From Candidatus Omnitrophota bacterium (GTDB lineage Bacteria > Omnitrophota > Gorgyraeia > Zapsychrales > JANLHA01): a stretch of 64,000 nucleotides of DNA. The position numbers and the translations under genes were made by a program. The notes beneath the pieces were generated by a model. That model made no database searches. It saw only the letters and a list, made by a program, of their open reading frames with translations, and had not been told where the DNA came from. The stretch covers positions 2,650,662 to 2,714,661 of the forward strand of contig OY759724.1 of assembly GCA_963662715.1 (NCBI GenBank), read 5' to 3'. Of the stretch, positions 1-64,000 are shown one piece after another. How positions within the stretch are numbered: the stretch's first letter is position 1; each line of letters starts with the position of its first letter.

Positions 1-1
1 G

Positions 2-259
2 GTCTATGAGTCGCAGGACAGCGCTTTTGTTGTCAGGCAACATTTAAAAGTGATGCTGGAAGACGATTATAAAGTGCTGAAAAGCCATATGAAGAACAAC
101 CATCTGGGGATGGGGAAGATTCAGGAAAAGGACGCGGTTGTGCTGCAGGATGCCGCGGCGGATGTGGTCAGAGAGGTCTTGATCCCGGAAATTGAACGGG
201 AAGTGAATCACGGGAAGAATTTTGCAAAGCTCCGGCAGATTTTCAGCGCGATGATCTGA
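2..259 (+). CDS. 3' end of a CDS that begins upstream of the window; unknown function. It ends a few bp before the IS element.
   Basis: The reading frame is open from position 2 with no in-window start. The stop at 257-259 lies immediately before the IS3 end. No family signature was recognised. Confidence 0.4.
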   Translation, partial: VYESQDSAFVVRQHLKVMLEDDYKVLKSHMKNNHLGMGKIQEKDAVVLQDAAADVVREVLIPEIEREVNHGKNFAKLRQIFSAMI

Positions 260-269
260 CCTGCCCCCA

Positions 270-1121
270 TTAGTTGTGCCAAAAGTTGTGAGAGTTTAAC
301 GGAGATGGCTGAAGCCATCTTGGTTGAATAGCTTCCGGTGCCGGAGGCTTATAACCCAATGATCCATGCGGACGGATCGTATTATATTCCCACCGCCAGC
401 GTTCCACCAACACCTGAGCTTCATACAATGTATCAAAAATTTCCAGATTTAACAACTCATCCCGTAGTCGCCCGTTAAAGGATTCAATATATCCATTTTC
501 CCAAGGGCTTCCCGGTTCAATATACAACGTTTCCACTCCGATCCGTCTCAACCACCAACGGACGCGTTCAGCGATAAATTCCGGCCCATTATCCGAACGA
601 ATATATAACGGCACTCCTTTTTCAATAAACAATCGAGATAAAACATCAAGCACATTCCTGGAATTGAGTTTGCGCCCAACTTCTATGGCCAGGCATTCCC
701 GGCTATACTCATCAATGATCGTTAACATCTTTATTGGTCGGCCATTTGATGTCCGGTCATGAACAAAATCATAACTCCAGACGTGGTTGTGATGTTCTGG
801 CCGTAATCGGATGCAGGAACCGTCATTCAGCCATAACCTCCTTCGTTTAGGTTGTTTCATCGGAACTTTAAGACCTTCCCGTCTCCATAAACGTTCGACT
901 CGTTTATCATTTAATGGCATCCAGCCCGATTCGCGTAACAATTCAGCAACTTTTCGGTATCCATATCGTCCATATTGCTTGACCATATTGATCATAGCCT
1001 CAACTAATGCTCCTTCATCATATCGGCCTGAACATCTATATTGCTGTGTTGATCTTGCTTGGCTAAGAATTTTACACAACCGCCTTTCTGATACTTTGGG
1101 GAATTTCTCCTTCGCCCACAT
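270..1121 (-). CDS. IS3-family transposase OrfB (rve integrase core, DDE); its frame is open back into the orfA 3' end, consistent with OrfAB fusion by a -1 frameshift
   Basis: Integrase-core hallmarks are present: '[34 protein letters not shown]', 'IRSDNGPEF' (DDE region) and '[15 protein letters not shown]'. The orfB frame is open from just before the orfA stop, around the 'GGGAAAC' sequence. Confidence 0.85.
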
Positions 1122-1147
1122 AATCGCCCGGCGTTTCTTGGCCGGGC

Positions 1148-1423
1148 TTAGAAGTTTCCCTCATTGACTTCCTTCAAAATAGCGTTATCTAATGATAAGT
1201 CAGCCACCAGTTTCTTTAACCGGGCATTCTCCCGTTCTAACTCTTTATACTTCTTGGCTTGATCTATTTTCATCCCGCCGTATGCCTTGCGCCAACGGTA
1301 ATAGGTCTGTTCCGATATGCCCGCTTGTCGGCAGGCATCTCCGGTGTCCAGCCCTTTACCAAGGTGTATTTCAACTTCTCGTAATTTCGTAATTATTTCT
1401 TCTGATTTGAATCTTTTACCCAT
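1148..1423 (-). CDS. IS3-family transposase OrfA (HTH + leucine-zipper)
   Basis: A 91-aa protein with an HTH segment ('...[17 protein letters not shown]...') followed by a heptad Leu/charged coiled coil ('[26 protein letters not shown]'), typical of IS3 OrfA. Confidence 0.85.
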
Positions 1424-1480
1424 TTTTGCCCCTTTCTGTTATCATTATTCTATCACAAAAAGTGGCTCAACTTTTGGGGG

Positions 1481-4400
1481 GTGGGTCATATTTCGGCGGC
1501 CAAATCATATCAGGACAATAAAATTTTAATGATAGGGAATTTTTTTAAAGAGCCGCAGACCATTGAAGTCTCTGTTCATGATGAATTCAATTTTTCCCCC
1601 GAGGATACGGTTGAGTTTGAGAATCTGCTTGATCCCTCAGAAGAGGTGGTCGTTGAATCCGGGGAACTGTCCTATTCCCTGGAACCGGGTGAGTTTGCCG
1701 TCTTGCGCCTGAAGTCTGCATCGCTGGCGCCTGTTTTAAGCTCATCCCCGATTACGGCACCATGGGATTGGGACGGCAACAAAAATAAGACGGTCATGGT
1801 TCATCAGGGCCAGGCTTTGCTGATAGAGAATCCCCAGCCTTTTGAGGTCCATTTTATTGCCAATGCCACAGGCCGGAGAGACATGGCCGCGGCGACGCGG
1901 GAGGCGGATACCGGCCCGTATCAAGTGAGTTTAGGCGACCTTGAACCGGGCGATTATTCGATAACCTTCCGCTGGCCGGGCAAGCAGACGAATGACGGCT
2001 GGGAAGGAGAGGACGGTATAAAGTTTTATCACTTTACTGTTTTACCCGAAGGCCCGGCCAATTCTCAAGGACGGTTGTCCATCCGGTTGACCCGGGATGA
2101 TTTTAACGCCTATCCCCACCATACGGTGACCTTGTCGAACGGGATTGGGAGTATTTTAAGAATGCCGGTCAGGCCCCTGAACCGCGATCAGCATGAGGGG
2201 GGGATTAGGATCGGCGGGCATGTCAGTAAATATGACGGGTTTCTGGTGAACTTGATGAAGCGCGGGACCCCGGATGAAGCTAAACGGGTCGTCTACCGGG
2301 GCACGGTGGATGATGTCACGCTTCACTTTTCCGACGGACGTACAGGACGCTATCATCTTGATGCCTCAACGTTTGACCATTTTGAACGCTATCCTCTGCC
2401 GTCCTGGACGTACGTTATTCAGGAGGGGGGGGAGAAAGTTGTTGTTGAGAAGACGGTGGTGTTAAAGCAAAATGAAAATGCTTTTGCCTTGAATTACCGG
2501 ATCATCTCCGCCACGCTGGGAGTCGAGAATACAGAACTTTTCGTCCGTCCGGATATCGACCAGAGAACCCACCATGAGACAACGACAATCACTCCTGAGA
2601 GTATGGGGTGGTGGGCCGGTAAGCATGCCATGTATCTTAATCCCGATAATCAGCCGGTGGGATTTGTTTTGCACCCTGTCAATGAAGCCTGGCGGGACTG
2701 GTACCCGGGATTTAACGGCATTCAGATGTATGCGACACAGGGGCGCTATCAGGAAGCTCATGAGCGGCATTACAGCGACAATCCTTTGGAGACAGAGAGA
2801 GGCCAGGGAGAATATACGGACAGTTACAGCCCGGGATTTTTTAGCTCTTCGCTTATGCCGGGGGACAGTGCCAGTATCGTGTTTTCAAGCATGGATATTA
2901 ACACCCCGAGCCGTCAGTATTCAGAAGAGGATGTCCAAAGCACGATGCAGGAGAACATCGCTTTAATGGAAGAAAGGCTGGATTTGATTAAAGACCGTGC
3001 GGCCAGGGCGGATCCTTTTGTGCAAAAACTTGTTTTGGCCCTCTGGGAATTTATTGTGGAACGGGATGAGTTTTTTACTGTGATCGCGGGGCATCCCTGG
3101 TTTTCCGACTGGGGGCGGGATACGTTTATTGCTTTTGACGGGATTTTAGCGGCAGGCATGGATGAGGTGGCCCGGGGGCTGATCATGGCTTTCGGTAAAT
3201 TCGAAGGCAAAGACGGGAATAAAGGTATGCTGCCGAACATCATCAACGGGTCAAACGCCGGCAACTGGGATACCGTCGATGCTCCGTTACTGTATATTCT
3301 GGCTGTACGGAATTATATCGAGAGCACGAAAGACACTTCTATCCTGTCGGCGCGGACAGGAGGCCGGACGATCAGAGAGATTATAGAATCCATTATTGAA
3401 GGTTATCAGAACGGAACCCCCAACGGTATTCGTATGGATTCTGAAACAGGACTCATCTATTCCCCGGCGCATTATACCTGGATGGATACGAATTATCCTG
3501 CCGCGACCCCCAGAGAAGGCTACACGGTGGAGAATAACGCCCGTTGGTTTGAAACCCTTATGTGGGTGTCGGATATATATAAGAAGGAAGAGAATTTTAC
3601 TAAAGCCAAAGATTATTCGCAGCTCGCCGGCCAGGTTCAGGAGAATTTCAATAAATTGTTCTGGAATGAGGCGGGTGGGTATCTTGCCGACACGATCAAG
3701 GCCGGGCCAGGAGTCAGCGCCCTGTACGGGGAGCAGGATAATGCTCTTCGTCCCAATCAGCTGATTGCGGTTCTTTCCCGATACGGGCTTCTTTCTAAGG
3801 ACCGGCAAAGAAAAGTCGCCAAAATAGTTGAGGCCAAGCTTCTTGTGCCGACCGGTCTGCGCACTCTATCCGAGGATACGCAATCCAGTTCGGAATACCC
3901 TTATCAGGGGATATATGAAGGCAGCGATGATCATGGCCGGAAACAAGCTTATCACAACGGAACCGTGTGGCCGCATCTTTTCGGAGACTGGGCGTTAGCC
4001 TATGTTACGGCGTATGACTTTTCTCAGGAGAGTATCCATTACGTTTTGCCCTATTTTTCTCCCATTGAACAGCATTTGAAAGAGGCCGGCGTCGGTTCTG
4101 TTTCGGAAGTGAGGGACGGGAATTATCCTCACCGCCCCAGGGGCACTGATGCTCAGGCTTGGAGCGTTGCTCTTCCTCTGGCGGCTTATATGGAAATCAA
4201 GTATGGACAAGATTCTGCGGCTTTGTCATCCCCTTTGAATATTTTGGCCGGAGGCCAGGCAGATAATGTTTCATCTCCTCTCAGCCGTTTGACAGATATA
4301 GAAACACAGGGAGAAAGTTTTGGTGGTATTGATCTTAATGCCGAGTTAATGAATCTTAAAATAAAACGTGATAACAATGGCGTTTTACTGTCTCCCCCGC

Positions 4401-4498
4401 AGCAGCCTATGCAGAATCTGCAGATAGAAGGACTCTTTCCGGTTATCATTCATGTGGCCCCCGTTGATCTTCCTTTAATTATCGGGTTAAAAGATTAA
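1481..4498 (+). CDS. Glycogen debranching enzyme-like protein (amylo-alpha-1,6-glucosidase, GDE_N/GDE_C architecture); its 5' end abuts the IS, so it is possibly truncated or a fusion remnant
   Basis: The GDE_C signature 'HPWFSDWGRDTFIAFDGILAAG' is present together with an (alpha/alpha)6-barrel-like C-terminal half. The N-terminal ~100 aa resemble the C-terminal beta-sandwich of an amylase ('GEFAVLRL'). The ORF starts with GTG exactly at the IS boundary, and its frame is open back into the IS. Confidence 0.7.
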   Translation: MGHISAAKSYQDNKILMIGNFFKEPQTIEVSVHDEFNFSPEDTVEFENLLDPSEEVVVESGELSYSLEPGEFAVLRLKSASLAPVLSSSPITAPWDWDGNKNKTVMVHQGQALLIENPQPFEVHFIANATGRRDMAAATREADTGPYQVSLGDLEPGDYSITFRWPGKQTNDGWEGEDGIKFYHFTVLPEGPANSQGRLSIRLTRDDFNAYPHHTVTLSNGIGSILRMPVRPLNRDQHEGGIRIGGHVSKYDGFLVNLMKRGTPDEAKRVVYRGTVDDVTLHFSDGRTGRYHLDASTFDHFERYPLPSWTYVIQEGGEKVVVEKTVVLKQNENAFALNYRIISATLGVENTELFVRPDIDQRTHHETTTITPESMGWWAGKHAMYLNPDNQPVGFVLHPVNEAWRDWYPGFNGIQMYATQGRYQEAHERHYSDNPLETERGQGEYTDSYSPGFFSSSLMPGDSASIVFSSMDINTPSRQYSEEDVQSTMQENIALMEERLDLIKDRAARADPFVQKLVLALWEFIVERDEFFTVIAGHPWFSDWGRDTFIAFDGILAAGMDEVARGLIMAFGKFEGKDGNKGMLPNIINGSNAGNWDTVDAPLLYILAVRNYIESTKDTSILSARTGGRTIREIIESIIEGYQNGTPNGIRMDSETGLIYSPAHYTWMDTNYPAATPREGYTVENNARWFETLMWVSDIYKKEENFTKAKDYSQLAGQVQENFNKLFWNEAGGYLADTIKAGPGVSALYGEQDNALRPNQLIAVLSRYGLLSKDRQRKVAKIVEAKLLVPTGLRTLSEDTQSSSEYPYQGIYEGSDDHGRKQAYHNGTVWPHLFGDWALAYVTAYDFSQESIHYVLPYFSPIEQHLKEAGVGSVSEVRDGNYPHRPRGTDAQAWSVALPLAAYMEIKYGQDSAALSSPLNILAGGQADNVSSPLSRLTDIETQGESFGGIDLNAELMNLKIKRDNNGVLLSPPQQPMQNLQIEGLFPVIIHVAPVDLPLIIGLKD

Positions 4499-4855
4499 TT
4501 TTTTTAATATTGTGAAGGGATTCCACAAGAACCTGCCCCCCCCAGTTGTCATGGGGTCCCGCCACGTTTTGCTCATTTGAAGATTTGGTTCAGAAGCTGT
4601 CTTGTCATTGAAATCAAGGGTAATAAAACGGTAAAAATTATGTGAAAAAACTTTACGATGTGTTTTTTCTGTGCTAGGTTTAAATTATGTTTTCCTAAAT
4701 ATAATTGTTTTAGCATGTTATGCTATATATATCCTCGAGAAGATTTTTTTTTCTTCTTGCCCGTGGAGGCCTTGAGGGGAAGTCTTTTTATGGGGCAAGA
4801 GGAGCGCTAAGAAAATCAGGCAAAGATATACTGAACCAGCAAAGAGGAGGCGGTT

Positions 4856-6166
4856 ATGTTCAAACAAAGGGTGTTCATCAGGTGTCTTGTGTCGGCTGTT
4901 ATAGGTGTATTTGTCCTGTCGTCTCCAGGGATGGCGTCGGATGATGTGATAAGGACTCTTACAGAAAGATTGGACAAGTTAGAACAGGAAAATGCCGAAT
5001 TAAGAGCTGAGATTAATGCTATAAAAGGGCAAGTTGAGGGAGTGAAGAAGGAGACTCGTGATTCGAAAACAATGGGGGGAGAAGAAAGTGAAGGAAATTT
5101 GATTGTTAACAAGCCCCCGGTTCAAATAGAAGTCTACGGGATGATCAAGACGGATATGATTTATAATGATTCACAGGCCGGGGAAAGCGGCAGCCAGGCA
5201 CCATCGGAGAGCGAGGGGGCCCGTGATAATGATGAGTTTTTGTTTAATGCGCGGGATTCTCGTATAGGTTTAAATTTCATCGGGCCAAAAATATTCGATG
5301 ATGGAGAAATGAAGGGAAAAATTGAATTTGACTTTAACGGAAGCAGTGACGATCATTCGACCTCCTCCCAGCCAAGATTCCGTCACGTGTACGCCCAGGC
5401 ATCCTTCCCAAACTGGAGTCTGTTGGCCGGGCAGACAAACGCTTTTTTTTCTCCTTATAACCCGACGACTCTCACGGTTTACTCTATGAGACGGAAAGGA
5501 AATGTGGGATATCGGCATGCTCAGCTGAGGCTGACGAACATGTGGGAGAATATCCCTGGCGGAGATTTGAAGACAGACGTGGGGTTGATAGAAACAGATG
5601 ACCTGAACGCAGATGCGGGGTCTCCTGATTTTGTCGGATATATCACTTATACAACGGAGCTCCTGGATCGGCCGCTGGAGATCGGTGTCGGCGGTCTTTA
5701 TGGGCAGGCAGATATCTCCAGTACGGTGGATAAAAACGTTGATATATGGGCCGTAACAGGCCATATAAAATATCAGCCTCTCGATGAGTGGCAGTTGTTG
5801 ACGGAATTTTTCAAGGGGGCTGGTTTGACCTCTTACCGGGGCTTAGGCCCATCTGAAGTCACCAATGCCAGCGATGAGACCGCGAAAGCCATTGCCGGCA
5901 GCGGCGGATGGGTACAGATTAAATATAATCCTAACGATAAATGGGAAATCAATAACACTTACGGGATTGAGGATATTAAAACGACTTTAGGCGCGGCGGA
6001 CACGACAACCTGGGATTATCAATATTCTCATCTCCATAATGTGTTTTACAAGATCACGAACAACGTATCTGTGGGCCTTGAATATCAGAGAATTGTCGCG
6101 AAATTCAAACAAAAGGACGGCGGAGATTTGAACCGCTGGATGACGTCTATCATTTACAAATTTTAA
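4856..6166 (+). CDS. Outer-membrane beta-barrel porin-like protein with a signal peptide and an N-terminal coiled-coil segment
   Basis: A signal peptide ('...VLSSPGMASDD') is followed by a heptad coiled coil ('LTERLDKLEQENAELRAEINAIKGQVEGVKKE'). A long region of alternating amphipathic beta-strand pattern ends in the C-terminal '...IIYKF' aromatic residue typical of OM barrels. An RBS GAGGAGG precedes the ATG. Confidence 0.55.
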   Translation: MFKQRVFIRCLVSAVIGVFVLSSPGMASDDVIRTLTERLDKLEQENAELRAEINAIKGQVEGVKKETRDSKTMGGEESEGNLIVNKPPVQIEVYGMIKTDMIYNDSQAGESGSQAPSESEGARDNDEFLFNARDSRIGLNFIGPKIFDDGEMKGKIEFDFNGSSDDHSTSSQPRFRHVYAQASFPNWSLLAGQTNAFFSPYNPTTLTVYSMRRKGNVGYRHAQLRLTNMWENIPGGDLKTDVGLIETDDLNADAGSPDFVGYITYTTELLDRPLEIGVGGLYGQADISSTVDKNVDIWAVTGHIKYQPLDEWQLLTEFFKGAGLTSYRGLGPSEVTNASDETAKAIAGSGGWVQIKYNPNDKWEINNTYGIEDIKTTLGAADTTTWDYQYSHLHNVFYKITNNVSVGLEYQRIVAKFKQKDGGDLNRWMTSIIYKF

Positions 6167-6182
6167 CCTGATAAGAAATAAC

Positions 6183-6224
6183 CGCAAGAGCCGTACAGGA
6201 ACCACCCTGTGCGGTTTTTTTTTC
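6183..6224 (+). terminator. Putative rho-independent terminator after the porin gene
   Basis: An imperfect GC-rich hairpin (CCGCA...TGCGG) is followed by T9 directly downstream of the stop at 6166. Confidence 0.4.
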
Positions 6225-6370
6225 GGTGTATAAAGAGCTGTGTGAACTTGCTTTGTGTGGGCATGTTTTTTGTGCTAGAATTAATGTCCATTAGGATTGA
6301 AGAAAATCAGGGGACCGTAAACAGAACCGTATAATTTTTTATTAACGAATAAATAAGGAGGAATGCTGTC

Positions 6371-6883
6371 ATGGGAACCAGAGGAAGAGAGATACTGGAG
6401 TCTTTAGGAATTAAAATCCCTGAGCTGATTCATTTATTGAATAAAGCTTATGCCGATGAATGGTTTGCTTATTACCAGTACTGGCTTGGGGCCAAAGTGG
6501 CCGTGGGGATCCCGCGTGAAGCCGTTGTCGCCGAGCTGGTCCAGCACGCCGCGGATGAATTGCGGCACGCCGGGATGGTTGCGGACAGGATCATCCAACT
6601 GGGAGGAACCCCGCTGCTTGAACCGCAGGACTGGTACACCTCGACAAACTGCGGTTACGATAAGCCCGAGAATCCGGATGTGCGGGTTTTGCTGGATCAG
6701 AATATTAAAGGGGAACAATGCGCCATCACCGTCTATAAAAATTTAATGGATTATACGAAAGATAAAGATCCTGTCACGTATGATATTGCTCTGCAGATTA
6801 TGACAGATGAAATCGAGCATGAAGAAGATCTGGAAGCGATTAAAGAGGATATCAAGATGGCATACGGACAATACAAAAAGTAA
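6371..6883 (+). CDS. Ferritin-like diiron protein (bacterioferritin/Dps superfamily)
   Basis: A four-helix-bundle ligand pattern E..Y / E..ELRHA / E / EIEHE is spaced as in bacterioferritins. A strong RBS AAGGAGG lies upstream. Confidence 0.6.
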   Translation: MGTRGREILESLGIKIPELIHLLNKAYADEWFAYYQYWLGAKVAVGIPREAVVAELVQHAADELRHAGMVADRIIQLGGTPLLEPQDWYTSTNCGYDKPENPDVRVLLDQNIKGEQCAITVYKNLMDYTKDKDPVTYDIALQIMTDEIEHEEDLEAIKEDIKMAYGQYKK

Positions 6884-6909
6884 CGGGTGCTTCCCGTCAT
6901 ATTTTTTAT

Positions 6910-6940
6910 AAGAGGCACATAACTATGTGCCTCTTTTTTT
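6910..6940 (+). terminator. Rho-independent terminator
   Basis: A perfect hairpin AAGAGGCACAT-aact-ATGTGCCTCTT is followed by T5+ at 6936-6940. Confidence 0.7.
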
Positions 6941-7036
6941 GCCTTAAAAGGACATGCGCTTCAGCCGCCGGGGCGGTTTGAATCTATTGATGATTTTGCG
7001 GAAAGGGAAGAATGCGTGTTGTCAGGCCGTTTTGGC

Positions 7037-8515
7037 TCATTCCTGGATTTTGAATTTTTTGACCAGCCCCTTCAGCAATAATGCCTTGTCGTATAAGTTC
7101 CGGGCGGACTCGGCCAGATCAGCGGAGGACATCGTGAAGGCCTGAGTAATGCCGGAGTTCGAGTCCATGGCGATCTGCTGCTCTTCGGTCGTCTCCGTAA
7201 TGTCCCGGATCTGTTGGGCAATGGATGTCATGGCCGCAACAATTTTCTTGACATCTTCGCTGGCTTTTCGTGAGAGAGAAACGCTCTCTGCGACCTGCTG
7301 CAAACTGTCATGGATAACGTTTGTGATCCCCTGTGCTGATACGGCACTGCGTTCGGCGAGTTTCCGCACTTCATCGGCCACAACGGCGAAGCCTTTCCCG
7401 TGTTCGCCGGCACGGGCCGCTTCAATAGCGGCGTTTAAGGCCAGAAGATTTGTCTGTTCCGCAATTTCCGTAATGACATCAACGATTTTGTTGATCTCTT
7501 TAAAACAAAGCTCTACAGAATTAATGGCCATCGTTGAGCTATCCATGGCTTGTCCGGTTTCTTCGGCCCTGACGGCGGCCTGGCTGGAAAGTTTGACGAC
7601 TTCCCGCGCTTTTGACGTGTTTTCCTCCACCGAAGCAGAGAGTTCTTCGAAGCTCGAAGCTTGCTGTGTCGCCCCTTCCGAAATGGAATTGGCGCCGACG
7701 GCAATTTTTTTGCAGTCAGCTGAAAGGCTGTCGGCCGACACCTTGACATTAAGGAGGAGATTTTGAATTTTTTCACAGAACATGTTGAAAGCAGCCGAAA
7801 GCTTCCCGGCCTCATCTCCGCTTTCGCAGGCGATCCGTTTTGTTAAATCGCCTTCTCCCCGGGCGATGTTCTGCAACATTCCCGCGACTTTTTTGATGGG
7901 GCTGGCGATGCTCTTGTCAAGCCAGAAAACCAGGGCGCCGCCTAATAAAGCGGCTATCGTTGTCAGAAAAACATTAAACCAGAGGGTGCTGCGGGCGATG
8001 ATATTCACCCTCCCCAGAGATTGTGACATATGACGCATATCTTCTTCCTGGAAATCATCAAGAAGGAGATGGATTTTCTCACTGTTTAACCGGACCGAAA
8101 AGGAGGATCCCGGGCCAGGGCCTGCCGTGGGCTGTGTTTTATGCAAATAATTCAGGTGTTTATGAAATAATTCTTTTATTTCAGAGAGTTCCCTAAGACG
8201 GGTTTCGTTGTCTTTGAGGTCTTCTTCGAGTTCAGAAAGGTTGCGAAGAAATCTCTCTTCGAGAATTTTTAATTTTTTCAGATCCCCGGGGTTTGGCGAC
8301 GCAGGCCCTTGAGTGTGAATTTGCTGCATTTTGAGGACCGTTTCTTTCATGTCCGTGCCGTAATTCAGATGGGTGAAATCGTGATGCTCAACACAGTGGG
8401 TATTTTCTTGAATTTCCAGCAGCGTATAAATACTGCAGATGCAGACGGTCATTAAAAATAAGAAAATGATTCCGGATGAAAAGAATAATTTTGTCTGAAT
8501 ATTCCAGTTTTTCAT
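7037..8515 (-). CDS. Methyl-accepting chemotaxis protein (TM sensor, HAMP, MCP signalling domain)
   Basis: The highly conserved MCP signalling hairpin motif '[38 protein letters not shown]' is present. A HAMP-like segment and two TM helices flank a periplasmic region. Confidence 0.9.
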
Positions 8516-9013
8516 GTCGAGGATATTACAGTCTTTGTCCCTTTTCCTGGGGGCAGTGATTATTTGTCAAAACCAAGGATGCTCTTTAATCCTGAACGAA
8601 AAGATAGTTCAGCGCATCTCGGCCGGGGTGAAGGGGGCGTATAATAGAAGAAGAGGCAAGAAAAGAACTCATTCCCGCAGGCTTTGCCGTGTTATAATGC
8701 CGGGAGACACTGAAAATGATGTCCCAATAAATCATTCCGATCGTTAGCGTTACAGTTATATTATTCTAAACACAAATGAACCGGCAATCTATGAATTTTT
8801 TTCTTTTTTGCCCCTTATCATATCTTTTTGCCGCCCGGAAGTATAAGGCGATCTTTTTTTTTCGCCTTTTAGTTAAAATGGATGTTGTTCATGAATAATA
8901 TTTTTTAAAAGAGTGTTAGATATAAGGGCCTTGCAACGTCTTAAATAGTAACAAGGCTTTTTGTTTTTTTGGGGTGAAAATCTATTAATATCAAAATCGT
9001 TTCAGGAGGTGAC

Positions 9014-12000
9014 TATGGGATTGAGAATTCGAATAGTGTTCGTGGCCGTATTGTTATCATTCTTCCTGACTGGTGTCTGCGCTGCCGGTTTGGTCTATCA
9101 GGATTTTGAGGAAGGCAACGGCTCCGGGACATACGGGTGGGGATTTAATTCTGCCGTTACGGAATTTTCGGCAGGAGAGGAGCCTGTTTATTCCGGGGCG
9201 CGTTCGTGGAAGATAACATCTCCCGGGGACTGGGGGGGCACGGGCATCGCTTCCCAGGTGCAGACCTGGGACATGGATTTTGAGCCTGACCGGCACGACC
9301 GTCTGGTCTTTTGGGTTTATGCCCTTCCGGAAGAGACGAGCGAGAGCCTGGATAATGGCGTGGCCGTGAAGTTTTTTGACCGGGAGGATTACCGGAGCTC
9401 CGGCTTTGAAGTCTGGACAAGTAAGGCGGCAAAATACGGGGAATGGACACAGCTTTCGGTTCTTTTTTCCCAGCTTCCGGACGGATTCAATCTTAACAGA
9501 ATAGACAAGATAGAATTCGTCAATGAAAATCCCGGCACATATTATCTGGATGATATCCATGTCGTTTCCGCTGACCGGACATATCAGTCTTTTGAGCCGA
9601 TTCTTTATGACCCTTATTTTACCGGTGAGGAATATGAAAAATACGGCTGGGCCTGGTTCGGGATCGTGGATCTTTTTGTCGATGATCAGATTGTCCAGGA
9701 AGGACAGCAGTCCTGGATGCTGGACACGCATGACCTCATGGGAGGGACAGGGGTCAAATCCCAGGAAAAGAAATTTGTTGATAATGAACAGTCTCCCTGG
9801 TACGTGGATTTGCTGGGGGTTCGGGATCCGCTTTTACCGGAGGACAGCCCGTATGACCGGGTGACATTTTGGGTTTATTCCCTGGCAGAGAACGGATTGG
9901 ATAATAATATCGGCATGCAGTTTTTTGACCACAATTACTGGGTGGAGGATTTGGAAAATCCGGAGGAACGCAATCCGTTTATATTGTGGACCGAAGGGAC
10001 GGCTGATTACGGGGAGTGGAAAAGATTCACGGTCAAGTTCGATGAACTGCATTCTGGCGATCCTGCCGAACCGCCGGTGGATTTGCAGAATCTTAATAAG
10101 ATCCAGTTTCAGGTGTACTGGCGAGGACGTTATTTCTTCGATGACATTCGGGCGACGAAACCGTTCCCGGAGATCGATAGAATATCCTTAAAAGACGGCA
10201 CAGCCGAATGGAACACAATAGCCGGGGCGGATATTTATGTCTTGCAGCAAAGTTCAGCGGGGGCGAATGGCCCGTGGGAAACGATTTATGAAGGGCCTAG
10301 CACAAACGTTCCGGTCAGCAGGGTTTCCCAAGTCTGGTTACGGGTCGCCTGGAAAGAAGCGGTAGACCCGGCGAGCAATCCCGTCCCTTACATGTCGGAT
10401 TGGAGCGATGTGGCCAGTTATACACCGGCGCCGGTCCTTATCAGTAAGGACGCATTGAAACAGGGCACCCTGCAATGGTCTGATCTGCCCCAGGCCACGC
10501 AATATGAGGTTGAGATGGCCAGCAGTAAACGCGGTCCGTGGATTCCTGTTTATAACGGGCCTTATACAACACTTGCGGCAGCAACCGGGATATGGTACCG
10601 GGCCAGAGCGCTTATTGAGGACAGCGGGGCTGTCGTGGATACGGGCGAATGGAGTCCGGCGCAGACCTACACGCCGGGGACAGGATACATTAAGGCTGTT
10701 GGAAAGATTCTTAAAGAAGAGGACGGAACAGGAGATAATATTATTCTCCGGGGCGTGAATTTGGGGAATTATCTTCTGATAGAACCCTGGATGACCGGAA
10801 TAACTCTTGATACGAACCAGAGAACGGAAGATGACTGGAATATCCGGGAGGAGTTGATCCAGCGTTTCGGGGCCCAGGAAGCCGACCGTTTGCTGGGAAT
10901 CTATCAGGATGCCTATATCACGGAAACAGACCTGAACCACATCCTGCGAAGCGGAGCCAATTTGATCAGGCTTCCTATTTACTACCGGGCGCTCCGGGAG
11001 CTTGATGAAAATACCGGGGAATGGGTTGCCGGCACAGATTATAATTTTGACAAGATAGATGCTGTTGTGAATCTCTGCGCTGACCGGGGTATTTATGTCC
11101 TGCTGGATTTGCACGGCGCTCCGGGTGCGCAGAGCAAGGAATTTCATTCCGGCCGTACTTCGGCAGAAAGTCCGGGCCAGGGATTTTATCATAAATTGTT
11201 TGACCCGACAGATGATACGTACCGGCAGAGAACCACAGAGCTTTGGCAGGCTTTAGCGGATTATTACAAAGATAATACGACAGTCGTGGGGTATGATCTT
11301 TTGAACGAACCCTTCGGAGCCGTCGATGCGTATTATTACGCCAATTATCATGATGGGTTAACGGCGCTATGGACTCTCTATGATCAGCTGTATGACGCCA
11401 TTCGCGCCATAGACCCCCATCACCTTATCGTGATGGAAGCGATCCCCAGTGACAAAGACTGGGAAACTTTGCCTGACCCGGACGGGTACGGCTGGACAAA
11501 TGTCATGTATCAATTCCACTACTACGGGTTCAAGCTTGACGAAAACGGCAGCATCAACGGCGTGCTCGATGCGGATCAGCAGAAGGCCTATTTGGTCAGC
11601 GGGAATGACCCGGAGTGTGCTGTGTACCCGGATGATGATAAGTTCTGCGGAAAGGTTTTTTATTCTCAACAGGACGAATATGATGTCCCCGTCCTCATCG
11701 GGGAGTTCAACGGGTTTGATCAGCGGGAAGTTTGGGACCTGTTTTTAACGACGTTCAATAAACAGGCCTGGAACTGGACGATGTGGTCTTACAAGCATCA
11801 CCCCAAAAGAGAATCATGGGGGTTATATACGCATGTGAATTATGATGAGGATGCTCCCAACGTCAGTCTCGATGACACCGCCACTTTAGAAACAAAATTG
11901 GCAAAATATGATACTTTTGTTCACCATGAACCGAATGTGACTTTAAACAAAGTCCTTAAAAATTATTTGACCCAGCAAACCCTTGTTACCCAACCGGCTC

Positions 12001-12785
12001 TGGCGGGCCGCACCGCCGATGAAGTCAATCATCGTTGGTCTTCCGTTGACTTTGCGGACCGTTTTAAGAAAAAACCGGTGTTGGTGGCAGGAATTGAAAC
12101 ATATAACGGCCCCAATACTGCGGGCTTGAGAATCAAAAGCCTGAACAAAGGACGATTTAAAGTGAAAATCGAAGAGGAGCAGTCAGGGGACCCGGAAACA
12201 ATTCATACGACAGAAGTCGTGAGTTATCTGGCCCTGGAGCCGGGTATTGTTCTGGATGATACGGGCACGGTTATCGGTGAAGCAGGAAGCGTCACGGCCT
12301 ATCAACGCAACGGCGCCCAGTGGCATACGGTTACGCTGGAGCAGGAATATTCCAATCCCGTTGTTCTGATGCAGATGACAACCTATCATGGCCGCCAGCC
12401 TTCTCATATCCGTTTAAGGAATGTTTCCGGCCATTCCTTTGAGTATCAAATCGAAGAATGGGATTATCTGGATCAGTGGCATTTAACCGAGAAAATCAGT
12501 TATGTCGTTTTAGAACAGGGCGTTCACACTCTTACCAACGGCCAGACTATTGACGTGGGCACCGTGGATACGGATGAAAACTGGATAACGGTCCCGTATG
12601 CCGCGAGTTTTAATGCGGCTCCGGCCACAATAAGCCACTGTCAAACGTATAATGCCGGACAGGCTGTGATCACGCGCGAACAGAATGTGTCAAACAGCAG
12701 TTTTGAAGTCAAGCTGCAGGAAGAGGAGGGCGGAGCAGGTCCTCATCCGGTGGAGACAATCGGCTACATTGCCGTTGAGTTATAG
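9014..12785 (+). CDS. Secreted multidomain glycoside hydrolase family 5 enzyme: signal peptide, 2x CBM4/9-like modules, 2x FN3-like domains, GH5 catalytic domain, C-terminal beta domains
   Basis: GH5 signatures are present: the 'VGYDLLNEP' acid/base NEP motif and the 'LIGEFNGF' nucleophile Glu. The N-terminus carries two ~190-aa repeats ('YQDFE..GW....SW...GGTGI.SQ.Q...DRL.FWVY...KFFD...YY.DDI') resembling CBM_4_9. An RBS AGGAGGTG precedes the ATG at 9014. Confidence 0.8.
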
Positions 12786-12978
12786 TCTTCTAATTGTTTG
12801 CTTTATGCCGGGAGTCCTAAGATGTTTTATTTTATAACATTGGGGCTCCCGTCGTTTTTTTCTGAATTGTGTTTTTCGATAAGATTACAAGAAAAAATTA
12901 TGCTTTATTTTTATAAAGCATTGTATTAAAATAGCTTAAATATTGTTAGCGCTATTTTGTAAGGATATATGATTTTTT

Positions 12979-14865
12979 ATGAAACCCCGTTTACTTGCTT
13001 TGAGCTTACTGTTTTTTTTCTTCCTGCCACTGTCTTTTTCTCACGCTGCCGAACAGAATGATTCTCAGGAAAAATCAATTATTTACCTTAAACCGATCAT
13101 TGTTTCTGCCAAACGCACGGAGTCTTTTGGGCTGGAGGAATCGTATGTCGCAGAAAACGCCACAGTGATCACCCGGGATGAGATAAATAATTTGCCTGCC
13201 CGTAATTTAACTGAAGCCTTGCGATATGTCCCCGGAGTGGATATAGCTCCAGGGTTTAAATTCGGTCAGGCTTCTGCGGTGACTATTCATGGTTCCAATG
13301 CCAGACATGTTTTACTGATGGTTGATGATATCCCTTTTAATACGCATCTCTCCGGCCAGGCCAATCCCACACAGATTCCGTTAATGAATGTCAAACAAAT
13401 AGAAGTTATCAAAGGCGCTTCTTCCAGCGCCTGGGGATCAAGTTTGGGAGGGGTGATCAATGTCCTGACGCAGGATGTCGGGGACACCGCTGTCCCGAAA
13501 ATATCTTTAAAAGAAACGTATGCGGAATATGAGACAACACAGCATGACTTGAATTTGTCCGGAAAGATTCAAGATGCCGGATATCTTTTGAGCGGCAGCT
13601 TTTTTTCAGCCGACGGGATAGGAGCCAATGATGATGTGAAGGAAAGCAAATTTTTTGGAAAAATAGCGCAGCCCCTGGGTGAGGATTTTAATATTTCCGC
13701 TTCGTTCGGCTACAGCGGGGCCAAGGCTGTGGATGAAGTCATCCGCAGTCATCGTTTATATGAGAGGCCTTATCAAGCCCGTTATGGGAAACTGCAATTG
13801 GGATACGAGCCGCGGGATGATTTCAACTGTAAAATAGCCTATAAATATAACAACCAGGACATCTCAACAGATATCTACAACACTCTAACTGCCCAGCAGC
13901 TGTCTTCCACTGTAAGCCATCATGTCTTTCACGGCCTGTCCCTGAACGCGGATTACCGCTTTGAAAATGATGACCTGCTGGTGGCGGGCGCTGATTTTGA
14001 ATGGCAGGAGATAAAATCCAATAATTACTTAACGAGCAGCCAGGACATCAGCATACAGGCGCCTTATATGAATTACACGTTTCAGCAGGAGCGTTGGGAG
14101 CTCATCCCGGGGATAAGATTTGATAATGCTGACCGTTTCGGAAATCAATGGAGTCCCAGTCTGGGGTATGTTTACCATTTCAATTCAAATACTCTGGGCC
14201 GGGCCAAGGTGGCCCGTGACTTTAATGCCCCGCCGTTATTATGGATTTTTAATGATGACCCGACTCTTTTGGTCGGTCCGAATCCTGATTTAAAAGCCGA
14301 AAGGGGTATTTTGTACGAACTGGGCCTTGAAACAGAGGTGAAGAAACTGAACGCCAAGCTGAACTGGTATTGGGCGGACATTAAGGATGCTTTGAATATT
14401 GTTTTTAACAGTGATCTGGGGGTTTTCCGGGCGGAAAATGTCCGTAAGTTCCGCCGGCAGGGGGTCGAAGGGAACCTGAGGTATAAGCTTTCACCGGAAT
14501 GGCAAATTTACGGAAACGCGGGATTTAATCATTCCGTCAACCGCACGACCCGGCAGATTGTCCGCGGGAACGGAACGGCCCGGCAGAGTTTTCAGTTGGG
14601 TGTCCAATATAAACATGATAAAGGATTCGGATGTCATTTATTGGGTTCCTATAACCGCTGGGACTCTGTCCCCTCCCAGGAGCCTAATGATAGAAAACCT
14701 GTTTTTGATTTAAAGGTGACCCAGGATTTCAAGCGGATATTTCATCACACAGATGTGCAGTTTTTTGTTCATGTTTATAATATTGCCAACAGCAAATACT
14801 GGTCTGATATTTCTTTCCCTGACCCTGAGCGTTATTTTGAAGGCGGTTTTGTGCTCAGCTTTTGA
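12979..14865 (+). CDS. TonB-dependent outer-membrane receptor
   Basis: It has a signal peptide, a plug domain ('TVITRDEINNLPARNLTEALRYVPGV', 'IEVIKGASSSAWGSSLGGVINV') and a long beta-barrel region with a C-terminal 'F'. Confidence 0.8.
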   Translation: MKPRLLALSLLFFFFLPLSFSHAAEQNDSQEKSIIYLKPIIVSAKRTESFGLEESYVAENATVITRDEINNLPARNLTEALRYVPGVDIAPGFKFGQASAVTIHGSNARHVLLMVDDIPFNTHLSGQANPTQIPLMNVKQIEVIKGASSSAWGSSLGGVINVLTQDVGDTAVPKISLKETYAEYETTQHDLNLSGKIQDAGYLLSGSFFSADGIGANDDVKESKFFGKIAQPLGEDFNISASFGYSGAKAVDEVIRSHRLYERPYQARYGKLQLGYEPRDDFNCKIAYKYNNQDISTDIYNTLTAQQLSSTVSHHVFHGLSLNADYRFENDDLLVAGADFEWQEIKSNNYLTSSQDISIQAPYMNYTFQQERWELIPGIRFDNADRFGNQWSPSLGYVYHFNSNTLGRAKVARDFNAPPLLWIFNDDPTLLVGPNPDLKAERGILYELGLETEVKKLNAKLNWYWADIKDALNIVFNSDLGVFRAENVRKFRRQGVEGNLRYKLSPEWQIYGNAGFNHSVNRTTRQIVRGNGTARQSFQLGVQYKHDKGFGCHLLGSYNRWDSVPSQEPNDRKPVFDLKVTQDFKRIFHHTDVQFFVHVYNIANSKYWSDISFPDPERYFEGGFVLSF

Positions 14866-15060
14866 TATTCCCCTGCCTGTAATTTAAGAAATTCCCCTTA
14901 AATATGTTATAAATTATTTATTTATTAATATTTTACAATAAAAAGTATAAAAAAGTCAGTTCAGGGGTGAATGGCCCTATTTACGAATAAAATTATTGAG
15001 TTAAAATAAATAAGAGGATTAGTATTAAAAAAGCCAGATATTTTTATTATTCCATCAGCT

Positions 15061-16752
15061 ATGTTTTCAGTACCCCGGAAAAAATTTTTGTTTGTTTTAT
15101 GTGTTTATTTTCTTTTTTTCACATTAATACTGTTAAATGTTAATAAGTATTCCTGGGCAGAAGATCAACAATTACTTAGTGAAAAACAGGCTCTCCCGAT
15201 CCATTCACATTCACCGGAATATGGGGGGACGTTGGTATGGGGAACAACAGATCCGCCAACGGTCATTAATCCCGTTTTTACGCGTTATAGTATTTCAGCT
15301 TCTTTATTGGAGTTGATATTTGATTCTTTAGTACGAGTTCATCCCCAAGGGCATGTTGTCCCGGGGCTTGCTGAGTCATGGGAGATTTCGGATGACGGGT
15401 TAGAATATACCTTTTATCTGAAAAAGGGCGTGCATTTTCATGACGGAGTGGAATGCACGGCCGAGGATGTGAAATTCACTTATGAAGCCATTGCTGATCC
15501 TCAAAATAATTCCCCCCGTCTTGTATGTTTAAACATCATTGACAGATGGGAGATAGTAGATAAATACACGATACGGCTCGTATTAAAGAAATCTTTTTCT
15601 AAAATTCTTCATAGATTGACTATTGAAATTGCTCCTAAACATATTTTAGACGGCGAAGCCTTACTCGCTTCTCCCTTCAATTATTCACCTGTCGGGACCG
15701 GGCCGTTCCGTTTTAAAGCATGGGACAGGAGAACGGATGAAATTGAACTGGTTGCTAACGAGGATTATTTTGAAGGCCGGCCATATCTTGATAGAATTTT
15801 AATTCATATTTATCAAGATAAATCCTGCTTGTGGGCGGCTTTGATGCGCAATGACGTGGATTTATGTATTTTTCTTGATCGAGAGGATTACATGACTATC
15901 AGGAATGATCCGGCTTTCAGGACTTATGAAATTACCGGGGAGCTTTATTTGGCCATAGCTTTGAATGCCAAGGATCCCATTTTTTTTGACAGAGAGGTTC
16001 GCAAGGCCATGGCATACGGGATCAATGTTGATGAAATTATGGCTTATACCTCTTCCGGCGGGATAAAAAGCACCGGGCCGTTTCATCCGGGTTCCATTGG
16101 TTTTAATCCGGGAGTCAGGCCTTTTGAGTATGACCCGGTGATGGCGAGGATGATTCTGATGCATCGCGGCTGGTGGGATAAGGATCATGACGGGATCGCA
16201 GAAAAAGGTGGGCGGGAACTCGAATTGCGTTTATTGGTGGATCCTAGAAGTGAATTTTATAAAGATTTGGCTATGCTGATTCGCCAGCAATTGGCAGAGA
16301 TCGGGATAAAAGTGTCTGTGCTTCTTCATCCGGAGGAAAGGACTCTTGAACAAACCTTTTTAGATCAGAACAAACCGCAGGGATGGTTAAGATATTTTTT
16401 GGGTTATGGATTTGGAGGTTATGATGCCGCTGTCAGCTGGACGTCCTCGTTAAGCCCCTATGAGAGACTTTGGAATTATCGGAATGACGAAATCGATAAA
16501 TTGTTTGGTACAGCCGTTGCAACACAGGATCCCCAGGAATTAAGCGAAATTTATCAGCAGATTCATAAAATTGTTTATCAGGATCAGCCGGCCTGTTTTT
16601 TGTTTTATCCCAGCAGCTATCATGCTGTTGCGGCAAAATTTTTTAATACGGACGAATTTTTTTCCGATTTTATGCCTGTTTATACGATTAAGGATTGGTA
16701 TTTAGGCCCTGCGGCTAAAGACGTCCAGCATAATGATTCCGGGCTGAAGTAG
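15061..16752 (+). CDS. ABC-type solute-binding protein, family 5 (oligopeptide/nickel-binding fold), secreted
   Basis: A signal peptide is followed by an SBP_bac_5-like sequence ('GGTLVWGTTDPPTVINP', 'LVRVHPQGHVVPGLAESWEISDDGLEYTFYLKKGVHFHDG'). No permease or ATPase genes are adjacent. Confidence 0.75.
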   Translation: MFSVPRKKFLFVLCVYFLFFTLILLNVNKYSWAEDQQLLSEKQALPIHSHSPEYGGTLVWGTTDPPTVINPVFTRYSISASLLELIFDSLVRVHPQGHVVPGLAESWEISDDGLEYTFYLKKGVHFHDGVECTAEDVKFTYEAIADPQNNSPRLVCLNIIDRWEIVDKYTIRLVLKKSFSKILHRLTIEIAPKHILDGEALLASPFNYSPVGTGPFRFKAWDRRTDEIELVANEDYFEGRPYLDRILIHIYQDKSCLWAALMRNDVDLCIFLDREDYMTIRNDPAFRTYEITGELYLAIALNAKDPIFFDREVRKAMAYGINVDEIMAYTSSGGIKSTGPFHPGSIGFNPGVRPFEYDPVMARMILMHRGWWDKDHDGIAEKGGRELELRLLVDPRSEFYKDLAMLIRQQLAEIGIKVSVLLHPEERTLEQTFLDQNKPQGWLRYFLGYGFGGYDAAVSWTSSLSPYERLWNYRNDEIDKLFGTAVATQDPQELSEIYQQIHKIVYQDQPACFLFYPSSYHAVAAKFFNTDEFFSDFMPVYTIKDWYLGPAAKDVQHNDSGLK

Positions 16753-16819
16753 CAGAGAAGTAAGGAGATCATGCATAATCATTTTCCTAAATTTAAAATC
16801 ATGAAAGGAGGTGATGATC

Positions 16820-16927
16820 ATGGAAATACTGAGACCCGGAACCGATGATGTCATGGAGCTGTCCGTGAGAGGATGTTGTTGGCCACCAAGTATAGATAAC
16901 ATTACAGTTCCCGAACCCGAAGAGTAA
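16820..16927 (+). CDS. Unannotated 35-aa ORF (MEILRPGTDDVMELSVRGCCWPPSIDNITVPEPEE): candidate RiPP precursor / signalling peptide
   Basis: An ATG sits 8 nt after a perfect SD AAAGGAGGTGA (16804-16814). The ORF lies 73 nt upstream of, and co-oriented with, an RRE-containing radical SAM/SPASM gene. It is below the length cut-off of the ORF track. Confidence 0.45.
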   Translation: MEILRPGTDDVMELSVRGCCWPPSIDNITVPEPEE

Positions 16928-16999
16928 TTCCCGGGGATTCCGTTGGCCCCTGTCTCTGTTAACGGAATCCCTGTATATTGTTTGCGGAAGAGGTTTTTT

Positions 17000-18352
17000 A
17001 TGAAATATTCTCATTATACGATTATCGTTCATGATTATCCTCAGGAAAAGCAGTATTTGCTTTTCAATACCCGTTCCCAGGCCCTTGTGAAGATCGAGCA
17101 GGAATTAAAGGATGTGATTGAAAACTACCGGGCCCCGGAATATTTCCGGCAGAGGTTCCAGTACAGCCAGGAATTGGCACAGCTGCATCAGATGGGAGTG
17201 ATCGTCACGGATGAGCAGGAAGACAAAACCAGACTGGAGGATTTTTTTAGGCAAATAAAATTTGGGCTGGATACGAAGGTGTTGTCCGTGAATATCCTTA
17301 CAACGTATGCCTGCAATTTTAAATGTGTGTATTGTTTTGAAGAAAGCAGCCGGGAAGATGAGCAGATGGACCTGCTGACCTGCGATATGATTATGAGTTG
17401 GCTCAAAAAACGTATGCAACGTTTTGGATATGAAAAATTATATTTGATTTTTTACGGCGGGGAACCATTATTAAATACCAAAGCTATCGAGTATATGGCG
17501 GGACACATGCAGAAATGGTGCCGTGAACAGCATAAAGCATTCAATTTTATGCTGCAGACAAACGGATATCTGTTCTCTCCTGATATCGCGGAACATTTGT
17601 TGCCGTTAGGGCTGGACAATGTCCGCGTAAGTCTGGACGGCCCCCAGGAGGATCATGACCGTACACGTCCTCTGGCTTCAGGGGGAGGGTCTTTTTCCCG
17701 GATTGTAGAAAACATCTTGTCCAATATTAACCGGGTGAAAATCAGTGTTTCCGTGAGTTATCAGCAGGGAAAAGTTGACCATATACAACGGTTGCTTGAT
17801 TATTTTGAAGAACAAGGGATTTTATCTAAATTGGGACGCTTTATTTTTGCTCCTGTTTATGCCTCTCTGGGTGCTCCGGGGACTCCGGACAAGATCCGGC
17901 ACAGGGAATGTTTAGGCAATTGCCAGCCGGAATATATGGTGCCGGCTGTCAGAAAAATAAACCAGATTTTGCAGTCCAAGCAGCTTGCGAACACTCATGG
18001 TTTGGGAATGAGTGCCTGTCCATTGACCCGGGAATACGGAGGCATAACCATTGATCAACAGGGCCGTGTTTTTAAATGTAACATGATGCTGGGACATCCC
18101 GAATATGCTGTGGGTGACGTCTGCTTTGAAGGATTTAGCCGCAGACATGAGGAGTTCCGGGATCTTGATGTCTGGCGGCAGTGTCCCGAGGATTGTCCAT
18201 ATCTTCCGCTTTGCGCCGGAGGATGCCGTTTAGCGTCGTTCCTGGCCCATCAGAATTTCCATACACCCGTGTGCCACAAAGCCTATTTAGACGCTATGGC
18301 AGAAGATTTTATTAAGCAGGAATACCGGGAATTGCAGGCGAAGCAAGGCTAG
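17000..18352 (+). CDS. Radical SAM/SPASM-domain peptide maturase with an N-terminal PqqD-like RiPP recognition element
   Basis: The N-terminal segment 'YLLFNTRSQALVKIEQELKDVIEN' is PqqD/RRE-like. The radical SAM motif 'CNFKCVYC' (CxxxCxxC) and a 'GGEPLL' motif are present. The C-terminal Cys-rich SPASM region is 'CPLT...FKCN...CPEDCPYLPLCAGGC'. The start was chosen at the ATG at 17000 with the GAAGAGG RBS; the longer ORF from 16943 is likely an upstream extension. Confidence 0.85.
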   Translation: MKYSHYTIIVHDYPQEKQYLLFNTRSQALVKIEQELKDVIENYRAPEYFRQRFQYSQELAQLHQMGVIVTDEQEDKTRLEDFFRQIKFGLDTKVLSVNILTTYACNFKCVYCFEESSREDEQMDLLTCDMIMSWLKKRMQRFGYEKLYLIFYGGEPLLNTKAIEYMAGHMQKWCREQHKAFNFMLQTNGYLFSPDIAEHLLPLGLDNVRVSLDGPQEDHDRTRPLASGGGSFSRIVENILSNINRVKISVSVSYQQGKVDHIQRLLDYFEEQGILSKLGRFIFAPVYASLGAPGTPDKIRHRECLGNCQPEYMVPAVRKINQILQSKQLANTHGLGMSACPLTREYGGITIDQQGRVFKCNMMLGHPEYAVGDVCFEGFSRRHEEFRDLDVWRQCPEDCPYLPLCAGGCRLASFLAHQNFHTPVCHKAYLDAMAEDFIKQEYRELQAKQG

Positions 18353-18370
18353 GGGGAGTGTTTTAAAAAT

Positions 18371-20236
18371 ATGGAATCCAAAATAAACATGAAAAAATTG
18401 TTTTTTCCCTACCGAATGTGGCAGCAGATTTTTATTCTTTTAGTCCTTCTCGTGCTCATTCCCCTTGCTTTGTTAGCGAAACTTATTATGGATACAAGTC
18501 AAAAAGCCATTAAGACATCAGTTTTGCGGGACCGGCAGGAACTTGTCATGCATACGACAGGAGAGGTGAAAGCTTATATTCAAAATGCCAAGGACGCCTG
18601 CGTTACGCTCGCCGCGCTCCTGGGCACTTTACCCGACGACCTGTGGCGGCAGGAGACCGCGATCGTTGAACTGGCGTTACATCATCCCGAGTTCCAGAGG
18701 ATTTCTTTGCTGAATTTGGCGGGAGAAGAAACAGTCACCTCTCAGTTGGGAAGTGAATTGAGAAACCGGGCTCATGAAGAGGCTTTTCAGAGGGTGCAAG
18801 AGGGGGAGGTTGAATATATCTCGGACGTGAAAATCAACGAAGAATCTTTCGCCACTATGACATTAGCGGTGCCGATTAAACGGAGCGGAAAAGTTTCGGG
18901 TATTCTTCTGGCGGACGTGAGCATCCGGGGGGTGTGGCAGATGGTGGATCAAATAAGAATAGGAGAATCCGGACGGGCGTATCTTGTGGATTCCCAAGGC
19001 CGGTTACTTTCTCATCCGGATAAGAAGCTGATTTTTCAGCCTGATAAACTTCTTAACCCTATTATTATACGGAATATTTTATCCGGTTATGCCGGTGAAT
19101 ATGAAGAAATTGCCCCTTCAGGAAAGCATTGGTTGATTGCCTATGCGCCTATTGATGTGTTGAACTGGGGGCTGGTCATATTCCAGCCTGTTGAAGAAGC
19201 CTTTGTTTTTTCCAAGGTCATGAGGCAGCAATCCTGGAAGTTTATTGTCCTGATTATTTTTTCTTCCATTTTGATAAGTTTCCTTATGTCGCATTTTTTG
19301 AGCCGTCCCATACATAAGTTGATTTCGGCCATGCAGCGTGTATCCGTGGGTAATCTGGATGAAAGGCTGGATATTGCGAGAAAGGATGAAATAGGCGAAC
19401 TTTTTGAGTCATTTAACAGGATGACAGTCAAGTTGAAGGAAGCCAAACATTCTGAGAAGCTTTCCACAATCGGAAAAGCAGCGACGGCTATTGCCCATGA
19501 ACTCAAGAATTCCTTGGTGATGGTTAATGCCTATATTGATTTATTGCCGGAACGCCATATGAACCGGAAGTTTATACAAGACTTTTCTAAGAATGTATCC
19601 GAGGAGCTCGATTCCTGGAAAGCCATGTTGCAGAATATGATGGAATATTCCAAGTTTTTTAAGTTTAGAATGGAAAAATTGGACGTCAATGAGTTGATGG
19701 TGGATATTAAAAGTCTGGCTTATCAGCGGACCCAGCAGAAAGGCGTTGATTTGATGATGCATGCGGGGTCTTTTATCCCGCCTGTTATCGGTAATGCGGC
19801 AAAATTGAAAGAGGTCCTGACGAATTTAATCAATAATGCGGTAGATGCGACCTCTCCGGGAGGAGTGATTACGCTATCGATGGATTTCCTTGAGCAAGCA
19901 TCAGAGTGGGGCAAACCCCATGTGCGGATTCAGGTCATTGATTCCGGAGAAGGCATAGCGGAAGAAGATATCGATAATATATTTGAACCTTTTTATACAA
20001 CCAAAGAAAGCGGGCTGGGATTAGGGCTGGCCATCAGCAAAAAGATCATTGAATATCATGGCGGAACCCTTGAAGCCATGAAAGGTCGCTCAAAAGGGGC
20101 GGTCTTTACCATTCGGCTTCCGATCCTTAAGAAATTTTATGAACGCCGAAATCAGCAGGGGAAGGAGGATGGCTTTAAGGCATCTTTGCCCGGCAGGAAC
20201 CAAAGAGGCGGTTATAAAAACTTTTTGAAACAGTGA
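18371..20236 (+). CDS. Sensor histidine kinase (TM, periplasmic Cache-like sensor, HAMP, HisKA, HATPase_c)
   Basis: Two TM helices flank a ~250-aa extracytoplasmic domain. A HAMP segment, the H-box 'IAHELKNSLVMV', the N-box 'LINNAVDA' and G-boxes 'DSGEGI' ... 'GLGLGLAISKKI' are present. Confidence 0.85.
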   Translation: MESKINMKKLFFPYRMWQQIFILLVLLVLIPLALLAKLIMDTSQKAIKTSVLRDRQELVMHTTGEVKAYIQNAKDACVTLAALLGTLPDDLWRQETAIVELALHHPEFQRISLLNLAGEETVTSQLGSELRNRAHEEAFQRVQEGEVEYISDVKINEESFATMTLAVPIKRSGKVSGILLADVSIRGVWQMVDQIRIGESGRAYLVDSQGRLLSHPDKKLIFQPDKLLNPIIIRNILSGYAGEYEEIAPSGKHWLIAYAPIDVLNWGLVIFQPVEEAFVFSKVMRQQSWKFIVLIIFSSILISFLMSHFLSRPIHKLISAMQRVSVGNLDERLDIARKDEIGELFESFNRMTVKLKEAKHSEKLSTIGKAATAIAHELKNSLVMVNAYIDLLPERHMNRKFIQDFSKNVSEELDSWKAMLQNMMEYSKFFKFRMEKLDVNELMVDIKSLAYQRTQQKGVDLMMHAGSFIPPVIGNAAKLKEVLTNLINNAVDATSPGGVITLSMDFLEQASEWGKPHVRIQVIDSGEGIAEEDIDNIFEPFYTTKESGLGLGLAISKKIIEYHGGTLEAMKGRSKGAVFTIRLPILKKFYERRNQQGKEDGFKASLPGRNQRGGYKNFLKQ

Positions 20237-20303
20237 AAAGCTTAATTCTAACGTAATTTCCCTTAAAGGCTGTGGCCTGTGAAAGGGAGGAAAGGCTGGG
20301 GAT

Positions 20304-21011
20304 ATGCTTTCAGACAAGATTCTGGTTATTGACGACGATCCCAAAATTATCCAGACGATTGATTTGATTTTCCGAGAATACGACATCATTGGTTTTCAGG
20401 ACGGGAAAAGGGCCATAGAATATCTAAAAAAACCTAATAATGTCCTGATCGTTCTGCTTGATGTCTGCATGAAGACGATCAACGGACTGGACGTTCTGCA
20501 GGAGATTAAAAGGATCGACAAAAATATTGCCGTTATTATGATGACGGCTTTCGGAACCAAGGAAGTCGTGCTTGAAGCCTTGCGGGGGCATGCAGATGAC
20601 TTCTTGGACAAGCCTTTCCATGTTGATGATTTAAGATACAAAGTGAAGATTCATCTTAAAGACCGGATGTTGAAATGTCATGTCGGAGAGAACAGCCGGG
20701 TTGAACGGATCAAACGTTATATTGAAAGAAATTCTGACGTTGTCTCTCTTGAGCATGTCGCGGAAGAGTTGAATTTAAGCCCCCAGTATGTCAGCCGGTT
20801 TTTTAGAGAGCACAATATTAAGGGATTCAGGGATTATAAAATTGAAATTAAGCTCACCCGGGCAAAACATTTGCTTAAAAATACAACTTTCTCCGTAAGC
20901 CAGATTGGAGAACAGCTGGGGTATCAGAACCCCGAATCATTTATGAGAATTTTTAAGAAGAACACCCAGGTCACCCCTTCGCAATTCAGAGAACGGGCCC
21001 TGGATTCTTAG
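20304..21011 (+). CDS. Response regulator with REC domain and AraC-type HTH output
   Basis: REC motifs are present ('ILVIDDDP', 'LLDVCMK', 'KPF'). A C-terminal AraC HTH is 'SQIGEQLGYQNPESFMRIFKKNTQVTPSQFR'. Confidence 0.85.
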   Translation: MLSDKILVIDDDPKIIQTIDLIFREYDIIGFQDGKRAIEYLKKPNNVLIVLLDVCMKTINGLDVLQEIKRIDKNIAVIMMTAFGTKEVVLEALRGHADDFLDKPFHVDDLRYKVKIHLKDRMLKCHVGENSRVERIKRYIERNSDVVSLEHVAEELNLSPQYVSRFFREHNIKGFRDYKIEIKLTRAKHLLKNTTFSVSQIGEQLGYQNPESFMRIFKKNTQVTPSQFRERALDS

Positions 21012-21274
21012 GCCGTCAGGATTTCCTCCCGGTCCCGAATCAGTTTTTCCTCAGGTCATTTGAGGGCAATAACGGATTTTTTGCATTTATTCCCCTGCTG
21101 TGAGCATGAATTTTTAGGGGAGTTTAAGAAAAGTCAGTTTAAAGCCTTCTTGTCCTATTTACATATTTTAAAAACGTATTATAACTATTTTATGAACGCA
21201 GCCGTAGGCCGCGGATTAACTTTGTCCTATGAAGGTGAGAATGATCTATCGTTCCCATATCAAGGAGATGAGAC

Positions 21275-22753
21275 ATGTTGAAACCTATTAAAACGCTTTT
21301 AATTGAAGATGACCAGAGCAGTGCGGATCTTATTTCGGAATTCCTGCGACAAAATCATTGCCGGGCCTCAGTTTGTCACGTCGGTTCAATCAAGGAGTCG
21401 GTCGATTGCCTTAAAAATGAGACGTTTGATGTGATACTGCTGGATTTGACCCTCCCGGACAGCGAGGGCATGAATACCCTTGATAGCATTACTCGGGTCA
21501 ACACGGTTCTGCCTATCGTTATTTTAACCGGCCTTAATGACGAAAGCCTTGCTGTAGAAATGATCAAAAAGGGAGCCCAGGATTATTTGGTGAAAGGGCA
21601 GTTCAACAGTTCATTGCTGATGAGGGTGATTCAATATGCTATTGAGCGAAAAATTATCGAACAGGCGCTTCGTATTTCCGAGCAGGAATGGAGAAAAACG
21701 TTTAATGCCATTTCTGACAGGATCTTTATTCAGGATGAGGATTTTCGAATAGTAAAAATGAACAAAGCCTTTGCCCAGACCATGAAATTGAACCCGGAAG
21801 ATATTTTCGGAAAAAAATGCCATGAAGTCCTGCACGGGAGTGATCAGCCGATACCGCAATGTCCCTGCGTTAAGACCCGCTGCGATGGAATCTCTCACTG
21901 TGAAGAAATCCTGGATACGGAAACCGGGCAGTCTTTCCAGGTCACAACGTCACCGATTATCGAAAATAGTCTTTATAAAGGCGCTGTTCACATCGCCCGG
22001 GATATCACATCTCAAAAAAAGACGGACGAAGAATTGAAGGATATTCAGGCCCAGCTGCTGCAATTGGAGAAGATGGCTGTCCTTGGTCAGATGTCCGCGG
22101 GCATAACTCATGAGATTAAGAACCCTTTGTCGACGATTTTATTAAGTATAGACTGCATCAAAACAAAAATGGGAGGGAAGGACCCTATCCAGATAAAAGA
22201 GCTGCTCAATCTTCTGGAAGAGTCGGCTCAGCGTATTAATAAAGTCATCAACGAATTATTAAGCTTTGTGCGAACTCCGAATATCAAGGTCCAGAGGGTT
22301 AATTTGCACAGGGCGATAGACACGGCTATTTCCCTGCTGGACAATAAGGCCAGGCACAAGAACGTGATTTGTGAAAAATATTATTCGAAGGAAGATATTG
22401 AAATTAATGCCGATAAACTGCTGATAGAACAGGTGTTTTATAATCTGCTTTCCAACGCCGTTGATGCCATGGAACCCGGGGGACGCATCAAATTGAGAAC
22501 AGAATGCCCGGGGATGTCCGGGGGAGAAATGGTTGATGTCGAAATCTCCGATACCGGATGCGGCATGACAGACGAGGAAATCGTTAAAATTTTTGAACCT
22601 TTCTTTACCACCAAGGATTATGGCAAAGGGACGGGGCTTGGATTAAGTATCGTCAAAATGGTCGTGGAAAAACATAAAGGTTCTATTAACGTGGTCAGTC
22701 AAAAAGGTTCCGGCACATCCTTTACTGTCAGCCTTCCGGTCAGTGCCGGTTAA
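21275..22753 (+). CDS. Hybrid sensor: REC - PAS - HisKA - HATPase_c histidine kinase
   Basis: An N-terminal receiver ('LLIEDDQ', 'LLDLTLPD') is followed by a PAS-like region. The H-box 'ITHEIKNPLSTI' and ATPase boxes ('LLSNAVDA', 'DTGCGM', 'GTGLGLSIVK') are present. Confidence 0.85.
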   Translation: MLKPIKTLLIEDDQSSADLISEFLRQNHCRASVCHVGSIKESVDCLKNETFDVILLDLTLPDSEGMNTLDSITRVNTVLPIVILTGLNDESLAVEMIKKGAQDYLVKGQFNSSLLMRVIQYAIERKIIEQALRISEQEWRKTFNAISDRIFIQDEDFRIVKMNKAFAQTMKLNPEDIFGKKCHEVLHGSDQPIPQCPCVKTRCDGISHCEEILDTETGQSFQVTTSPIIENSLYKGAVHIARDITSQKKTDEELKDIQAQLLQLEKMAVLGQMSAGITHEIKNPLSTILLSIDCIKTKMGGKDPIQIKELLNLLEESAQRINKVINELLSFVRTPNIKVQRVNLHRAIDTAISLLDNKARHKNVICEKYYSKEDIEINADKLLIEQVFYNLLSNAVDAMEPGGRIKLRTECPGMSGGEMVDVEISDTGCGMTDEEIVKIFEPFFTTKDYGKGTGLGLSIVKMVVEKHKGSINVVSQKGSGTSFTVSLPVSAG

Positions 22754-23240
22754 AAAAGGGGAATATATGCCGTTCAGGAAAATTGTTGTTATTGATGATG
22801 AAAAAGATATCTGTCGTCTCATGAGAAGCATTTTAACCGAACTGGGCGATTATGAAGTCTTTGTCGCTTACAACGGGTCGATGGGGATGGCCCGATGCCT
22901 GACAGAGAAACCCGATATCATTTTTCTCGATTATGTTATGCCCCAGGAGAAAGGCAGCACGATGATTAAGCTTTTTAAGAGAAATAGGATCACCCAAAAT
23001 ACGCCTATTATTGTCATGAGCGGGTTAGGGGAAGCCATCACATTCGAAGAAAAGGAGTCATGGAGTTGGCTGACGGATTATTTGGATAATTTGGACCCCG
23101 ACCAGGAATTGGATGCGGTTAAAATTCCCGAAGAGATCGCCCGGTCCCTGGGCATTCGAGTCTACCTGCCTAAGCCGTTTAACAAAGAAGCTATTGCCCT
23201 GGCCCTTTCCTATATCCTGACGAAAGATGCCTCCGTATAG
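22743..23240 (+). CDS. Stand-alone receiver (REC) domain protein
   Basis: The sequence 'KIVVIDDEKDICRL', 'IIFLDYVMP', 'LPKPF' fits the REC fold. It overlaps the upstream kinase stop, suggesting translational coupling. Confidence 0.7.
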   Translation: MPVKKGEYMPFRKIVVIDDEKDICRLMRSILTELGDYEVFVAYNGSMGMARCLTEKPDIIFLDYVMPQEKGSTMIKLFKRNRITQNTPIIVMSGLGEAITFEEKESWSWLTDYLDNLDPDQELDAVKIPEEIARSLGIRVYLPKPFNKEAIALALSYILTKDASV

Positions 23241-23510
23241 ATGAATGAGCAAGAAACTGCTTTCCTGCCTCATACATCCTCATAAAAAGTTCCCGTATAA
23301 ATATTACAGATGTTGACGTTCTTCTTTTAAACTCCCAAGGTGCTGAAAGTTTTCATTTCCTGGTGATTACCTGCTCGAAAGGTCTTTGTTTTTGATAATC
23401 AATCCTAAGAGGCGGAGGCGGCGCTTTTGAATAAAATACTTCCTAATTTCTTTGTTATGGTTTAAACTACAATGGGCTTTTGATAACTTAAATTTTTATT
23501 AATATTAATA

Positions 23511-24311
23511 ATGAAATATTTCATTTTAATACTATTTAATGCATTTTTGCTTTTTATCTTTATATCACAAGGGACTTTTGTCCAGGCGTCCATTCTTTAT
23601 CAGGATTTTGAGCCTAACAACGGCACGCCGGCGAAACCGGCCTCTGATTCTCAAGATCCAGAATATGGCTGGGCTTTTAACGAGGCTGATGCGAGATTAT
23701 CCCTGGATGGAGAACCTGTTCAGGCCGGGCTGTATTCCTGGCGGGTCGGGATCCCCTTTGCTGAAAAACTTGACTCGGGCAGTGGAATCGCCTCCCAAAC
23801 CCAGACCTATAATATGAATTTTATCCCGGAATGCTTTGATCGTTTAACATTCTGGATCTATTCCGAACCCCTGCATCCCGGGGCGCATACCGTCATGGTT
23901 AAATTTTTTGACCACGGAAAATATCATGATGAAGGTGTCGGGGTCTGGACCGCGGGGAAGGCTGCGCCGAATCAATGGGTTCGGCTGGAAATATTATTTG
24001 ATCAACTGCCCGCGGACTTTGACCTGGCCCATGTTGACAAAATTGAGTTTTTTAATTATTGGGACGGCATTTACTATTATGACGACATTCTCATTGCTTC
24101 CGCGCAGGGAGAGGGGGAAGATGCGGCTTGCCTGGAGACCGAAGGGTATGTCGTTTGTCATGAAGACCCTTTGAGGTCAGACAAGACGAAGAGTCTTTGT
24201 GTTTCTGTTTACAGCGGTCATGGCGAACAGTTGACGGATTATTCATATATCAAAAGCAAGAAACGGTTAAGGATTTTTGACCGGTTGCAGTCTTCGAAAG
24301 AGAAGAATTGA
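23511..24311 (+). CDS. Secreted single-module protein carrying the same CBM4/9-like domain found duplicated at the N-terminus of the GH5 enzyme
   Basis: A signal peptide is followed by the motifs 'YQDFEPNNG', 'GWAFN', 'SWRVG', 'GSGIASQTQT', 'DRLTFWIYS', 'VKFFDHG' and 'YYYDDILI'. These are colinear with the repeats at 9060-10200. Confidence 0.6.
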   Translation: MKYFILILFNAFLLFIFISQGTFVQASILYQDFEPNNGTPAKPASDSQDPEYGWAFNEADARLSLDGEPVQAGLYSWRVGIPFAEKLDSGSGIASQTQTYNMNFIPECFDRLTFWIYSEPLHPGAHTVMVKFFDHGKYHDEGVGVWTAGKAAPNQWVRLEILFDQLPADFDLAHVDKIEFFNYWDGIYYYDDILIASAQGEGEDAACLETEGYVVCHEDPLRSDKTKSLCVSVYSGHGEQLTDYSYIKSKKRLRIFDRLQSSKEKN

Positions 24312-24329
24312 AAAGGGGACGAGTGGCCC

Positions 24330-24935
24330 ATGGATGAACAGGTCCTGTTGGAAAATTGCCTGGAGGGGAATAAAGCAGGGTGGGATGAATTCATGGAGAA
24401 ATATTCCCCGCTCATTTACGACTCCATCTTAAGAACGTTCCGCCGCTTTAATTACCAGGCTACACACGAGATGCTGGCTGACGTTCATCATGATTTCATC
24501 GTTTATCTGCTGGAGAATGATCATAAGATTTTAGGAGGTTTTGAAGGCCGCAATGGATGCCGATTTAAGCATTATCTGAGAACGGTTGTGATCCGTAAAA
24601 CCATTGATTTCTTGAGAAAGTCCAAGCAGGGCGGGCGTCCCCAGCGGGTGATGAGCATCAATTCGCAGAATGAGGCGGCCGTGCATCAGGCCCTCCCGAT
24701 CACGTCTTTTGAGCAGGATATTGATACCCGGTTAATTCTGCAGGCCGCGAATGAGATTTTTGATGAATTAAACAGCAACGAAAAAGATTTATGGCGGATG
24801 TTCTTTTCAGAAGAAATGAATCCTAAGGATATTGCTTTTCATCTGGGGATATCGGTTGACTGCTTCTATGTCCGAAAACAAAGATTATTAAGGAAACTCA
24901 AGACTTTAGCCGCGCGTAAGAATTTAACCTTTTAA
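24330..24935 (+). CDS. ECF-type sigma-70 family RNA polymerase sigma factor
   Basis: A region-2-like N-terminus and a region-4 HTH ('NSNEKDLWRMFFSEEMNPKDIAFHLGISVDCFYVRKQRLLRKLK') are present. The size is ~200 aa. Confidence 0.65.
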   Translation: MDEQVLLENCLEGNKAGWDEFMEKYSPLIYDSILRTFRRFNYQATHEMLADVHHDFIVYLLENDHKILGGFEGRNGCRFKHYLRTVVIRKTIDFLRKSKQGGRPQRVMSINSQNEAAVHQALPITSFEQDIDTRLILQAANEIFDELNSNEKDLWRMFFSEEMNPKDIAFHLGISVDCFYVRKQRLLRKLKTLAARKNLTF

Positions 24936-24951
24936 TGTTGCGCATTGCCGG

Positions 24952-25635
24952 GTGACAACGCATATGATCAATAATAATGAGCCTCAAAACGGAGCAGAGC
25001 TCACGGATGAGATGCTGACGAGTTACGTTGAAGGCCTTCTGCCTGATGCCGACCGACAGCGGGTCGAACGTTTTATCTCTCAAAATGTCTTCCTGCATGA
25101 GGAGGTGGAGGCTTTAAAGTCCGTTTATCAGGCCCAGCAGGCCGAGGGACTTAATGTGGTCCCTGATGACATAACGGAAAGGACACAGAAGATACTCGGG
25201 GAATATTTTCAGACGGATGTCCTGAAAATTGTCGTATCATGGGCGGACAATATATTCAGAGTTATCAAGAGCACCGGAGTCCTTCTCGTGGACCCTCAGG
25301 CTGCGGTTAAGCATGCTTTGCGGGACTCCGTGGCCAAGAGGAATGCCGCCGCTGTTCTGCAGAAGGATTTTCATAGGGCCCGGCTGATTGTCGAACTGTT
25401 CCCCCAGGGGGATGCCGCCATGACAGCGACAGTTATCCTTAAGAATTTTCAGGGACAGCTTGTCCAGACAATTCTGCGGATCACTTTGAAAGATCCTCAG
25501 GGAGAGCTGGAATCCCAGGATGTCAGTTCGGGGTACGCTGAGTTTGCGAATATCAAACCAGGAGAGTATCAGATCGATATCGCAGATTCCGGTCGTCGCA
25601 TTGGAATGATATCGCTACAAATAAACCATTTATGA
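24952..25635 (+). CDS. Putative soluble anti-sigma factor
   Basis: An N-terminal anti-sigma-like motif 'EMLTSYVEGLLPDADRQRVERFISQ' (cf. LSAYLDGEL...) is present. The gene immediately follows the sigma gene. No TM helix was recognised. Confidence 0.5.
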   Translation: MTTHMINNNEPQNGAELTDEMLTSYVEGLLPDADRQRVERFISQNVFLHEEVEALKSVYQAQQAEGLNVVPDDITERTQKILGEYFQTDVLKIVVSWADNIFRVIKSTGVLLVDPQAAVKHALRDSVAKRNAAAVLQKDFHRARLIVELFPQGDAAMTATVILKNFQGQLVQTILRITLKDPQGELESQDVSSGYAEFANIKPGEYQIDIADSGRRIGMISLQINHL

Positions 25636-27737
25636 TGGCAAGTTCTACTTTTATATTGGAAGTTATTATTGCTCGGAAGGCTCTGGCCATGAGTCTTTAT
25701 GAACGCGATTCCACCATGCGTCATTTTGATGAGGTCCTTCCCAATCAGCTGGTTATTGAACATTTATGTGCGGAAGCGATCCGTCTTATGAACAAGACGA
25801 ATGTCTTAGGTCCGGCATCCGTAGGGTTATCATTCGAGTTGAAGAAAATAGGGCGTGCTCTTTTTGACCAATTGTTGAGTGAAACAGTCAAGGTCAAGTT
25901 GATCGACTCTCCGGTAGAGAACCTGATCTTTCTTATGGATGAGGCTTTAATCCCCATCCCTTGGGAATTGTTGCATAACGGTCAGCAGTTCCTCTGTCTG
26001 CAATACAATGTGGGCCGCTCGGTCCGTACAAAGCGCCCTTCCTCGAAAACCGCCGAAAGAACCAGCTCATCGCCGATAAAAATGCTTGTCATGGCCGATC
26101 CCATCGGGGATCTGGATGAGGCCCGGGCGGAGGCGTTTAATATCCGTCAGGAGACAGACCAGAAAAAACATTTTTTTTCTGTGACGACGAAGTTAAAGAA
26201 AATAACAGTTGATTATGTCATCAAAAATTTGCAGGACTACGATATTGTTCATTTTGCCGGTCATAATGAATTTGACTACCAGAATCCCCTGAACAGCGGG
26301 TGGAAATTTTCCGACGGTCTATTCCGGGTTGAGGACGTTATTAAAATGAAGGGCGGGGCTGCTATGCCGCTGCTGATATTCTCCAACGCCTGTCAATCGG
26401 CGGTTTTATTGCGTGGGCAAAAAGTCATCGGAGAAACAGGCCGGATATTTTATGGCATTGCGAATGCCTTTTTGCTGGCCGGAGTGAAGCATTTTCTGGG
26501 AACGTTATGGGAAATCCCGGATCAGGTTGCGGCTGTTTTTTCCCGCGAGTTTTATGCGCAGATCTGTGAGGGCATGCCGATCGGGACGGCGATAAGAGAA
26601 GCGCGTTTAAAGATTATCCGGGTCTTTGGAGAAGATACGGTCATCTGGTCCTCCTATGTTTTATATGGGGACCCTTCGGCCCCGGTTGTTTCTCCGGAAA
26701 TGCTGGCAGCGCCGTCAGGGGAATCGGCTCCGGTTTTTACTCCGGTCTCGAAACAGATAGCCATATATGTCGGGATAGGATTGTTCACGCTTTTGGCGTT
26801 GGCCGTCTTGGAGAATGTCTCGCGACAAAGATCCCGGCAGTCTCTTATCCCGGACGTGAATGCCGTATCAGCACAAAAAAAGGTCGAGAAAAAACAGCCC
26901 AAAACATCTCCCCAAAAGAAAGACGTCACGCAGGAGGATATTCATGCTGTTTTCTGGCCCCCGGCGGAAAAAATTAATCAGATAATTCATGATCTTAATC
27001 TTGACCTCGGCAAGGTTGAGGATCCCAAGGTCCTTTACGAGTATTATCGTCTTTTGATAGATTCCTATGCCATGGTGAATCAATATCGTCTGGCAACGCT
27101 TTATACGGAAGCTGTCATAGAATTGGCTAAGGCTCAGGACGATAAAGATGTTTTGGTCGAGGCGTATCTGGAGTGCGCCGATGTCCTGCTGGAAGAATTT
27201 GTGTATTTCCGGCTTCCTATCGAATCAGTTGAGGAAAGAGGCAAGTTCGGGGATGCCGTCAGTAAACAGATTTTAACGAGGATAACAGGCTATTATCAGG
27301 AGGGCATGTCCCTGACGGTCGGGAAAGAAAATGTCCGGCAGCTTCTCCGGGCTTATCAGGGATTAGGAAGAGTCTATAAATATCACGACGACAACAAATC
27401 GGCGATTGCTTTTTACGAGAAAGCCGTAGAGATACTTGAACAAAGTCCCCAGCTGCCCCGCAGCGAAGTGTATCAGCTGGCCTATGATTATGTGGAGTTA
27501 GCCACTCTTTATCTGGAGGAACATAAGGCTTTTGACAGGGCCCTTGTATATTTAAGCCGTATGGTCAGGCAAATGAATGGCATCTCTCCCACGTCTTTGG
27601 AGGACCATGTCATTTTAAAACCCGTTATCCGGAAATTTGATCTGCTGCTCCGCGATCTTCATCAAAAAGGCTTGTCATCCACGCAGTTTTATCCTAAGGC
27701 TATGCAGTTATACCGGAATCTGAACACAAAACGGTAA
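25632..27737 (+). CDS. CHAT-domain (caspase-like) protease fused to a single TM helix and a C-terminal helical/TPR-like domain
   Basis: The CHAT catalytic dyad context is present: 'IVHFAGHNEF' (His), 'LLIFSNACQSA' (Cys) and 'ANAFLLAGVKHFLGTLWEIPD'. A TM helix 'IAIYVGIGLFTLLALAVL' and a Lys-rich linker follow. The start codon overlaps the anti-sigma stop (ATGA). Confidence 0.75.
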   Translation: MMASSTFILEVIIARKALAMSLYERDSTMRHFDEVLPNQLVIEHLCAEAIRLMNKTNVLGPASVGLSFELKKIGRALFDQLLSETVKVKLIDSPVENLIFLMDEALIPIPWELLHNGQQFLCLQYNVGRSVRTKRPSSKTAERTSSSPIKMLVMADPIGDLDEARAEAFNIRQETDQKKHFFSVTTKLKKITVDYVIKNLQDYDIVHFAGHNEFDYQNPLNSGWKFSDGLFRVEDVIKMKGGAAMPLLIFSNACQSAVLLRGQKVIGETGRIFYGIANAFLLAGVKHFLGTLWEIPDQVAAVFSREFYAQICEGMPIGTAIREARLKIIRVFGEDTVIWSSYVLYGDPSAPVVSPEMLAAPSGESAPVFTPVSKQIAIYVGIGLFTLLALAVLENVSRQRSRQSLIPDVNAVSAQKKVEKKQPKTSPQKKDVTQEDIHAVFWPPAEKINQIIHDLNLDLGKVEDPKVLYEYYRLLIDSYAMVNQYRLATLYTEAVIELAKAQDDKDVLVEAYLECADVLLEEFVYFRLPIESVEERGKFGDAVSKQILTRITGYYQEGMSLTVGKENVRQLLRAYQGLGRVYKYHDDNKSAIAFYEKAVEILEQSPQLPRSEVYQLAYDYVELATLYLEEHKAFDRALVYLSRMVRQMNGISPTSLEDHVILKPVIRKFDLLLRDLHQKGLSSTQFYPKAMQLYRNLNTKR

Positions 27738-27828
27738 TATTTGTTGTGCAGCATTAAAACAGGAAGATCCAGCGTGGGGGGCAGAAGAATTTTTCCCGGG
27801 ACCAACAGATGCAGAAATGATTTAATGT

Positions 27829-28428
27829 GTGAATTCTATGACGGAAGCGATCAGCAGCCTACAAACACTGCAAAATTCCATTGTTTATGACTTTTATACT
27901 TCCTGCTGGTTTCATAATCTGTTATCCCAGCCGGCCGTGAAGGAATGCTTTGCCCGGCGTGCCCCGGAAACAACGGAAGCATATCAGAGGTACCGGAAAA
28001 TATCTCAAGTGACCCAGCTTCCGCTTCTTGGTGTCTGTCTGTCCCTGATACTGGTTTTTATAAGTCGTCATTATGCTTTTTTGGTCATAAGCTGCGGGTT
28101 TTTGCTGCTTTATTTCAGGTTTGTGAGAAATCAACGGCAGATTCTGGCCCGTTTGTCATCTGTTTTGCTCCGGCAGGAATTTGCAGTAGCTGATTTTTCC
28201 GGGAGAACCCTGTACGAAATTACCGAACACCTGGGCCGTCAATATGGCATCCCGTCGATGGTGGACACTATATACAGATCGGACAATATCTTAAGAAGAT
28301 TATTTTTGCTGGGGTTTTTTCTGCCTTGGCCGGATTTTGGCAGGAGCGTTCTGATTTTTTTTGTTGTTTATTTTTCCTGCAAATATTTGCTGAATTCGCG
28401 GATCGGCTATCGCATCTTGGCCGGATAG
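27829..28428 (+). CDS. Hypothetical integral membrane protein
   Basis: Several hydrophobic helices are present; no recognisable family. Confidence 0.4.
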   Translation: MNSMTEAISSLQTLQNSIVYDFYTSCWFHNLLSQPAVKECFARRAPETTEAYQRYRKISQVTQLPLLGVCLSLILVFISRHYAFLVISCGFLLLYFRFVRNQRQILARLSSVLLRQEFAVADFSGRTLYEITEHLGRQYGIPSMVDTIYRSDNILRRLFLLGFFLPWPDFGRSVLIFFVVYFSCKYLLNSRIGYRILAG

Positions 28429-28459
28429 AAAGATTTTTATTCAGCGCAGCCGGGGTATG

Positions 28460-30427
28460 TCAGAAAAGATAAGCGCCCCAGAAGGAAAGGATAAGGACAA
28501 ACAGAATCGCGAGTCCCCATTTGCATGTTGTGAAAAGAAAAGCAAAGAATATGACCGGATGCAGAATGCTTATGGAGGCGTGAGTGAAATGTTTGGTCTG
28601 AAATACGGGCCAGTAGCAGGAGAAGTTCCGCCAGTTCAGGCTGAGCATCCGCTCTTGTTGCAGCATATCTTTATACAATTGGGTTCCTGGCAGAGGCGTC
28701 AGAAGAGAGACAGCGGTCCAGTCCGGAAAAATACGGAAACAACACAGCCAATATTTGAAGATGTTTTTTATCCTGTCTGAATCAAAGCCGATGATGAAAT
28801 GTCCTTCAATATGTATTCCCGCCTTTTTAATCCTTTTCGTATATTCAATAAACTTGTCTGCCAGGGCGAACTTCCCTCCTTGAGACTTTTCCAGGGAAGC
28901 GCTGGTGATTTCATACCCGATCAGCAGCCCCTGACAGCCGCTTTCTTTAGCCAATTTCAGCAGGGGTTCGTTGCCTCCGATATCGATACTACAGTTGGCA
29001 ATCCATTTCATTTTTAACGGTTTCAGGGCCGTGAACAATTGTTTGGCATAGGCCGGGTCAGAATAAATGTTGTTGTCAATAAAGCTGACGGTCGTGTATT
29101 TGGTCCTTACTCTTTCAAGTATTCTGACGACCTGTTCCACCGTCCTGTGCCCGAACCGGCCTTGGCACAGAGCGGAAATGCAGCAAAAGGAACAGTGGAA
29201 CTTACAGCCATAACTCGCTTCCAGATAATAACGGATAATATCCGGGGAGGCGTTCAGAAGTTCATTGTAAATCCTGTCGCGGACAGCTTGCGAGGCCGCG
29301 CCGCCCTGATACATTTTTTTGAGGGAATTGTTTTCATGATCCCGAACAACCTCTTCCCAGACACTTTCAACCTCTCCGACCACCACGGCATCGCAGAATT
29401 CCAAAGCTTCATGGGGGACAAAAGACACATGAGGCCCGCCCATGATGACAGTAGAGCCTTTTTGGCGAAAGCCTTTGGCGATACGGTAGGCTTCAAAGCA
29501 GTTGCTGGTAAAGCAGGTGATCGCCACCAATTTCCCGGGGCGGAAGTAAGACGACTGCCAGAAAACTCTTGAAAAGCTGCGGACGGAATAATTCTTAGGC
29601 GTTAAGGCCGAAAGCACGACGAACACCGGCGGATAAAATCGCAGAAAGATAGAGGTTAAGACTTCGATGACAGAGCCTCCTCCCAGGGGATTGATAAGAA
29701 AAAGCTCTTTCTCCGGAGGAGGATTCCGGCTGAAGTAGTCCGTTTTTGAAAAAAACAAAAGGCAGAGATAAACGAATAGAAAAAGGTGCGTATATTTTAC
29801 GATAAATATGAGGCTTAAAGTCAGAAGGGCATGTATTTGCGGTTCTTGTTTTAACAACACGGCACAAGAGATGTTGATAAGGATAATCAGCAGAATCTGG
29901 ACGACTGTCTTCAGAGGTAGCGGAAGGCTTAAAAGCTTGCCGGGAGATGTTTTAAGGAAATATCTCGCAATAATGAGCAGGGTTAAAAATATGAGGCAAA
30001 CGGGCTCCAAAAAAACAGTCCAGTAGGCGTAATCCATGCGCGGGAGGAAGACAAAGGAACAAAACTGTATGCCTAGAAGGAAAATTTGAAAAAAGGTGAA
30101 AAGAAGCCAGGTGCGCTTGATTTGTTCTATGATCAAAGGTCTGGATACGAGATATTCTTTCCCGGAGCACAGCACGGCAAAACAGCCGTATATCCCTGAG
30201 TAAATGATGATTTTTAAAGGCAGTAAGCTCAGGAATATGAAAGGGAAGAGAGACTTGAAAATGCCGGCAGGCAGGAGGATGCTGATGGACGGGATCTCCA
30301 GTAAAAGAATAAGGAAGACGGCGGACATCAGGGAATGAAGAATATTCCAAGTGTCTTTTAACGGATGTTCAGCTGAATTCATGATCAAAAGAATCCGAAG
30401 GCGGCAGATATCTGTCCCCGGGTTCAT
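28460..30427 (-). CDS. Membrane-embedded B12-binding radical SAM enzyme (polytopic N-terminal domain + class B radical SAM)
   Basis: About 300 aa of multiple TM helices are followed by a B12-binding-like segment ('LVAITCFTSNCFEAYRIAKGFRQKGSTVIMGGPHVS'). The radical SAM motif 'CKFHCSFCC' and a 'FIDNN' / GG region follow. Confidence 0.75.
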   Translation of the reverse strand: MNPGTDICRLRILLIMNSAEHPLKDTWNILHSLMSAVFLILLLEIPSISILLPAGIFKSLFPFIFLSLLPLKIIIYSGIYGCFAVLCSGKEYLVSRPLIIEQIKRTWLLFTFFQIFLLGIQFCSFVFLPRMDYAYWTVFLEPVCLIFLTLLIIARYFLKTSPGKLLSLPLPLKTVVQILLIILINISCAVLLKQEPQIHALLTLSLIFIVKYTHLFLFVYLCLLFFSKTDYFSRNPPPEKELFLINPLGGGSVIEVLTSIFLRFYPPVFVVLSALTPKNYSVRSFSRVFWQSSYFRPGKLVAITCFTSNCFEAYRIAKGFRQKGSTVIMGGPHVSFVPHEALEFCDAVVVGEVESVWEEVVRDHENNSLKKMYQGGAASQAVRDRIYNELLNASPDIIRYYLEASYGCKFHCSFCCISALCQGRFGHRTVEQVVRILERVRTKYTTVSFIDNNIYSDPAYAKQLFTALKPLKMKWIANCSIDIGGNEPLLKLAKESGCQGLLIGYEITSASLEKSQGGKFALADKFIEYTKRIKKAGIHIEGHFIIGFDSDRIKNIFKYWLCCFRIFPDWTAVSLLTPLPGTQLYKDMLQQERMLSLNWRNFSCYWPVFQTKHFTHASISILHPVIFFAFLFTTCKWGLAILFVLILSFWGAYLF

Positions 30428-30570
30428 CTTTGAAAAAATATTTTCTGATTTGTTAAATTATGATATTATTAGTTTTCTAAAAATCAGCCCCAGATACGTG
30501 ATTTGGCCATAAAAGGCATAATAACCTGGAAAGTTAATCTATAATACCACAGACGGAGGAAAAAAGGACA

Positions 30571-31458
30571 ATGAAGAATTTGATTTCTTTCAATACGAAT
30601 GAATGGTTTTTTGAGACGGCCTTCCCTGGAATACGGAGATGTAAAAGAGATGGTTTCTGGATTGAAAAGGAAATATTCAAGGGAAAGACGAAATATCAGG
30701 ATATTTATATTTTTAAAAGTCTTGGTTTCGGCCGGGTTTTGACTTTGGATGGTATTGTCCAATTATCGGAAAGCGACGAGTTTATTTACCATGAAATGAT
30801 TGTGCACGTGCCCTTAATGGCGCATCGTAATGCCCGGAAGGTCCTGATAGTCGGGGGGGGCGACGGGGGGACGTTAAGGGAGGCGGCCAAACATCCTTTG
30901 CAGGAAATCGTTATGGTCGATTTAGATGAAGGCGTGATTGACATTTCCAAGAAATACCTGCCTTTCGTTTCCCAGGGCAGTTTTTCCGACAAACGCCTGC
31001 AATTGCATATTGAGGATGGCTTGAAGTTTATTAAGAAATACTCTGATTACTTTGATATTATTATTGTCGATTGCACTGATCCCGTTGGCCCGGGAAAAGT
31101 CCTGTTTGAGATGGACTTTTACCGGAAGGTTTTTTCGGCTTTGAATAAAGACGGGATAGCCATGTTTCAGCTGGGGCCATTTCTGGATTTTGATCTTATC
31201 ATTCAGCCGAGCGCTAAAAAACTCCGAAAGCTTTTTTCATCGGTACATCCGGTGAGACTTCCCATGCCATCGTATAGTTGCGGTTCGGAATATTGTTTTA
31301 TGGCGGCTTCCAAAACTACGGACTTAGCTAAAACCAGCAGGTCAGTTATTGAAAAAAGAGTAAAACAAAGACTTGGTGGACACGCTAAAAAACTTAAGTA
31401 TTACTCACCGGAAATTCATTTTACCAGTATGGTTATGCCCCGGTTATGGCAGCTATGA
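30571..31458 (+). CDS. speE: Spermidine synthase (polyamine aminopropyltransferase)
   Basis: The motifs 'VLIVGGGDGGTLREAAKH', 'VMVDLDEGVIDISKKYLP' and 'IIIVDCTDPVGPGKVLF' are the canonical SpeE signature. Confidence 0.85.
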   Translation: MKNLISFNTNEWFFETAFPGIRRCKRDGFWIEKEIFKGKTKYQDIYIFKSLGFGRVLTLDGIVQLSESDEFIYHEMIVHVPLMAHRNARKVLIVGGGDGGTLREAAKHPLQEIVMVDLDEGVIDISKKYLPFVSQGSFSDKRLQLHIEDGLKFIKKYSDYFDIIIVDCTDPVGPGKVLFEMDFYRKVFSALNKDGIAMFQLGPFLDFDLIIQPSAKKLRKLFSSVHPVRLPMPSYSCGSEYCFMAASKTTDLAKTSRSVIEKRVKQRLGGHAKKLKYYSPEIHFTSMVMPRLWQL

Positions 31459-32477
31459 ACAGGAAAGTAACGCCAAACATTGCCATATTAGGGGATGGCC
31501 GCATCGGTCAGGCCGTGGCTTATTACTTCAAGAAATGCCGGGGTATCGGCCGGGTCGAGTTTGTCACGGCAGAACAGCAGCTGAAGCAGAGTCATCTGCT
31601 TGTCGGGGCTCTGCCGGGAGAACTTGGCGAAAAGGGCCTGAAACTGGCGCTGAAATACCGGCTGCCCCTTATAGACATTTCTGATCTGGACCCGGAATTT
31701 TACCTGGATCAGGAGGCGGCGATTTTTGAAAGACAAATTCTCGTTGTCCCTGGCTGCGGTTTTTGTCCGGGACTGATGAATTTTCTCCTTGGCCGCGAAA
31801 TAAACAATTTGAAAGATCCTGTTGAGGACATTGAGGTAAAAGCAGGATCTCTGTCTCCGCAGGATCATTATTTCCCTTTTCTTTGGTGTTTTGAAGATTT
31901 GATCAACGAACACCGGATCCCCTCCTGGCAAATTATCAGCGGAAGAAAGAAAAAGTTTGCCCCGTTTGCCGGGTATCAACACGAGAAATTTTTTGATATC
32001 AACGCGGAGAGTTATTTTTCCGCCAGCGGTTTTGAGAATGTTCTTGATAAAGTCAAAATTAAAAATCTCAAATGCCGCGTTGTCAGGCCGAGGGGGTTTA
32101 TGGCTTTTTTCCTTTTCCTGGAACACGCGGGATATCTGAACAAAGAAAATTTTATGCTATCTAAAAAAATCCTGGAATCGAAAAAGGAAGCCAACTATAC
32201 GTTAGCAGAAATGACTTTACTCACCCGAAAGGAGAAAATTGTTTGGGGACTTAAAACTTATGCGAAGAAGAACGCAGGACTTAATTCCATGCAGAAAATA
32301 ACGGCCTCGGTTGCCGCTGTGCTGGGACAGACTATTTTGCGGGATAAGATAAAAAGGAGGGGTTTGCTGTTTTTAGAAGATTTGAGCGGTGATGCACACA
32401 TTTTTTCTTTACTTTTAGCTGAACTCAAAAAGAAGGGTGTCGATATTTCGAGAAAAAAGGAGAAGCGGAAGTTATGA
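31446..32477 (+). CDS. Saccharopine dehydrogenase-family NAD(P)-binding oxidoreductase (possibly polyamine-related, e.g. carboxyspermidine/homospermidine-type)
   Basis: An N-terminal Rossmann motif 'IAILGDGRIGQAVAYYF' and overall saccharopine-DH-like organisation are present. It overlaps the speE stop. Confidence 0.55.
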   Translation: MAAMNRKVTPNIAILGDGRIGQAVAYYFKKCRGIGRVEFVTAEQQLKQSHLLVGALPGELGEKGLKLALKYRLPLIDISDLDPEFYLDQEAAIFERQILVVPGCGFCPGLMNFLLGREINNLKDPVEDIEVKAGSLSPQDHYFPFLWCFEDLINEHRIPSWQIISGRKKKFAPFAGYQHEKFFDINAESYFSASGFENVLDKVKIKNLKCRVVRPRGFMAFFLFLEHAGYLNKENFMLSKKILESKKEANYTLAEMTLLTRKEKIVWGLKTYAKKNAGLNSMQKITASVAAVLGQTILRDKIKRRGLLFLEDLSGDAHIFSLLLAELKKKGVDISRKKEKRKL

Positions 32478-33010
32478 AGCCTCACTCTTATATAACAAAC
32501 AAAGTGGAAGTCCGGGAATCAGGGAAGGACCGTAAGGGCGTATTTGCTCTTCAGGAAATTGCGAAAGACGAAATTATTTCCATCTGGAGCGGGTATATCG
32601 TTTCCGGTGATGAATTGGTGTCCTTGTCCGAGACAACTTTCAAGAATGTTTATGATTATGCCATAGATATTGCAGACAACTTTTTTTTGGTGTCCAGCCG
32701 GGACGGCACGTTGGAGGACGATGATTTCTTTAATCACAGCTGTGAGCCCAATGCCGGGATAAAAGGCCAGTCGGTTTTGGTGGCGATGCGCAGCATTGCC
32801 CCGGGGGAAGAAATCACCTATGATTACGCGATGACGGACGCCCAGTCAGACCTGTCTTTTGAATGCCATTGCGGCAGTCCGCAGTGCCGCGGATATGTTT
32901 CGTCGTCCGATTGGAAAAGACGGGAACTGCAGCAGAAGTACAGAGATTATTTTTCAAGTTATATTCAAGGGAAGATTGATCAATCTCGGGACGTGCATTG
33001 CAAATTTTGA
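32474..33010 (+). CDS. Bacterial SET-domain protein (putative protein-lysine methyltransferase) with post-SET Cys cluster
   Basis: The 'NHSCEPNA' SET motif, the 'EEITYDY' Tyr motif and the post-SET 'CHCGSPQCRG' are all present. The start overlaps the upstream stop (ATGA). Confidence 0.8.
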   Translation: MKPHSYITNKVEVRESGKDRKGVFALQEIAKDEIISIWSGYIVSGDELVSLSETTFKNVYDYAIDIADNFFLVSSRDGTLEDDDFFNHSCEPNAGIKGQSVLVAMRSIAPGEEITYDYAMTDAQSDLSFECHCGSPQCRGYVSSSDWKRRELQQKYRDYFSSYIQGKIDQSRDVHCKF

Positions 33011-33026
33011 ACCTACGGTTTTTTTT

Positions 33027-33608
33027 ATGGAATTTTATGAATACAGAATCAGGTTAGACGAAGCTTTGACCTATAATAATTTGCGACAGGCCAAGGTTAT
33101 TGCTACGCTGGCTTACCTTAAAGCGCGAAGGGTGGAGTGTTTATCGGAAAGGCTTTATTTTAAGGCGCAGTTGGCGATCATTGATGAGGATTATATTGAA
33201 GCTATCGAACTGTTGGAAAAGACGATCCAACATAACCCTCATGATGGCGCAGCCTTTAATGATCTGGCCCTTTGCCTGGTCGAACTGGGTCTGCTTAAGG
33301 AATCCTTGTTTTATTTTGACCGGGGTATCAAAGCTGAGCCGGATTATGCCAATATTTATCACAATAAAGGCTGGTTGCTCGCTCATTTAGGGCATTATAC
33401 GGAAGCCATGGCTCTTTATCATAAGGCTTTGTTTTTAGAGCCGCACAGGGCTGTGACCTATGAGAACCTGGGGCATATTTTGGAAGGTTTAGGCCGAAAA
33501 GAGGAGGCTGTTTCTGCCTACAGGAAGGCGGTTGGGTTGCTTAAGTCCGAACATGGGACCATACGGCGTCAAATTCAAGACCGTATTCAGGAAATCCTTT
33601 GTAACTGA
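33027..33608 (+). CDS. TPR-repeat protein
   Basis: Multiple 34-aa TPR-like repeats are present ('AFNDLALCLVELGLLKESLFYFDRGIKAEPDYANIYHNKGWLLAHLGHYTEAMALYHKALFLEP...'). The start was moved to the ATG at 33027 just after the SET gene stop. Confidence 0.7.
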   Translation: MEFYEYRIRLDEALTYNNLRQAKVIATLAYLKARRVECLSERLYFKAQLAIIDEDYIEAIELLEKTIQHNPHDGAAFNDLALCLVELGLLKESLFYFDRGIKAEPDYANIYHNKGWLLAHLGHYTEAMALYHKALFLEPHRAVTYENLGHILEGLGRKEEAVSAYRKAVGLLKSEHGTIRRQIQDRIQEILCN

Positions 33609-33754
33609 TAGTTTTTCATGAGGATACGAAAGAACTAAATGATGATTAGACAAGAGGGAAAAATAAGATTATAATATTTTGTAATCTAAAATATGCGAAA
33701 ATGACTTAAATTTACTGAAAATGGCTTTAATTGTGCTTAATAAAGGAGATTGCT

Positions 33755-34063
33755 ATGCAGGAATATCAAGACACGAATTTTGCCGATGAATTTCTGCCAT
33801 ATCTTTTGGTTTTGTTGGTGGTTTCGTTGCTGTTATATCTGTTTTTATATTTTCTGAATATAAACGCGTCCCAATACAAAAGAGCCTCCGCGGAAAAACC
33901 TAGGATTGATTTCCTGGGCCGGCCCATTGCCGACAAGGCCTCGAAAAGAGCAGAAATTGTCCTTGAAAAACAGAAACTGCTTCTGGAAAGACGCAAAGAC
34001 CGGTTAAAGAACCAGCAAAGTCTTTCTGATCTGAGAAAGTCGTTTCGTAGAAATGATATTTAG
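33755..34063 (+). CDS. Small single-pass membrane protein, hypothetical
   Basis: An RBS AAAGGAG precedes the ATG at 33755. One TM helix is followed by a charged tail. Confidence 0.4.
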   Translation: MQEYQDTNFADEFLPYLLVLLVVSLLLYLFLYFLNINASQYKRASAEKPRIDFLGRPIADKASKRAEIVLEKQKLLLERRKDRLKNQQSLSDLRKSFRRNDI

Positions 34064-34305
34064 GGCTTGGATAATCTCTGGGGCTTATTTTTAATATTTC
34101 TGCAGTAGAATTGTTATCCTGCTTGTGACAAATCTTTAAATTTTATTAAAAATGCATAAGAATATCCCGTGTCCGCGGCTTTTTTGTTAGCCGCATGGGT
34201 TTGTAGATGAATTTTATGGCAGAAACAAATCGGAGTGGGATAGATCCGCTTTGAAAATTTGTTGGCTGAGAAAAACATATTACCGACTTACTTCCGGAGG
34301 GACAC

Positions 34306-35121
34306 TTGAAAACCGTTATTTCTGCTTCCCGCAGAACGGATATCCCGGCCTTTTATCTGCCCTGGTTTATTGATTGTCTGAAACAGGGATATGCTGATAT
34401 CATAATTCCCCGGGGCCTGCCCAAAAGGGTCGACCTGCAGCCGGATGCGGTTCATTCGATTGTTCTCTGGTCAAAGAATTTCCGGCCCTTTTTAAAACGC
34501 CGGAGTGAATTCAAGAAATACCGTCTTTATTTTCAGTTTACGGTTAATGATTGTGCGGTGTTGGAGCCGCGCGTTCCCGGTCTTCCGGAGCGCCTTGAAC
34601 AAGTCAGGGAACTCGCGGATATTTTCGGGCCGGAATATATTCACTGGCGTTTTGACCCGATTATCTTTTGGGATGAAGGGCGGGCCAGTAATATGGGCCA
34701 CTTTTGCGATATCGCGCAAAAGATGTTTTCCTCCGGCATTCGCAGGTGTACATTCTCCTTCTGCACCCATTACCGGAAGACCGTTAACCAGACACGGCGG
34801 AAAGGGCTGATATTGTTTGATCCGCCTTTGGAAGAAAAGAGGCGCATCGCGGAGGAATTAGGGCGCATAACCCAATCCCTGGGTATAACCCTGTATGCAT
34901 GCAGCCAGCCGGGATTGTCAGGAATAAAACATGTCTCCGTCGCGAAATGTATCGATGGGAATTTATTGGAACAATTGTTCGGAGAAAGGGCTTCCAGGGC
35001 AAGGGACAGGTCGCAGAGGGAGGAATGTCATTGCACTAAAAGCGTGGATGTCGGAAGTTACAACTTGAAATGTCTGCACGGCTGCAGCTATTGTTATGCG
35101 AATCCCGGAATTCTTGCATAG
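34306..35121 (+). CDS. DUF1848-like protein with C-terminal Cys cluster
   Basis: The N-terminal 'ISASRRTDIPAFYLPWF' matches the DUF1848 consensus as I recall it. The C-terminus is 'CHCTKS...CLHGCSYC'. The start codon is TTG. Confidence 0.45.
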   Translation: MKTVISASRRTDIPAFYLPWFIDCLKQGYADIIIPRGLPKRVDLQPDAVHSIVLWSKNFRPFLKRRSEFKKYRLYFQFTVNDCAVLEPRVPGLPERLEQVRELADIFGPEYIHWRFDPIIFWDEGRASNMGHFCDIAQKMFSSGIRRCTFSFCTHYRKTVNQTRRKGLILFDPPLEEKRRIAEELGRITQSLGITLYACSQPGLSGIKHVSVAKCIDGNLLEQLFGERASRARDRSQREECHCTKSVDVGSYNLKCLHGCSYCYANPGILA

Positions 35122-35243
35122 AATGTCTTAAAAGGAAAAAGAGGAATTTTACTATCACTTTATGAAAAAGTATGGTAAAAACATGTGAGTTGGAATGATT
35201 CTTTTGGGAAAGCCCCCTGATTTTATTGTAGAGAGGGGAGAGG

Positions 35244-35996
35244 TTGATTATGACTCGGCAATTAAATATATTAATCGTGGACGATGAAGAAGCGATCCGC
35301 ACGTTACTTGTCCGTTTTTTGTCGAAGATGCATAAGACGTTCGGGGCCGCAACCGGTGAAGAAGCCGTGGAACTTGCTCAGCAACGTCGTTTTGATGTGG
35401 CTTTTGTTGATATGCGAATGCCTGGCATGGATGGCTTGGACACTTTACGCGCCTTAAAAACCATTTGTCCGGATACCTGTATTGTCATTATTACCGGCTA
35501 TGCTGAAGATGAGCGTCTGACCGCTGCGTTGCGGGAGGGGGCGATTACCTGTCTTAAAAAGCCGTTCCGTATTGATGAAATAAGAAATATCATTGATCAA
35601 AACGTCCAGAGTCTGGGCGGCGCTCCCCTGAAAATCCTTGTTGTCGATGATGACGAAATTTTCCGCAAGTTGTTTATGAAACTGGATGAAGATGATAAAT
35701 ACGCGGTTACGGCTGTAGCTAAAGCCAGTGACGCTCTGGCGGCTCTTAAAGCGGAGAAATTTGACATCTGTTTTATTGACATTATTCTTCCGGGGGTCAG
35801 CGGCTTTCAGCTGTATGATGAATGCCGGGTTTTGTCTCCGGAAACCAAGGTCGTTTTGTTCACCGGTTCAGACGAGAAGTTTTCGGCTATTCAGTCAAAA
35901 AAGGAAGACGGCGTTGATTATTCACTTAAAAAGCCTTTCAATTTGGATGACGTTGTTCATATCATCGATATGATTGAGGAAAAACATCTGTCTTAA
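35244..35996 (+). CDS. Tandem receiver (REC-REC) response-regulator-like protein without output domain
   Basis: Two REC modules are present ('ILIVDDEEAIRTLL...VAFVDMRMPGMDG...LKKPF' and 'ILVVDDDEIFRKLF...ICFIDIILPGVSG...LKKPF'). Confidence 0.75.
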   Translation: MIMTRQLNILIVDDEEAIRTLLVRFLSKMHKTFGAATGEEAVELAQQRRFDVAFVDMRMPGMDGLDTLRALKTICPDTCIVIITGYAEDERLTAALREGAITCLKKPFRIDEIRNIIDQNVQSLGGAPLKILVVDDDEIFRKLFMKLDEDDKYAVTAVAKASDALAALKAEKFDICFIDIILPGVSGFQLYDECRVLSPETKVVLFTGSDEKFSAIQSKKEDGVDYSLKKPFNLDDVVHIIDMIEEKHLS

Positions 35997-36204
35997 GAGG
36001 TGCAAGCTATCTGTTGCGCCCCTCCTTCTGCTCCCGCATTCGAGTTTTAAAAAACATCTTTTTTAATGAAATGCCCGTTTCCTGGCGGGAAAATTAAATT
36101 GTTGTCCGATAATATTTTTATTGTTACAATTTCGGTAAACAGCCTGGCAGGTAGGCTGCAGGGGCTGTTCTCAGACATCCGCAAGAAAGGGCATCGTCTC
36201 AATT

Positions 36205-37494
36205 ATGAAGAAGACATTCATAGTCATTTTTAGGTTGCTGTTCTTCTTGGCTGTCCTGGCCCTGATCGGCGCGGTTTATGCGTTGTGGGCAACGACGCCG
36301 GGAGCTAAATTTGTAACAGATGTTTCTTTATCTTCGTATTTAAGCGAGGAACAGCTCCGGATTGACGATATTTCGGGCAATTTTAAAGAAAGAGTGGTGT
36401 ACTCAGATATAGAAATAAAAAATCTGCCCTATCTCCCGGAGGGAACATTATTTAAAGTGAAGGAATTAAGCCTTTCCGTAACGTCGCTGGACTGGGATGG
36501 GGTGACGATGTTGCTGGAGCAGGCCCGGATTTTTCTTCCTCTGTCTGACCCTCTGTTTGTGCAGGGGCGCATTCTTTACGGGGTTTTGGATTTCAATATT
36601 TACGCCAGTTATATCACATTAAGGGATGTTCAGAGTTTTTCCCCGCAGAACCGTTATTTGAAATCTCTGGACGGAGATTTTCAGGATATTGATATTTATG
36701 TCTCGAATAAGATATTGGAGCCTTTTATTAAAGGAGAAATCCGTATCGAAAAATTAACCAATGATACCATCCAGCTCCTTAAAAGCAAGCTGGATTTTAT
36801 CCTGGAATTAAAAGATGTCACGACGCCCAAGCCGTTATTATATGGTGTTGTGAAAGTCAATGAGGGGACGTTATCGGCCCGGAAAACAGCTGTTCTTCAG
36901 CTGGAAGACAGCAGTATACGCTTTGAGGGGGACATGGAAAATCCTTCTTTAAATGTCAGAGGACGGTCTGTTGTTGACGGAGTTAAAATCCGGGTGCATT
37001 GTTCCGGTACGCTGCAGAAGCCGGAGCTGTCGTTTTCGTCCACCCCTCCTTTACCGGAGCAGCAATTGCTGGTGATGCTCGCTACGGGGAAAGCATGGAC
37101 AGGGGCCACGGCAGATTTGACCAGCGGACAGATTACCACTGAGACGGCCAAAGATTTTCTGGATTATTTTTTGCTGGGGGGCGCAGGCGGTCGGTTAGCG
37201 GAAACGCTGGGGATAAAAGAGTTTAAAGTGATTTTTGAGAAGGAGACCAAAGGGCTTGGGGTGACAAAATCCCTATCCGATAACGTGGACGCGAGTTATA
37301 CTGTGGAACAGTCAAAAGAGTCTTTGGGGGAAGAGACATTGACGCAAAAAATAGGCGGAGAACTCCACCTGAATGAGAAGGTCTCTGTGGGCGCCGAGCG
37401 GGAGATCCTGGACGAGAGATATCCTGACCGGGAGACCGCGGGGGATGTCGAGAAACGGGATACTTTTTTCATGAAGTTTGAAACGAATTTTTAA
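36205..37494 (+). CDS. TamB/AsmA-like membrane-anchored protein (DUF490-like C-terminus), apparently short version
   Basis: An N-terminal signal-anchor is followed by a beta-rich body. The C-terminal region 'LGIKEFKVIFEKETKGLGVTKSLSDNVDASYTV' resembles the TamB C-terminal domain. Confidence 0.4.
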   Translation: MKKTFIVIFRLLFFLAVLALIGAVYALWATTPGAKFVTDVSLSSYLSEEQLRIDDISGNFKERVVYSDIEIKNLPYLPEGTLFKVKELSLSVTSLDWDGVTMLLEQARIFLPLSDPLFVQGRILYGVLDFNIYASYITLRDVQSFSPQNRYLKSLDGDFQDIDIYVSNKILEPFIKGEIRIEKLTNDTIQLLKSKLDFILELKDVTTPKPLLYGVVKVNEGTLSARKTAVLQLEDSSIRFEGDMENPSLNVRGRSVVDGVKIRVHCSGTLQKPELSFSSTPPLPEQQLLVMLATGKAWTGATADLTSGQITTETAKDFLDYFLLGGAGGRLAETLGIKEFKVIFEKETKGLGVTKSLSDNVDASYTVEQSKESLGEETLTQKIGGELHLNEKVSVGAEREILDERYPDRETAGDVEKRDTFFMKFETNF

Positions 37495-37578
37495 TGCTGT
37501 ATTCTGTCTGCGCGCTTCCCCGGGGGACTGCCCGGGTATTTCAGTCGAAATTTTTGCCAGCCATGAAAATCCGGCGCC

Positions 37579-38013
37579 TCAGCTTTTTCCCGGCATTTCC
37601 TGGATGAGTTTGTTGATGCGCAAAATCATTCCCTGCCCGAAATCATTTTTCCGTAAATGGAGTGGCTTCTTTTCTTTATTGGAAATAATATTATCCAGTT
37701 CCTGCAGGATCCTTTCATAGGAACCAAAGGTGCGGTGCACAAAGCTAAAGACGAAACGGGCAAACAGGATATAGTAAAATAAAATCAGGGCCGAAAATAT
37801 AAGAACCCGGTCCATGAAATGCTGGCTGAGATCTGTATGAATGTAGGTGTAAATAAGATCGCTGAATAAGCCCCAGAAAAGAAAAAAGATCAGGATGACA
37901 GGCAAAGCCGCAAATAAGAAAATCATTTTTAGGACCTTCCTTTCATAAGGATTTTTGTTGAGGATGTTTCTTTGTGATGTTTTCTCATTATTCATAAGTT
38001 CCTCCCTGTCCAA
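37579..38013 (-). CDS. Hypothetical membrane protein
   Basis: Two or three hydrophobic helices are present; no recognisable family. Confidence 0.35.
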   Translation of the reverse strand: MDREELMNNEKTSQRNILNKNPYERKVLKMIFLFAALPVILIFFLFWGLFSDLIYTYIHTDLSQHFMDRVLIFSALILFYYILFARFVFSFVHRTFGSYERILQELDNIISNKEKKPLHLRKNDFGQGMILRINKLIQEMPGKS

Positions 38014-38025
38014 TGAATTGCTATC

Positions 38026-38517
38026 TTAAAGAGTTCTCTCTTCAATCATTTTGCCCCCGGATAGAATCCTGTAGGTAACTCCGGAATTTTCTTCAGACAC
38101 CGGTTCGGCTGAAATTGTGTACTGGTCAGCCGAAATGTCGCAGGTGAACCGAAACCCGTGATGTGTCCCTTTGAAATAAGCGTCTATACGGTAAGGGTAT
38201 TCTTCAATCATTAATTGTTTGAGGTTGCGCGGGTAGAAGCCGTTTTCCTCCCGATACTTTTCCAGCGCGTCAGAAATTTTCCGCAGAACGGATTGCGCCA
38301 GAACATCGTGAGTGGCTGTTTGAACTTCACTGATGATCTGATACGTTAAGATTGCCAAAAGGATAACAAGAATGGAAAAAAGAATCAGTTTAACACGGTC
38401 TAAATTTGAATCGATGATGTTCATGGGGCTTCCCCGGGAAAAAGTGGCTTTCTTATATCTTAATAAAAAGAGGAAGTATTTTCTATGATAATGATATAAA
38501 AATTGTCTCAATTCCAT
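38026..38517 (-). CDS. Hypothetical single-pass membrane protein
   Basis: A TM helix 'LILFSILVILLAILTYQII' is present; no recognisable family. Confidence 0.35.
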   Translation of the reverse strand: MELRQFLYHYHRKYFLFLLRYKKATFSRGSPMNIIDSNLDRVKLILFSILVILLAILTYQIISEVQTATHDVLAQSVLRKISDALEKYREENGFYPRNLKQLMIEEYPYRIDAYFKGTHHGFRFTCDISADQYTISAEPVSEENSGVTYRILSGGKMIEERTL

Positions 38518-38586
38518 GTATAATAAAAAAAGGGAATAAGCGTTGAACTTTTATCCCGGAGCCTGAATAAGGGAGAGGTGTGCTTG

Positions 38587-39651
38587 GTGAAACAAGTCTC
38601 GAGAAGGGAGTTCTTGCAGAGGTGTCTGTTCTGGATCTCTTCCGGATTAATTCTTGCTGTGCCGGGCTTAATATCGATTGTTCAGGGTCAAAAGAGAAGG
38701 CCGAAGTCCATGCAACCCCATCTTTCCGAACCAGGGTATCTTAAGCTGCACCGGCAAGGACAACTGACTGAACGGGCGCAGACATTGTGGAATATGATGG
38801 GACGTTGCGAACTCTGTCCCCGGCGCTGTCATAAAAACCGTCTGAAGGGAGAAACAGGATTTTGCGGAGCTGCAAAGGATCTTGTTATTGCGTCTCATGG
38901 GCCGCATTTTGGCGAGGAAAAGCCGTTGGTCGGCCGCGGGGGATCAGGCACGATCTTTTTTTCTCATTGCAGTCTGCGGTGTGTGTTTTGTATCAATTGG
39001 GACATCAGCCATCTCGGGAAAGGGACGGTCAGGGGCATCAATGATCTTGCTTATATGATGATGGATCTGCAACAGCAGGGATGCCATAATATCAATCTCG
39101 TGACGCCCACGCATTATGTCCCGCACATCCTTTTAGCCGTGGATAAGGCGGCGGGGTATGGCCTGCATTTGCCTTTGGTTTATAATACCTGTGGCTGGGA
39201 ACGCCTTGAGATCCTGGAATTCCTGGATGGGGTCATAGATGTCTATCTCCCGGATTATAAGTATGCGTCTTCGGCCATGTCAGAAAAGTATTCGGCAGGC
39301 GCTTCTTCCTATCCTTTCGTCGCTCAAAAAGCTCTTCTGCAGATGTACCGGCAGGTCGGCACGGCCCGGGTGGAGGCTGATGGACTCGTTAAAAAAGGGC
39401 TTATGATCCGGCATCTTGTCATGCCGGACCATGTTGGCGGCACGAAAGATGTCATTCAATGGATTGCGTCTCATTTGCCCAAAGACACGTATTTCAACCT
39501 TATGTCGCAGTATCATCCTTATCATAAAGCTTTTGACTACCCGGAGATCGCAAGAACTATTACGCCGCAGGAGTACCGGGAGTCCATCCAATGGGTGAAG
39601 GAGTCTGGTTTAACGCGTGTGGATTTCCAAAGAATGCCTTTGGGCGGTTAA
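38587..39651 (+). CDS. Radical SAM enzyme of the pyruvate-formate-lyase-activase / AmmeMemoRadiSam (AmrS)-like type, preceded in-frame by a twin-arginine (Tat) signal-like N-terminus
   Basis: The Cys cluster 'CELCPRRCHKNRLKGETGFCG' is followed by the radical SAM 'CSLRCVFC' motif. The N-terminus 'MKQVSRREFLQRCLFWISSGLILAVPGLISIVQG' is a textbook Tat signal (S-R-R-x-F-L + h-region). A good SD GGGAGAGG lies 9 nt before GTG 38587. An alternative internal start is ATG 38710. Confidence 0.75.
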   Translation: MKQVSRREFLQRCLFWISSGLILAVPGLISIVQGQKRRPKSMQPHLSEPGYLKLHRQGQLTERAQTLWNMMGRCELCPRRCHKNRLKGETGFCGAAKDLVIASHGPHFGEEKPLVGRGGSGTIFFSHCSLRCVFCINWDISHLGKGTVRGINDLAYMMMDLQQQGCHNINLVTPTHYVPHILLAVDKAAGYGLHLPLVYNTCGWERLEILEFLDGVIDVYLPDYKYASSAMSEKYSAGASSYPFVAQKALLQMYRQVGTARVEADGLVKKGLMIRHLVMPDHVGGTKDVIQWIASHLPKDTYFNLMSQYHPYHKAFDYPEIARTITPQEYRESIQWVKESGLTRVDFQRMPLGG

Positions 39652-39757
39652 GGGGACCTTATAGCGGGGAGGCCCCCAGGGGCTGTCTCCGAGAAAAAAA
39701 AGAAATTGCTAGTTATGAAGAGAGAATTCTGTTAATTTAACTCAAAGTGGAGGTCAT

Positions 39758-39919
39758 ATGAAAAAATATCGATGTGTTGTTTGCGGGTATGAATACGACC
39801 CGGCTGCCGGGGATCCTGAACAGGGGATCAATCCGGGTACGCCTTTTGAGGCATTGCCGGAAACATGGGTTTGCCCTGAATGCGGGGTTTCAAAATCCGA
39901 GTTTGAAGCTATTGATTGA
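39758..39919 (+). CDS. rub: Rubredoxin (53 aa)
   Basis: The sequence is '[53 protein letters not shown]'. Two CxxCG knuckles and conserved aromatic residues are present. An RBS GGAGG lies 6 nt upstream. The gene is absent from the ORF track. Confidence 0.9.
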
Positions 39920-39946
39920 GTTGTTTAAGAAACATCTTTAGTCCGT

Positions 39947-40657
39947 ATGACATACATAACCGGGACATTCCTTGAAAAAGTACAGCGAACCTCAACGATC
40001 GAAAGTTTCCGATTCCGTTGGAGCGCCCCGGTGACTTTTCTCCCGGGGCAGTTTTCAAAAGTTGTCTTTGACAAGGACCGCCCTGATAATTCTGCCCAGA
40101 ACAAATTTTTATCTTTTTCCTCTCCGCCGCAGGCCCCCTATATGGAAATGACGAAACGACTCTCGCAAAGCGTTTTTTCAGAAAAGTTGAGAACCCTGGA
40201 GAAAGGGGATGAGGTTTCTTTCCTGGGTCCTATGGGGGCATGCACGTTTCAGGATGATTTTTCTAAGATCGGGTTTCTGATCGGCGGGATCGGGATCACC
40301 CCGGTTATGTCCATCGCGGGATATGTTATCGCCAAACAGCTCCCTGTTGATATGGTTTTGATTTATGCCAACAGGGACAAGGAACACATCGCCTTTCAGC
40401 AGGAATTACGGGCATTTTCAAAAGAATGCCCCGGACTCCATCTTCTGTTTGCTGTTGATGAAGGCCCGTGCCCGGATCCGCATTTTCACCTGGGACGTAT
40501 TGACCGGCAGTTGATAGAGACGGGGATGCCTGATTACCGGAACCGCACCATTTTTTCCTACGGCCCGCCGGCTATGGTTAAGGCTATGTGTGAATTATGT
40601 CTGGACATGGGATGTCAGCGGGAAAACTTAAGGACAGAGATATTTGCGGGGTACTAG
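39947..40657 (+). CDS. FNR-family FAD/NAD(P)-binding oxidoreductase (ferredoxin/rubredoxin reductase-like)
   Basis: The FAD-binding beta-barrel N-terminus and the NAD-binding 'IGGIGITP' motif are typical of the ferredoxin-NADP reductase / oxidoreductase FAD-NAD-binding family. Confidence 0.65.
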   Translation: MTYITGTFLEKVQRTSTIESFRFRWSAPVTFLPGQFSKVVFDKDRPDNSAQNKFLSFSSPPQAPYMEMTKRLSQSVFSEKLRTLEKGDEVSFLGPMGACTFQDDFSKIGFLIGGIGITPVMSIAGYVIAKQLPVDMVLIYANRDKEHIAFQQELRAFSKECPGLHLLFAVDEGPCPDPHFHLGRIDRQLIETGMPDYRNRTIFSYGPPAMVKAMCELCLDMGCQRENLRTEIFAGY

Positions 40658-40780
40658 CCGGTGTCGTGAATATGCCTGGCCTGCTCCCGGGGGCTTTCAG
40701 CCGGCGATAAGTTGACGTATTATTTGACAGCGGGATGCTGGTCCCCCTGAGTTTTAACTTTTCTATTACAGGAGGTATTC

Positions 40781-41428
40781 GTGGGTAATTATAAAACATT
40801 GGATAACCCCTTTGACGCTCAGCAGGCCTGGGCTGATGAAAACCGGCTTTTGCTGAATGCCAAGGGTATCAAATTGTTTAATATCATCGGAATGCCTGGC
40901 TCAGGCAAGACGAGTCTGATCGAGCGGACCATTGAAAAGCTGAAAGACCATATTACTATAGGCGTGATTGTGGGGCATATGGCCTCTTGCAAAGATGCCG
41001 AACGCCTGGTATCTCAAAATATTCCTGTCTGCCTGATTCAGTCGGAGAACAACGGTCAATTAGCCGCTCACCAGATCCACTGGGCGTTGCAGGAATTATG
41101 TGCTGAAGATAAGTTGGACCTGATTTTTCTGGAAAATATCGGGACTATGATTTGCCCGGAGAATTACGATGTCGGAGAGTTTACCAAAATCGTTATTTTA
41201 AACGTGACGGCCGGACAGGATATCGCGGAGAAATATCCCGGGATTTTTAAACAGGCTCAAGTCGTTGTCTTAACAAAGGTGGGGCTTTTGCCTTATGTGA
41301 ATTGTGATGTGTCTGTTATTAGGAAGAATATCAAAGAATTAAACTCCTCTGTTCATTTGTGTGAGGTTGATAATGTCCTGGGGACAGGGTTTGACGACTG
41401 GATTGATATTATAAGCAAGATTGTCTGA
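40781..41428 (+). CDS. hypB: HypB-like G3E-family metallochaperone GTPase (hydrogenase nickel incorporation protein)
   Basis: The P-loop 'GMPGSGKTSL', 'FLENIGTMICPENYDVGE' (switch / metal-binding CP) and 'VLTKVGLL' (NKxD-like) are present. No hypA or hydrogenase genes are adjacent. Confidence 0.7.
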   Translation: MGNYKTLDNPFDAQQAWADENRLLLNAKGIKLFNIIGMPGSGKTSLIERTIEKLKDHITIGVIVGHMASCKDAERLVSQNIPVCLIQSENNGQLAAHQIHWALQELCAEDKLDLIFLENIGTMICPENYDVGEFTKIVILNVTAGQDIAEKYPGIFKQAQVVVLTKVGLLPYVNCDVSVIRKNIKELNSSVHLCEVDNVLGTGFDDWIDIISKIV

Positions 41429-41654
41429 GAAAGAAGGACGACAGAAGGCTGTATCCCGGATTTTGTGTAAAATATATGAGTATTGAGTTGACAATTAAAT
41501 TAGCCGGGTGCAATAATACGCTGGAGTCTCCGGGGCATCGATGACCAAAGTTATAACGTTTACTCTCCCTTTGAGTTGCCTTTGCTGATTTTTTAACAAA
41601 AGATTCAAAAAGAGGAAGGAAAGTTTATCTTTCTGCAAAAGAGGAAAGTTTTTT

Positions 41655-42245
41655 ATGGCTGAACTGAAGCGTGTTGGCCCGTCCCTGCAAAAAAGTGCTT
41701 TGATCGCTTCTGTGAAAAGTATCGTGACAACAACATGTCATGAAAAGCTCAGTTGCGAGCCGGCACTGAAAACAGGGCATATTAAGTGGAATGATAAGCA
41801 TAAAATGATTATCCGTAGCAAGGACAGAGGATTTGAAGGCCCCTCTGTGGTTTCTGCTATCGGTTTGTTCCTTTCTGATAAACATGTTACGAAAGGCCTG
41901 CCTTGCGGGGCTGTCGTCCTTTTTTCCGATGAGTATTATGTCCGTAAACTCATGAGTTCTTCCGGGTTGCTCGGGGGGGATGTGTCGGATCCCGGTGTGA
42001 TTGTGGATTTTTGCAGTGAATTGTGCAATATGATTACCGGAGGCTTGATCAACAGGATTGTCATAGAAGGATATCAGGAAATATTGATGACAGCTCCTAT
42101 CACCAACCGGGAAGAGATTCCTGACGGGATCGCTTTTAACCCGGACTATACGGAATACATCGAATTTGTATTTTCCCTGTGGGATAAGCATGTTTTTACG
42201 ATTGTTTTAACATTGTCGGCAATTTTTTCTAAAGAGTACCCTTAA
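41655..42245 (+). CDS. Putative CheX/CheC-fold chemotaxis phosphatase-like protein (first gene of che operon)
   Basis: It sits directly upstream of cheY and the rest of the operon. The segment 'GDVSDPGVIVDFCSELCNMITGGLINRI' is weakly CheX-like. The gene was chosen over the overlapping antisense ORF 41625-42191. Confidence 0.45.
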   Translation: MAELKRVGPSLQKSALIASVKSIVTTTCHEKLSCEPALKTGHIKWNDKHKMIIRSKDRGFEGPSVVSAIGLFLSDKHVTKGLPCGAVVLFSDEYYVRKLMSSSGLLGGDVSDPGVIVDFCSELCNMITGGLINRIVIEGYQEILMTAPITNREEIPDGIAFNPDYTEYIEFVFSLWDKHVFTIVLTLSAIFSKEYP

Positions 42246-42251
42246 GGATTC

Positions 42252-42644
42252 ATGATGAAAAAGATACTTGTTGTTGATGACTCCTCTGTTCAGCGTAAAA
42301 TGATACACCAAATCATTAAACAAGCCGGTTTTGAAAATGATGTCCTGGAAGCAGGAAATGGAGAAGACGCGATTCAGGTCCTTGGGACAAATTTTAAAGA
42401 AGTCGGACTTATTTTATGTGACTGGCATATGCCGGAGATGAATGGTGTGGAGTTTATTGCAGGGGTCGCGAAGGTTCAAGCTGTAGCTGAAATCCCTGTG
42501 GTTATGGTTACGACGGCGGGAACGGAAGAGAAACTCAAGCAGGCGTACAGCGTCCATCCAAATTTGAAGGGGTATGTCGTAAAACCCTTTACATCTGAAA
42601 AATTGCGGACAATTATTGCACCATTGTTGGAGAGCACCTCTTAA
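42252..42644 (+). CDS. cheY: Chemotaxis response regulator CheY
   Basis: A single REC domain ('ILVVDDSSVQRKM', 'ILCDWHMPEMNG', 'VVKPF') in a che operon. Confidence 0.85.
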   Translation: MMKKILVVDDSSVQRKMIHQIIKQAGFENDVLEAGNGEDAIQVLGTNFKEVGLILCDWHMPEMNGVEFIAGVAKVQAVAEIPVVMVTTAGTEEKLKQAYSVHPNLKGYVVKPFTSEKLRTIIAPLLESTS

Positions 42645-42661
42645 TTTGAACGAAAAATCGT

Positions 42662-43165
42662 ATGGAAGAACAGAACCAGAATACAAAGAATGACTCCGGA
42701 TTGCCTAAGGACATTCTCCAATTTGTTTGTTTTAAATTGGCGGAGGAAGAATATGCTATTGATATCAGCCTGATTATGGAAGTTATCAAAATTCTTCCCG
42801 TTACCCCTGTTCCTCAGGTTCCTGATTTTTGCCTGGGGCTCATTAATTGCCGGGGAACGATTATTCCTCTTTTTGATCTCAGGATCAAGGTCCGGTTGCC
42901 CCAGAAACCTTTTGATTCAAAATCGAGGATCCTCATTGCCAATGTCGGGCAAGATTTCATTGGCTTGGTCATTGACGAAATACTGGATAATATCCGTGTC
43001 GAAACAAATCAAGTGGATTTAACGAAGTATTTGGCTATGAAAATCGGGAAGGAATATATTTGCGGGGTTGCGAGGGTGGAGGACCGGATGGTTGCCATAT
43101 TGGATTTTCAGAGAATGCATAGTGTTATTTTTGAAGAAATGACCTCGACACATGTTCAACCGTGA
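42662..43165 (+). CDS. cheW: CheW coupling protein (copy 1)
   Basis: A CheW fold is present ('FVCFKLAEEEYAIDISLIMEVIKI', 'INCRGTIIPLFDLR', 'FIGLVIDEILDN'). Confidence 0.8.
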   Translation: MEEQNQNTKNDSGLPKDILQFVCFKLAEEEYAIDISLIMEVIKILPVTPVPQVPDFCLGLINCRGTIIPLFDLRIKVRLPQKPFDSKSRILIANVGQDFIGLVIDEILDNIRVETNQVDLTKYLAMKIGKEYICGVARVEDRMVAILDFQRMHSVIFEEMTSTHVQP

Positions 43166-43198
43166 GGGCATATTGTTGCAGATACCGAGAGGATTACG

Positions 43199-43657
43199 AT
43201 GCAGGATAGTGAAAAAAGAAAACCGTCAGAAAGTCAGGAAGAAGTAAAGGTCATTGAGTTTTCTATTGGAGATTCGAGCTACGGGGTCTCTATCGACCAG
43301 GTTAAGGAGATTATTGCGGCTAATATTATGGTTGTCCCAGTCCCGGATGCCTTGCCGACCATTGAGGGAGCTATTAATTTGCGCGGGAGAATTATCCCGC
43401 TTATTAATTTGGCCAAGTTTCTGAACGCTGATACGGATAAAATAGGAAGGATTATTATTTCTGAGTTCCAGCAGAATTATTTTGGTTTTGGCGTGACAGA
43501 GGTGGCGAAATTGCACTCGGTGTCCGCGCGGGATATTGAAGACCCGCTTGATTTGCTGCAGGCCCGGGAGGGCTATGTGGTCGGCATTTCCAAGATTAAC
43601 GAAAGAATCCTTTATTTATTAGATTTGAAAAAAATCGCACAGTCCATTAACGCCTGA
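43199..43657 (+). CDS. cheW: CheW coupling protein (copy 2)
   Basis: The motifs 'VIEFSIGDSSYGVSIDQVKEI', 'INLRGRIIPLINL' and 'FGFGVTEVAKL' fit the CheW fold. Confidence 0.8.
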   Translation: MQDSEKRKPSESQEEVKVIEFSIGDSSYGVSIDQVKEIIAANIMVVPVPDALPTIEGAINLRGRIIPLINLAKFLNADTDKIGRIIISEFQQNYFGFGVTEVAKLHSVSARDIEDPLDLLQAREGYVVGISKINERILYLLDLKKIAQSINA

Positions 43658-43667
43658 ATCGGGGGGA

Positions 43668-44108
43668 TTGGTTTATATGATGAATCGACAGCAAGCTGAA
43701 CACGGGGAACAGCGGAAGTATGTCCGGATCGACCGTCGTTATATCATAAAATGTTCCCCTTTTTCGGCCAAAGATTTTTTGTCCCCCTCATCCGCGGATA
43801 TTACAGAAGGGTTATTGAAAAATATCAGTTGCGGCGGAGCTCTTTTTGAATCAGGAGCCAAATATGATGTGGGGACATTGCTGCGGATTGAACTGGCTTT
43901 GCCGGGATGGGAGCAGTTCAAGGTCGAGTTCCTTAAAGATGACAAGACGACATATTCCGCCCCTTTAACCGTCCTGGCCCATGTCGTGAGATTGGAAGTC
44001 CTTATCCAGAATGAGTTGTATGATATCGGGGCGTGCTTTTCCGCGATTGATGAAGGAGACAAATGGGCCTTATTTAAATATATCCAGAAATATTCCAAGA
44101 AGCATTAG
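43668..44108 (+). CDS. Stand-alone PilZ-domain protein (putative c-di-GMP receptor) embedded in che operon
   Basis: The PilZ motifs 'RKYVRIDRR' (RxxxR) and 'NISCGGALFES' ((D/N)xSxxG) are present. Confidence 0.7.
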   Translation: MVYMMNRQQAEHGEQRKYVRIDRRYIIKCSPFSAKDFLSPSSADITEGLLKNISCGGALFESGAKYDVGTLLRIELALPGWEQFKVEFLKDDKTTYSAPLTVLAHVVRLEVLIQNELYDIGACFSAIDEGDKWALFKYIQKYSKKH

Positions 44109-44123
44109 AGCCTATTTTTTAGA

Positions 44124-44981
44124 ATGACGAATACCCCACTTAAGATCAGTGATTATGAATTTGATGTCTTAAAAGACATTATGTATAAGCGTACCGGAGT
44201 TTTCTTGCGAGAGACAAAAAAGGCGTTGGTGATTTCCCGGCTGCGGAAGCGGCTGCTTGAGTTGGGCCTTTCCACTTTTGCAGAGTATATCTCTCTTCTG
44301 CGGGCGCCCGGCAGTCCGGAGGGGGACATCTTTGTTAATGCGATCACGACCAATGAAACCAATTTTTACCGGCATCCCAAACAATTTGATTATCTGTCAG
44401 CACATGTGTTGCCTGAATTGCGGGACGTGAAAACAAAAATTGGCCAGAAAACAATACGTATATGGTCTGCGGCCTGCTCTACAGGGGAAGAGCCCTATAC
44501 GATCGCTATGATCTGTCAGGAATTCTTTATGTCGGATAAATCCTGGGATGTCCGGATTTACGCTTCGGATATTAATAGCGAAGTCCTGAACTATGCCAAG
44601 AAAGGGGAATACTCGGAGCGGTCAGTCCGGGAACTCCCGGAACATTTGCTGGAAAAATATTTCCAACACAAAGAATTTGAGACAACTTATGGGAAAGAGA
44701 AGAAATATCTCTTGTCCGATAATATTATGAAGTTAGTCCAATTCCAGCGGCATAACCTGTTAACGTCTTTCAGGCAGAAGTATATCGATGTGGTTTTTTT
44801 TCGTAACGTTATGATCTATTTTGGAACAGAAAGCAAAGAAGACGTCTTGAGAAAAATTCATGCGATCATGTCCCCCGGGGGGTATTTGTTTATCAGCCTT
44901 TCTGAAAATCTTCCGTATAAGGGGATGGGGTTTGAGTTTCTGACTTTAGGGGTGCACCGCAGGCTGGATGATAAGGCCTGA
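44124..44981 (+). CDS. cheR: Chemotaxis protein methyltransferase CheR
   Basis: The SAM-MTase motif 'IRIWSAACSTGEEPYTIAM' and an N-terminal CheR helical domain with 'TNETNFYRHP' are present. Confidence 0.9.
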   Translation: MTNTPLKISDYEFDVLKDIMYKRTGVFLRETKKALVISRLRKRLLELGLSTFAEYISLLRAPGSPEGDIFVNAITTNETNFYRHPKQFDYLSAHVLPELRDVKTKIGQKTIRIWSAACSTGEEPYTIAMICQEFFMSDKSWDVRIYASDINSEVLNYAKKGEYSERSVRELPEHLLEKYFQHKEFETTYGKEKKYLLSDNIMKLVQFQRHNLLTSFRQKYIDVVFFRNVMIYFGTESKEDVLRKIHAIMSPGGYLFISLSENLPYKGMGFEFLTLGVHRRLDDKA

Positions 44982-45003
44982 TCTGCGGGACAAGGAGCCG
45001 AAA

Positions 45004-46062
45004 ATGATAAAAGCCGTTATTGCCGATGACTCCCAGCTTTTTAGAAAGGCATTAACAGAACTGTTGGAAACAGACGGGCGGATTTCCGTTATCGGAGCCG
45101 CTGCGGACGGACATGAAGCCATCCAGTATGTTAAAACCTTGACACCGGATGTCCTGATCCTGGACTATCAAATGCCGGGGATAGATGGGTTGGAAACGCT
45201 TAAGATCATTATGGAGGAAAATCCTCTCCCGGTCCTTATGCTGAGCGCCTTAACAAAAGAAGGGGCGGCTGTGACATTGCGGGCTTTGGAATTAGGAGCC
45301 GTAGATTATTTTACAAAACCTATCAGACATGCCGGGGATATTAAACAAGTTTCTGATGAGCTCATACAAAAAATTGTCGCTGTTGTGCAAACCAAAGCCA
45401 TTTCATATCCTAAGCCCATCCCCCGACCTGTCAAGGGAGATCTTAAAGCACTTAAAGATTTGAAAAAGAGAGACGTAGATATTATTGCCGTCGGTTCATC
45501 CACGGGAGGCGTTAAGGCGGCCGTCGATATCCTTTCGGACCTGCCTTCGGCCATGAAACCTATCGTCTGGGTGCAGCACATGCCCCGTACTTTTACGGCC
45601 AGTTTTGCGGAACGCCTGAATCAATATTCCAAACTGCATGTTAAGGAAGCAGAAGACGGCGATGTCGTTCAGCCCGATACCTGTTATATTGCCCGGGCAG
45701 GTTTTCAGATGGTCGTTGAATCCAAGGATAATCACCGGCGGCTTCGTTTGTATGAGGATCTCAGTTCGGACAATCTCCATTGCCCGTCATGTGATGTCCT
45801 GTTTGAATCCGTGGCCAAGCTATACGGTACTAAGGCCATCGGTGTCATTTTGACCGGTATGGGCAAAGACGGAACCGAAGGGTTGCTGAAAATGCATGAA
45901 CAGGGGGCCTTTGTGATTGGCCAGAATGAGGCCAGCAGTATTGTTTACGGCATGGCTAAAGCCGCGAGAAAAGCCGGAGCCGTTGATCTGGAATTAGACG
46001 TGTGTTATGTAGCGGAAGCGCTCGTGCGACTAGGCTCAGCGCAGATGAAACTGAATTTATAA
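45004..46062 (+). CDS. cheB: Chemotaxis methylesterase/deamidase CheB (REC + CheB_methylest)
   Basis: The REC domain is 'KAVIADDSQLFRKAL...VLILDYQMPGIDGLE'. The esterase motifs 'IIAVGSSTGGV', 'HMP' and 'TGMGKDG' are present. The start was set at ATG 45004 with an AAGGAG RBS. Confidence 0.9.
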   Translation: MIKAVIADDSQLFRKALTELLETDGRISVIGAAADGHEAIQYVKTLTPDVLILDYQMPGIDGLETLKIIMEENPLPVLMLSALTKEGAAVTLRALELGAVDYFTKPIRHAGDIKQVSDELIQKIVAVVQTKAISYPKPIPRPVKGDLKALKDLKKRDVDIIAVGSSTGGVKAAVDILSDLPSAMKPIVWVQHMPRTFTASFAERLNQYSKLHVKEAEDGDVVQPDTCYIARAGFQMVVESKDNHRRLRLYEDLSSDNLHCPSCDVLFESVAKLYGTKAIGVILTGMGKDGTEGLLKMHEQGAFVIGQNEASSIVYGMAKAARKAGAVDLELDVCYVAEALVRLGSAQMKLNL

Positions 46063-46081
46063 ACATCCTTCAGGAATTCTT

Positions 46082-48913
46082 ATGAGTCAGAATGAATATG
46101 ATAATATCCCGGAAGAAATAAAAAAGTTTCTTCCTGATTTTATCGCTGAAACCGAGGAAAACCTCCGGATTCTCAACGAGAAGTTATTAGCGACAGAAGA
46201 GGCTTATAAAAAAGGAGAGGCCATCAGTGCGGACAATCTTAACAGCCTTTTCCGTGCGGCGCACTCCATTAAAGGAACAGCGTCCTTTGTCGGGTTAAAA
46301 AAGATTGTAGATCTGACTCATAAACTGGAGACAATTCTTCAGAAACTTCGGGATCAGGATCTTGAAGTGGCACCCCCGCTTTTTGATGCGCTTTTTGTCG
46401 CCTTTGATCTGTTGACAAAAATGTTGAAAAAATTGAGGAAGGGGCAGGATGATAAAGTCGATATCGGCCCGGTCGTCGCCGATATCGACCAGATCCTTTC
46501 CACAGTAAAGCATGAACCAGAGGGCGCCGAACTTGCGGAGGAACCCGCAGGCAATGCTCAAGACAAACAAGTCCCGGTTTCCGCCAAGGAGGGGGTAGGG
46601 CCTGAAAGTGTGCTGTCCGAAGAATCCCTGCTGGGGTCCTGCGACCAGCTGCTTTGTCGCTTGCAGGAGCTTCTGGATTCCCTGAAGACAGAGAAGGCCG
46701 ACAGCGGTGTGCCCCGGGAACCCTTGTTGCAGATTTTACAGCAGATATATCGCGTGGCGGTATTCTTGTCTTCTTCTCCTTTGCAGGAATTGACTCAGAA
46801 AATTTTCGTCATTATTTATTCCCGGCCGCAGACCAGCCCCGAGGCTTCCCCTTTCCCCCTGGAGTTGATCTTCAAGAGCCTGGGGGCTTTTCGTCTTATC
46901 CTGGACTCCATGAAATCCAAAAGTCAGCTGAACAAGGATGATCTTAAACAGATTTGCGGGAAGTTGCAGGCTTACATTAAACAGAATGTCAAACAAGACT
47001 TAGATGTGAATATAACGCAGTGGTCCCCTGGCGCGTCTCCGGATACGGCTGAGCCTTTTGAGGATTTTATGCAGTTGAAAAATTTAAATGTCTCGGAAAA
47101 GAATGCGTTATTTGATGCTTTGGATCAAGGTTATGACTTGTTCAAAATTATGAGTGTCATCGCCCAGGATATCCCGGAAAAGGTCATTAAGGTCGTTTTG
47201 ATTGAAGAGAGATTGAAGAAGTGCGGGGTTGTTATTTCCGTTAAGACGTCAGCGAAGAAAATTGAAGGGATCAGTCGGGAAATTGAGGTGGGGGCCTTCC
47301 TGTGTTCCGTTGAGAATGAAACGAATATCCGCAAAGCCCTTATGATTGACGGCGTAAAAGTCAATTCCGTTGAACGCCAGGGCCCGGCGGAACTTAAGGA
47401 TTTTTTGGATCAATATGCCGCCGATCATGCGGAGATTTTCGGGGAAAAGGCGGAAGACCCTGCTGTCCATATGGATAGTGAAGGGGCCCTGCTACCTGAA
47501 AAAGCACCGGATTTCCCGAGGAGGGGCGGGGATCATGATATCTCCATATTGAAAATAGATTCCAGAAAGATTGATAAATTGATGATCCTCTCCGGAGAAC
47601 TTGTCACTATACGGGCCCAGTTCTCCAGGCTGGGGGCGTTGCTTAAAACCGCGATCAGGCAAGGGGACAACTTGAATTCCGTGGTCAATAATTTTTCCGC
47701 ATCTCTGTTGAACCTTCAGAAGGGAATGACGAATATCATAGAAATCGAATCTATAGATAAACGGATTGAAGGAGGGCTGGAATTGGCCAAATTGATCACC
47801 AGCCTGAATGAATCTTTATCGAATATCAAGAGAGACACTTCAGTCAAGGAGACGGCTGAAAACGTTAATTTCCTGGATGAAACGACGAGTCAACTGGAGA
47901 AGGTCGCTTCGGAAATCCAAAGCAGCGTTATGAATGCCCGCATGGTTCCTGTGGAGGGCGTTTTTAACCGTTTTAAGCGGATTATCCGTGATATCGCCAA
48001 AGAAGTCCAGAAAGACGTTGTCTTGGAACTTGAAGGAGAAGAGACCGAATTGGATAAGAAGATTGTTGATGCTTTGGTTGAGCCGCTGACCCATATGATT
48101 CGCAACGCCATCGATCACGGGATAGAGGATAAAGGGACAAGAGTTCAACAGGGCAAGCCGGAAAGCGGTGCGATTCAATTGAAAGCATCACATTTGGGAA
48201 ACAGCATCTGTATTGAGATGGTTGACGATGGGCGGGGTATCGATCTCAACAAGGTCATTAAGACAGCTACCAAAAAGGGATTGATAAACCAGGCGAAGCT
48301 GGAAACTATGACGGAACAGGAAAAGTATGGGTTGATTTTTCTCCCCGGGTTCAGCACAAGTGAACAGATAACAGGGCTGTCCGGCCGTGGCGTGGGCATG
48401 GATTCGGTGAAAAATATGATTAACAGTCTGAACGGGATGATTGATATTAAAAGTGAACCTGGGCAAGGGACGACTTTTGTTATAAAGATCCCGCTCACTC
48501 TTGCTATTATTCAGGCCTTGCTGGTTAAGATCGGTGACTATACGTTTGCCTTCCCGGTGGAAACGGTCGTGGAAATTATTAAAGTGAATATTTCTGATAT
48601 TTATTTGATTGATGGGAATCCGATAGTAAAATTAAGGGAACATGCCCTGAGTTTGGTGGAGTTAAAAAATGTTATTTATGTCCAAGGAAAGGACCGGTCG
48701 AATTACAGCTATTATAACGTGGTGATCATCTCTGACGGGATTAATCGAGTCGGGGTTGTTGTCGATGAGCTGATTGCTAAAGAAGAAATCGTTATTAAAT
48801 CCCTGCCGAACCATTTCGTCAATGTGCAGGGGGTTGCGGGGGCTGCCATTTTGGCCGATGGAAGCATTTCGTTAATACTTGACATACATACAATCATTCA
48901 TTCAACAATGTAA
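46082..48913 (+). CDS. cheA: Chemotaxis histidine kinase CheA (Hpt, long linker, dimerisation, HATPase, CheW-like)
   Basis: The Hpt motif 'RAAHSIKGTASFVGL' and ATPase boxes ('HMIRNAIDHGIE', 'DDGRGID', 'GRGVGMDSVK') are present, with a C-terminal CheW-like domain. Confidence 0.9.
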   Translation: MSQNEYDNIPEEIKKFLPDFIAETEENLRILNEKLLATEEAYKKGEAISADNLNSLFRAAHSIKGTASFVGLKKIVDLTHKLETILQKLRDQDLEVAPPLFDALFVAFDLLTKMLKKLRKGQDDKVDIGPVVADIDQILSTVKHEPEGAELAEEPAGNAQDKQVPVSAKEGVGPESVLSEESLLGSCDQLLCRLQELLDSLKTEKADSGVPREPLLQILQQIYRVAVFLSSSPLQELTQKIFVIIYSRPQTSPEASPFPLELIFKSLGAFRLILDSMKSKSQLNKDDLKQICGKLQAYIKQNVKQDLDVNITQWSPGASPDTAEPFEDFMQLKNLNVSEKNALFDALDQGYDLFKIMSVIAQDIPEKVIKVVLIEERLKKCGVVISVKTSAKKIEGISREIEVGAFLCSVENETNIRKALMIDGVKVNSVERQGPAELKDFLDQYAADHAEIFGEKAEDPAVHMDSEGALLPEKAPDFPRRGGDHDISILKIDSRKIDKLMILSGELVTIRAQFSRLGALLKTAIRQGDNLNSVVNNFSASLLNLQKGMTNIIEIESIDKRIEGGLELAKLITSLNESLSNIKRDTSVKETAENVNFLDETTSQLEKVASEIQSSVMNARMVPVEGVFNRFKRIIRDIAKEVQKDVVLELEGEETELDKKIVDALVEPLTHMIRNAIDHGIEDKGTRVQQGKPESGAIQLKASHLGNSICIEMVDDGRGIDLNKVIKTATKKGLINQAKLETMTEQEKYGLIFLPGFSTSEQITGLSGRGVGMDSVKNMINSLNGMIDIKSEPGQGTTFVIKIPLTLAIIQALLVKIGDYTFAFPVETVVEIIKVNISDIYLIDGNPIVKLREHALSLVELKNVIYVQGKDRSNYSYYNVVIISDGINRVGVVVDELIAKEEIVIKSLPNHFVNVQGVAGAAILADGSISLILDIHTIIHSTM

Positions 48914-48914
48914 A

Positions 48915-49409
48915 ATGGATTTTTATCAAGTCGACCAAAAACTGATCGTGGGGATTGCCGATATAAAAGTTGCAAAGGCTCCCTATGTTATTGAGACCAA
49001 TCTCGGTTCTTGTATTGCCGTCTGTCTGTATGCGCAAGAGGAAAAAGCGGGGGGGATGGTGCATATCATGATGCCTTATGCCGAAGAGAATTCGGAGCAG
49101 GCCCGGCAGAAGAAAGCCAAATATGCCAATACCGCCATCCCGGAACTCATCCATCAAATGAAAATAAAATTTGGAATTGATGCCCAGAAATTAAAAGCCA
49201 AAATGTTCGGTGGCGGAAAAATATTAAAGGATTTTACTATTAATATCGGAGAACTCAATGAACAGGCTTCGCGGGAAGCTCTGCGCCTTGTCGGAATTCC
49301 TATTCTTGCGGCTAAAACCGGCGGGGAGAAGGGGTACCGGGTCGCATTCAATTTGGAAGACGGGAAAGTCCGTTGTCAAAGATTCGGAGATACGATAGAG
49401 GAGTTTTAG
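48915..49409 (+). CDS. cheD: Chemoreceptor glutamine deamidase CheD
   Basis: The region 'KVAKAPYVIETNLGSCIAVCLY' contains the catalytic Cys context of CheD. The start was set at ATG 48915 directly after the cheA stop. Confidence 0.75.
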   Translation: MDFYQVDQKLIVGIADIKVAKAPYVIETNLGSCIAVCLYAQEEKAGGMVHIMMPYAEENSEQARQKKAKYANTAIPELIHQMKIKFGIDAQKLKAKMFGGGKILKDFTINIGELNEQASREALRLVGIPILAAKTGGEKGYRVAFNLEDGKVRCQRFGDTIEEF

Positions 49410-49411
49410 TT

Positions 49412-50014
49412 ATGTTAAACGAGCCAAGAATCAACAAAGCGATTAAAATGGTTGCGAAGTTAAGCATTGATAAGGGGTCTCAGGTTTTTTCGAAACTGAT
49501 CAAGACCGGCGCCCGCATCGATATGGAAAACGCCTTTTTGGGGGATTTAACAACCGTTACGGAAGATATTAACCGCCAGAACACCAGCGTTGTCGGGGCG
49601 ATCATCAACCTGGTCGGGGACGCTAATTTTAAGTTCTTATTTTATGTGCAGATCGAAGACAGTATGATCTTGGCCGACCTAATGCTGAAGCGGGAAGTGG
49701 GGACAACTAAGGAATTTGATATTTACGCTTCCAGCGCTGTGCAGGAAGTGGGAAATATTTTGGCAAGCGCTATTTCCGGGGTTTTTGCGTCGGATTTCAG
49801 CATCAATTTAAAGCCAACACCCCCTGTCGTGATCAACGATTTTGTCGGTTCTCTCTTTCAGGAATTCTTGCTCAGTTCTGTGGGAGAAAAGAATGAAATC
49901 CTTATTATTGAAAGCTGTTTTCACATCGTGCGGAACAATATTCATGCCCACATGTTTTTGCTCCCGTTGGGAGATAGCGAAAAAGTATTAAGTTATATTG
50001 CCAATACTATGTAG
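49412..50014 (+). CDS. CheC-like chemotaxis phosphatase
   Basis: The 'AVQEVGNILASAISG' (E-x2-N) motif is characteristic of CheC/FliY phosphatases. The gene is adjacent to cheD as in Bacillus/Thermotoga systems. Confidence 0.55.
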   Translation: MLNEPRINKAIKMVAKLSIDKGSQVFSKLIKTGARIDMENAFLGDLTTVTEDINRQNTSVVGAIINLVGDANFKFLFYVQIEDSMILADLMLKREVGTTKEFDIYASSAVQEVGNILASAISGVFASDFSINLKPTPPVVINDFVGSLFQEFLLSSVGEKNEILIIESCFHIVRNNIHAHMFLLPLGDSEKVLSYIANTM

Positions 50015-50028
50015 AAACGAGGTGTTTT

Positions 50029-50397
50029 ATGTCCAAAAGAATTGTTATCGTTGATGACGCGCCGATCATCCGCTCGATGCTGAGGGATATCCTGGAACAG
50101 GGGGGCTACGAGGTTATTGCGGAATGTAATAATGGTTTTGAAGCCGTGGAAACCTATCGCGAACTGAATCCCGATCTCCTGACTATGGATATTGTCATGC
50201 CGGAGAAAGACGGCCTGGAGGCTTTGCACGATATCTTGGCCATTGACGGGAACGCCAAGATTGTTATGGTCACAGCTGTTGATCAACGGGTATCCTTAAT
50301 GAAAGCGATTCGGGCCGGTGCGGTGGATTATATCATTAAACCGTTTGAGAGTGAACGGGTCCTGTCTGCCGTCCGGACAGCCTTGGGCGTAGAATAG
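50029..50397 (+). CDS. cheY: CheY-like response regulator (second copy)
   Basis: The REC motifs 'IVIVDDAPIIRSM', 'LLTMDIVMPEKDGLE' and 'IIKPF' are present. Confidence 0.85.
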   Translation: MSKRIVIVDDAPIIRSMLRDILEQGGYEVIAECNNGFEAVETYRELNPDLLTMDIVMPEKDGLEALHDILAIDGNAKIVMVTAVDQRVSLMKAIRAGAVDYIIKPFESERVLSAVRTALGVE

Positions 50398-50406
50398 GAG
50401 GGGCAT

Positions 50407-50805
50407 GTGTTAAAAGCAGCTAAAATTATGACAAAAGAGGTGATCTTTGTTAAGCCGACAACGACATTGCTGGAGGCGATGAGCCTTCTCGTGAAACATA
50501 AAATCAGCGGGTTGCCTGTCGTTGATGATCAGGAAAAAATTGTCGGAATGATAACCGAGAAGGACTTTCTGCAACTGTTGGTGAGTGATTTTATTACAAG
50601 CAACGAACTCGTCGGGGACTATATGTCCAAGGACGTGCAGTTTTTTGGCCCTGAGGACAGTGTTATTTTGATTTGCGATTTTTTCATGAAAATGAATGTC
50701 CGCCGTGTTCCTATTGTTGAAAACGGGAAAATGGTCGGGGTTATCAGCCGCAGAGATATTATTGATTTGATCCTGAAATCTTCCAGATCCAAGACGTCAT
50801 TCTAG
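50407..50805 (+). CDS. CBS-domain pair protein
   Basis: Two CBS motifs are present ('ISGLPVVDDQEKIVGMITEKD' and 'VRRVPIVENGKMVGVISRRD'). Confidence 0.75.
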   Translation: MLKAAKIMTKEVIFVKPTTTLLEAMSLLVKHKISGLPVVDDQEKIVGMITEKDFLQLLVSDFITSNELVGDYMSKDVQFFGPEDSVILICDFFMKMNVRRVPIVENGKMVGVISRRDIIDLILKSSRSKTSF

Positions 50806-50834
50806 GCACCGGTCGATTCGGAGGAAGTTTTCTT

Positions 50835-51521
50835 ATGGCCTATGAATATACGGTGGGTAAAATTTTGAATTTGCGGGAGGAACAGGAAAAAACCCTCAAG
50901 ACACCGTGTTTGAAACCCAATGTTATTTTGCAGGGGATGTATATCACCTTTGATCTTTTTTATGGGCCAAAGCGCACCCTCCCGAAGTTTCTTGTCCTGG
51001 AAATTCTGGCCCGCTACCCTTATTGGGCCTGGGAACAGGGAAGCTATAAAAAACTTTCCCGGATTTATGCTCGCCCCGCACCGGCAGACCAAGAAACGGT
51101 TAAGCAACTGCTGCAGACGATTCAGTTAGGCCGGGACAGCCAGGATAATGAACAGTGGCATATGTTGCTGTTGGCTGATATTATTCAGCAGAAGGGGATC
51201 CGGCTGGGGTGGCTGAAACATGGCCTTCTGCCAAGAATTATGGCCGGTGTCTATTATTGTCTTACTCGTCTTATTTATTGGATTAAGCCTGCCTGGTCGT
51301 TCTCCATGAATGCCGCTTTTGAATCTCATGCCGAACACGAATATATGGCCATGGCTCAGGAAAATACCGGCTGGGACGAGGAAGAAGTACATTCATTCTG
51401 TTTTGCATATTATCCCCGGCAGAACTCCCTGAACGATCTTCTGCGTCGTATCGCTCTTGATGAACGGGATCATATGTTTCATTCTTTGGAAGAACATGAG
51501 CGGTTAACGGGAGGAAGCTGA
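50835..51521 (+). CDS. Alternative-oxidase/PTOX-like diiron carboxylate protein (putative quinol oxidase)
   Basis: The four iron-ligand motifs are spaced as in AOX/PTOX: 'LVLEILARYPYWAWE', 'NEQWHMLLL' (ExxH), 'FESHAEHEYMAM' and 'ALDERDHMFH' (ExxH). Confidence 0.45.
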   Translation: MAYEYTVGKILNLREEQEKTLKTPCLKPNVILQGMYITFDLFYGPKRTLPKFLVLEILARYPYWAWEQGSYKKLSRIYARPAPADQETVKQLLQTIQLGRDSQDNEQWHMLLLADIIQQKGIRLGWLKHGLLPRIMAGVYYCLTRLIYWIKPAWSFSMNAAFESHAEHEYMAMAQENTGWDEEEVHSFCFAYYPRQNSLNDLLRRIALDERDHMFHSLEEHERLTGGS

Positions 51522-51597
51522 TATCGGGGAGGCATGATTTCAGTTGAGGTTGAGCATTTTTGAATTATTAATCTTGCAAGATGACAGGGAGAGTTGA

Positions 51598-51969
51598 ATG
51601 AAAAAAATTTTAGCTGTAGATGATGAACCCGTTGATCTGAAACTGATTCAAGATACGCTCAGGAAAAATAATTACGAGGTCTTGACGGCATCAAACGGGC
51701 CCGAAGGCATAGCCAAAGCCAGGGAGTATCAGCCGGATCTGATTATCATGGATATTCTTATGCCGGGGATGGACGGCACGGAAGCCTACAGCCGTATTAA
51801 AGCCGATCCCCAAACCGAAACTATTCCGGTGCTGTTTTTGACAGCTGTTCTATCAAAAGAGGAGGAGCAGTTAGGCGCCAATATTGAAGAATCTTTTTTC
51901 CATGTTATTGCCAAGCCATTCAATCATCAGGACTTGCTGGCAAGGATTAAAGATATTATTGGCGAATGA
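51598..51969 (+). CDS. Stand-alone receiver domain protein
   Basis: The REC motifs 'ILAVDDEPVDLKL', 'LIIMDILMPGMDGTE' and 'IAKPF' are present. Confidence 0.8.
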   Translation: MKKILAVDDEPVDLKLIQDTLRKNNYEVLTASNGPEGIAKAREYQPDLIIMDILMPGMDGTEAYSRIKADPQTETIPVLFLTAVLSKEEEQLGANIEESFFHVIAKPFNHQDLLARIKDIIGE

Positions 51970-51985
51970 GGGCCAGATAATTATT

Positions 51986-52534
51986 ATGCCTGCACGATTA
52001 TTCCTTTCACGTACGTTGGTTTTGTGTCTTTTCCTGACAACCCTTGTGTCTTCCTTCAACCCGGTCCCGCTCGAGGCATCCGAGGAGAGTTATTACTACA
52101 AACAGGCTCTTAAGCTTGTTAGAGAAGGCCGTTGGGATGCTGCGTATGCTTATTATAATTCTATTTTACGTAATCCCAAGTCCCGGTATTACAAGGTGGC
52201 CTTGTTTGCCAAAGCGGAATATTACATGCTCTCGAAAGATTACCGGGCCGCAAAATTGGCTTGGGAAAACTTCATTGAACAATATCCTGACGCCCCGGAA
52301 ACACTTTTTGTTTATGTCCACTGCTACCGTATTGCCCAAAAGGAACGGGCGTCGGATGTCGCGGAGAATTATAAGCAGAAAATTGTTCAGTCACAACAAT
52401 TGAGTCTTGTTTTCCGGAAATCCAAGAAATTTGATTTTACATCCCCGTTTCTGCACAAATATCAGGCCGTTTACAGTATTGATAAGATAGAATTTTTAAA
52501 AGATGGAATTCCCTTTGAGAAGATACTTTACTAA
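51986..52534 (+). CDS. Secreted TPR-like (YbgF-like) protein
   Basis: A signal peptide ('MPARLFLSRTLVLCLFLTTLVSS') is followed by TPR-like helices ('YYKQALKLVREGRWDAAYAYYNSIL...'). Confidence 0.5.
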   Translation: MPARLFLSRTLVLCLFLTTLVSSFNPVPLEASEESYYYKQALKLVREGRWDAAYAYYNSILRNPKSRYYKVALFAKAEYYMLSKDYRAAKLAWENFIEQYPDAPETLFVYVHCYRIAQKERASDVAENYKQKIVQSQQLSLVFRKSKKFDFTSPFLHKYQAVYSIDKIEFLKDGIPFEKILY

Positions 52535-54482
52535 GTGGTTAGCCGGCATTGCGATCTCGCTGTGTATCTTTCTTCTTATGGCCTCTCTGGGCGTTTCCCT
52601 GGCGATCCGTTTCTGCCGCAAATCTTTTCTGCAGAATATCAACCGACACGTTCCCGGGGTTGAGTGGGATATGGGTGAGGTTTATTATCTGGCTCCGAAT
52701 TATCTTGTGGTCCACGACATCCAAATGCGCCAAGTGTCTTCCGGTAGCCCGGTTCCACTGCTGAGGATCCCCCGGTTGATTCTCAGCTTTTCTCTCTGGG
52801 ATTTCCTGAAATCCCGGGACCTTCATCTTTCTTTTGTCTCGATGAATAAAATGCAGGGTGATTATCTTAAGGCTTGGACGATCCTAAAACATTATGAAAA
52901 GTTTTTGCCTGCCTCCGCGGACACAGACTTTTCCCGCATGAAGATCCGCTTTAAAGACTGCGAGATCAGAAAAAGCAGTGCGGTTGCGGTTTACCCGGAG
53001 GATGGCTATCTCCTTAATGCCGTCCTGTATAAGAGAAAACATAACCTCGAAAGCCGGGGAACGGTCGGTCCGCTTCGGGCAGGGGGTTGGTACAGAGACT
53101 CCGGGTCGGTTTTAAATTTTGAGATGAATCTTGAAATCGGGCAGGGGGCGGGTTTGATTAAGACCTTGAATTTTAAGCACCCTTCCGGAGAAGGCCGCTG
53201 GCAGGGGCATTGGAAAGGCGGGGCCGTGGCCCTCAACGGATACGCTCTGTTCGATACGAGGTCCCCAAGGGACGGCCCGTTTTTGTTTTTGGGCTTGAAA
53301 CGGAGCCGGCCCGCATTTAACCCTGACATTTTTATCCTGGATTTGAACGGAAAATTTCAACTCAAAGAGGCCCGAGTCGATATTGATGCATTTGATTTTA
53401 CTTTAAATTCCATCCCCGTTAACATCCGGGGGGCGGTTTTTCTCTCCCGCAACCCGGCGTCTCAGCTTAACATTCACGTCCAGTCGCCCTTGCTCAAAGG
53501 GTATGTCCGGAGCTGGAATAAAGTGCAGGGGGAAATCAAAACGAAATGGCGGCAAGGGCGTTTCCTGAGCGACGGCGGGATTCAATTCTTATTTGACTCG
53601 GCTGATTTGCCCCCCGGAGAAACCGCGGCTCCGGTCTTATGTGATTTTGCGGGACTGGATTTTGACGGGCAGAATGGTGTCCTGAAATTATCACTGCGGA
53701 AGGCCTTTATACGGAAGAATTTTTCCGGCCGGGACAGGCAGGTTACTTTGAACGATATCCGGATTTTTTGGAATAAACGGCTAAAGGATGTGGCGGTCCT
53801 TGATTTTTCCTCCGGGCTTTATTCGGGAGATGTCAGGGCCCGCGTATGGTTTCTTTCTAAAGAGGACTTTGACGACAGATTATATATCTTGCTGAACATG
53901 AAGGAAGTCCGTTTGGATGAATTTCACAGGGAGGGGACGGAGGGCAGCCGTGTTTCCGGCTCCTTGGCCAGCCGGTGGTTTATCCAGAGTGATCCTGCTT
54001 TTTTAGCGAAAGGGTCCGTGGACTTGGCAGAGGGACAACTGATAAATATAAAGTTCCTGGTTTGGTTTGCGGATGCTTTCGGCTTCAAGGCGATGAAACG
54101 CCTTGCGTATAACCGCCTGTCATGTGCCGCCGTTATCGATCCGGAGGGGCTGCATATTGACAGGCTGAGCCTTATGGCTGATCAGGTGAGTATTCGCGGG
54201 AATTTTTCTGTTTCCAAGGAAAAAATGATTTCGAGCAGGATTTCGGTCATTATTGACCGGCCTTATTTGCAGGAATCTCCTGAATTGTATCAGCTTTTGA
54301 AGGAAACGGCAGAGGAAAATGAAAAGTATAATTTTGAGTTTCAGCTATCCGGATCTTTGGGATCAATGAATTTTCAGTGGCTGCCATCCCGGGTTAAAGA
54401 GGCTATCCAAATAAAGGTCCCTGATTTTGTGGAACGGCGTATTGAAAGAAACATTGACCAGATGATTCAAACCAGACCGTGA
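52503..54482 (+). CDS. Large membrane-anchored hypothetical protein (AsmA-like?)
   Basis: An N-terminal TM anchor is followed by a ~600-aa beta-rich region with no recognised motif. Confidence 0.35.
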   Translation: MEFPLRRYFTKWLAGIAISLCIFLLMASLGVSLAIRFCRKSFLQNINRHVPGVEWDMGEVYYLAPNYLVVHDIQMRQVSSGSPVPLLRIPRLILSFSLWDFLKSRDLHLSFVSMNKMQGDYLKAWTILKHYEKFLPASADTDFSRMKIRFKDCEIRKSSAVAVYPEDGYLLNAVLYKRKHNLESRGTVGPLRAGGWYRDSGSVLNFEMNLEIGQGAGLIKTLNFKHPSGEGRWQGHWKGGAVALNGYALFDTRSPRDGPFLFLGLKRSRPAFNPDIFILDLNGKFQLKEARVDIDAFDFTLNSIPVNIRGAVFLSRNPASQLNIHVQSPLLKGYVRSWNKVQGEIKTKWRQGRFLSDGGIQFLFDSADLPPGETAAPVLCDFAGLDFDGQNGVLKLSLRKAFIRKNFSGRDRQVTLNDIRIFWNKRLKDVAVLDFSSGLYSGDVRARVWFLSKEDFDDRLYILLNMKEVRLDEFHREGTEGSRVSGSLASRWFIQSDPAFLAKGSVDLAEGQLINIKFLVWFADAFGFKAMKRLAYNRLSCAAVIDPEGLHIDRLSLMADQVSIRGNFSVSKEKMISSRISVIIDRPYLQESPELYQLLKETAEENEKYNFEFQLSGSLGSMNFQWLPSRVKEAIQIKVPDFVERRIERNIDQMIQTRP

Positions 54483-54536
54483 CCTTTTACGGAAAAAATA
54501 GTTTTTATATTGATTTAGTTTTATACTTATATTGTC

Positions 54537-54839
54537 ATGGCAGAAAATATGCTGGACCAATCTTCAGAATACTTGAAGTTTCAGCTGGAACAGGCGCAAA
54601 AATGGGAGAGTCTTTGCAGCCGTTGCGGTGCCTGTTGCGGTGTGCTGGACGGCGATCCTTGTCGAAACCTGCAGAAAGGCCCGGACGGACGATATCATTG
54701 CCGTATTTACGAGACAAGGTTCGGCTTGCAGCAGACAAAAGGGGGGCGGCTCTTTCGGTGCGTGCCTATACGGGATATCCTGAACGACTCCTGGCCGGGG
54801 CGGAATCAGTGCCGGTATATCCGGTCCGGGAATTCGTAA
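54537..54839 (+). CDS. YkgJ-family Cys-cluster (zinc/iron-chelating CxxCxxCC) protein
   Basis: The 'CSRCGACCG' motif plus downstream Cys/His residues are typical of the UPF0153/YkgJ family. Confidence 0.5.
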   Translation: MAENMLDQSSEYLKFQLEQAQKWESLCSRCGACCGVLDGDPCRNLQKGPDGRYHCRIYETRFGLQQTKGGRLFRCVPIRDILNDSWPGRNQCRYIRSGNS

Positions 54840-54959
54840 GAGAAAATCATGAAAAATTTTCTTTACACATTGACATTGTACGACTTTCAAGATATAAATT
54901 ATAAGAGGAACAGCCTTATATGGGCAATTGTTCAATAACCAATAAAATGGAGGCATAAC

Positions 54960-55253
54960 ATGGTTGAATACGATGTAGAGCTCATTAAAGAATTTTCGCG
55001 GAGACTATATGCCCAGTCAAAAGCCACGACGATGCGACATTTTTTCATCGGGATATTTTTTGGGGTTATTGTTTTTGGAGCCATTAGTGATGCCTTGTTG
55101 GCTAGTTTTGATGCCTTGATTATTGCGATTGGCGCCATGATAGGTGGGGTTATGGGATATGGCTCTGGCCAGAATCGTTCATTTGAGCTTAAAATGCAGG
55201 CGCAACAAGCACTTTGTCAGGTTCGTATCGAAGAAAATACCCGTAAAAAATAA
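54960..55253 (+). CDS. Small two-TM membrane protein, hypothetical
   Basis: Two hydrophobic helices are present. The gene is followed by a clean terminator. Confidence 0.4.
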   Translation: MVEYDVELIKEFSRRLYAQSKATTMRHFFIGIFFGVIVFGAISDALLASFDALIIAIGAMIGGVMGYGSGQNRSFELKMQAQQALCQVRIEENTRKK

Positions 55254-55302
55254 TTGTGCGATCTGCCTGTTTGATACCTAGATTATTATTTTGAGAGTCT
55301 GA

Positions 55303-55332
55303 AGTCCTGGCTGAAAAGCCAGGACTTTTTTT
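55303..55332 (+). terminator. Rho-independent terminator
   Basis: The hairpin AGTCCTGGCT-gaaa-AGCCAGGACT is followed by T6. Confidence 0.7.
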
Positions 55333-55381
55333 GTCGTCTGCTCTCTGACGTTATTTTTAGCGGAAATAACAGAGTGTCGGT

Positions 55382-56251
55382 ATGTCCTCATCTTTTAAGA
55401 TGCCTCATATTTTTATCGCAAGCCATGACCAGAAATTAATTCAGCGGTTGGGCTTGCTATGCAAACAATCGGGATATCATTTGCATTGGCCCGGTCACGG
55501 GAGGGCGGCTATCCCGTCTGCCCTGGAAAGGTCTATCGATTTATTTGTTGTTGATGAGGAATGGAACAGCGGGTCTTCCTATGAGTTTTGTAAAAGCATA
55601 AAAACGACCAAGCAGTTTGCGGTGGTTCCCATAATTCTTCTTTTAAAACGGAAGCAGCGAGAAGAGGCTTTCAAAGTGTTGGGTGTGGAACGCATATGTT
55701 ATCAGCCGGTTGACGAATACTTTCTCTTGTCCCAAATATCCGGCCTTTTGATCCAAAAACCCCCGTCCTTTGAGAGTTTCGATGCCATCGTGTCCCAGCG
55801 CCAGTCCCGTTTATACCGCAAGAGAGTGCTTGTCGGGGGGCAGGACCAAAGAAGCGGGGGGCTTATGGTTCGGCTTTTGCAGGAGGAAGATTGTGATGTG
55901 ATTTCCGTGAACACCGGCCAAGAGCTTATCCGGCGGGCCAGGTCCTCTCGTCCGCAAATCATTATCATGGATGTGCTGCTGGGGGAGGGGAATTCATCCT
56001 TTGAAATTATTGAAGCTATCCGGGCGGACCCCGCCTGCCAGGGGATGCCGATATTCATTTACAGCTTTTACCGGGTTTCCGAACTGGGAAGTGAAGATAT
56101 TAATCAAAGGGTGAATATCGTTGATGACGCTGTCGAAGCCTGTCTCCAGGCCGGAGCGACGGCGTCTCTCGGTGGTTTTTCTGAAAGGACGTTTATTCAG
56201 AGGTTGAACCAGTGCCTGGCGGGGACGAAGATGAATGATCATGAATCCTAG
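55382..56251 (+). CDS. Tandem degenerate receiver-domain protein
   Basis: Two REC-like halves with acceptor Asp candidates ('LFVVDEEW', 'IIIMDVLLGEG') are present, but the N-terminal acidic pairs are degenerate. Confidence 0.55.
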   Translation: MSSSFKMPHIFIASHDQKLIQRLGLLCKQSGYHLHWPGHGRAAIPSALERSIDLFVVDEEWNSGSSYEFCKSIKTTKQFAVVPIILLLKRKQREEAFKVLGVERICYQPVDEYFLLSQISGLLIQKPPSFESFDAIVSQRQSRLYRKRVLVGGQDQRSGGLMVRLLQEEDCDVISVNTGQELIRRARSSRPQIIIMDVLLGEGNSSFEIIEAIRADPACQGMPIFIYSFYRVSELGSEDINQRVNIVDDAVEACLQAGATASLGGFSERTFIQRLNQCLAGTKMNDHES

Positions 56252-56260
56252 GAGGGAATA

Positions 56261-56620
56261 ATGAACGTTGCTGTCATTGGCGCCTCAGATAAAGAGGACC
56301 GGTATGCCTACAAGGCCATAAAACTCCTTAAAGAGCAGGGGCATAAAATTTTTCCTGTTCATCAAAGGGTCAAGACGGTGCAGGGGTTGTCTGTTTATCC
56401 GACGTTGGCGGATGTCGGAGAACCGCTGCACACCGTAACGCTTTATGTCGGGGCTGATGTTTCGACCCGGATCAAGGATGTCATTATCCAGAAACAGCCG
56501 CAACGGGTCATTTTTAATCCCGGGGCAGAGAATCCGGAGCTTGAAAAGCTGGCCCGGGAGAACGGGATTCAAGTCCTCAGGGCCTGTACTATTATTCTGT
56601 TGAAAACAAATCAGTTTTAG
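56261..56620 (+). CDS. CoA-binding domain protein (YccU-like)
   Basis: The sequence 'VAVIGASDKEDRYAYKAIKLLKEQGHKIFPV' is the CoA-binding Rossmann-like motif. Confidence 0.65.
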   Translation: MNVAVIGASDKEDRYAYKAIKLLKEQGHKIFPVHQRVKTVQGLSVYPTLADVGEPLHTVTLYVGADVSTRIKDVIIQKQPQRVIFNPGAENPELEKLARENGIQVLRACTIILLKTNQF

Positions 56621-56645
56621 CCCAAAACCATGAAAGGTTGGAAAT

Positions 56646-56969
56646 ATGCCTGAGCAGGTTATGGCCCCTGAATCCCTGAAGAGGATCAGCGGGATACATT
56701 GTTTGTCCAAAGAGTATAACAATAAGGTCCGTAAAGACCACAGCCAGCGATTGCTGGAGTTGATGGAAAAACACGTGGCCGAAATCAGGGATTTAAAAGA
56801 AGCTCAGAATAAGCATTTTCTGGTGGAAACGGGGGATTTGATTATCCTCTGTTTTGAGCTGCTTCTTGAGCATCAATATCCCATCGATGATATGATATCG
56901 CGTTGCTTCGGCCGCTATGAGACGAAGCTCAAGACATTATTGCTCGAAGCTGATGCTGAAATATTTTAA
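56646..56969 (+). CDS. Small helical hypothetical protein (MazG-like?)
   Basis: The weak 'ETGDLIILCFELLLEH' segment resembles a MazG/NTP-PPase helix. Confidence 0.3.
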   Translation: MPEQVMAPESLKRISGIHCLSKEYNNKVRKDHSQRLLELMEKHVAEIRDLKEAQNKHFLVETGDLIILCFELLLEHQYPIDDMISRCFGRYETKLKTLLLEADAEIF

Positions 56970-57016
56970 TATCTTTGCCGGAGAAGACATTTAGCCGATA
57001 TCCTCATTGACAAGTT

Positions 57017-57045
57017 TTGGGAAATCAGGCATACTAAAATTGAAG
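57017..57045 (+). promoter_or_regulatory. Candidate sigma70 promoter for cspA with long 5' UTR
   Basis: TTGACA (57017-57022), a 17-nt spacer and CATACT (57040-57045) would give a ~150-nt leader, which is typical of cold-shock genes. Confidence 0.35.
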
Positions 57046-57199
57046 TAAATAATAGCGTAGAAGTAGGTTACTTTTTTGGTGCCCTTTGGGACTTCATCCT
57101 GTGAAGTCGGTCCGTTGTGATTTTTCTGACATGAGGAGTACGAAAGGTACCCGTTTCTGCCATTATTTGCTTGTATGAATGTAGAAAGGAGGGTAAGTA

Positions 57200-57400
57200 A
57201 TGGCAAAGGGTAAAGTGAAATGGTTTAATAACCAAAAGGGCTATGGTTTTATATCCCGCGATGAGGGTGAAGATGTTTTTGTCCATCATTCCGCGATACT
57301 GGGTGAAGGATATAAAACCCTGCAAGAAGGCCAAGATGTCGAATTTGAGATTGAAAACGGTCCTAAAGGTGATCATGCAAAAAATGTCGTAAAACAATAA
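57200..57400 (+). CDS. cspA: Cold-shock protein (CspA family)
   Basis: The RNP1/RNP2 motifs are present ('[31 protein letters not shown]'). The length is 66 aa and an RBS AGGAGGG precedes the ATG. Confidence 0.9.
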
Positions 57401-57428
57401 TTTATATTTTTTATCTGTAACTGTTTAA

Positions 57429-57463
57429 GGAGGCCTCATAAAACTGTGAGGCCTCCTGTTTTT
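57429..57463 (+). terminator. Rho-independent terminator of cspA
   Basis: The hairpin GGAGGCCTCA-taaaactg-TGAGGCCTCC is followed by TGTTTTT. Confidence 0.75.
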
Positions 57464-57602
57464 ATCCTCATTTTTCTTTGAGGAAGGAGGGGCTGAAATC
57501 CGTCAATGTCCGGTTGTCCACGCCGGAAGCGGGCTAAAATGCCATCGTTAAAAGATGGCCGCTATTTCATTTGTTCTTTGCAGGAACTTTTTTACCATTT
57601 CA

Positions 57603-57631
57603 TTGACAATGGGGGTTTTCTTTTGTAATAT
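57603..57631 (+). promoter_or_regulatory. Candidate sigma70 promoter upstream of quinone oxidoreductase gene
   Basis: TTGACA (57603-57608), a 17-nt spacer and TAATAT (57626-57631) are present. An inverted repeat CCTCTGA-N10-TCAGAGG lies downstream at ~57660-57690. Confidence 0.45.
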
Positions 57632-57751
57632 TCGTTTATGGAAAGGATTTATTGAGAGATCCTCTGAACCATTGGTCTCAGAGGTTTTGTCATGAGAGGC
57701 CGGGCATATTATCATGAAGCCCGGCTGACCGTCTTCATTTTAATATTTGAT

Positions 57752-58720
57752 ATGCAAGCGATACGTATCCATAGTTTTGGTGACAGCCAGGTCCTGCGGT
57801 TTGAGTCCGTCGAATCACAAACCCCGCAGCCAGGCCAAATCCTTGTTGAAATCAAGGCTGCCGGAGTCAACCCCGTTGACACATATATCCGTCAGGGGAT
57901 GTATCCTCTTGATATTCAGCTTCCCTTTACCCCGGGCATGGATGCCGCAGGCGTCATCCGTGAAGTCGGGGAGGGGGTGACCAGATTCGCAAAAGGTGAC
58001 AGGGTTTATATCAGCGGGATTTATATCGGGACCTATGCGGAAGAAGCTGTCTGCCATGTTAATGAAGCGGTCTTCTTGCCGGACAATCTCAGCTTTTCCC
58101 AAGGGGCGGCCATTGGGGTGCCTTTTGCTACAGCTTATCGCGCTTTGTTCTCCAAGGCCCAGGCGGTCGATAAAGAGACCGTTATGGTTCACGGGGGTAG
58201 CGGAGGGGTGGGGACGGTGTCTGTTCAGCTTGCAAAATGCCTTGGCCTGAAGGTCATTGCAACAGCAGGAAGTGAAAAAGGGATGGCTTTACTTGAATCC
58301 CTTGGCGCGGATCTTGTTTTAAATCACAATAGCGGTCATTATGCCAAAAAAGTTTTAGATTTTACCAATGGGCGCGGCGTTCAAATTATCCTGGAAATGC
58401 TGGCGAACAAAAATTTAGCGGAAGATTTAAAACTCCTCGATCAGAATGGCCGGGTTGTCATTATCGGCTGCCGCGGGGAAATAGCCATCAACCCCCGTGA
58501 TGCCATGGCCCGTGATGCGACGGTTTACGGGATGTCCCTGCTTAATTTAACGGCAGAGGAAAGACAGAAGATTTACCAGGCATTGACCTCGTATTTTCAG
58601 GACGGGAGACTTTCTCCCGTCATCGGCAGGGAATTGAAACTGCAGGACGCCCCGTTGGCCCATGAAACCGTTATGCAGCAGGGAGCTTATGGAAAGATCG
58701 TTCTCCTTTGCGGCTCCTGA
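57752..58720 (+). CDS. qor: NADPH:quinone oxidoreductase / zinc-type alcohol dehydrogenase-family (MDR) protein
   Basis: A GroES-like N-terminus and the Rossmann motif 'VMVHGGSGGVGTVSVQLAK' (typical of quinone-oxidoreductase-type MDRs) are present. The start was set at ATG 57752. Confidence 0.8.
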   Translation: MQAIRIHSFGDSQVLRFESVESQTPQPGQILVEIKAAGVNPVDTYIRQGMYPLDIQLPFTPGMDAAGVIREVGEGVTRFAKGDRVYISGIYIGTYAEEAVCHVNEAVFLPDNLSFSQGAAIGVPFATAYRALFSKAQAVDKETVMVHGGSGGVGTVSVQLAKCLGLKVIATAGSEKGMALLESLGADLVLNHNSGHYAKKVLDFTNGRGVQIILEMLANKNLAEDLKLLDQNGRVVIIGCRGEIAINPRDAMARDATVYGMSLLNLTAEERQKIYQALTSYFQDGRLSPVIGRELKLQDAPLAHETVMQQGAYGKIVLLCGS

Positions 58721-58778
58721 TGCGGGTTTCCCGAGTTTGTAGCGTCTGTCATGCTCCATTTTAAAACCATATTTTGTC

Positions 58779-59261
58779 ATGCAAAAACGACCTTTTGGAG
58801 TTGCTGTCATTAGCAGTTTGATGATTGTCATTGGAGGCTTTTCGACTCTGATTATTTTTATCATCATCCTGGACTCCGTTCGTATTTACGGCTTCAGTTC
58901 CATCCTCATATCCAGCCCTGCGGCCCTGATCGGTTTTATGTTGTACGGTTTAGTCCCGGTCCTGTTCTACGCTGCCGGAGTCAGTCTTTATATGGCGAGA
59001 AAATGGGCCAGGACCGTAACGGTCACGCTCATTCCTCTGGCGAGTTTTCTGCTTTTTATCAATTGGAAATACCGGCTTGCCCATGAACAGACAGTGCTTT
59101 TTAATCCCGGGATCGGGGATGTGGTTTATGAAAGGCTTGATTTCTTTTTGTTGTCTCTTTTACAGTTTTTCTTGGTCTTCATTCCTATCGAATATTATTT
59201 TCACCGCCCCCATGTCATGAGTTATTTTCATGATGTCGAAACGAAACCAGTTTCCTCATGA
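58779..59261 (+). CDS. Hypothetical integral membrane protein (4 TM)
   Basis: Four hydrophobic helices are present. Confidence 0.4.
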   Translation: MQKRPFGVAVISSLMIVIGGFSTLIIFIIILDSVRIYGFSSILISSPAALIGFMLYGLVPVLFYAAGVSLYMARKWARTVTVTLIPLASFLLFINWKYRLAHEQTVLFNPGIGDVVYERLDFFLLSLLQFFLVFIPIEYYFHRPHVMSYFHDVETKPVSS

Positions 59262-59420
59262 TCCTCTATAGTATTATTTATTAAATTAACCCCGCCTCTC
59301 TTGTTTTGCCTAAAGAATATGTTACACTTTCCTTATAATTCTTCTGAGAGGAAGAAAACGCTTTTTTCTATGTAAGATGTTTATTTTTAATATGTTATGT
59401 ATTATTAGAGCGGTCTGCCA

Positions 59421-60593
59421 ATGAATAATATCTGCTTGAAACACACATATATAAGAAGGACAAGACTTATTCTTTGTTTGATAATCTGTTTTTTCATAAC
59501 AGAAAAGAATGCCTGTTCCTTCACGACGCCGCATCCGGTGGATTGTTTTGAAAAAGGTCTCAAAGCCCTGGAGACCTATAACGGGGACGTCCAGGACTTG
59601 GCCGAAGCCAAACAGATCTTCGGGAATATTATCCTCCGTTATCCGGACTCTCCGCTGGGTTATCTGGGGATGAGCCGTGTCCAGATCATCGAAGCCACTC
59701 TGTTCGACAAGCATTACAATATGAAGCTGATTCATGAAGAAGCCCTGCCTAATGCCGTTAAGGCTCTTGAATTAGGGCCGACTTTGCGCGGTGTGCATGA
59801 ACACTACTCTGACATAGAAAAAATTTTTGAGAACTATTACCTTTATAAAAAAGAAGCACAGATTTATCTGACGCTATATCCGGATGATCCTAAAACATTT
59901 TTTGTCGCCGGATCGTTTGTCCTGGAGCAGGATGAACTGCAGAAAGCCGTTGAATATTTGTTAATCGCTCTTGATATGAATCCTCATCCGGAATTGCGGC
60001 AGCAGATATTAAAAAGGCTGGCGTGGATTAATCTTAACAAGTTTCAGAACTACAACGAAACGGTCAAATACTGCAAAGAGGCCTTGGAACTTCAAACGGA
60101 ATCCCCGGAAATTATCGAGTACTTGGGGCTCGCCTATTTGAAGCTGGGGGAATACCGTGAGTCGGTGAGGTCCCTGTCCCGTGCCCTACACATGAAGACG
60201 TCCAGTCCCGCAGCCCAGTATTACTTTCTCCTGGCGCAAGGGCACTTGGCAGAAAAGAACGGTGATATCCGCGATGCCGTACATTTCTTTGAAAAAGCTT
60301 TGCACACCCGGAACAGGAGTATTGACATCCATTACAAACTGGGGAATCTATATTTTGATATGGCTGATTATAAAAAAGCCTATGATCATTTCCGACGGGT
60401 TATAGATTTGCAGCCGGATAAGGCCAATGCCTATTTCTTTGCCGGGCGTTCGATTCAGTCTTTGGGGAATAATCACCTGGCCGTAAATTATTTTTCCAAG
60501 TACCTCACGTTCAAGACCGATGAGCAGAAGGTGAAGTGGATACGACAGAATATGCCTGATTTATTCTTTCATGACCAGCTTGGTCAGAGATAG
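59421..60593 (+). CDS. Secreted TPR-repeat protein
   Basis: A signal-like N-terminus and many TPR-like 34-mers are present ('AYLKLGEYRESVRSLSRALHM...', 'YYFLLAQGHLAEKNGDIRDAVHFFEKAL'). Confidence 0.6.
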   Translation: MNNICLKHTYIRRTRLILCLIICFFITEKNACSFTTPHPVDCFEKGLKALETYNGDVQDLAEAKQIFGNIILRYPDSPLGYLGMSRVQIIEATLFDKHYNMKLIHEEALPNAVKALELGPTLRGVHEHYSDIEKIFENYYLYKKEAQIYLTLYPDDPKTFFVAGSFVLEQDELQKAVEYLLIALDMNPHPELRQQILKRLAWINLNKFQNYNETVKYCKEALELQTESPEIIEYLGLAYLKLGEYRESVRSLSRALHMKTSSPAAQYYFLLAQGHLAEKNGDIRDAVHFFEKALHTRNRSIDIHYKLGNLYFDMADYKKAYDHFRRVIDLQPDKANAYFFAGRSIQSLGNNHLAVNYFSKYLTFKTDEQKVKWIRQNMPDLFFHDQLGQR

Positions 60594-60639
60594 TGCGTCA
60601 TTGGACTCATGGAGAAACCTGTGAGCAGGAAGAGGGATC

Positions 60640-61836
60640 ATGCAGATAAACCCCGGAATGAAAAGAAAATTATCCGTTCTGGTCGTTGAAAACAATCAGG
60701 TCGACAGCAGGATGCTGAGAGGGATGCTGGAGAAGACGACGTACGGATCCTTTTCCCTCGAATGCTGTGAATGTCTGGCCAAGGCCTGTGAGGCTTTGGC
60801 GCAGCATGATTATGACGTGATCCTCCTGGACCTGAACCTGGCGGACAGCCGCGGGCTGGACACTTTAGACAAAATCCACAGCAAATTCCCCCACTTACCC
60901 ATTGTTATCAACACCGGAGCCTACCAGGATAATCTGGGATTAAAAGCCATCACAAGCGGGGCTCAGGATTATCTGATCAAAGGAAAATATCTGCCGTACG
61001 GGTTAAGTAAGTCGCTTTATTATGCCGTAGAAAGAAAAAAGGCCGAGCAGGAATTAAAGGCGGCCTATAATTATTTGAGAGAAACACAGGCTCAGCTCAT
61101 ACAGGCAGAAAAGATTAATGTGATCGGCGGATTAGCCAGCGGAGTGGCCCATGAAGTCAAGAATCCGTTAGCCACGATCATTTACGGGATCGAGTTCTTG
61201 TATACCAAATTCGAAGATGTTGAAGATGATCAGATTCAGGTAACGTTAAAAGCGATTCACGAGGCGGCCACCAAGGCCAACCGGATCATCAAAGACCTTT
61301 TAGACTTTGCGAGTCTCTCAGCCCTGCAGAGAAAGAGCGAAGACATCAATCAGGTGATAGACCACGCTTTAACGCTTATTCACCACCAGTGCGACAAGCT
61401 ATCCATTGCTATTCAGAAACGTTATGATGAAACTCTGCCCCTGATACATATCGACAGAAACCGGATTGAACAGGTCATACTTGATTTGACTCTGAACGCC
61501 ATTCAGTCGATGAAAAAAGGCGGGCAGCTGGAGATCGCGACTTACCAGAAGGAATATGAGAAGGAGGACGACGGATGGCCCGGCCCTCCGTCAAACGATT
61601 TTAGGCCCGGCGACCCGGTCGTCATCGTTGATATTGCCGACAGCGGTTCCGGTATCGGCGAGAAATTATTAACAAAAATATTTGATCCGTTTTTCACGAC
61701 AAAGCGGGCTGAGGGAGGCGTGGGGCTCGGGTTGTCGATTGCCCGGACGATCATGCACAACCATAAAGGCTTGATCAGCATAAAAAACAGGGAAAACGGA
61801 GCCGGGGCGCAGGCCCGGCTCATTTTTAAAGTGTGA
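60640..61836 (+). CDS. Hybrid REC - HisKA - HATPase_c histidine kinase
   Basis: The REC domain ('VLVVENNQVDSRML', 'ILLDLNLADSRG'), the H-box 'VAHEVKNPLATI' and the ATPase boxes 'LTLNAIQS', 'DSGSGI' and 'GVGLGLSIAR' are present. Confidence 0.85.
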   Translation: MQINPGMKRKLSVLVVENNQVDSRMLRGMLEKTTYGSFSLECCECLAKACEALAQHDYDVILLDLNLADSRGLDTLDKIHSKFPHLPIVINTGAYQDNLGLKAITSGAQDYLIKGKYLPYGLSKSLYYAVERKKAEQELKAAYNYLRETQAQLIQAEKINVIGGLASGVAHEVKNPLATIIYGIEFLYTKFEDVEDDQIQVTLKAIHEAATKANRIIKDLLDFASLSALQRKSEDINQVIDHALTLIHHQCDKLSIAIQKRYDETLPLIHIDRNRIEQVILDLTLNAIQSMKKGGQLEIATYQKEYEKEDDGWPGPPSNDFRPGDPVVIVDIADSGSGIGEKLLTKIFDPFFTTKRAEGGVGLGLSIARTIMHNHKGLISIKNRENGAGAQARLIFKV

Positions 61837-61846
61837 GCGGGACAGG

Positions 61847-62224
61847 ATGCGAAAGGCAAAGATCCTTATTATAGATGATGAACGCGGTTTTACTGAAATG
61901 GTGAAGCTTAACCTTGAGTCGACGAACCGCTACCGGGTTATTGTTGAGAATGATTCGCAAATCGCCCTGGAGACCATCATCCGGACGCAGCCGGATATTA
62001 TTCTGCTGGATGTCATCATGCCGTATAAAGAAGGGCCGGACATCGTTTATCAGGTCAGAAATCACCCGCTTGTCCAGGATATCCCCATCATTTTTTTTAC
62101 CGCCACCATTACAAAAAATGAAGCGTCATCGGATTGCGGTATCGTCGGAGGACACTATTTTCTTGCCAAACCATCCTCGGTCGAAGAACTGATCGCCTGT
62201 ATTGAGAGCCATTTGGATGATTGA
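61847..62224 (+). CDS. Stand-alone receiver domain protein
   Basis: The REC motifs 'ILIIDDERGFTEMV', 'IILLDVIMPYKEGPD' and 'LAKP' are present. The gene overlaps the kinase stop. Confidence 0.8.
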   Translation: MRKAKILIIDDERGFTEMVKLNLESTNRYRVIVENDSQIALETIIRTQPDIILLDVIMPYKEGPDIVYQVRNHPLVQDIPIIFFTATITKNEASSDCGIVGGHYFLAKPSSVEELIACIESHLDD

Positions 62225-62307
62225 AGACATCCCCCGGCTCTTCCAATCTCGCGGGACTCCTAAAATAAAAGACATTATATGTTTTCCATTTTAGAATTTT
62301 TGCTATA

Positions 62308-63240
62308 ATGCAGCCGATGAACCGTAAAGGCGCTTTTATTTCCAGAATTTACGTATTTATCCTCAGCAGCTTTTTAGGCATGGCGAGTATGCCTTCATCG
62401 GGGGCGGCGTCCCTGTTTGATAAGCATACGGAAGGGGATTGGACATTTTTTATCCGGAGTGCAAAGCTTGTCCCTCTGCCGATCCAAGCCGAACTTGTCC
62501 AGGCCCCGTTTTCTTCGCCGCATCTTGTTTGGTCAGAGGACGAATCCCTGCAAATCCTGTCCATTGAACTGGCCATCCTGTATAAGGGGCAACCGTATGC
62601 TGTGAAGGATCCGAGTCAAATCCATTTTGACCTGAAAGACCGCAAAGGAACGCCCATGCACCTTTTAAGTGCTGAGCAGGGAGCAGGGGCTTTTGAGCTT
62701 CCTGCCGTAAAGGAGTCGTCTGACGCACCTCCTGACCTGCTGTCCAATAACGTTTATTTTCAGCTGTCTCATCAGGCCCTGGATGATTTTTCTCTGCAGG
62801 TAGATATCGCAGAGCCCGGCATTCATTCGGCATTTGAACTTCCCGTCCCCAAGGACATGATTCAGGTTGTTTCACGCGCCGCCCAAGAACGCACACCGGT
62901 TGAGGAGGATATCATCATCCTTTCTCCCGCCCCCGGAATGCCTGTTTGCCCGGGGGACGAGGTCTCTTTGAATATTGAGTTTTCCGATCATGTCGCGAGG
63001 CCGGATAAGATATTGATCCTCTCACCTTTTTATTCTTTCGAAGATGCGTATGCCAACGGTCATTATGCCCTGCGTATTGAAAAGCACGCCCCGCTCGGCG
63101 CCTATGACGTTCTTATTATTGCCGTCTGGGACAGCCGTCATCTGCAGACTACAGCATCTAAGTTATTGCCGTTAAAAGTGATAAATAACAGGAAGAAGAA
63201 TCCTGCCCCGCGCATGTGCCCTTTGCTTCGGGAAATCTGA
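62308..63240 (+). CDS. Secreted hypothetical protein
   Basis: A signal peptide-like N-terminus is present; no recognised domain. Confidence 0.4.
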   Translation: MQPMNRKGAFISRIYVFILSSFLGMASMPSSGAASLFDKHTEGDWTFFIRSAKLVPLPIQAELVQAPFSSPHLVWSEDESLQILSIELAILYKGQPYAVKDPSQIHFDLKDRKGTPMHLLSAEQGAGAFELPAVKESSDAPPDLLSNNVYFQLSHQALDDFSLQVDIAEPGIHSAFELPVPKDMIQVVSRAAQERTPVEEDIIILSPAPGMPVCPGDEVSLNIEFSDHVARPDKILILSPFYSFEDAYANGHYALRIEKHAPLGAYDVLIIAVWDSRHLQTTASKLLPLKVINNRKKNPAPRMCPLLREI

Positions 63241-63347
63241 GGTGTTTTTCTCGGGCGATGATGATCTAGTCCTTGAATCTGAATATTTTTAGTGATATAA
63301 TTCTCCGATTATTCATTTCATTTATTAATCCCGGAAACAAAACTATT

Positions 63348-64000
63348 ATGCGCAGAGCGTTAACAATTATTCTTTGCTTATGTTTACTGTCGTCCTTTTG
63401 GGCCTGTCCCTGTCCGGTTCATGCGGAGGATGATTATTCCCTGGTCTCTTATTATTTGTCCCGGGGCGAGAAGAAACTTGAGAAAGAGGACTTTCTTGCG
63501 GCGATGAATCAGTTCCTGATTGTCATGCTGCTGGAACCCTCCCAGAAAGCCGCCCGGGAATATCTCCAGCGTTCGGAAATCAGTGCCGTATTGCCCGCAC
63601 AGTTTGATCAATATAAGCTGAAGAAATTCCTTGATCTTGCGGACCAGACCGATTTCCTGAACTCCCGTATTGCCTATGTCGATGAGTCTAACGAAAGACT
63701 GTTTGATTTTATTCACAAGAATAACCTTGTGACAGCGGAGAACCGGGATAATATCAACGCTTTAATGGCTCTTGTCAAACCCAAGAGAGATATTTCTTCG
63801 CTGACGGCTAAATTAGAACAGTTGCGGGATGCCGAAGACGTCGAAACTCTGGGCCTGGCCATTAAACTGATGCTTGAACAGAAAGAACGGTCGATCCAAG
63901 TGTTGCAGGCAAGACAAAAAATCAATAAACAGCTGCGGACATTGAAACAGGCGTTGCTGGAAAAGGAAATCTCCCGTCAGAAATCTGCTGAGGTTGAAAC
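63348..64000 (+). CDS. 5' part of a lipoprotein-like hypothetical CDS running off the window end
   Basis: An ATG at 63348 is followed by a signal / lipobox-like 'LCLCLLSSFWAC'. The frame is open to position 64000 with helical heptad-rich sequence. It is not in the ORF track because no stop falls within the window. Confidence 0.4.
   Translation, partial: MRRALTIILCLCLLSSFWACPCPVHAEDDYSLVSYYLSRGEKKLEKEDFLAAMNQFLIVMLLEPSQKAAREYLQRSEISAVLPAQFDQYKLKKFLDLADQTDFLNSRIAYVDESNERLFDFIHKNNLVTAENRDNINALMALVKPKRDISSLTAKLEQLRDAEDVETLGLAIKLMLEQKERSIQVLQARQKINKQLRTLKQALLEKEISRQKSAEVE

Follow-up and report, generated by a model that had tools for sequence, protein, structure and literature searches.

A short cysteine-pair peptide and its adjacent radical SAM/SPASM enzyme: a probable RiPP system within a conserved cassette of Omnitrophota and relatives

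The comparisons presented here suggested that a 35-codon ORF in the window (the whole 64-kb stretch of Omnitrophota DNA that was analyzed) is a real RiPP precursor gene, that its product is matured by the adjacent radical SAM (rSAM) enzyme, and that both genes lie inside a conserved cassette; we place the probability of this reading at about 0.75. We regarded it as nearly certain that the ORF is a real gene, and very likely, from the motif and family comparisons, that the peptide is the substrate of the adjacent rSAM. Thioether chemistry on the peptide seemed an even bet from the enzyme's relatives, and a signaling role for the product, read from the neighboring genes, fell slightly short of even. 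The features of the locus are listed in Table 1.

TABLE 1 Features of the peptide locus, in coordinates of the 64-kb window
Feature	Position	Strand	Description
TonB-dependent outer-membrane receptor	12979..14865	+	628 aa; Plug domain and 22-strand barrel; Pfam Plug, TonB_dep_Rec_b-barrel
Periplasmic solute-binding protein (SBP), family 5, oligopeptide type	15061..16752	+	563 aa; N-terminal signal sequence; SBP_bac_5, 245 bits
Shine-Dalgarno site of peptide gene	16804..16814	+	AAAGGAGGTGA; read from sequence
Precursor peptide gene	16820..16927	+	35 aa; ATG 16820, TAA 16925-16927; encodes MEILRPGTDDVMELSVRGCCWPPSIDNITVPEPEE
Leader-like part	peptide residues 1-18		MEI[IL]xxG[TS][DE]D
Peptide core			Cys19-Cys20-Trp-Pro-Pro, conserved
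Tail	peptide residues 26-35		Variable, acidic
Strong stem-loop right after peptide stop	16932..16973	+	Arms GGGATTCCGTT / AACGGAATCCC
Radical SAM/SPASM peptide maturase (predicted)	17000..18352	+	450 aa; N-terminal RRE-like domain
Sensor histidine kinase	18371..20236	+	621 aa; periplasmic dCache_1, HAMP, HATPase; Pfam
Response regulator	20304..21011	+	235 aa; receiver and AraC-type HTH; Pfam Response_reg, HTH_18/HTH_AraC
Hybrid receiver-PAS-kinase gene	21275-22753		Between AraC regulator and stand-alone receiver
Stand-alone receiver-domain protein	22743..23240	+	Possible accessory cassette member

Probable precursor peptide gene and peptide family

The first-pass annotation of the window had pointed to a 35-codon ORF beginning at ATG 16820 and preceded by a Shine-Dalgarno sequence, and this description proved to be exact. 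The GGAGG of the Shine-Dalgarno site was located 8 nt ahead of the ATG, and the 64-kb window contained a single copy of the 10-mer AAGGAGGTGA, the one in this site, compared to 0.19 expected copies. The ribosome-binding site of the peptide gene is unusually strong, no other Shine-Dalgarno site in the window being stronger, and an equivalent AAAGGAGGT site preceded the peptide ORF in nearly all related loci. It was only in length-filtered ORF tracks that the ORF was missed; an identical peptide was already present in a public protein collection, as a called gene without a name. A second copy of the peptide was not found in the 64-kb window.

Conservation of the small ORF at orthologous rSAM loci had been suggested as a check on the annotation, and it was borne out. 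Specifically, a homologous ORF of 29 to 36 codons was located directly upstream of the orthologous rSAM gene in 20 of the 24 related loci, and the rSAM gene was present without a recognizable peptide in the other 4. Pairwise differences among the peptide ORFs at codon positions 1, 2, and 3 were 0.26, 0.23, and 0.58, respectively, and invariant residues were written with several synonymous codons across loci. Judged by these alignments, the peptide ORF is under purifying (coding) selection. A chance ORF was ruled out by this conservation and the coding substitution pattern.

We collected 74 distinct family peptides. All of them (74/74) had Cys-Cys at positions 19 and 20, and the pair was located within the motif C-C-[WFY]-P-P-G-[TS]. 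Pro22 was also invariant, 20 of the 74 peptides had Phe, Tyr, or Met where the others had Trp21, and exactly two cysteines were present in 73 of the 74, the window peptide included. The mean column entropy was 0.62 bits in the core, 1.69 bits in the leader, and 3.1 bits in the tail, a profile that matched the division into a leader-like N-terminal half and a "GCCWPP" core originally drawn from the single peptide. The window peptide deviated from the family at positions 24 and 25, with Ser-Ile in place of Gly-Thr/Ser. No potential cross-link acceptor residue was invariant across the wider peptide family, so the position of a cross-link cannot be assigned.

The first-pass annotation had also stated that the peptide resembled no precursor family that could be named. 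This held for the window peptide itself, which did not match the geopeptide model TIGR04229 even at E ≤ 10, but not for some of its sister peptides, which matched this model weakly. These sister peptides scored 13 to 20.6 bits (best E, 2.7e-4) compared to a cutoff of 30 bits, and residues 2 to 21 of several of them, from the leader through Cys-Cys, aligned to the 22-position model.

Radical SAM/SPASM enzyme

The gap between the SBP gene and the rSAM gene had been given as 190 nt, a figure that is correct only if the rSAM gene starts at TTG 16943, as in the mechanical ORF list. The rSAM homologues aligned from ATG 17000 (MKYSHYTIIV), and an extension to TTG 16943 would cross a strong hairpin. 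We therefore placed the start at ATG 17000, and the true gap from the SBP stop (16752) was thus 247 nt. The intergenic fold after the peptide gene had a dG of -25.8 kcal/mol (z of -4.1 versus shuffles) and a 10-nt loop, and a comparable hairpin, unrelated in sequence, was present in 17 of the 18 loci examined. This post-peptide hairpin is a candidate intra-operon attenuator or transcript stabilizer. A promoter/terminator scan of the window, in which counts were not above those of shuffles, missed the hairpin because of its 10-nt loop. In the Rfam search of the window, no riboswitch or other RNA family was found, and no tRNAs were found either.

The CxxxCxxC core and SPASM cysteine cluster that had been ascribed to the enzyme were both supported by conservation. 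The core cysteines (C105/C109/C112) were invariant in 38 homologues, and the Pfam Radical_SAM match was 66 bits compared to a cutoff of 29.5 bits. The SPASM-type cysteines (C340-x14-G355-x4-C360; C395-x3-C399-x5-C405-x3-C409; C425) were invariant or at least 90% conserved in the same 38 homologues. The reference pattern is C-x9-15-G-x4-C, gap, C-x2-C-x5-C-x3-C, gap, C, and the second block of the window enzyme opened with x3 spacing rather than the x2 of the reference. The Pfam PqqD and SPASM models did not match the window enzyme even at E ≤ 10; we base the RRE and SPASM assignments on motifs and predicted structure.

The AF2 model of the rSAM had a pLDDT of 92.6. Its predicted N-terminal domain contained three strands (7-11, 18-23, and 29-33) and three helices (34-41, 46-54, and 56-64) with pLDDT > 95, and the string that had been quoted as a PqqD-like RRE corresponded to residues 19 to 42, within this predicted domain. 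When this domain was compared with the PDB by itself, it came closest to the RREs of TbiB1 (probability, 0.99; E, 5.5e-3), SuiB, CteB, and LynD, but these were weak matches with a TM of only ~0.4.

More than 800 related enzymes were found. The best NCBIfam match of the window enzyme was TIGR04280, at 264 bits and hence below the 400-bit cutoff, with a full-length alignment in which residues 1-442 covered positions 1-425 of the 428-position profile. TIGR04280 was also the best family for every relative tested (247 to 334 bits), and when the relative closest to TIGR04280 was used as the query, the matches were all Omnitrophota proteins. Other scores were 167 bits for CefB, 149 bits for TIGR04463, and 123 bits for PapB (cutoff, 340), and low scores were obtained for SCIFF TIGR03974 (96 bits; cutoff, 425), anSME (76 bits; cutoff, 349), and the mycofactocin rSAM (58 bits). 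The nearest solved structure, both by sequence profile and by fold, was CteB (5wgg), with a TM of 0.68 and ~17% identity. The enzyme therefore grouped with peptide maturases and not with anSME, the grouping that had been raised as a challenge to the precursor proposal. An anSME-like enzyme that does not act on peptides was rejected based on the anSME score and the extra N-terminal domain; this reading was also opposed by the finding that no annotated locus had a sulfatase gene in the cassette.

CteB, PapB, and QhpD form thioethers. In sactipeptides the Cys sulfur is bonded to the C-alpha of a second residue, and in ranthipeptides to the C-beta or C-gamma. The window enzyme resembled CteB, the maturase of CteA (SCIFF, thermocellin), as well as PapB, QhpD, and AlbA, in having an RRE, an rSAM core, and a SPASM domain with two auxiliary clusters, all of these predicted in the present case, and in being paired with a Cys-bearing putative substrate. 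The cross-link in CteA joins Cys32 and Thr37, and the usual spacing of Cys20 to Thr/Ser25 in the peptide family is the same. However, the window enzyme differed from CteB in its low sequence identity and in SCIFF and PapB scores that were far below their cutoffs, and the window peptide differed from CteA in having two adjacent cysteines, compared to six over 45 residues, and no invariant acceptor. Membership in SCIFF/ranthipeptides by model was rejected based on the SCIFF score and the presence of two cysteines instead of about six. A streptide-type system (StrB/SuiB Lys-Trp) was also rejected: no Lys was conserved, Trp21 was variable, and SuiB was a weaker structural match than CteB.

The geopeptide system (TIGR04229 plus TIGR04280) is defined by comparative genomics only. 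The system described here resembled it in the best family of the enzyme and in the alignment of sister peptides from the leader through Cys-Cys. In contrast, both partners were under the curated cutoffs (264 versus 400 bits for the enzyme and 20.6 versus 30 bits for the best sister peptide), the carriers of the Cys-Cys family were mostly Omnitrophota and allies rather than Geobacter, and, in a comparison made via family models, the Cys-Cys peptides had a tail of 10 to 15 residues beyond the short model. The best reading of these matches is that the Cys-Cys peptide family is geopeptide-like, as a putative distant relative of the geopeptide family. We found no reported reaction in the searchable literature for any enzyme of the present clade, geopeptide maturases included.

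Conserved cassette and proposed circuit

Neither the hairpin nor the conserved receptor/SBP/kinase/regulator cassette had been mentioned in the first-pass annotation. The order of the cassette was TonB-dependent receptor, SBP, peptide, rSAM, (ABC exporter), dCache kinase, and AraC-type regulator. The receptor was the first gene of the cassette, and a receptor homologue was located upstream of the SBP gene at 13 related loci. The SBP gene ended just upstream of the peptide gene in all of the peptide-bearing loci (20/20). A dCache kinase gene was located downstream of the rSAM or ABC exporter gene at every locus that extended far enough, and an AraC-type regulator gene followed the kinase gene at 12 loci. 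The stand-alone receiver protein was 71% identical to the product of the gene after the AraC regulator at one related locus, and single-receiver genes were found at the same position in three others. The cassette persisted down to rSAMs that were ~33% identical, and its carriers were mostly uncultivated Omnitrophota and relatives.

The nearest solved structure to the binding protein was the nonapeptide-binding AppA of B. subtilis (1xoc; 209 bits), and NikA scored ~107 bits. An ABC exporter was part of the cassette at about two-thirds of the loci, and no homologue of it was found in the 64-kb window. Counting against the reading, the cassette contained no protease gene that would account for leader removal, and its ABC exporter was too short for a C39 peptidase domain. 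In addition, no permease or ATPase genes for an inner-membrane importer were found at any annotated locus, which fits sensing rather than cytoplasmic uptake. Given these neighbors, the product is likely to act extracellularly, either as a signal or as a scavenger.

In the mechanism that we propose, the conserved residues 1 to 18 (MEIIxxG[TS]DD...) would dock on the enzyme's N-terminal RRE, which would put Cys19-Cys20 at the active site. The 5'-deoxyadenosyl radical would then take a hydrogen atom, and one or both Cys sulfurs would be joined to the carbon of a nearby residue to form a thioether, with Thr/Ser25 (Ser24 or Asp26 in the window peptide) or a backbone C-alpha as candidate acceptors. 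The hairpin would make peptide transcripts outnumber enzyme transcripts. The modified peptide would be exported, either by the ABC exporter of the cassette or, in this genome, by an exporter supplied from elsewhere. It would re-enter across the outer membrane via the TonB-dependent receptor, and once in the periplasm it would be captured by the SBP. The dCache kinase would sense the peptide and drive the AraC-type regulator, and the product would thus be a self-sensed secreted peptide signal. In its fullest form, which we put forward only tentatively, this would be a complete peptide autoinducer circuit in outer-membrane bacteria, running from a cross-linked peptide to the TonB receptor, the binding protein, and the dCache kinase/AraC regulator, with the hypervariable tail providing strain-specific "pherotypes."

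Other possible functions and significance

The receptor and binding-protein pair would fit a metallophore about as well as a signal. In this alternative, which we consider unlikely overall, a secreted Cys-Cys product captures metal and returns via the TonB receptor and the family 5 SBP, while its synthesis is regulated by the two-component system. In methanobactin operons, the corresponding recovery step is carried out by MbnT and MbnE, and these operons (MbnE) likewise lack an inner-membrane importer. The present cassette resembled these operons in combining a short Cys peptide, a TonB-dependent transporter, an SBP_bac_5 protein, an exporter, and a regulator with no inner-membrane permease. 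The nickel/metallophore binders NikA and CntA, both family 5 proteins, were also among the binding protein's matches, and the two cysteines of the peptide were invariant. However, the maturase here is an rSAM/SPASM enzyme rather than MbnB/MbnC, and no genes for MbnB (DUF692/MNIO) or MbnC were found in the cassette at any annotated locus. In place of the sigma/anti-sigma pair of methanobactin operons, the cassette had the dCache kinase and the AraC-type regulator, and it contained no metal-responsive regulator, riboswitch, or ECF sigma/anti-sigma pair. The binding protein was far closer to the oligopeptide binder AppA than to NikA, thioether formation would consume the thiols needed for metal binding, and a tail with 3.1 bits per column suits ligand-receptor specificity better than it suits a conserved metal site.

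A bacteriocin-like antimicrobial directed against competitors or prey, with the receptor, SBP, and kinase serving immunity or regulation, seemed improbable. Antibacterial activity is common among the thioether peptides made by rSAM enzymes (sactipeptides), and this precedent, the ABC exporter of the cassette, and the many Omnitrophota among the carriers favor such a role. Nevertheless, neither an immunity gene nor a leader-cleaving peptidase domain was conserved, an outer-membrane importer and a periplasmic binder for a cell's own toxin would be counterproductive, and the kinase and regulator were linked as tightly as the enzyme.

Still harder to sustain was the idea that the peptide is a sacrificial scaffold and that a cofactor-like small molecule is excised from its Cys-Cys-Trp-Pro core. 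There is precedent in PQQ and mycofactocin, whose respective precursors PqqA and MftA are processed by rSAM enzymes with an RRE; these enzymes, PqqE and MftC, are SPASM proteins homologous to the present one. The pairing of an RRE-rSAM-SPASM enzyme with a very short peptide that has a tiny invariant motif recalls these pathways, and the mycofactocin rSAM model did match the enzyme. In contrast, the enzyme scored far higher with thioether-type peptide maturases than with MftC, the cassette had no conserved peptidase, oxidase, or other tailoring gene, and the binding protein was of the oligopeptide type.

We gave almost no weight to a cis-regulatory leader peptide, itself functionless, in which ribosome pausing at Pro-Pro-Gly/Ser (Pro-Pro motifs slow ribosomes) would act with the hairpin to adjust the expression of the rSAM gene. 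The arrangement does look attenuator-like, with a small ORF and then a strong hairpin just ahead of the enzyme gene. However, the N-terminal half, over its full length, and the core were constrained at the amino acid level while synonymous sites changed freely, a pattern that to our knowledge is not seen in attenuator leaders. In addition, the hairpins began past the stop codon with no alternative pairing evident, the enzyme bears a predicted RRE-like peptide-recognition domain, and some sister peptides matched a RiPP precursor model, albeit below threshold.

Searches of the literature on geopeptide, TIGR04280, and TIGR04229, and on rSAM RiPPs with TonB, metallophore, or Omnitrophota, yielded no account of the present system. 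A further parallel in cassette design was the Itf cluster of Bacteroides thetaiotaomicron, which the available part of its description presents as an rSAM (ItfD), a precursor (ItfA), a transporter/peptidase (ItfE), and a TonB-dependent transporter (ItfF) (PMC11002830). Like the present cassette, the Itf cluster belongs to a diderm host, pairs a RiPP precursor with an rSAM of the SPASM/twitch type, and encodes an ABC exporter as well as a TonB-dependent transporter, but that part of the description includes no binding protein or two-component system (PMC11002830).

The reading of the ORF as an rSAM-matured precursor places it in an uncharacterized RiPP family whose peptides all carry two neighboring cysteines a constant number of residues from the N terminus and whose enzymes may perform new radical SAM chemistry. 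The cassette is of a rare kind, in that genes for an outer-membrane importer, a peptide binder of the periplasm, and a two-component sensor accompany that of a ribosomal peptide. Signaling by peptides is typically a Gram-positive trait, and if the product is a signal, its return to a diderm producer through a dedicated TonB-dependent receptor would be new. The autoinducer circuit, if true, would represent a new class of peptide cell-cell signaling that is widespread in the largely uncultivated Omnitrophota, with new chemistry at the invariant Cys-Cys motif. A metallophore role, in contrast, would make the product a second RiPP route to metal capture, independent of methanobactin. The cassette thus offers a testable entry into the extracellular biology of uncultivated Omnitrophota and their relatives.

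A conserved small gene ahead of the radical SAM gene

The first-pass annotation had placed a hidden 35-codon ORF with a Shine-Dalgarno sequence in a 190-nt gap between the solute-binding protein gene and the radical SAM gene. The ORF and its ribosome-binding site were borne out exactly in the sequence, and the 10-mer AAGGAGGTGA at this site occurred only once in the 64-kb window (0.19 expected by chance). A 190-nt gap is obtained only when the radical SAM ORF is begun at TTG 16943, as in the mechanical ORF list; because all homologues aligned from the Met at ATG 17000 and the TTG extension crosses a hairpin, the real gap is the 247 nt between the binding protein stop (16752) and this ATG. The extension encoded by 16943-16999, which overlaps the hairpin and is missing from homologues, was rejected as an artefact. 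The ORF is hidden only in length-filtered tracks, and its exact 35-aa sequence was present, unnamed, in a public protein collection.

Features of the peptide locus and neighbouring genes (window coordinates)
Feature	Position	Strand	Remarks
Shine-Dalgarno site	16804-16814	+	AAAGGAGGTGA; GGAGG 8 nt ahead of ATG
Candidate precursor peptide ORF	ATG 16820 to TAA 16927	+	translation MEILRPGTDDVMELSVRGCCWPPSIDNITVPEPEE, 35 aa
Stem-loop after peptide stop codon	about 16932-16973		arms GGGATTCCGTT/AACGGAATCCC; intergenic fold dG -25.8 kcal/mol, z -4.1
Radical SAM/SPASM enzyme	start ATG 17000	+	450 aa; homologue alignment
GH5 cellulase-domain protein	8961-12785	+	1274 aa; directly upstream of cassette
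266-aa protein	23511-24311	+	downstream of cassette
ECF-type sigma factor, putative anti-sigma protein, 701-aa CHAT-domain protein	24330-27737	+	after cassette
655-aa protein	28460-30427	-	long multi-pass membrane region at the N-terminus, joined to B12-binding and radical SAM domains
Third radical SAM-domain protein	38578-39651	+	357 aa; weak Pfam match

Related loci came from three sources: a scan of species-representative genomes, in which the relevant loci among the matches listed were L001 to L007; metagenome contigs scanned with a family-specific sub-alignment of the enzyme (L084 to L100); and exact look-ups of homologous enzymes (L081 to L083 and L101 to L103). The region upstream of the radical SAM start was available for 24 distinct loci, 20 of which had an ORF of 29 to 36 codons, with Cys-Cys at about position 19-21, directly upstream of the radical SAM gene and preceded by a AAAGGAGG-type ribosome-binding site. 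The upstream peptide ORF was absent from L007, L086, L089, and L090. These four loci kept the family enzyme without a recognisable upstream Cys-Cys ORF, three of them had a downstream ABC exporter, and L089 and L090 lacked the binding protein as well; their precursor gene may lie elsewhere or have been lost.

Among 15 close peptide homologues, pairwise differences per codon position were 0.26/0.23/0.58, and invariant residues used several synonymous codons (all four in the case of Pro22). Judged from these alignments, such a codon pattern marks a translated gene under purifying selection, and a chance ORF was excluded. Profile searches of public protein collections returned 42 called proteins and 51 cluster representatives, none of which had a name beyond "hypothetical protein." In one Omnitrophota MAG (L004, 4303-7352), the binding-protein and radical SAM genes matched the window proteins only as several frame-shifted pieces, which are either long-read sequencing errors or pseudogenes, and the peptide ORF was intact.

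The pooled set held 74 distinct peptides with CC exactly at positions 19-20. The core C-C-[WFY]-P-P-G-[TS] was the most conserved stretch (mean column entropy, 0.62 bits), the N-terminal 18 residues (M-E-I-I-x-x-G-[TS]-[DE]-D-...) were moderately conserved (1.69 bits), and the acidic C-terminal tail of 5-14 residues was highly variable (3.1 bits). In the more distant sub-families (L003, L005, L006, L101, and L102), conservation was limited to a short hydrophobic motif at the N-terminus and to the CC pair, whose distance from the N-terminus was unchanged. The window peptide was atypical at positions 24-25, since it alone had Ser at position 24 (Gly in 67/74) and it had Ile at position 25 (Thr or Ser in 64/74).

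Hairpins after the peptide gene, unrelated in sequence and in some cases followed by a T-run, were found in 17 of 18 loci (z -2.3 to -7.4); the structure was kept across loci and the sequence was not. Such hairpins are common 3' of RiPP precursor genes and raise the ratio of precursor to enzyme transcript. The initial account of the locus had captured the peptide/radical SAM pair and missed both the hairpin and the conserved cassette described below.

The radical SAM enzyme and its named relatives

The radical SAM motif (C105-x3-C109-x2-C112) and the SPASM-type cysteine set (C340-x14-G-x4-C360; C395-x3-C399-x5-C405-x3-C409; C425) of the enzyme were invariant or nearly so among 38 homologues. 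In NCBIfam, TIGR04280 "geopeptide radical SAM maturase" aligned over the full length with 264 bits, under its 400-bit cutoff, followed by CefB (167), TIGR04463 (149), and PapB (123), with anSME at only 76. These scores place the enzyme among peptide maturases. TIGR04280 was also the best match of nine relatives, the most divergent included (247-334 bits, always below the cutoff). A profile search of solved structures returned CteB, a thioether-forming SCIFF maturase, first, and CteB was the best full-length match of the AlphaFold model (mean pLDDT 92.6; TM 0.68).

Residues 1-64 were predicted to form three strands and then three helices. When the N-terminal domain was modelled alone (pLDDT 95.2), its best PDB matches were the recognition elements of TbiB1 (probability 0.99), SuiB, CteB, and LynD, with low TM-scores of about 0.4. 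Pfam detected neither PqqD nor SPASM in the enzyme. Because of the low TM-scores and the missing PqqD match, the modelled RRE in the N-terminus is graded as likely rather than proven.

The window peptide had no match in Pfam or NCBIfam. Four sister peptides gave sub-threshold matches to TIGR04229 "geopeptide" (22-position model, 30-bit cutoff), and in the best of these (L083 peptide, 20.6 bits, E 2.7e-4) residues 2-21 were aligned, from the leader through Cys-Cys. Judging by these profile matches, the nearest named relative of both enzyme and peptide is the geopeptide system. In contrast to members of that system, both partners here fail the membership thresholds (TIGR04280 and TIGR04229), and the peptides have a fixed Cys-Cys-aromatic-Pro-Pro-Gly core and a variable tail. 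No paper on the geopeptide system, whose definition appears to come from comparative genomics alone, was found in the literature searched. The finding is classed as a radical SAM/SPASM-modified RiPP; among named families, the uncharacterised geopeptide system is closest to it. The original proposal of a RiPP precursor with a radical SAM maturase was supported by the conserved coding ORF and the peptide-maturase-type enzyme.

The conserved cassette and its surroundings

The gene order of the cassette was TonB-dependent receptor, SBP_bac_5 binding protein, peptide, radical SAM enzyme, optional ABC exporter, dCache/HAMP histidine kinase, and receiver/AraC regulator, often with a stand-alone receiver 3' of the regulator. 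This order was kept from 60% to about 33% enzyme identity, and the binding protein gene ended just upstream of the peptide in 20/20 peptide-bearing loci. Named carriers were mostly Omnitrophota, plus one Auribacterota MAG. No description of a receptor, binder, kinase, and regulator cassette was found in the literature searched.

The ABC exporter, present in about two thirds of loci, has membrane and ATPase domains (about 570 aa) and is too short for a C39 peptidase domain. It was absent from L081, L082, L091, L093, L095, L099, L102, and the window, where no homologue was found anywhere in the 64 kb. The binding protein was nearest to the B. subtilis nonapeptide binder AppA (209 bits; NikA, about 107 bits). 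No inner-membrane permease or ATPase for import was found in any annotated locus (L081-L083, L101-L103).

The regulatory output of the cassette varies between loci. In L101 (2756-4156), an upstream sigma-54 activator-type response regulator replaces the AraC type, and in L102 (9320-11884) the kinase is a dCache-PAS hybrid fused to a receiver and the TonB-dependent receptor is lacking. Immediately upstream of the L083 cassette, a second module (61-4137) consists of a TonB-dependent receptor, a DUF4154 protein, a CHASE8 histidine kinase, and a receiver protein, an arrangement suggesting that receptors are more widely paired with two-component systems in these genomes.

In the window, the GH5 protein has an N-terminal domain (about 200 aa) that is present twice and has no Pfam match, and the 266-aa protein is made of the same domain. 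L081 has a homologue of the latter (54% identity) at the same position and a CHAT protein (46% identical to the window's) at the same relative position. The 655-aa protein is an unusual membrane-anchored class B radical SAM enzyme unrelated to the peptide cassette, and the third radical SAM-domain protein has no link to it.

Proposed chemistry and role of the product

At the level of sequence, the comparisons showed a small gene that is conserved and predicted to be strongly translated, an adjacent RiPP-type radical SAM/SPASM enzyme, a conserved hairpin, and conserved flanking uptake and sensing genes. We infer that the leader (residues 1-18) would dock on the RRE, with its fixed length setting Cys19-Cys20 at the active site, and that the enzyme, like its nearest characterised relatives, would use the cysteine sulfurs to form one or two thioethers. 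The usual Cys20-Thr/Ser25 spacing is that of Cys32-Thr37, which CteB cross-links in CteA. Since the wider peptide family has no invariant acceptor residue, a sactionine-type link to a backbone C-alpha is just as possible. The product would exit the cell and return to the periplasm via the TonB-dependent receptor; once bound by the oligopeptide-type binding protein, it would be read out by the dCache kinase and AraC regulator.

Our tentative reading is that the product may be a self-sensed signal (probability, about 0.4-0.45). Four features favour it over a metallophore: the tail is variable, the binder is of the oligopeptide type, an importer is missing, and the kinase/regulator pair is obligatory. 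A metallophore seems unlikely, although a receptor and a family-5 binder beside a Cys-bearing RiPP copy the logic of methanobactin operons. Further rivals are a bacteriocin and a PQQ- or mycofactocin-type cofactor scaffold. The idea that the ORF is a cis-regulatory leader peptide, acting through Pro-Pro stalling and the hairpin, is contradicted by amino-acid-level selection along the peptide. The chemistry of the Cys pair and the biological role are both directly testable with one small peptide and one enzyme.

Follow-up and report, generated by a model that had tools for sequence, protein, structure and literature searches.

The locus under study lies in a 64,000-nucleotide stretch of Candidatus Omnitrophota DNA (hereafter the window) and holds three co-directional genes on the + strand, encoding in this order an ECF sigma factor, a soluble anti-sigma factor and a CHAT-TM-TPR protein. 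The ORF listing returns all three reading frames where the initial annotation had placed them. Together with the gene just ahead of them, the features are:

23511..24311, + strand: up266, a secreted protein (266 aa, fold unknown) that begins with a signal-peptide-like helix (ORF, hydrophobic N-terminus)
24330..24935, + strand: ECF (group IV) sigma-70 family sigma factor, 201 aa (TIGR02937 match)
24964..25635, + strand: soluble anti-sigma factor, 223 aa (zf-HC2 matches of relatives, PDB profile matches, AlphaFold model)
25632..25635, + strand: ATGA overlap of the anti-sigma stop codon (TGA) and the CHAT start codon (ATG) (sequence checked)
25632..27737, + strand: CHAT-TM-TPR protein, 701 aa (PF12770 match, AlphaFold model)

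The stop/start overlap reported earlier for the last two genes is real, and the sigma and anti-sigma genes are adjacent as had been said, with 28 nt between the sigma stop codon and the anti-sigma ATG and no overlap. The middle frame could open at GTG 24952, but the database copy opens at ATG 24964 (giving 223 aa), which is the more likely start. The up266 gene is co-directional and ends 18 nt ahead of the sigma gene; it is probably a fourth member of the transcription unit formed by sigma, anti-sigma and CHAT.

The sigma factor matches TIGR02937 (sigma70-ECF) with 61.4 bits against a cutoff of 42.9, over residues 18-192. It covers regions 2 and 4 within about 200 aa and has no regions 1.1 and 3, as is characteristic of ECF (group IV) sigma factors. 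Pfam Sigma70_r2 alone gives a weak match to the window protein (14 bits), and TIGR02937 is matched by all module sigmas (61/61). The family carries a G-x-N-G-C signature in region 2, which reads GRNGCRFKHYLR in the window, and C77 is near-invariant among its members.

For the anti-sigma factor the following parts are distinguished:

25006..25209, + strand: anti-sigma domain, residues 15-82, predicted to form four helices (AlphaFold model, conservation table)
25291..25350, + strand: flexible loop, residues 110-129, DPQAAVKHALRDSVAKRNAA (dip in model pLDDT)
25351..25629, + strand: C-terminal beta-sandwich, residues 130-222, prealbumin/CarboxypepD_reg/Ig-like (model strands)

Searched alone, the window anti-sigma yields only a faint zf-HC2 match (E=0.059). 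An exhaustive phmmer search with this protein recovered 134 relatives (the family comprises approximately 130 clusters), and at the family level the sigma-binding-type homology implied by the name is present: 78 of 124 relatives match Pfam zf-HC2, and the best PDB matches of the family profile are ChrR, RslA, DdvA and RsiW (E 0.0017 to 0.045). The AlphaFold model (pLDDT 89.6) places helices at residues 15-22, 28-40, 42-61 and 68-82, with pLDDT >90 over most of them, and thereby reproduces the N-terminal helical domain of class I anti-sigma factors (a three-helix bundle plus a fourth helix). The H-x3-C-x2-C zinc motif of zf-HC2 is absent from the window protein, which has E12, F37, N41 and L44 at the ligand positions. 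Because these positions are altered while about 83% of the family keeps the ligands (C/H at position 12, H in 84% at 37, C in 83% at 41 and C in 84% at 44), the window anti-sigma is, judged by its sequence, a zinc-less derivative of the ZAS family. We infer that the middle protein is a class I (ZAS-type) anti-sigma factor, predicted to bind the sigma factor. Its solubility, as originally proposed, is borne out: the protein contains no hydrophobic stretch of TM length, and the family is free of TM helices (median maximum hydropathy 1.13).

The loop at residues 110-129 is the lowest-confidence loop of the model (pLDDT approximately 70, against >90 on both sides) and contains R120 (codon CGG, 25321-25323), the sole residue invariant across 186 family members. 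The R120 loop is a candidate protease recognition or cleavage site. The residue is kept also in anti-sigmas that have no CHAT gene in cis, and given this retention its role may be a structural one or may involve some other partner. The beta-sandwich, for which relatives match Pfam CarboxypepD_reg, SpaA and EMC7 and Foldseek returns Ig/fn3/MG-like folds, may serve to dock the anti-sigma on the CHAT protein.

The CHAT protein is laid out as follows:

25632..26711, + strand: CHAT protease domain, residues 1-360, no signal peptide, predicted cytoplasmic (PF12770, topology indicators)
26754..26810, + strand: single TM helix, residues 375-393, QIAIYVGIGLFTLLALAVL (hydrophobicity; in the model the helix runs on to residue 402)
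26931..27716, + strand: all-helical repeat (TPR-like) domain, residues 434-695, predicted periplasmic sensor (AlphaFold model)

This agrees with the architecture first described for the protein, namely a CHAT domain, a single TM helix and a helical, TPR-like domain. PF12770 matches residues 72-347 with 139.8 bits (cutoff 24) over profile positions 2-289 of 289, the hydrophobic helix is evident, and TPR_12 and TPR_8 match residues 567-604; the AlphaFold model (pLDDT 84.4) shows the same arrangement, with a disordered linker (residues 404-429) between TM helix and TPR-like domain. Foldseek relates the TPR-like domain to LGN/Pins TPR and BtubC, and the CHAT domain to Csx29, separase and SAVED-CHAT as closest solved folds. 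HFAGHN corresponds to residues 207-212 and SNACQSA to residues 251-257, so that the predicted catalytic codons are those of His211 (26262-26264) and Cys254 (26391-26393). The dyad is conserved in orthologues, being invariant in 120/120 homologues and 82/82 module partners. Since neither the dyad nor the motifs around it vary in any of the partners examined, they appear to be under selection for catalysis.

A TM helix is found in the corresponding place in almost all CHAT partners. The initial annotation had put the helical domain on the other side of the membrane from CHAT, and for the family a cytoplasmic CHAT domain with a periplasmic TPR domain is supported by several sequence indicators. 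Lys/Arg residues are more frequent on the helix's CHAT side (4.3 versus 2.5; typically about 5 versus 1 per protein), the window protein has no signal peptide, and Desulfobacterales-type partners carry an adenylate/guanylate cyclase catalytic domain ahead of CHAT in the same polypeptide, a TM helix N-terminal to CHAT being detected in just one of them. In the window's own clade, however, the Lys/Arg bias is reversed (0-2 on the CHAT side versus 3-4 on the other side), and the topology of the window protein therefore rests on homology and on the missing signal peptide.

A genome survey covered the 80 CHAT loci that came closest in species-representative genomes, of which 70 were assessable for the full trio and 74 for the position of the anti-sigma gene. 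Sigma, anti-sigma and CHAT are colinear in 60 of the 70, and the anti-sigma gene lies directly upstream of CHAT in 68 of the 74. A sigma-seeded metagenome scan found the trio in 50/52 assessable loci. The gaps between anti-sigma and CHAT mostly range from -4 to +12 nt, and the -4 overlap of the window recurs in 13 other loci. Host labels include Omnitrophota, relatives of Desulfobacterales and Nitrospirota; the three genes thus co-occur beyond this genome, in several phyla and in differing genomic contexts. When flanking ORFs were clustered, sigma, anti-sigma and CHAT proved to be the only genes common across loci, and because only these three recur the link is not one of simple synteny. The trio is a real conserved module, with an order far beyond chance. 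The three outcomes that the initial annotation had named as fatal to its idea (a varying dyad, no sigma-binding homology, no co-occurrence elsewhere) were each checked, and none of them came out.

We propose, with a probability of roughly one half for the model as a whole, that a signal-gated transmembrane CHAT protease cuts the soluble anti-sigma factor and so frees the ECF sigma factor. At rest the sigma factor would be held by the anti-sigma, itself probably docked to CHAT. The TPR domain would sense a signal in the periplasm and relay it through the single TM helix to switch on the CHAT dyad, presumably by allostery as in Csx29 and separase. The activated CHAT domain would then cut the anti-sigma, the flexible loop with the invariant R120 being the most plausible site; this cleavage is plausible in view of gene context and analogy. 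Either the sigma factor would be set free at once or a leftover anti-sigma fragment would be passed to general proteases, after which the released sigma may transcribe a regulon of probably envelope-related genes, including its own operon. If this is true, one transmembrane receptor-protease replaces the usual relay of site-1 and site-2 proteases.

In canonical RIP (RseA/DegS/RseP, RsiW) an extracytoplasmic signal leads to proteolysis of the anti-sigma factor and release of the ECF sigma factor, and if our proposal holds these three features would be shared. The module anti-sigma is nevertheless not a RIP-controlled single-pass protein, having no hydrophobic segment of TM length, and no site-1 or site-2 protease occurs among the nine genes scanned at 20304-30427. 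It had further been suggested that this form of regulated proteolysis is undescribed, which is correct only in part, given the published precedents of Craspase, CalpL/T/S and DdvA. In Craspase (type III-E) the CHAT protease Csx29 cuts the sigma inhibitor Csx30 and thereby controls CASP-sigma/RpoE (PMC10028731). Both systems pair a caspase-like CHAT protease with an ECF-like sigma factor and its inhibitor, cleavage in the module being our proposal, and among solved structures Csx29 comes closest to the window CHAT domain (Foldseek E=1.4e-07, approximately 365 aligned columns). Membership in the Craspase models is rejected, as Csx29 NF041237 scores 15.3 bits (cutoff 300) and the type III-E sigma model NF041236 40.2 bits (cutoff 100); many generic ECF models fit the module sigma family at least as well as the latter. 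The anti-sigma family profile has no Csx30 among its PDB matches, and the likeness to Csx29 is one of fold only. The largest ORF of the window (1274 aa) is too small for Cas7-11, and Tandem Repeats Finder reports one 41-bp repeat in the window and no CRISPR-like array. Csx29 is soluble with TPR ahead of CHAT, whereas the module protein has CHAT first, then the TM helix and then TPR. Craspase is triggered by target RNA; the module would respond to a periplasmic signal, with a ZAS-type anti-sigma as candidate substrate.

The CalpL-CalpT-CalpS system, in which an operon-encoded, signal-gated protease cuts the soluble anti-sigma CalpT to free an ECF-type sigma factor (10.1101/2024.05.08.593097), follows the same three-part logic of protease, soluble anti-sigma and ECF-type sigma. 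CalpL, however, is a cytoplasmic, CRISPR-linked Lon-type protease with a SAVED sensor for cyclic tetra-adenylate, while the module protease is CHAT-type and membrane-anchored with a TPR sensor. DdvA of Myxococcus xanthus, partner of the ECF sigma DdvS, is a transmembrane anti-sigma factor with a periplasmic TPR-CHAT region: its anti-sigma domain is cytoplasmic, its C-terminal periplasmic CHAT domain has an incomplete active site, and self-cleavage followed by RseP has been proposed (PMC11506125). DdvA thus combines the same elements as the module (ZAS-type anti-sigma domain, TM helix, TPR, CHAT and ECF sigma), and its anti-sigma domain (8rlz, 8rot) is among the PDB matches of the module anti-sigma profile; the 50 best fold matches of the CHAT model do not include DdvA. 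A single polypeptide of the DdvA type does not describe the module, which consists of two proteins, the second with an N-terminal CHAT domain, no signal peptide, then TM and then TPR. DdvA-like proteins are also reported as narrowly distributed, whereas the module spans several phyla. The actinobacterial ECF54 sigma factors have genes for CHAT, carboxypeptidase or subtilase proteins nearby, and proteolytic control has been proposed for them (PMC8999054). As in the module, an ECF sigma and a CHAT-domain protein share a conserved genetic context, but ECF54 is described as having no anti-sigma factor (PMC8999054; PMC7826278), whereas the module has a dedicated one and occurs in other phyla. What appears new to the literature is the stand-alone, non-CRISPR, transmembrane configuration of sigma, anti-sigma and CHAT.

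It might be argued that the CHAT protein is one of the sigma factor's outputs and does not regulate it, the protease acting on other envelope or cytoplasmic substrates or on itself, with the anti-sigma under a different input. Gene neighbourhood alone cannot tell an ECF sigma factor's regulators from its targets, and ECF neighbours may be targets (PMC7826278). The sigma/anti-sigma pair and CHAT are each able to occur without the other in cis, as this account would allow, which counts against our proposal: CHAT stands without sigma and anti-sigma in L001, where an up266-type gene directly abuts it, and in six cyclase-type loci, in L154 sigma, anti-sigma and the downstream BNR protein are present while CHAT is missing, and in L094 and L095 no CHAT gene adjoins the sigma/anti-sigma pair. 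The zinc motif of most family anti-sigmas could moreover sense redox directly. We still consider this reading rather unlikely. The order of the three genes is almost invariant, with the last two overlapped or a few nt apart, in phyla where all other neighbours differ; the CHAT domain is predicted to share a compartment with the soluble anti-sigma; and the window anti-sigma, having lost all four zinc ligands, needs another input. Distinctly unlikely is a CHAT protein that serves as membrane scaffold or co-anti-sigma, binding the beta-sandwich and tethering the complex until a signal releases it by conformational change or partner switch, with no cut. Tight gene coupling does suggest a stoichiometric complex, the conserved extra domain of the anti-sigma has no obvious sigma-binding role, and in Craspase TPR-CHAT proteins also act as non-catalytic regulators, but a purely structural role sits poorly with a dyad and surrounding motifs that are invariant in all 120 homologues and 82 partners.

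That CHAT would cut the sigma factor itself, activating or destroying it in the manner of PCaspase/PCc-sigma (type III-B), with the anti-sigma as adaptor or protector, seems very unlikely. A sigma factor is reported to undergo caspase-like cleavage (bioRxiv 10.1101/2023.06.23.546230), and the conserved G-x-N-G-C and near-invariant C77 of the module sigmas are unusual; the sole fully invariant residue in a flexible loop, however, belongs to the anti-sigma. An anti-phage module, with CHAT as an abortive-infection effector under sigma control, is most improbable of all, even though all characterised CHAT-sigma circuits are linked to defence, a ThsB_TIR gene lies approximately 0.7 kb upstream of the sigma gene in L009, and CHAT weakly matches PADLOC BovA (E=2e-4, 18.5 bits). 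Apart from BovA and a generic TPR model for CHAT, the PADLOC models match neither the sigma, the anti-sigma nor the flanking proteins, and none of the five proteins has a significant match. Tandem Repeats Finder gives no CRISPR-like array in the window, and no ORF there is of Cas7-11 size; the neighbours of the module found there by Pfam scan are two-component regulators, a radical SAM enzyme and a spermidine synthase, and in other loci envelope proteins are among the neighbours that recur, for instance a BNR propeller and a FadL-like barrel. The reading we prefer is that CHAT cuts the anti-sigma.

As for up266, it could be an accessory part of the module or one of its outputs. Searches of Pfam and NCBIfam gave no match for the protein, and it is missing from loci L009 and L013. 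Homologues with 44-65% identity lie upstream of sigma in L002, L004, L005, L007/L008 and L011, and in L001 directly upstream of CHAT.

The three-gene arrangement of ECF sigma factor, anti-sigma factor and transmembrane (TM) CHAT protein was recovered in full. An ORF scan of the window yields four co-directional genes:

23511-24311, + strand: secreted-type protein, 266 aa, with a signal-peptide-like N-terminus (ORF)
24330-24935, + strand: ECF sigma factor, 201 aa, starting 18 nt past the 266-aa gene (TIGR02937)
24964-25635, + strand: predicted anti-sigma (middle protein), 223 aa, from ATG 24964 (or GTG 24952) (ORF and family homology)
25632-27737, + strand: CHAT-TM-TPR protein, 701 aa (PF12770 and TPR matches)

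With 61.4 bits, the sigma factor clears the 42.9-bit cutoff of the curated ECF model TIGR02937, and the CHAT protein matches the full PF12770 domain with 139.8 bits (residues 72-347). Both caspase-like motifs are present (HFAGHN at 207-212, SNACQSA at 251-257), together with one hydrophobic helix (375-393) and TPR matches (567-604), and the ATG of the CHAT gene overlaps the anti-sigma stop codon as ATGA. The gene layout and domain content described in the initial annotation are thereby confirmed. Residues ~71-84 of the sigma factor (24540-24580) form an unusual region 2 signature, G-x-N-G-C-S-L-A-S-W-L-R, that is common to the sigma factors of this module and reads GRNGCRFKHYLR in the window; C77 is near-invariant in the full sigma alignment (A5) and the sub-alignment (A9).

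On its own, the middle protein shows just a faint match to zf-HC2, the Pfam anti-sigma zinc finger (E=0.059), and a word-index homologue search returned only the protein itself. An exhaustive HMMER search retrieved 134 representative clusters, nearly all full-length (205-260 aa), and zf-HC2 matches 78 of the 124 aligned family members. The best PDB matches of a profile built from the 17 closest members are ChrR, RslA, DdvA and RsiW, all of them class I anti-sigma domains. The C-terminus of several members matches prealbumin or CarboxypepD_reg-like beta-sandwich models. The AlphaFold model of the window protein (pLDDT 89.6) consists of four N-terminal helices, a small sheet, a loop of lower confidence (110-129) and a beta-sandwich (130-222); Foldseek with the whole model finds generic Ig/fn3-like folds only, for the sandwich. 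TM helices are absent from the family (median maximum hydropathy 1.13). Family homology and the model predict that the middle protein is a real anti-sigma factor, in line with its earlier description as a soluble, putatively sigma-binding protein. Zinc ligands are kept in most members (C/H at position 12; H37, 84%; C41, 83%; C44, 84%). The window protein, with E, F, N and L in their place, is therefore a zinc-less derivative of a ZAS-type family. NF052375 (the 'anti-sigma factor' equivalog) was considered as a family name and rejected: in the member that was checked, the match ends after the first ~33 positions of the profile, and the strongest match in the family (E=4.9e-18) falls far short of the 100-bit cutoff.

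Omnitrophota metagenome-assembled genomes encode full-length CHAT-protein relatives of 46-48% identity, and there the order secreted protein, sigma, anti-sigma, CHAT is kept. Since this order could reflect synteny, the module was tested in more distant loci. Sigma relatives of ~40% identity in differing contexts are still followed by a ~220-aa protein and then by CHAT/TPR; the module lies near genes for ArsP and a giant Laminin_G_3 protein in loci L007 and L008, and near ThsB_TIR and HTH genes in L009. The trio is likewise kept around two anti-sigma relatives (P0132 and P0150). For a CHAT-seeded scan, a CHAT-domain alignment was compared with one genome per species, giving 560 relatives of which the best 80 were analysed with custom HMMs. 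Among these 80, the colinear trio occurs in 60 of 70 assessable loci (59 scored automatically, plus L070, which has a 346-bp gap and was missed by the filter) and the anti-sigma gene in 68 of 74. The rest of the 80 comprise four loci with the anti-sigma gene at a contig edge, six that are unassessable, four with an anti-sigma gene but no adjacent sigma gene, and six with neither.

A sigma-seeded scan of metagenomes with the family signature NGCSLASW found the trio in 50 of 52 assessable loci, and 28 further loci are cut off by contig ends. The exceptions are one sigma gene without an anti-sigma gene, where just 473 bp of sequence is left for it, and a single locus that clearly lacks CHAT. Anti-sigma and CHAT genes are mostly spaced by -4 to +12 nt. 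Clustering of flanking ORFs shows that sigma, anti-sigma and CHAT alone are common across loci (81, 65 and 62 loci, respectively), with the next family at 25. The co-occurrence of the three genes thus extends well outside the window genome. By record title the hosts in the CHAT-seeded scan are Omnitrophota, Desulfobacterales and other Thermodesulfobacteriota, Nitrospirota and some labelled Planctomycetales (one host is labelled archaeon, a doubtful binning); the module is common in Desulfobacterales relatives.

The CHAT domain begins at residue 1 and a signal peptide is absent. In nearly every CHAT partner the TM helix lies directly C-terminal to the CHAT domain, and with one exception no TM helix was detected N-terminal to it. 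Lys/Arg are richer on the CHAT side of the helix (mean 4.3 vs 2.5; typically ~5 vs 1 per protein). Partners of roughly 1050-1100 aa (Desulfobacterales-type) carry an adenylate/guanylate cyclase catalytic domain N-terminal to CHAT, followed by the TM helix, TPR and a CsgG-like segment. Class III cyclase catalytic domains function in the cytoplasm, and the fused CHAT domain is therefore expected there as well. For the family as a whole these features predict a cytoplasmic CHAT domain, as the original two-sided topology would have it. In the window clade, however, the charge bias around the TM helix (26709-26855, residues 360-408) is reversed, with 0-2 Lys/Arg on the CHAT side vs 3-4 on the C-terminal side, so that for this clade the predicted topology is drawn from homology and from the lack of a signal peptide. 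The positive C-terminal flank reads 'ENVSRQRSRQ' in the window; almost all other family members are positive on the CHAT side. In the structural model of the window CHAT protein (pLDDT 84.4), residues 1-360 make up the CHAT domain, 374-402 a long helix, 404-429 a disordered linker and 434-695 the helical repeats.

Other ectodomains found in partners are 1500 aa of TPR repeats, or DUF4384 with a trypsin-like domain. The latter is seen in L054 (5001-8051: CHAT, TM, DUF4384, trypsin-like peptidase), an architecture in which a caspase-like and a serine protease would lie on opposite sides of the membrane. Cyclase-CHAT fusions with the CsgG-like segment are found in L028 (4296-7613), L046 (4203-7475) and about 25 similar loci, and a FadL/TodX-like outer-membrane barrel gene often lies immediately downstream of the cyclase-type CHAT gene (17 loci).

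Precedents exist for a protease that frees a sigma factor from a soluble anti-sigma. In the type III-E Craspase, Csx29 (TPR-CHAT) cuts Csx30, an inhibitor of CASP-sigma (PMC10028731); in CalpL/T/S a SAVED-Lon protease cuts a soluble anti-sigma that holds an ECF-like sigma (10.1101/2024.05.08.593097). DdvA joins an anti-sigma and a periplasmic TPR-CHAT in one protein (PMC11506125), and ECF54 has CHAT genes nearby and lacks an anti-sigma (PMC8999054; PMC7826278). By the membership tests, the window trio appears to fall outside all four. With regard to Craspase, the window holds no Cas7-11-sized ORF, Tandem Repeats Finder reports no CRISPR-like array, window proteins come nowhere near the cutoffs of the Csx29 and type III-E sigma models, and Csx30 is absent from the PDB matches of the 17-member anti-sigma profile. 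DdvA is one fused protein with a periplasmic CHAT, whereas the window encodes separate proteins with a predicted cytoplasmic CHAT. A special kinship with type III-E CASP-sigma was dropped as well: the NCBIfam type III-E sigma model does match 56 of the 61 module sigmas, but many generic ECF models match them at least as well. In view of Craspase, CalpL/T/S and DdvA, the claim of an undescribed form of regulated proteolysis was too broad. It appears to hold for the stand-alone TM CHAT form: in full texts largely from outside the subscription journals, we met no account of ECF sigma, soluble ZAS anti-sigma and CHAT-TM-TPR protein as a stand-alone module, although a bioinformatic mention may exist elsewhere. 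New here would be a TM CHAT receptor-protease outside CRISPR.

We consider the following the likeliest reading, at a probability of about 0.5. The TPR ectodomain would sense a periplasmic cue that switches on the cytoplasmic CHAT protease; the active protease would then cut the soluble anti-sigma, by which the ECF sigma factor would be freed. This refines the initial proposal of a signal-gated CHAT protease, which finds partial support in the module, the dyad, the topology and the anti-sigma homology; its claim to novelty is too wide.

All 120 homologues and all 82 module partners share the catalytic dyad, H211 and C254, as anticipated for a working protease. By Foldseek, the CHAT model comes closest to the solved structures of Csx29 (E=1.4e-07), separase and SAVED-CHAT; a sequence-level search of the PDB with the CHAT protein gave no matches. 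That the CHAT protein acts as a non-catalytic scaffold seems quite improbable to us. On the substrate side, R120 is the sole residue invariant across 186 distinct anti-sigma family sequences; it belongs to the motif P-A-x-[VA]-L-R-[SG], in the loop that is modelled with the lowest confidence. Cleavage after arginine is known from several clan CD proteases (separase, metacaspases, gingipain R), which makes R120 an attractive candidate for the scissile site of the CHAT protease. A cut in the sigma factor itself is one alternative, and a very improbable one in our judgement.

Natural partial loci bear on the partnership. In L001 the secreted-protein gene adjoins CHAT, and sigma and anti-sigma are absent; six cyclase-type CHAT loci also lack both. 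L154 has lost CHAT and keeps sigma, anti-sigma and a downstream BNR protein, and in L094 a distant sigma/anti-sigma pair of the family has a convergent M50/CBS peptidase gene behind it. The partnership is therefore not obligatory in cis. Moreover, R120 is kept in the anti-sigmas of the CHAT-less loci L094, L095 and L154, which weakens the cleavage-site argument. CHAT might also be one of the sigma factor's outputs, with no regulatory role over it, which we regard as unlikely. That the module is a phage-defence system is hardly probable at all, as there is no significant PADLOC match. In L094, the peptidase gene (1368-2492, - strand; Peptidase_M50, the site-2 protease family, with CBS domains) occupies the place where the CHAT gene would be.

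Bacterial signal transduction has three main routes, one of which runs through ECF sigma factors, and to our knowledge the manner of switching on is still unknown for many ECF groups. If the cleavage model holds, this widespread and uncharacterised module would offer a compact route for an outside signal across the membrane, with receptor and protease in one protein that acts directly on a soluble anti-sigma. The model predicts dyad-dependent cleavage at or near R120. It would also carry bacterial caspase-like regulatory proteolysis beyond phage defence (Craspase, SAVED-CHAT), into the ordinary sensing of the environment, in poorly studied phyla (Omnitrophota, the Desulfobacterales group, Nitrospirota). 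The interchangeable sensors (TPR, giant TPR, DUF4384-trypsin, cyclase fusions) make up a natural set for studying or engineering protease-gated transcription switches. Tentatively, and at somewhat less than even odds, a wider claim can be made: TM caspase-like receptor-proteases of several phyla would turn a periplasmic cue, received by TPR or another ectodomain, into a one-step cut of a dedicated soluble anti-sigma after the invariant Arg, freeing the ECF sigma without a site-1/site-2 relay, and the module could also be an evolutionary pool for Craspase-like CRISPR CHAT-sigma circuits.

An autoregulatory ECF promoter was sought and rejected, as the apparent bipartite motif upstream of the sigma genes is explained by a syntenic membrane pyrophosphatase gene, to whose coding sequence it belongs. 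A sigma-70 promoter and terminator scan of 23100-28600 gave fewer sites than shuffled controls.

The secreted protein that precedes the sigma gene in the window and several relatives is ~230-280 aa long with a conserved 'YQDFEP.NGT ... YYYDD'. It has no Pfam or NCBIfam match, and a distant relation to CBM_11 was discarded (hhalign against the CBM_11 protein downstream in relatives, probability 3%). Its homologues are:

L001, 5144-5980
L002, 3871-4689
L005, 3847-4680
L008, 4336-5184
L011, 4739-5422

Downstream of CHAT, a secreted ~520-aa BNR/Sortilin-Vps10-like propeller recurs in L076 (8077-9633), L154 (6505-8112) and 23 other loci, within the Omnitrophota clade that has ~730-aa CHAT partners; in L154 its gene directly follows the anti-sigma gene because the CHAT gene is missing. 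The ThsB_TIR (Thoeris-like) gene of L009 ('Candidatus Gygaella obscura', 1364-1807) lies ~0.7 kb upstream of sigma and is the sole defence-type neighbour seen. Three additional genes (CBM_11 protein, CorA and a ~300-aa protein) separate CHAT from a 199-210-aa membrane protein in L002 (8107-11641) and L004 (4011-7570). They are missing from 27738-28428 in the window, where the conserved membrane protein gene is found at 27829-28428. Further genes around the window module are:

20304-21011: response regulator with AraC-type HTH, upstream of the module
21275-22753: hybrid REC-PAS-histidine kinase, upstream of the module
22743-23240: stand-alone receiver protein, gene overlapping the kinase gene
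28460-30427, - strand: B12-binding radical SAM protein, 655 aa

The AraC-type regulator and the stand-alone receiver have positional matches in L001. The radical SAM protein has a long, hydrophobic, multi-pass N-terminal part of ~290 aa, and its synteny is conserved in L001, L002 and L004.
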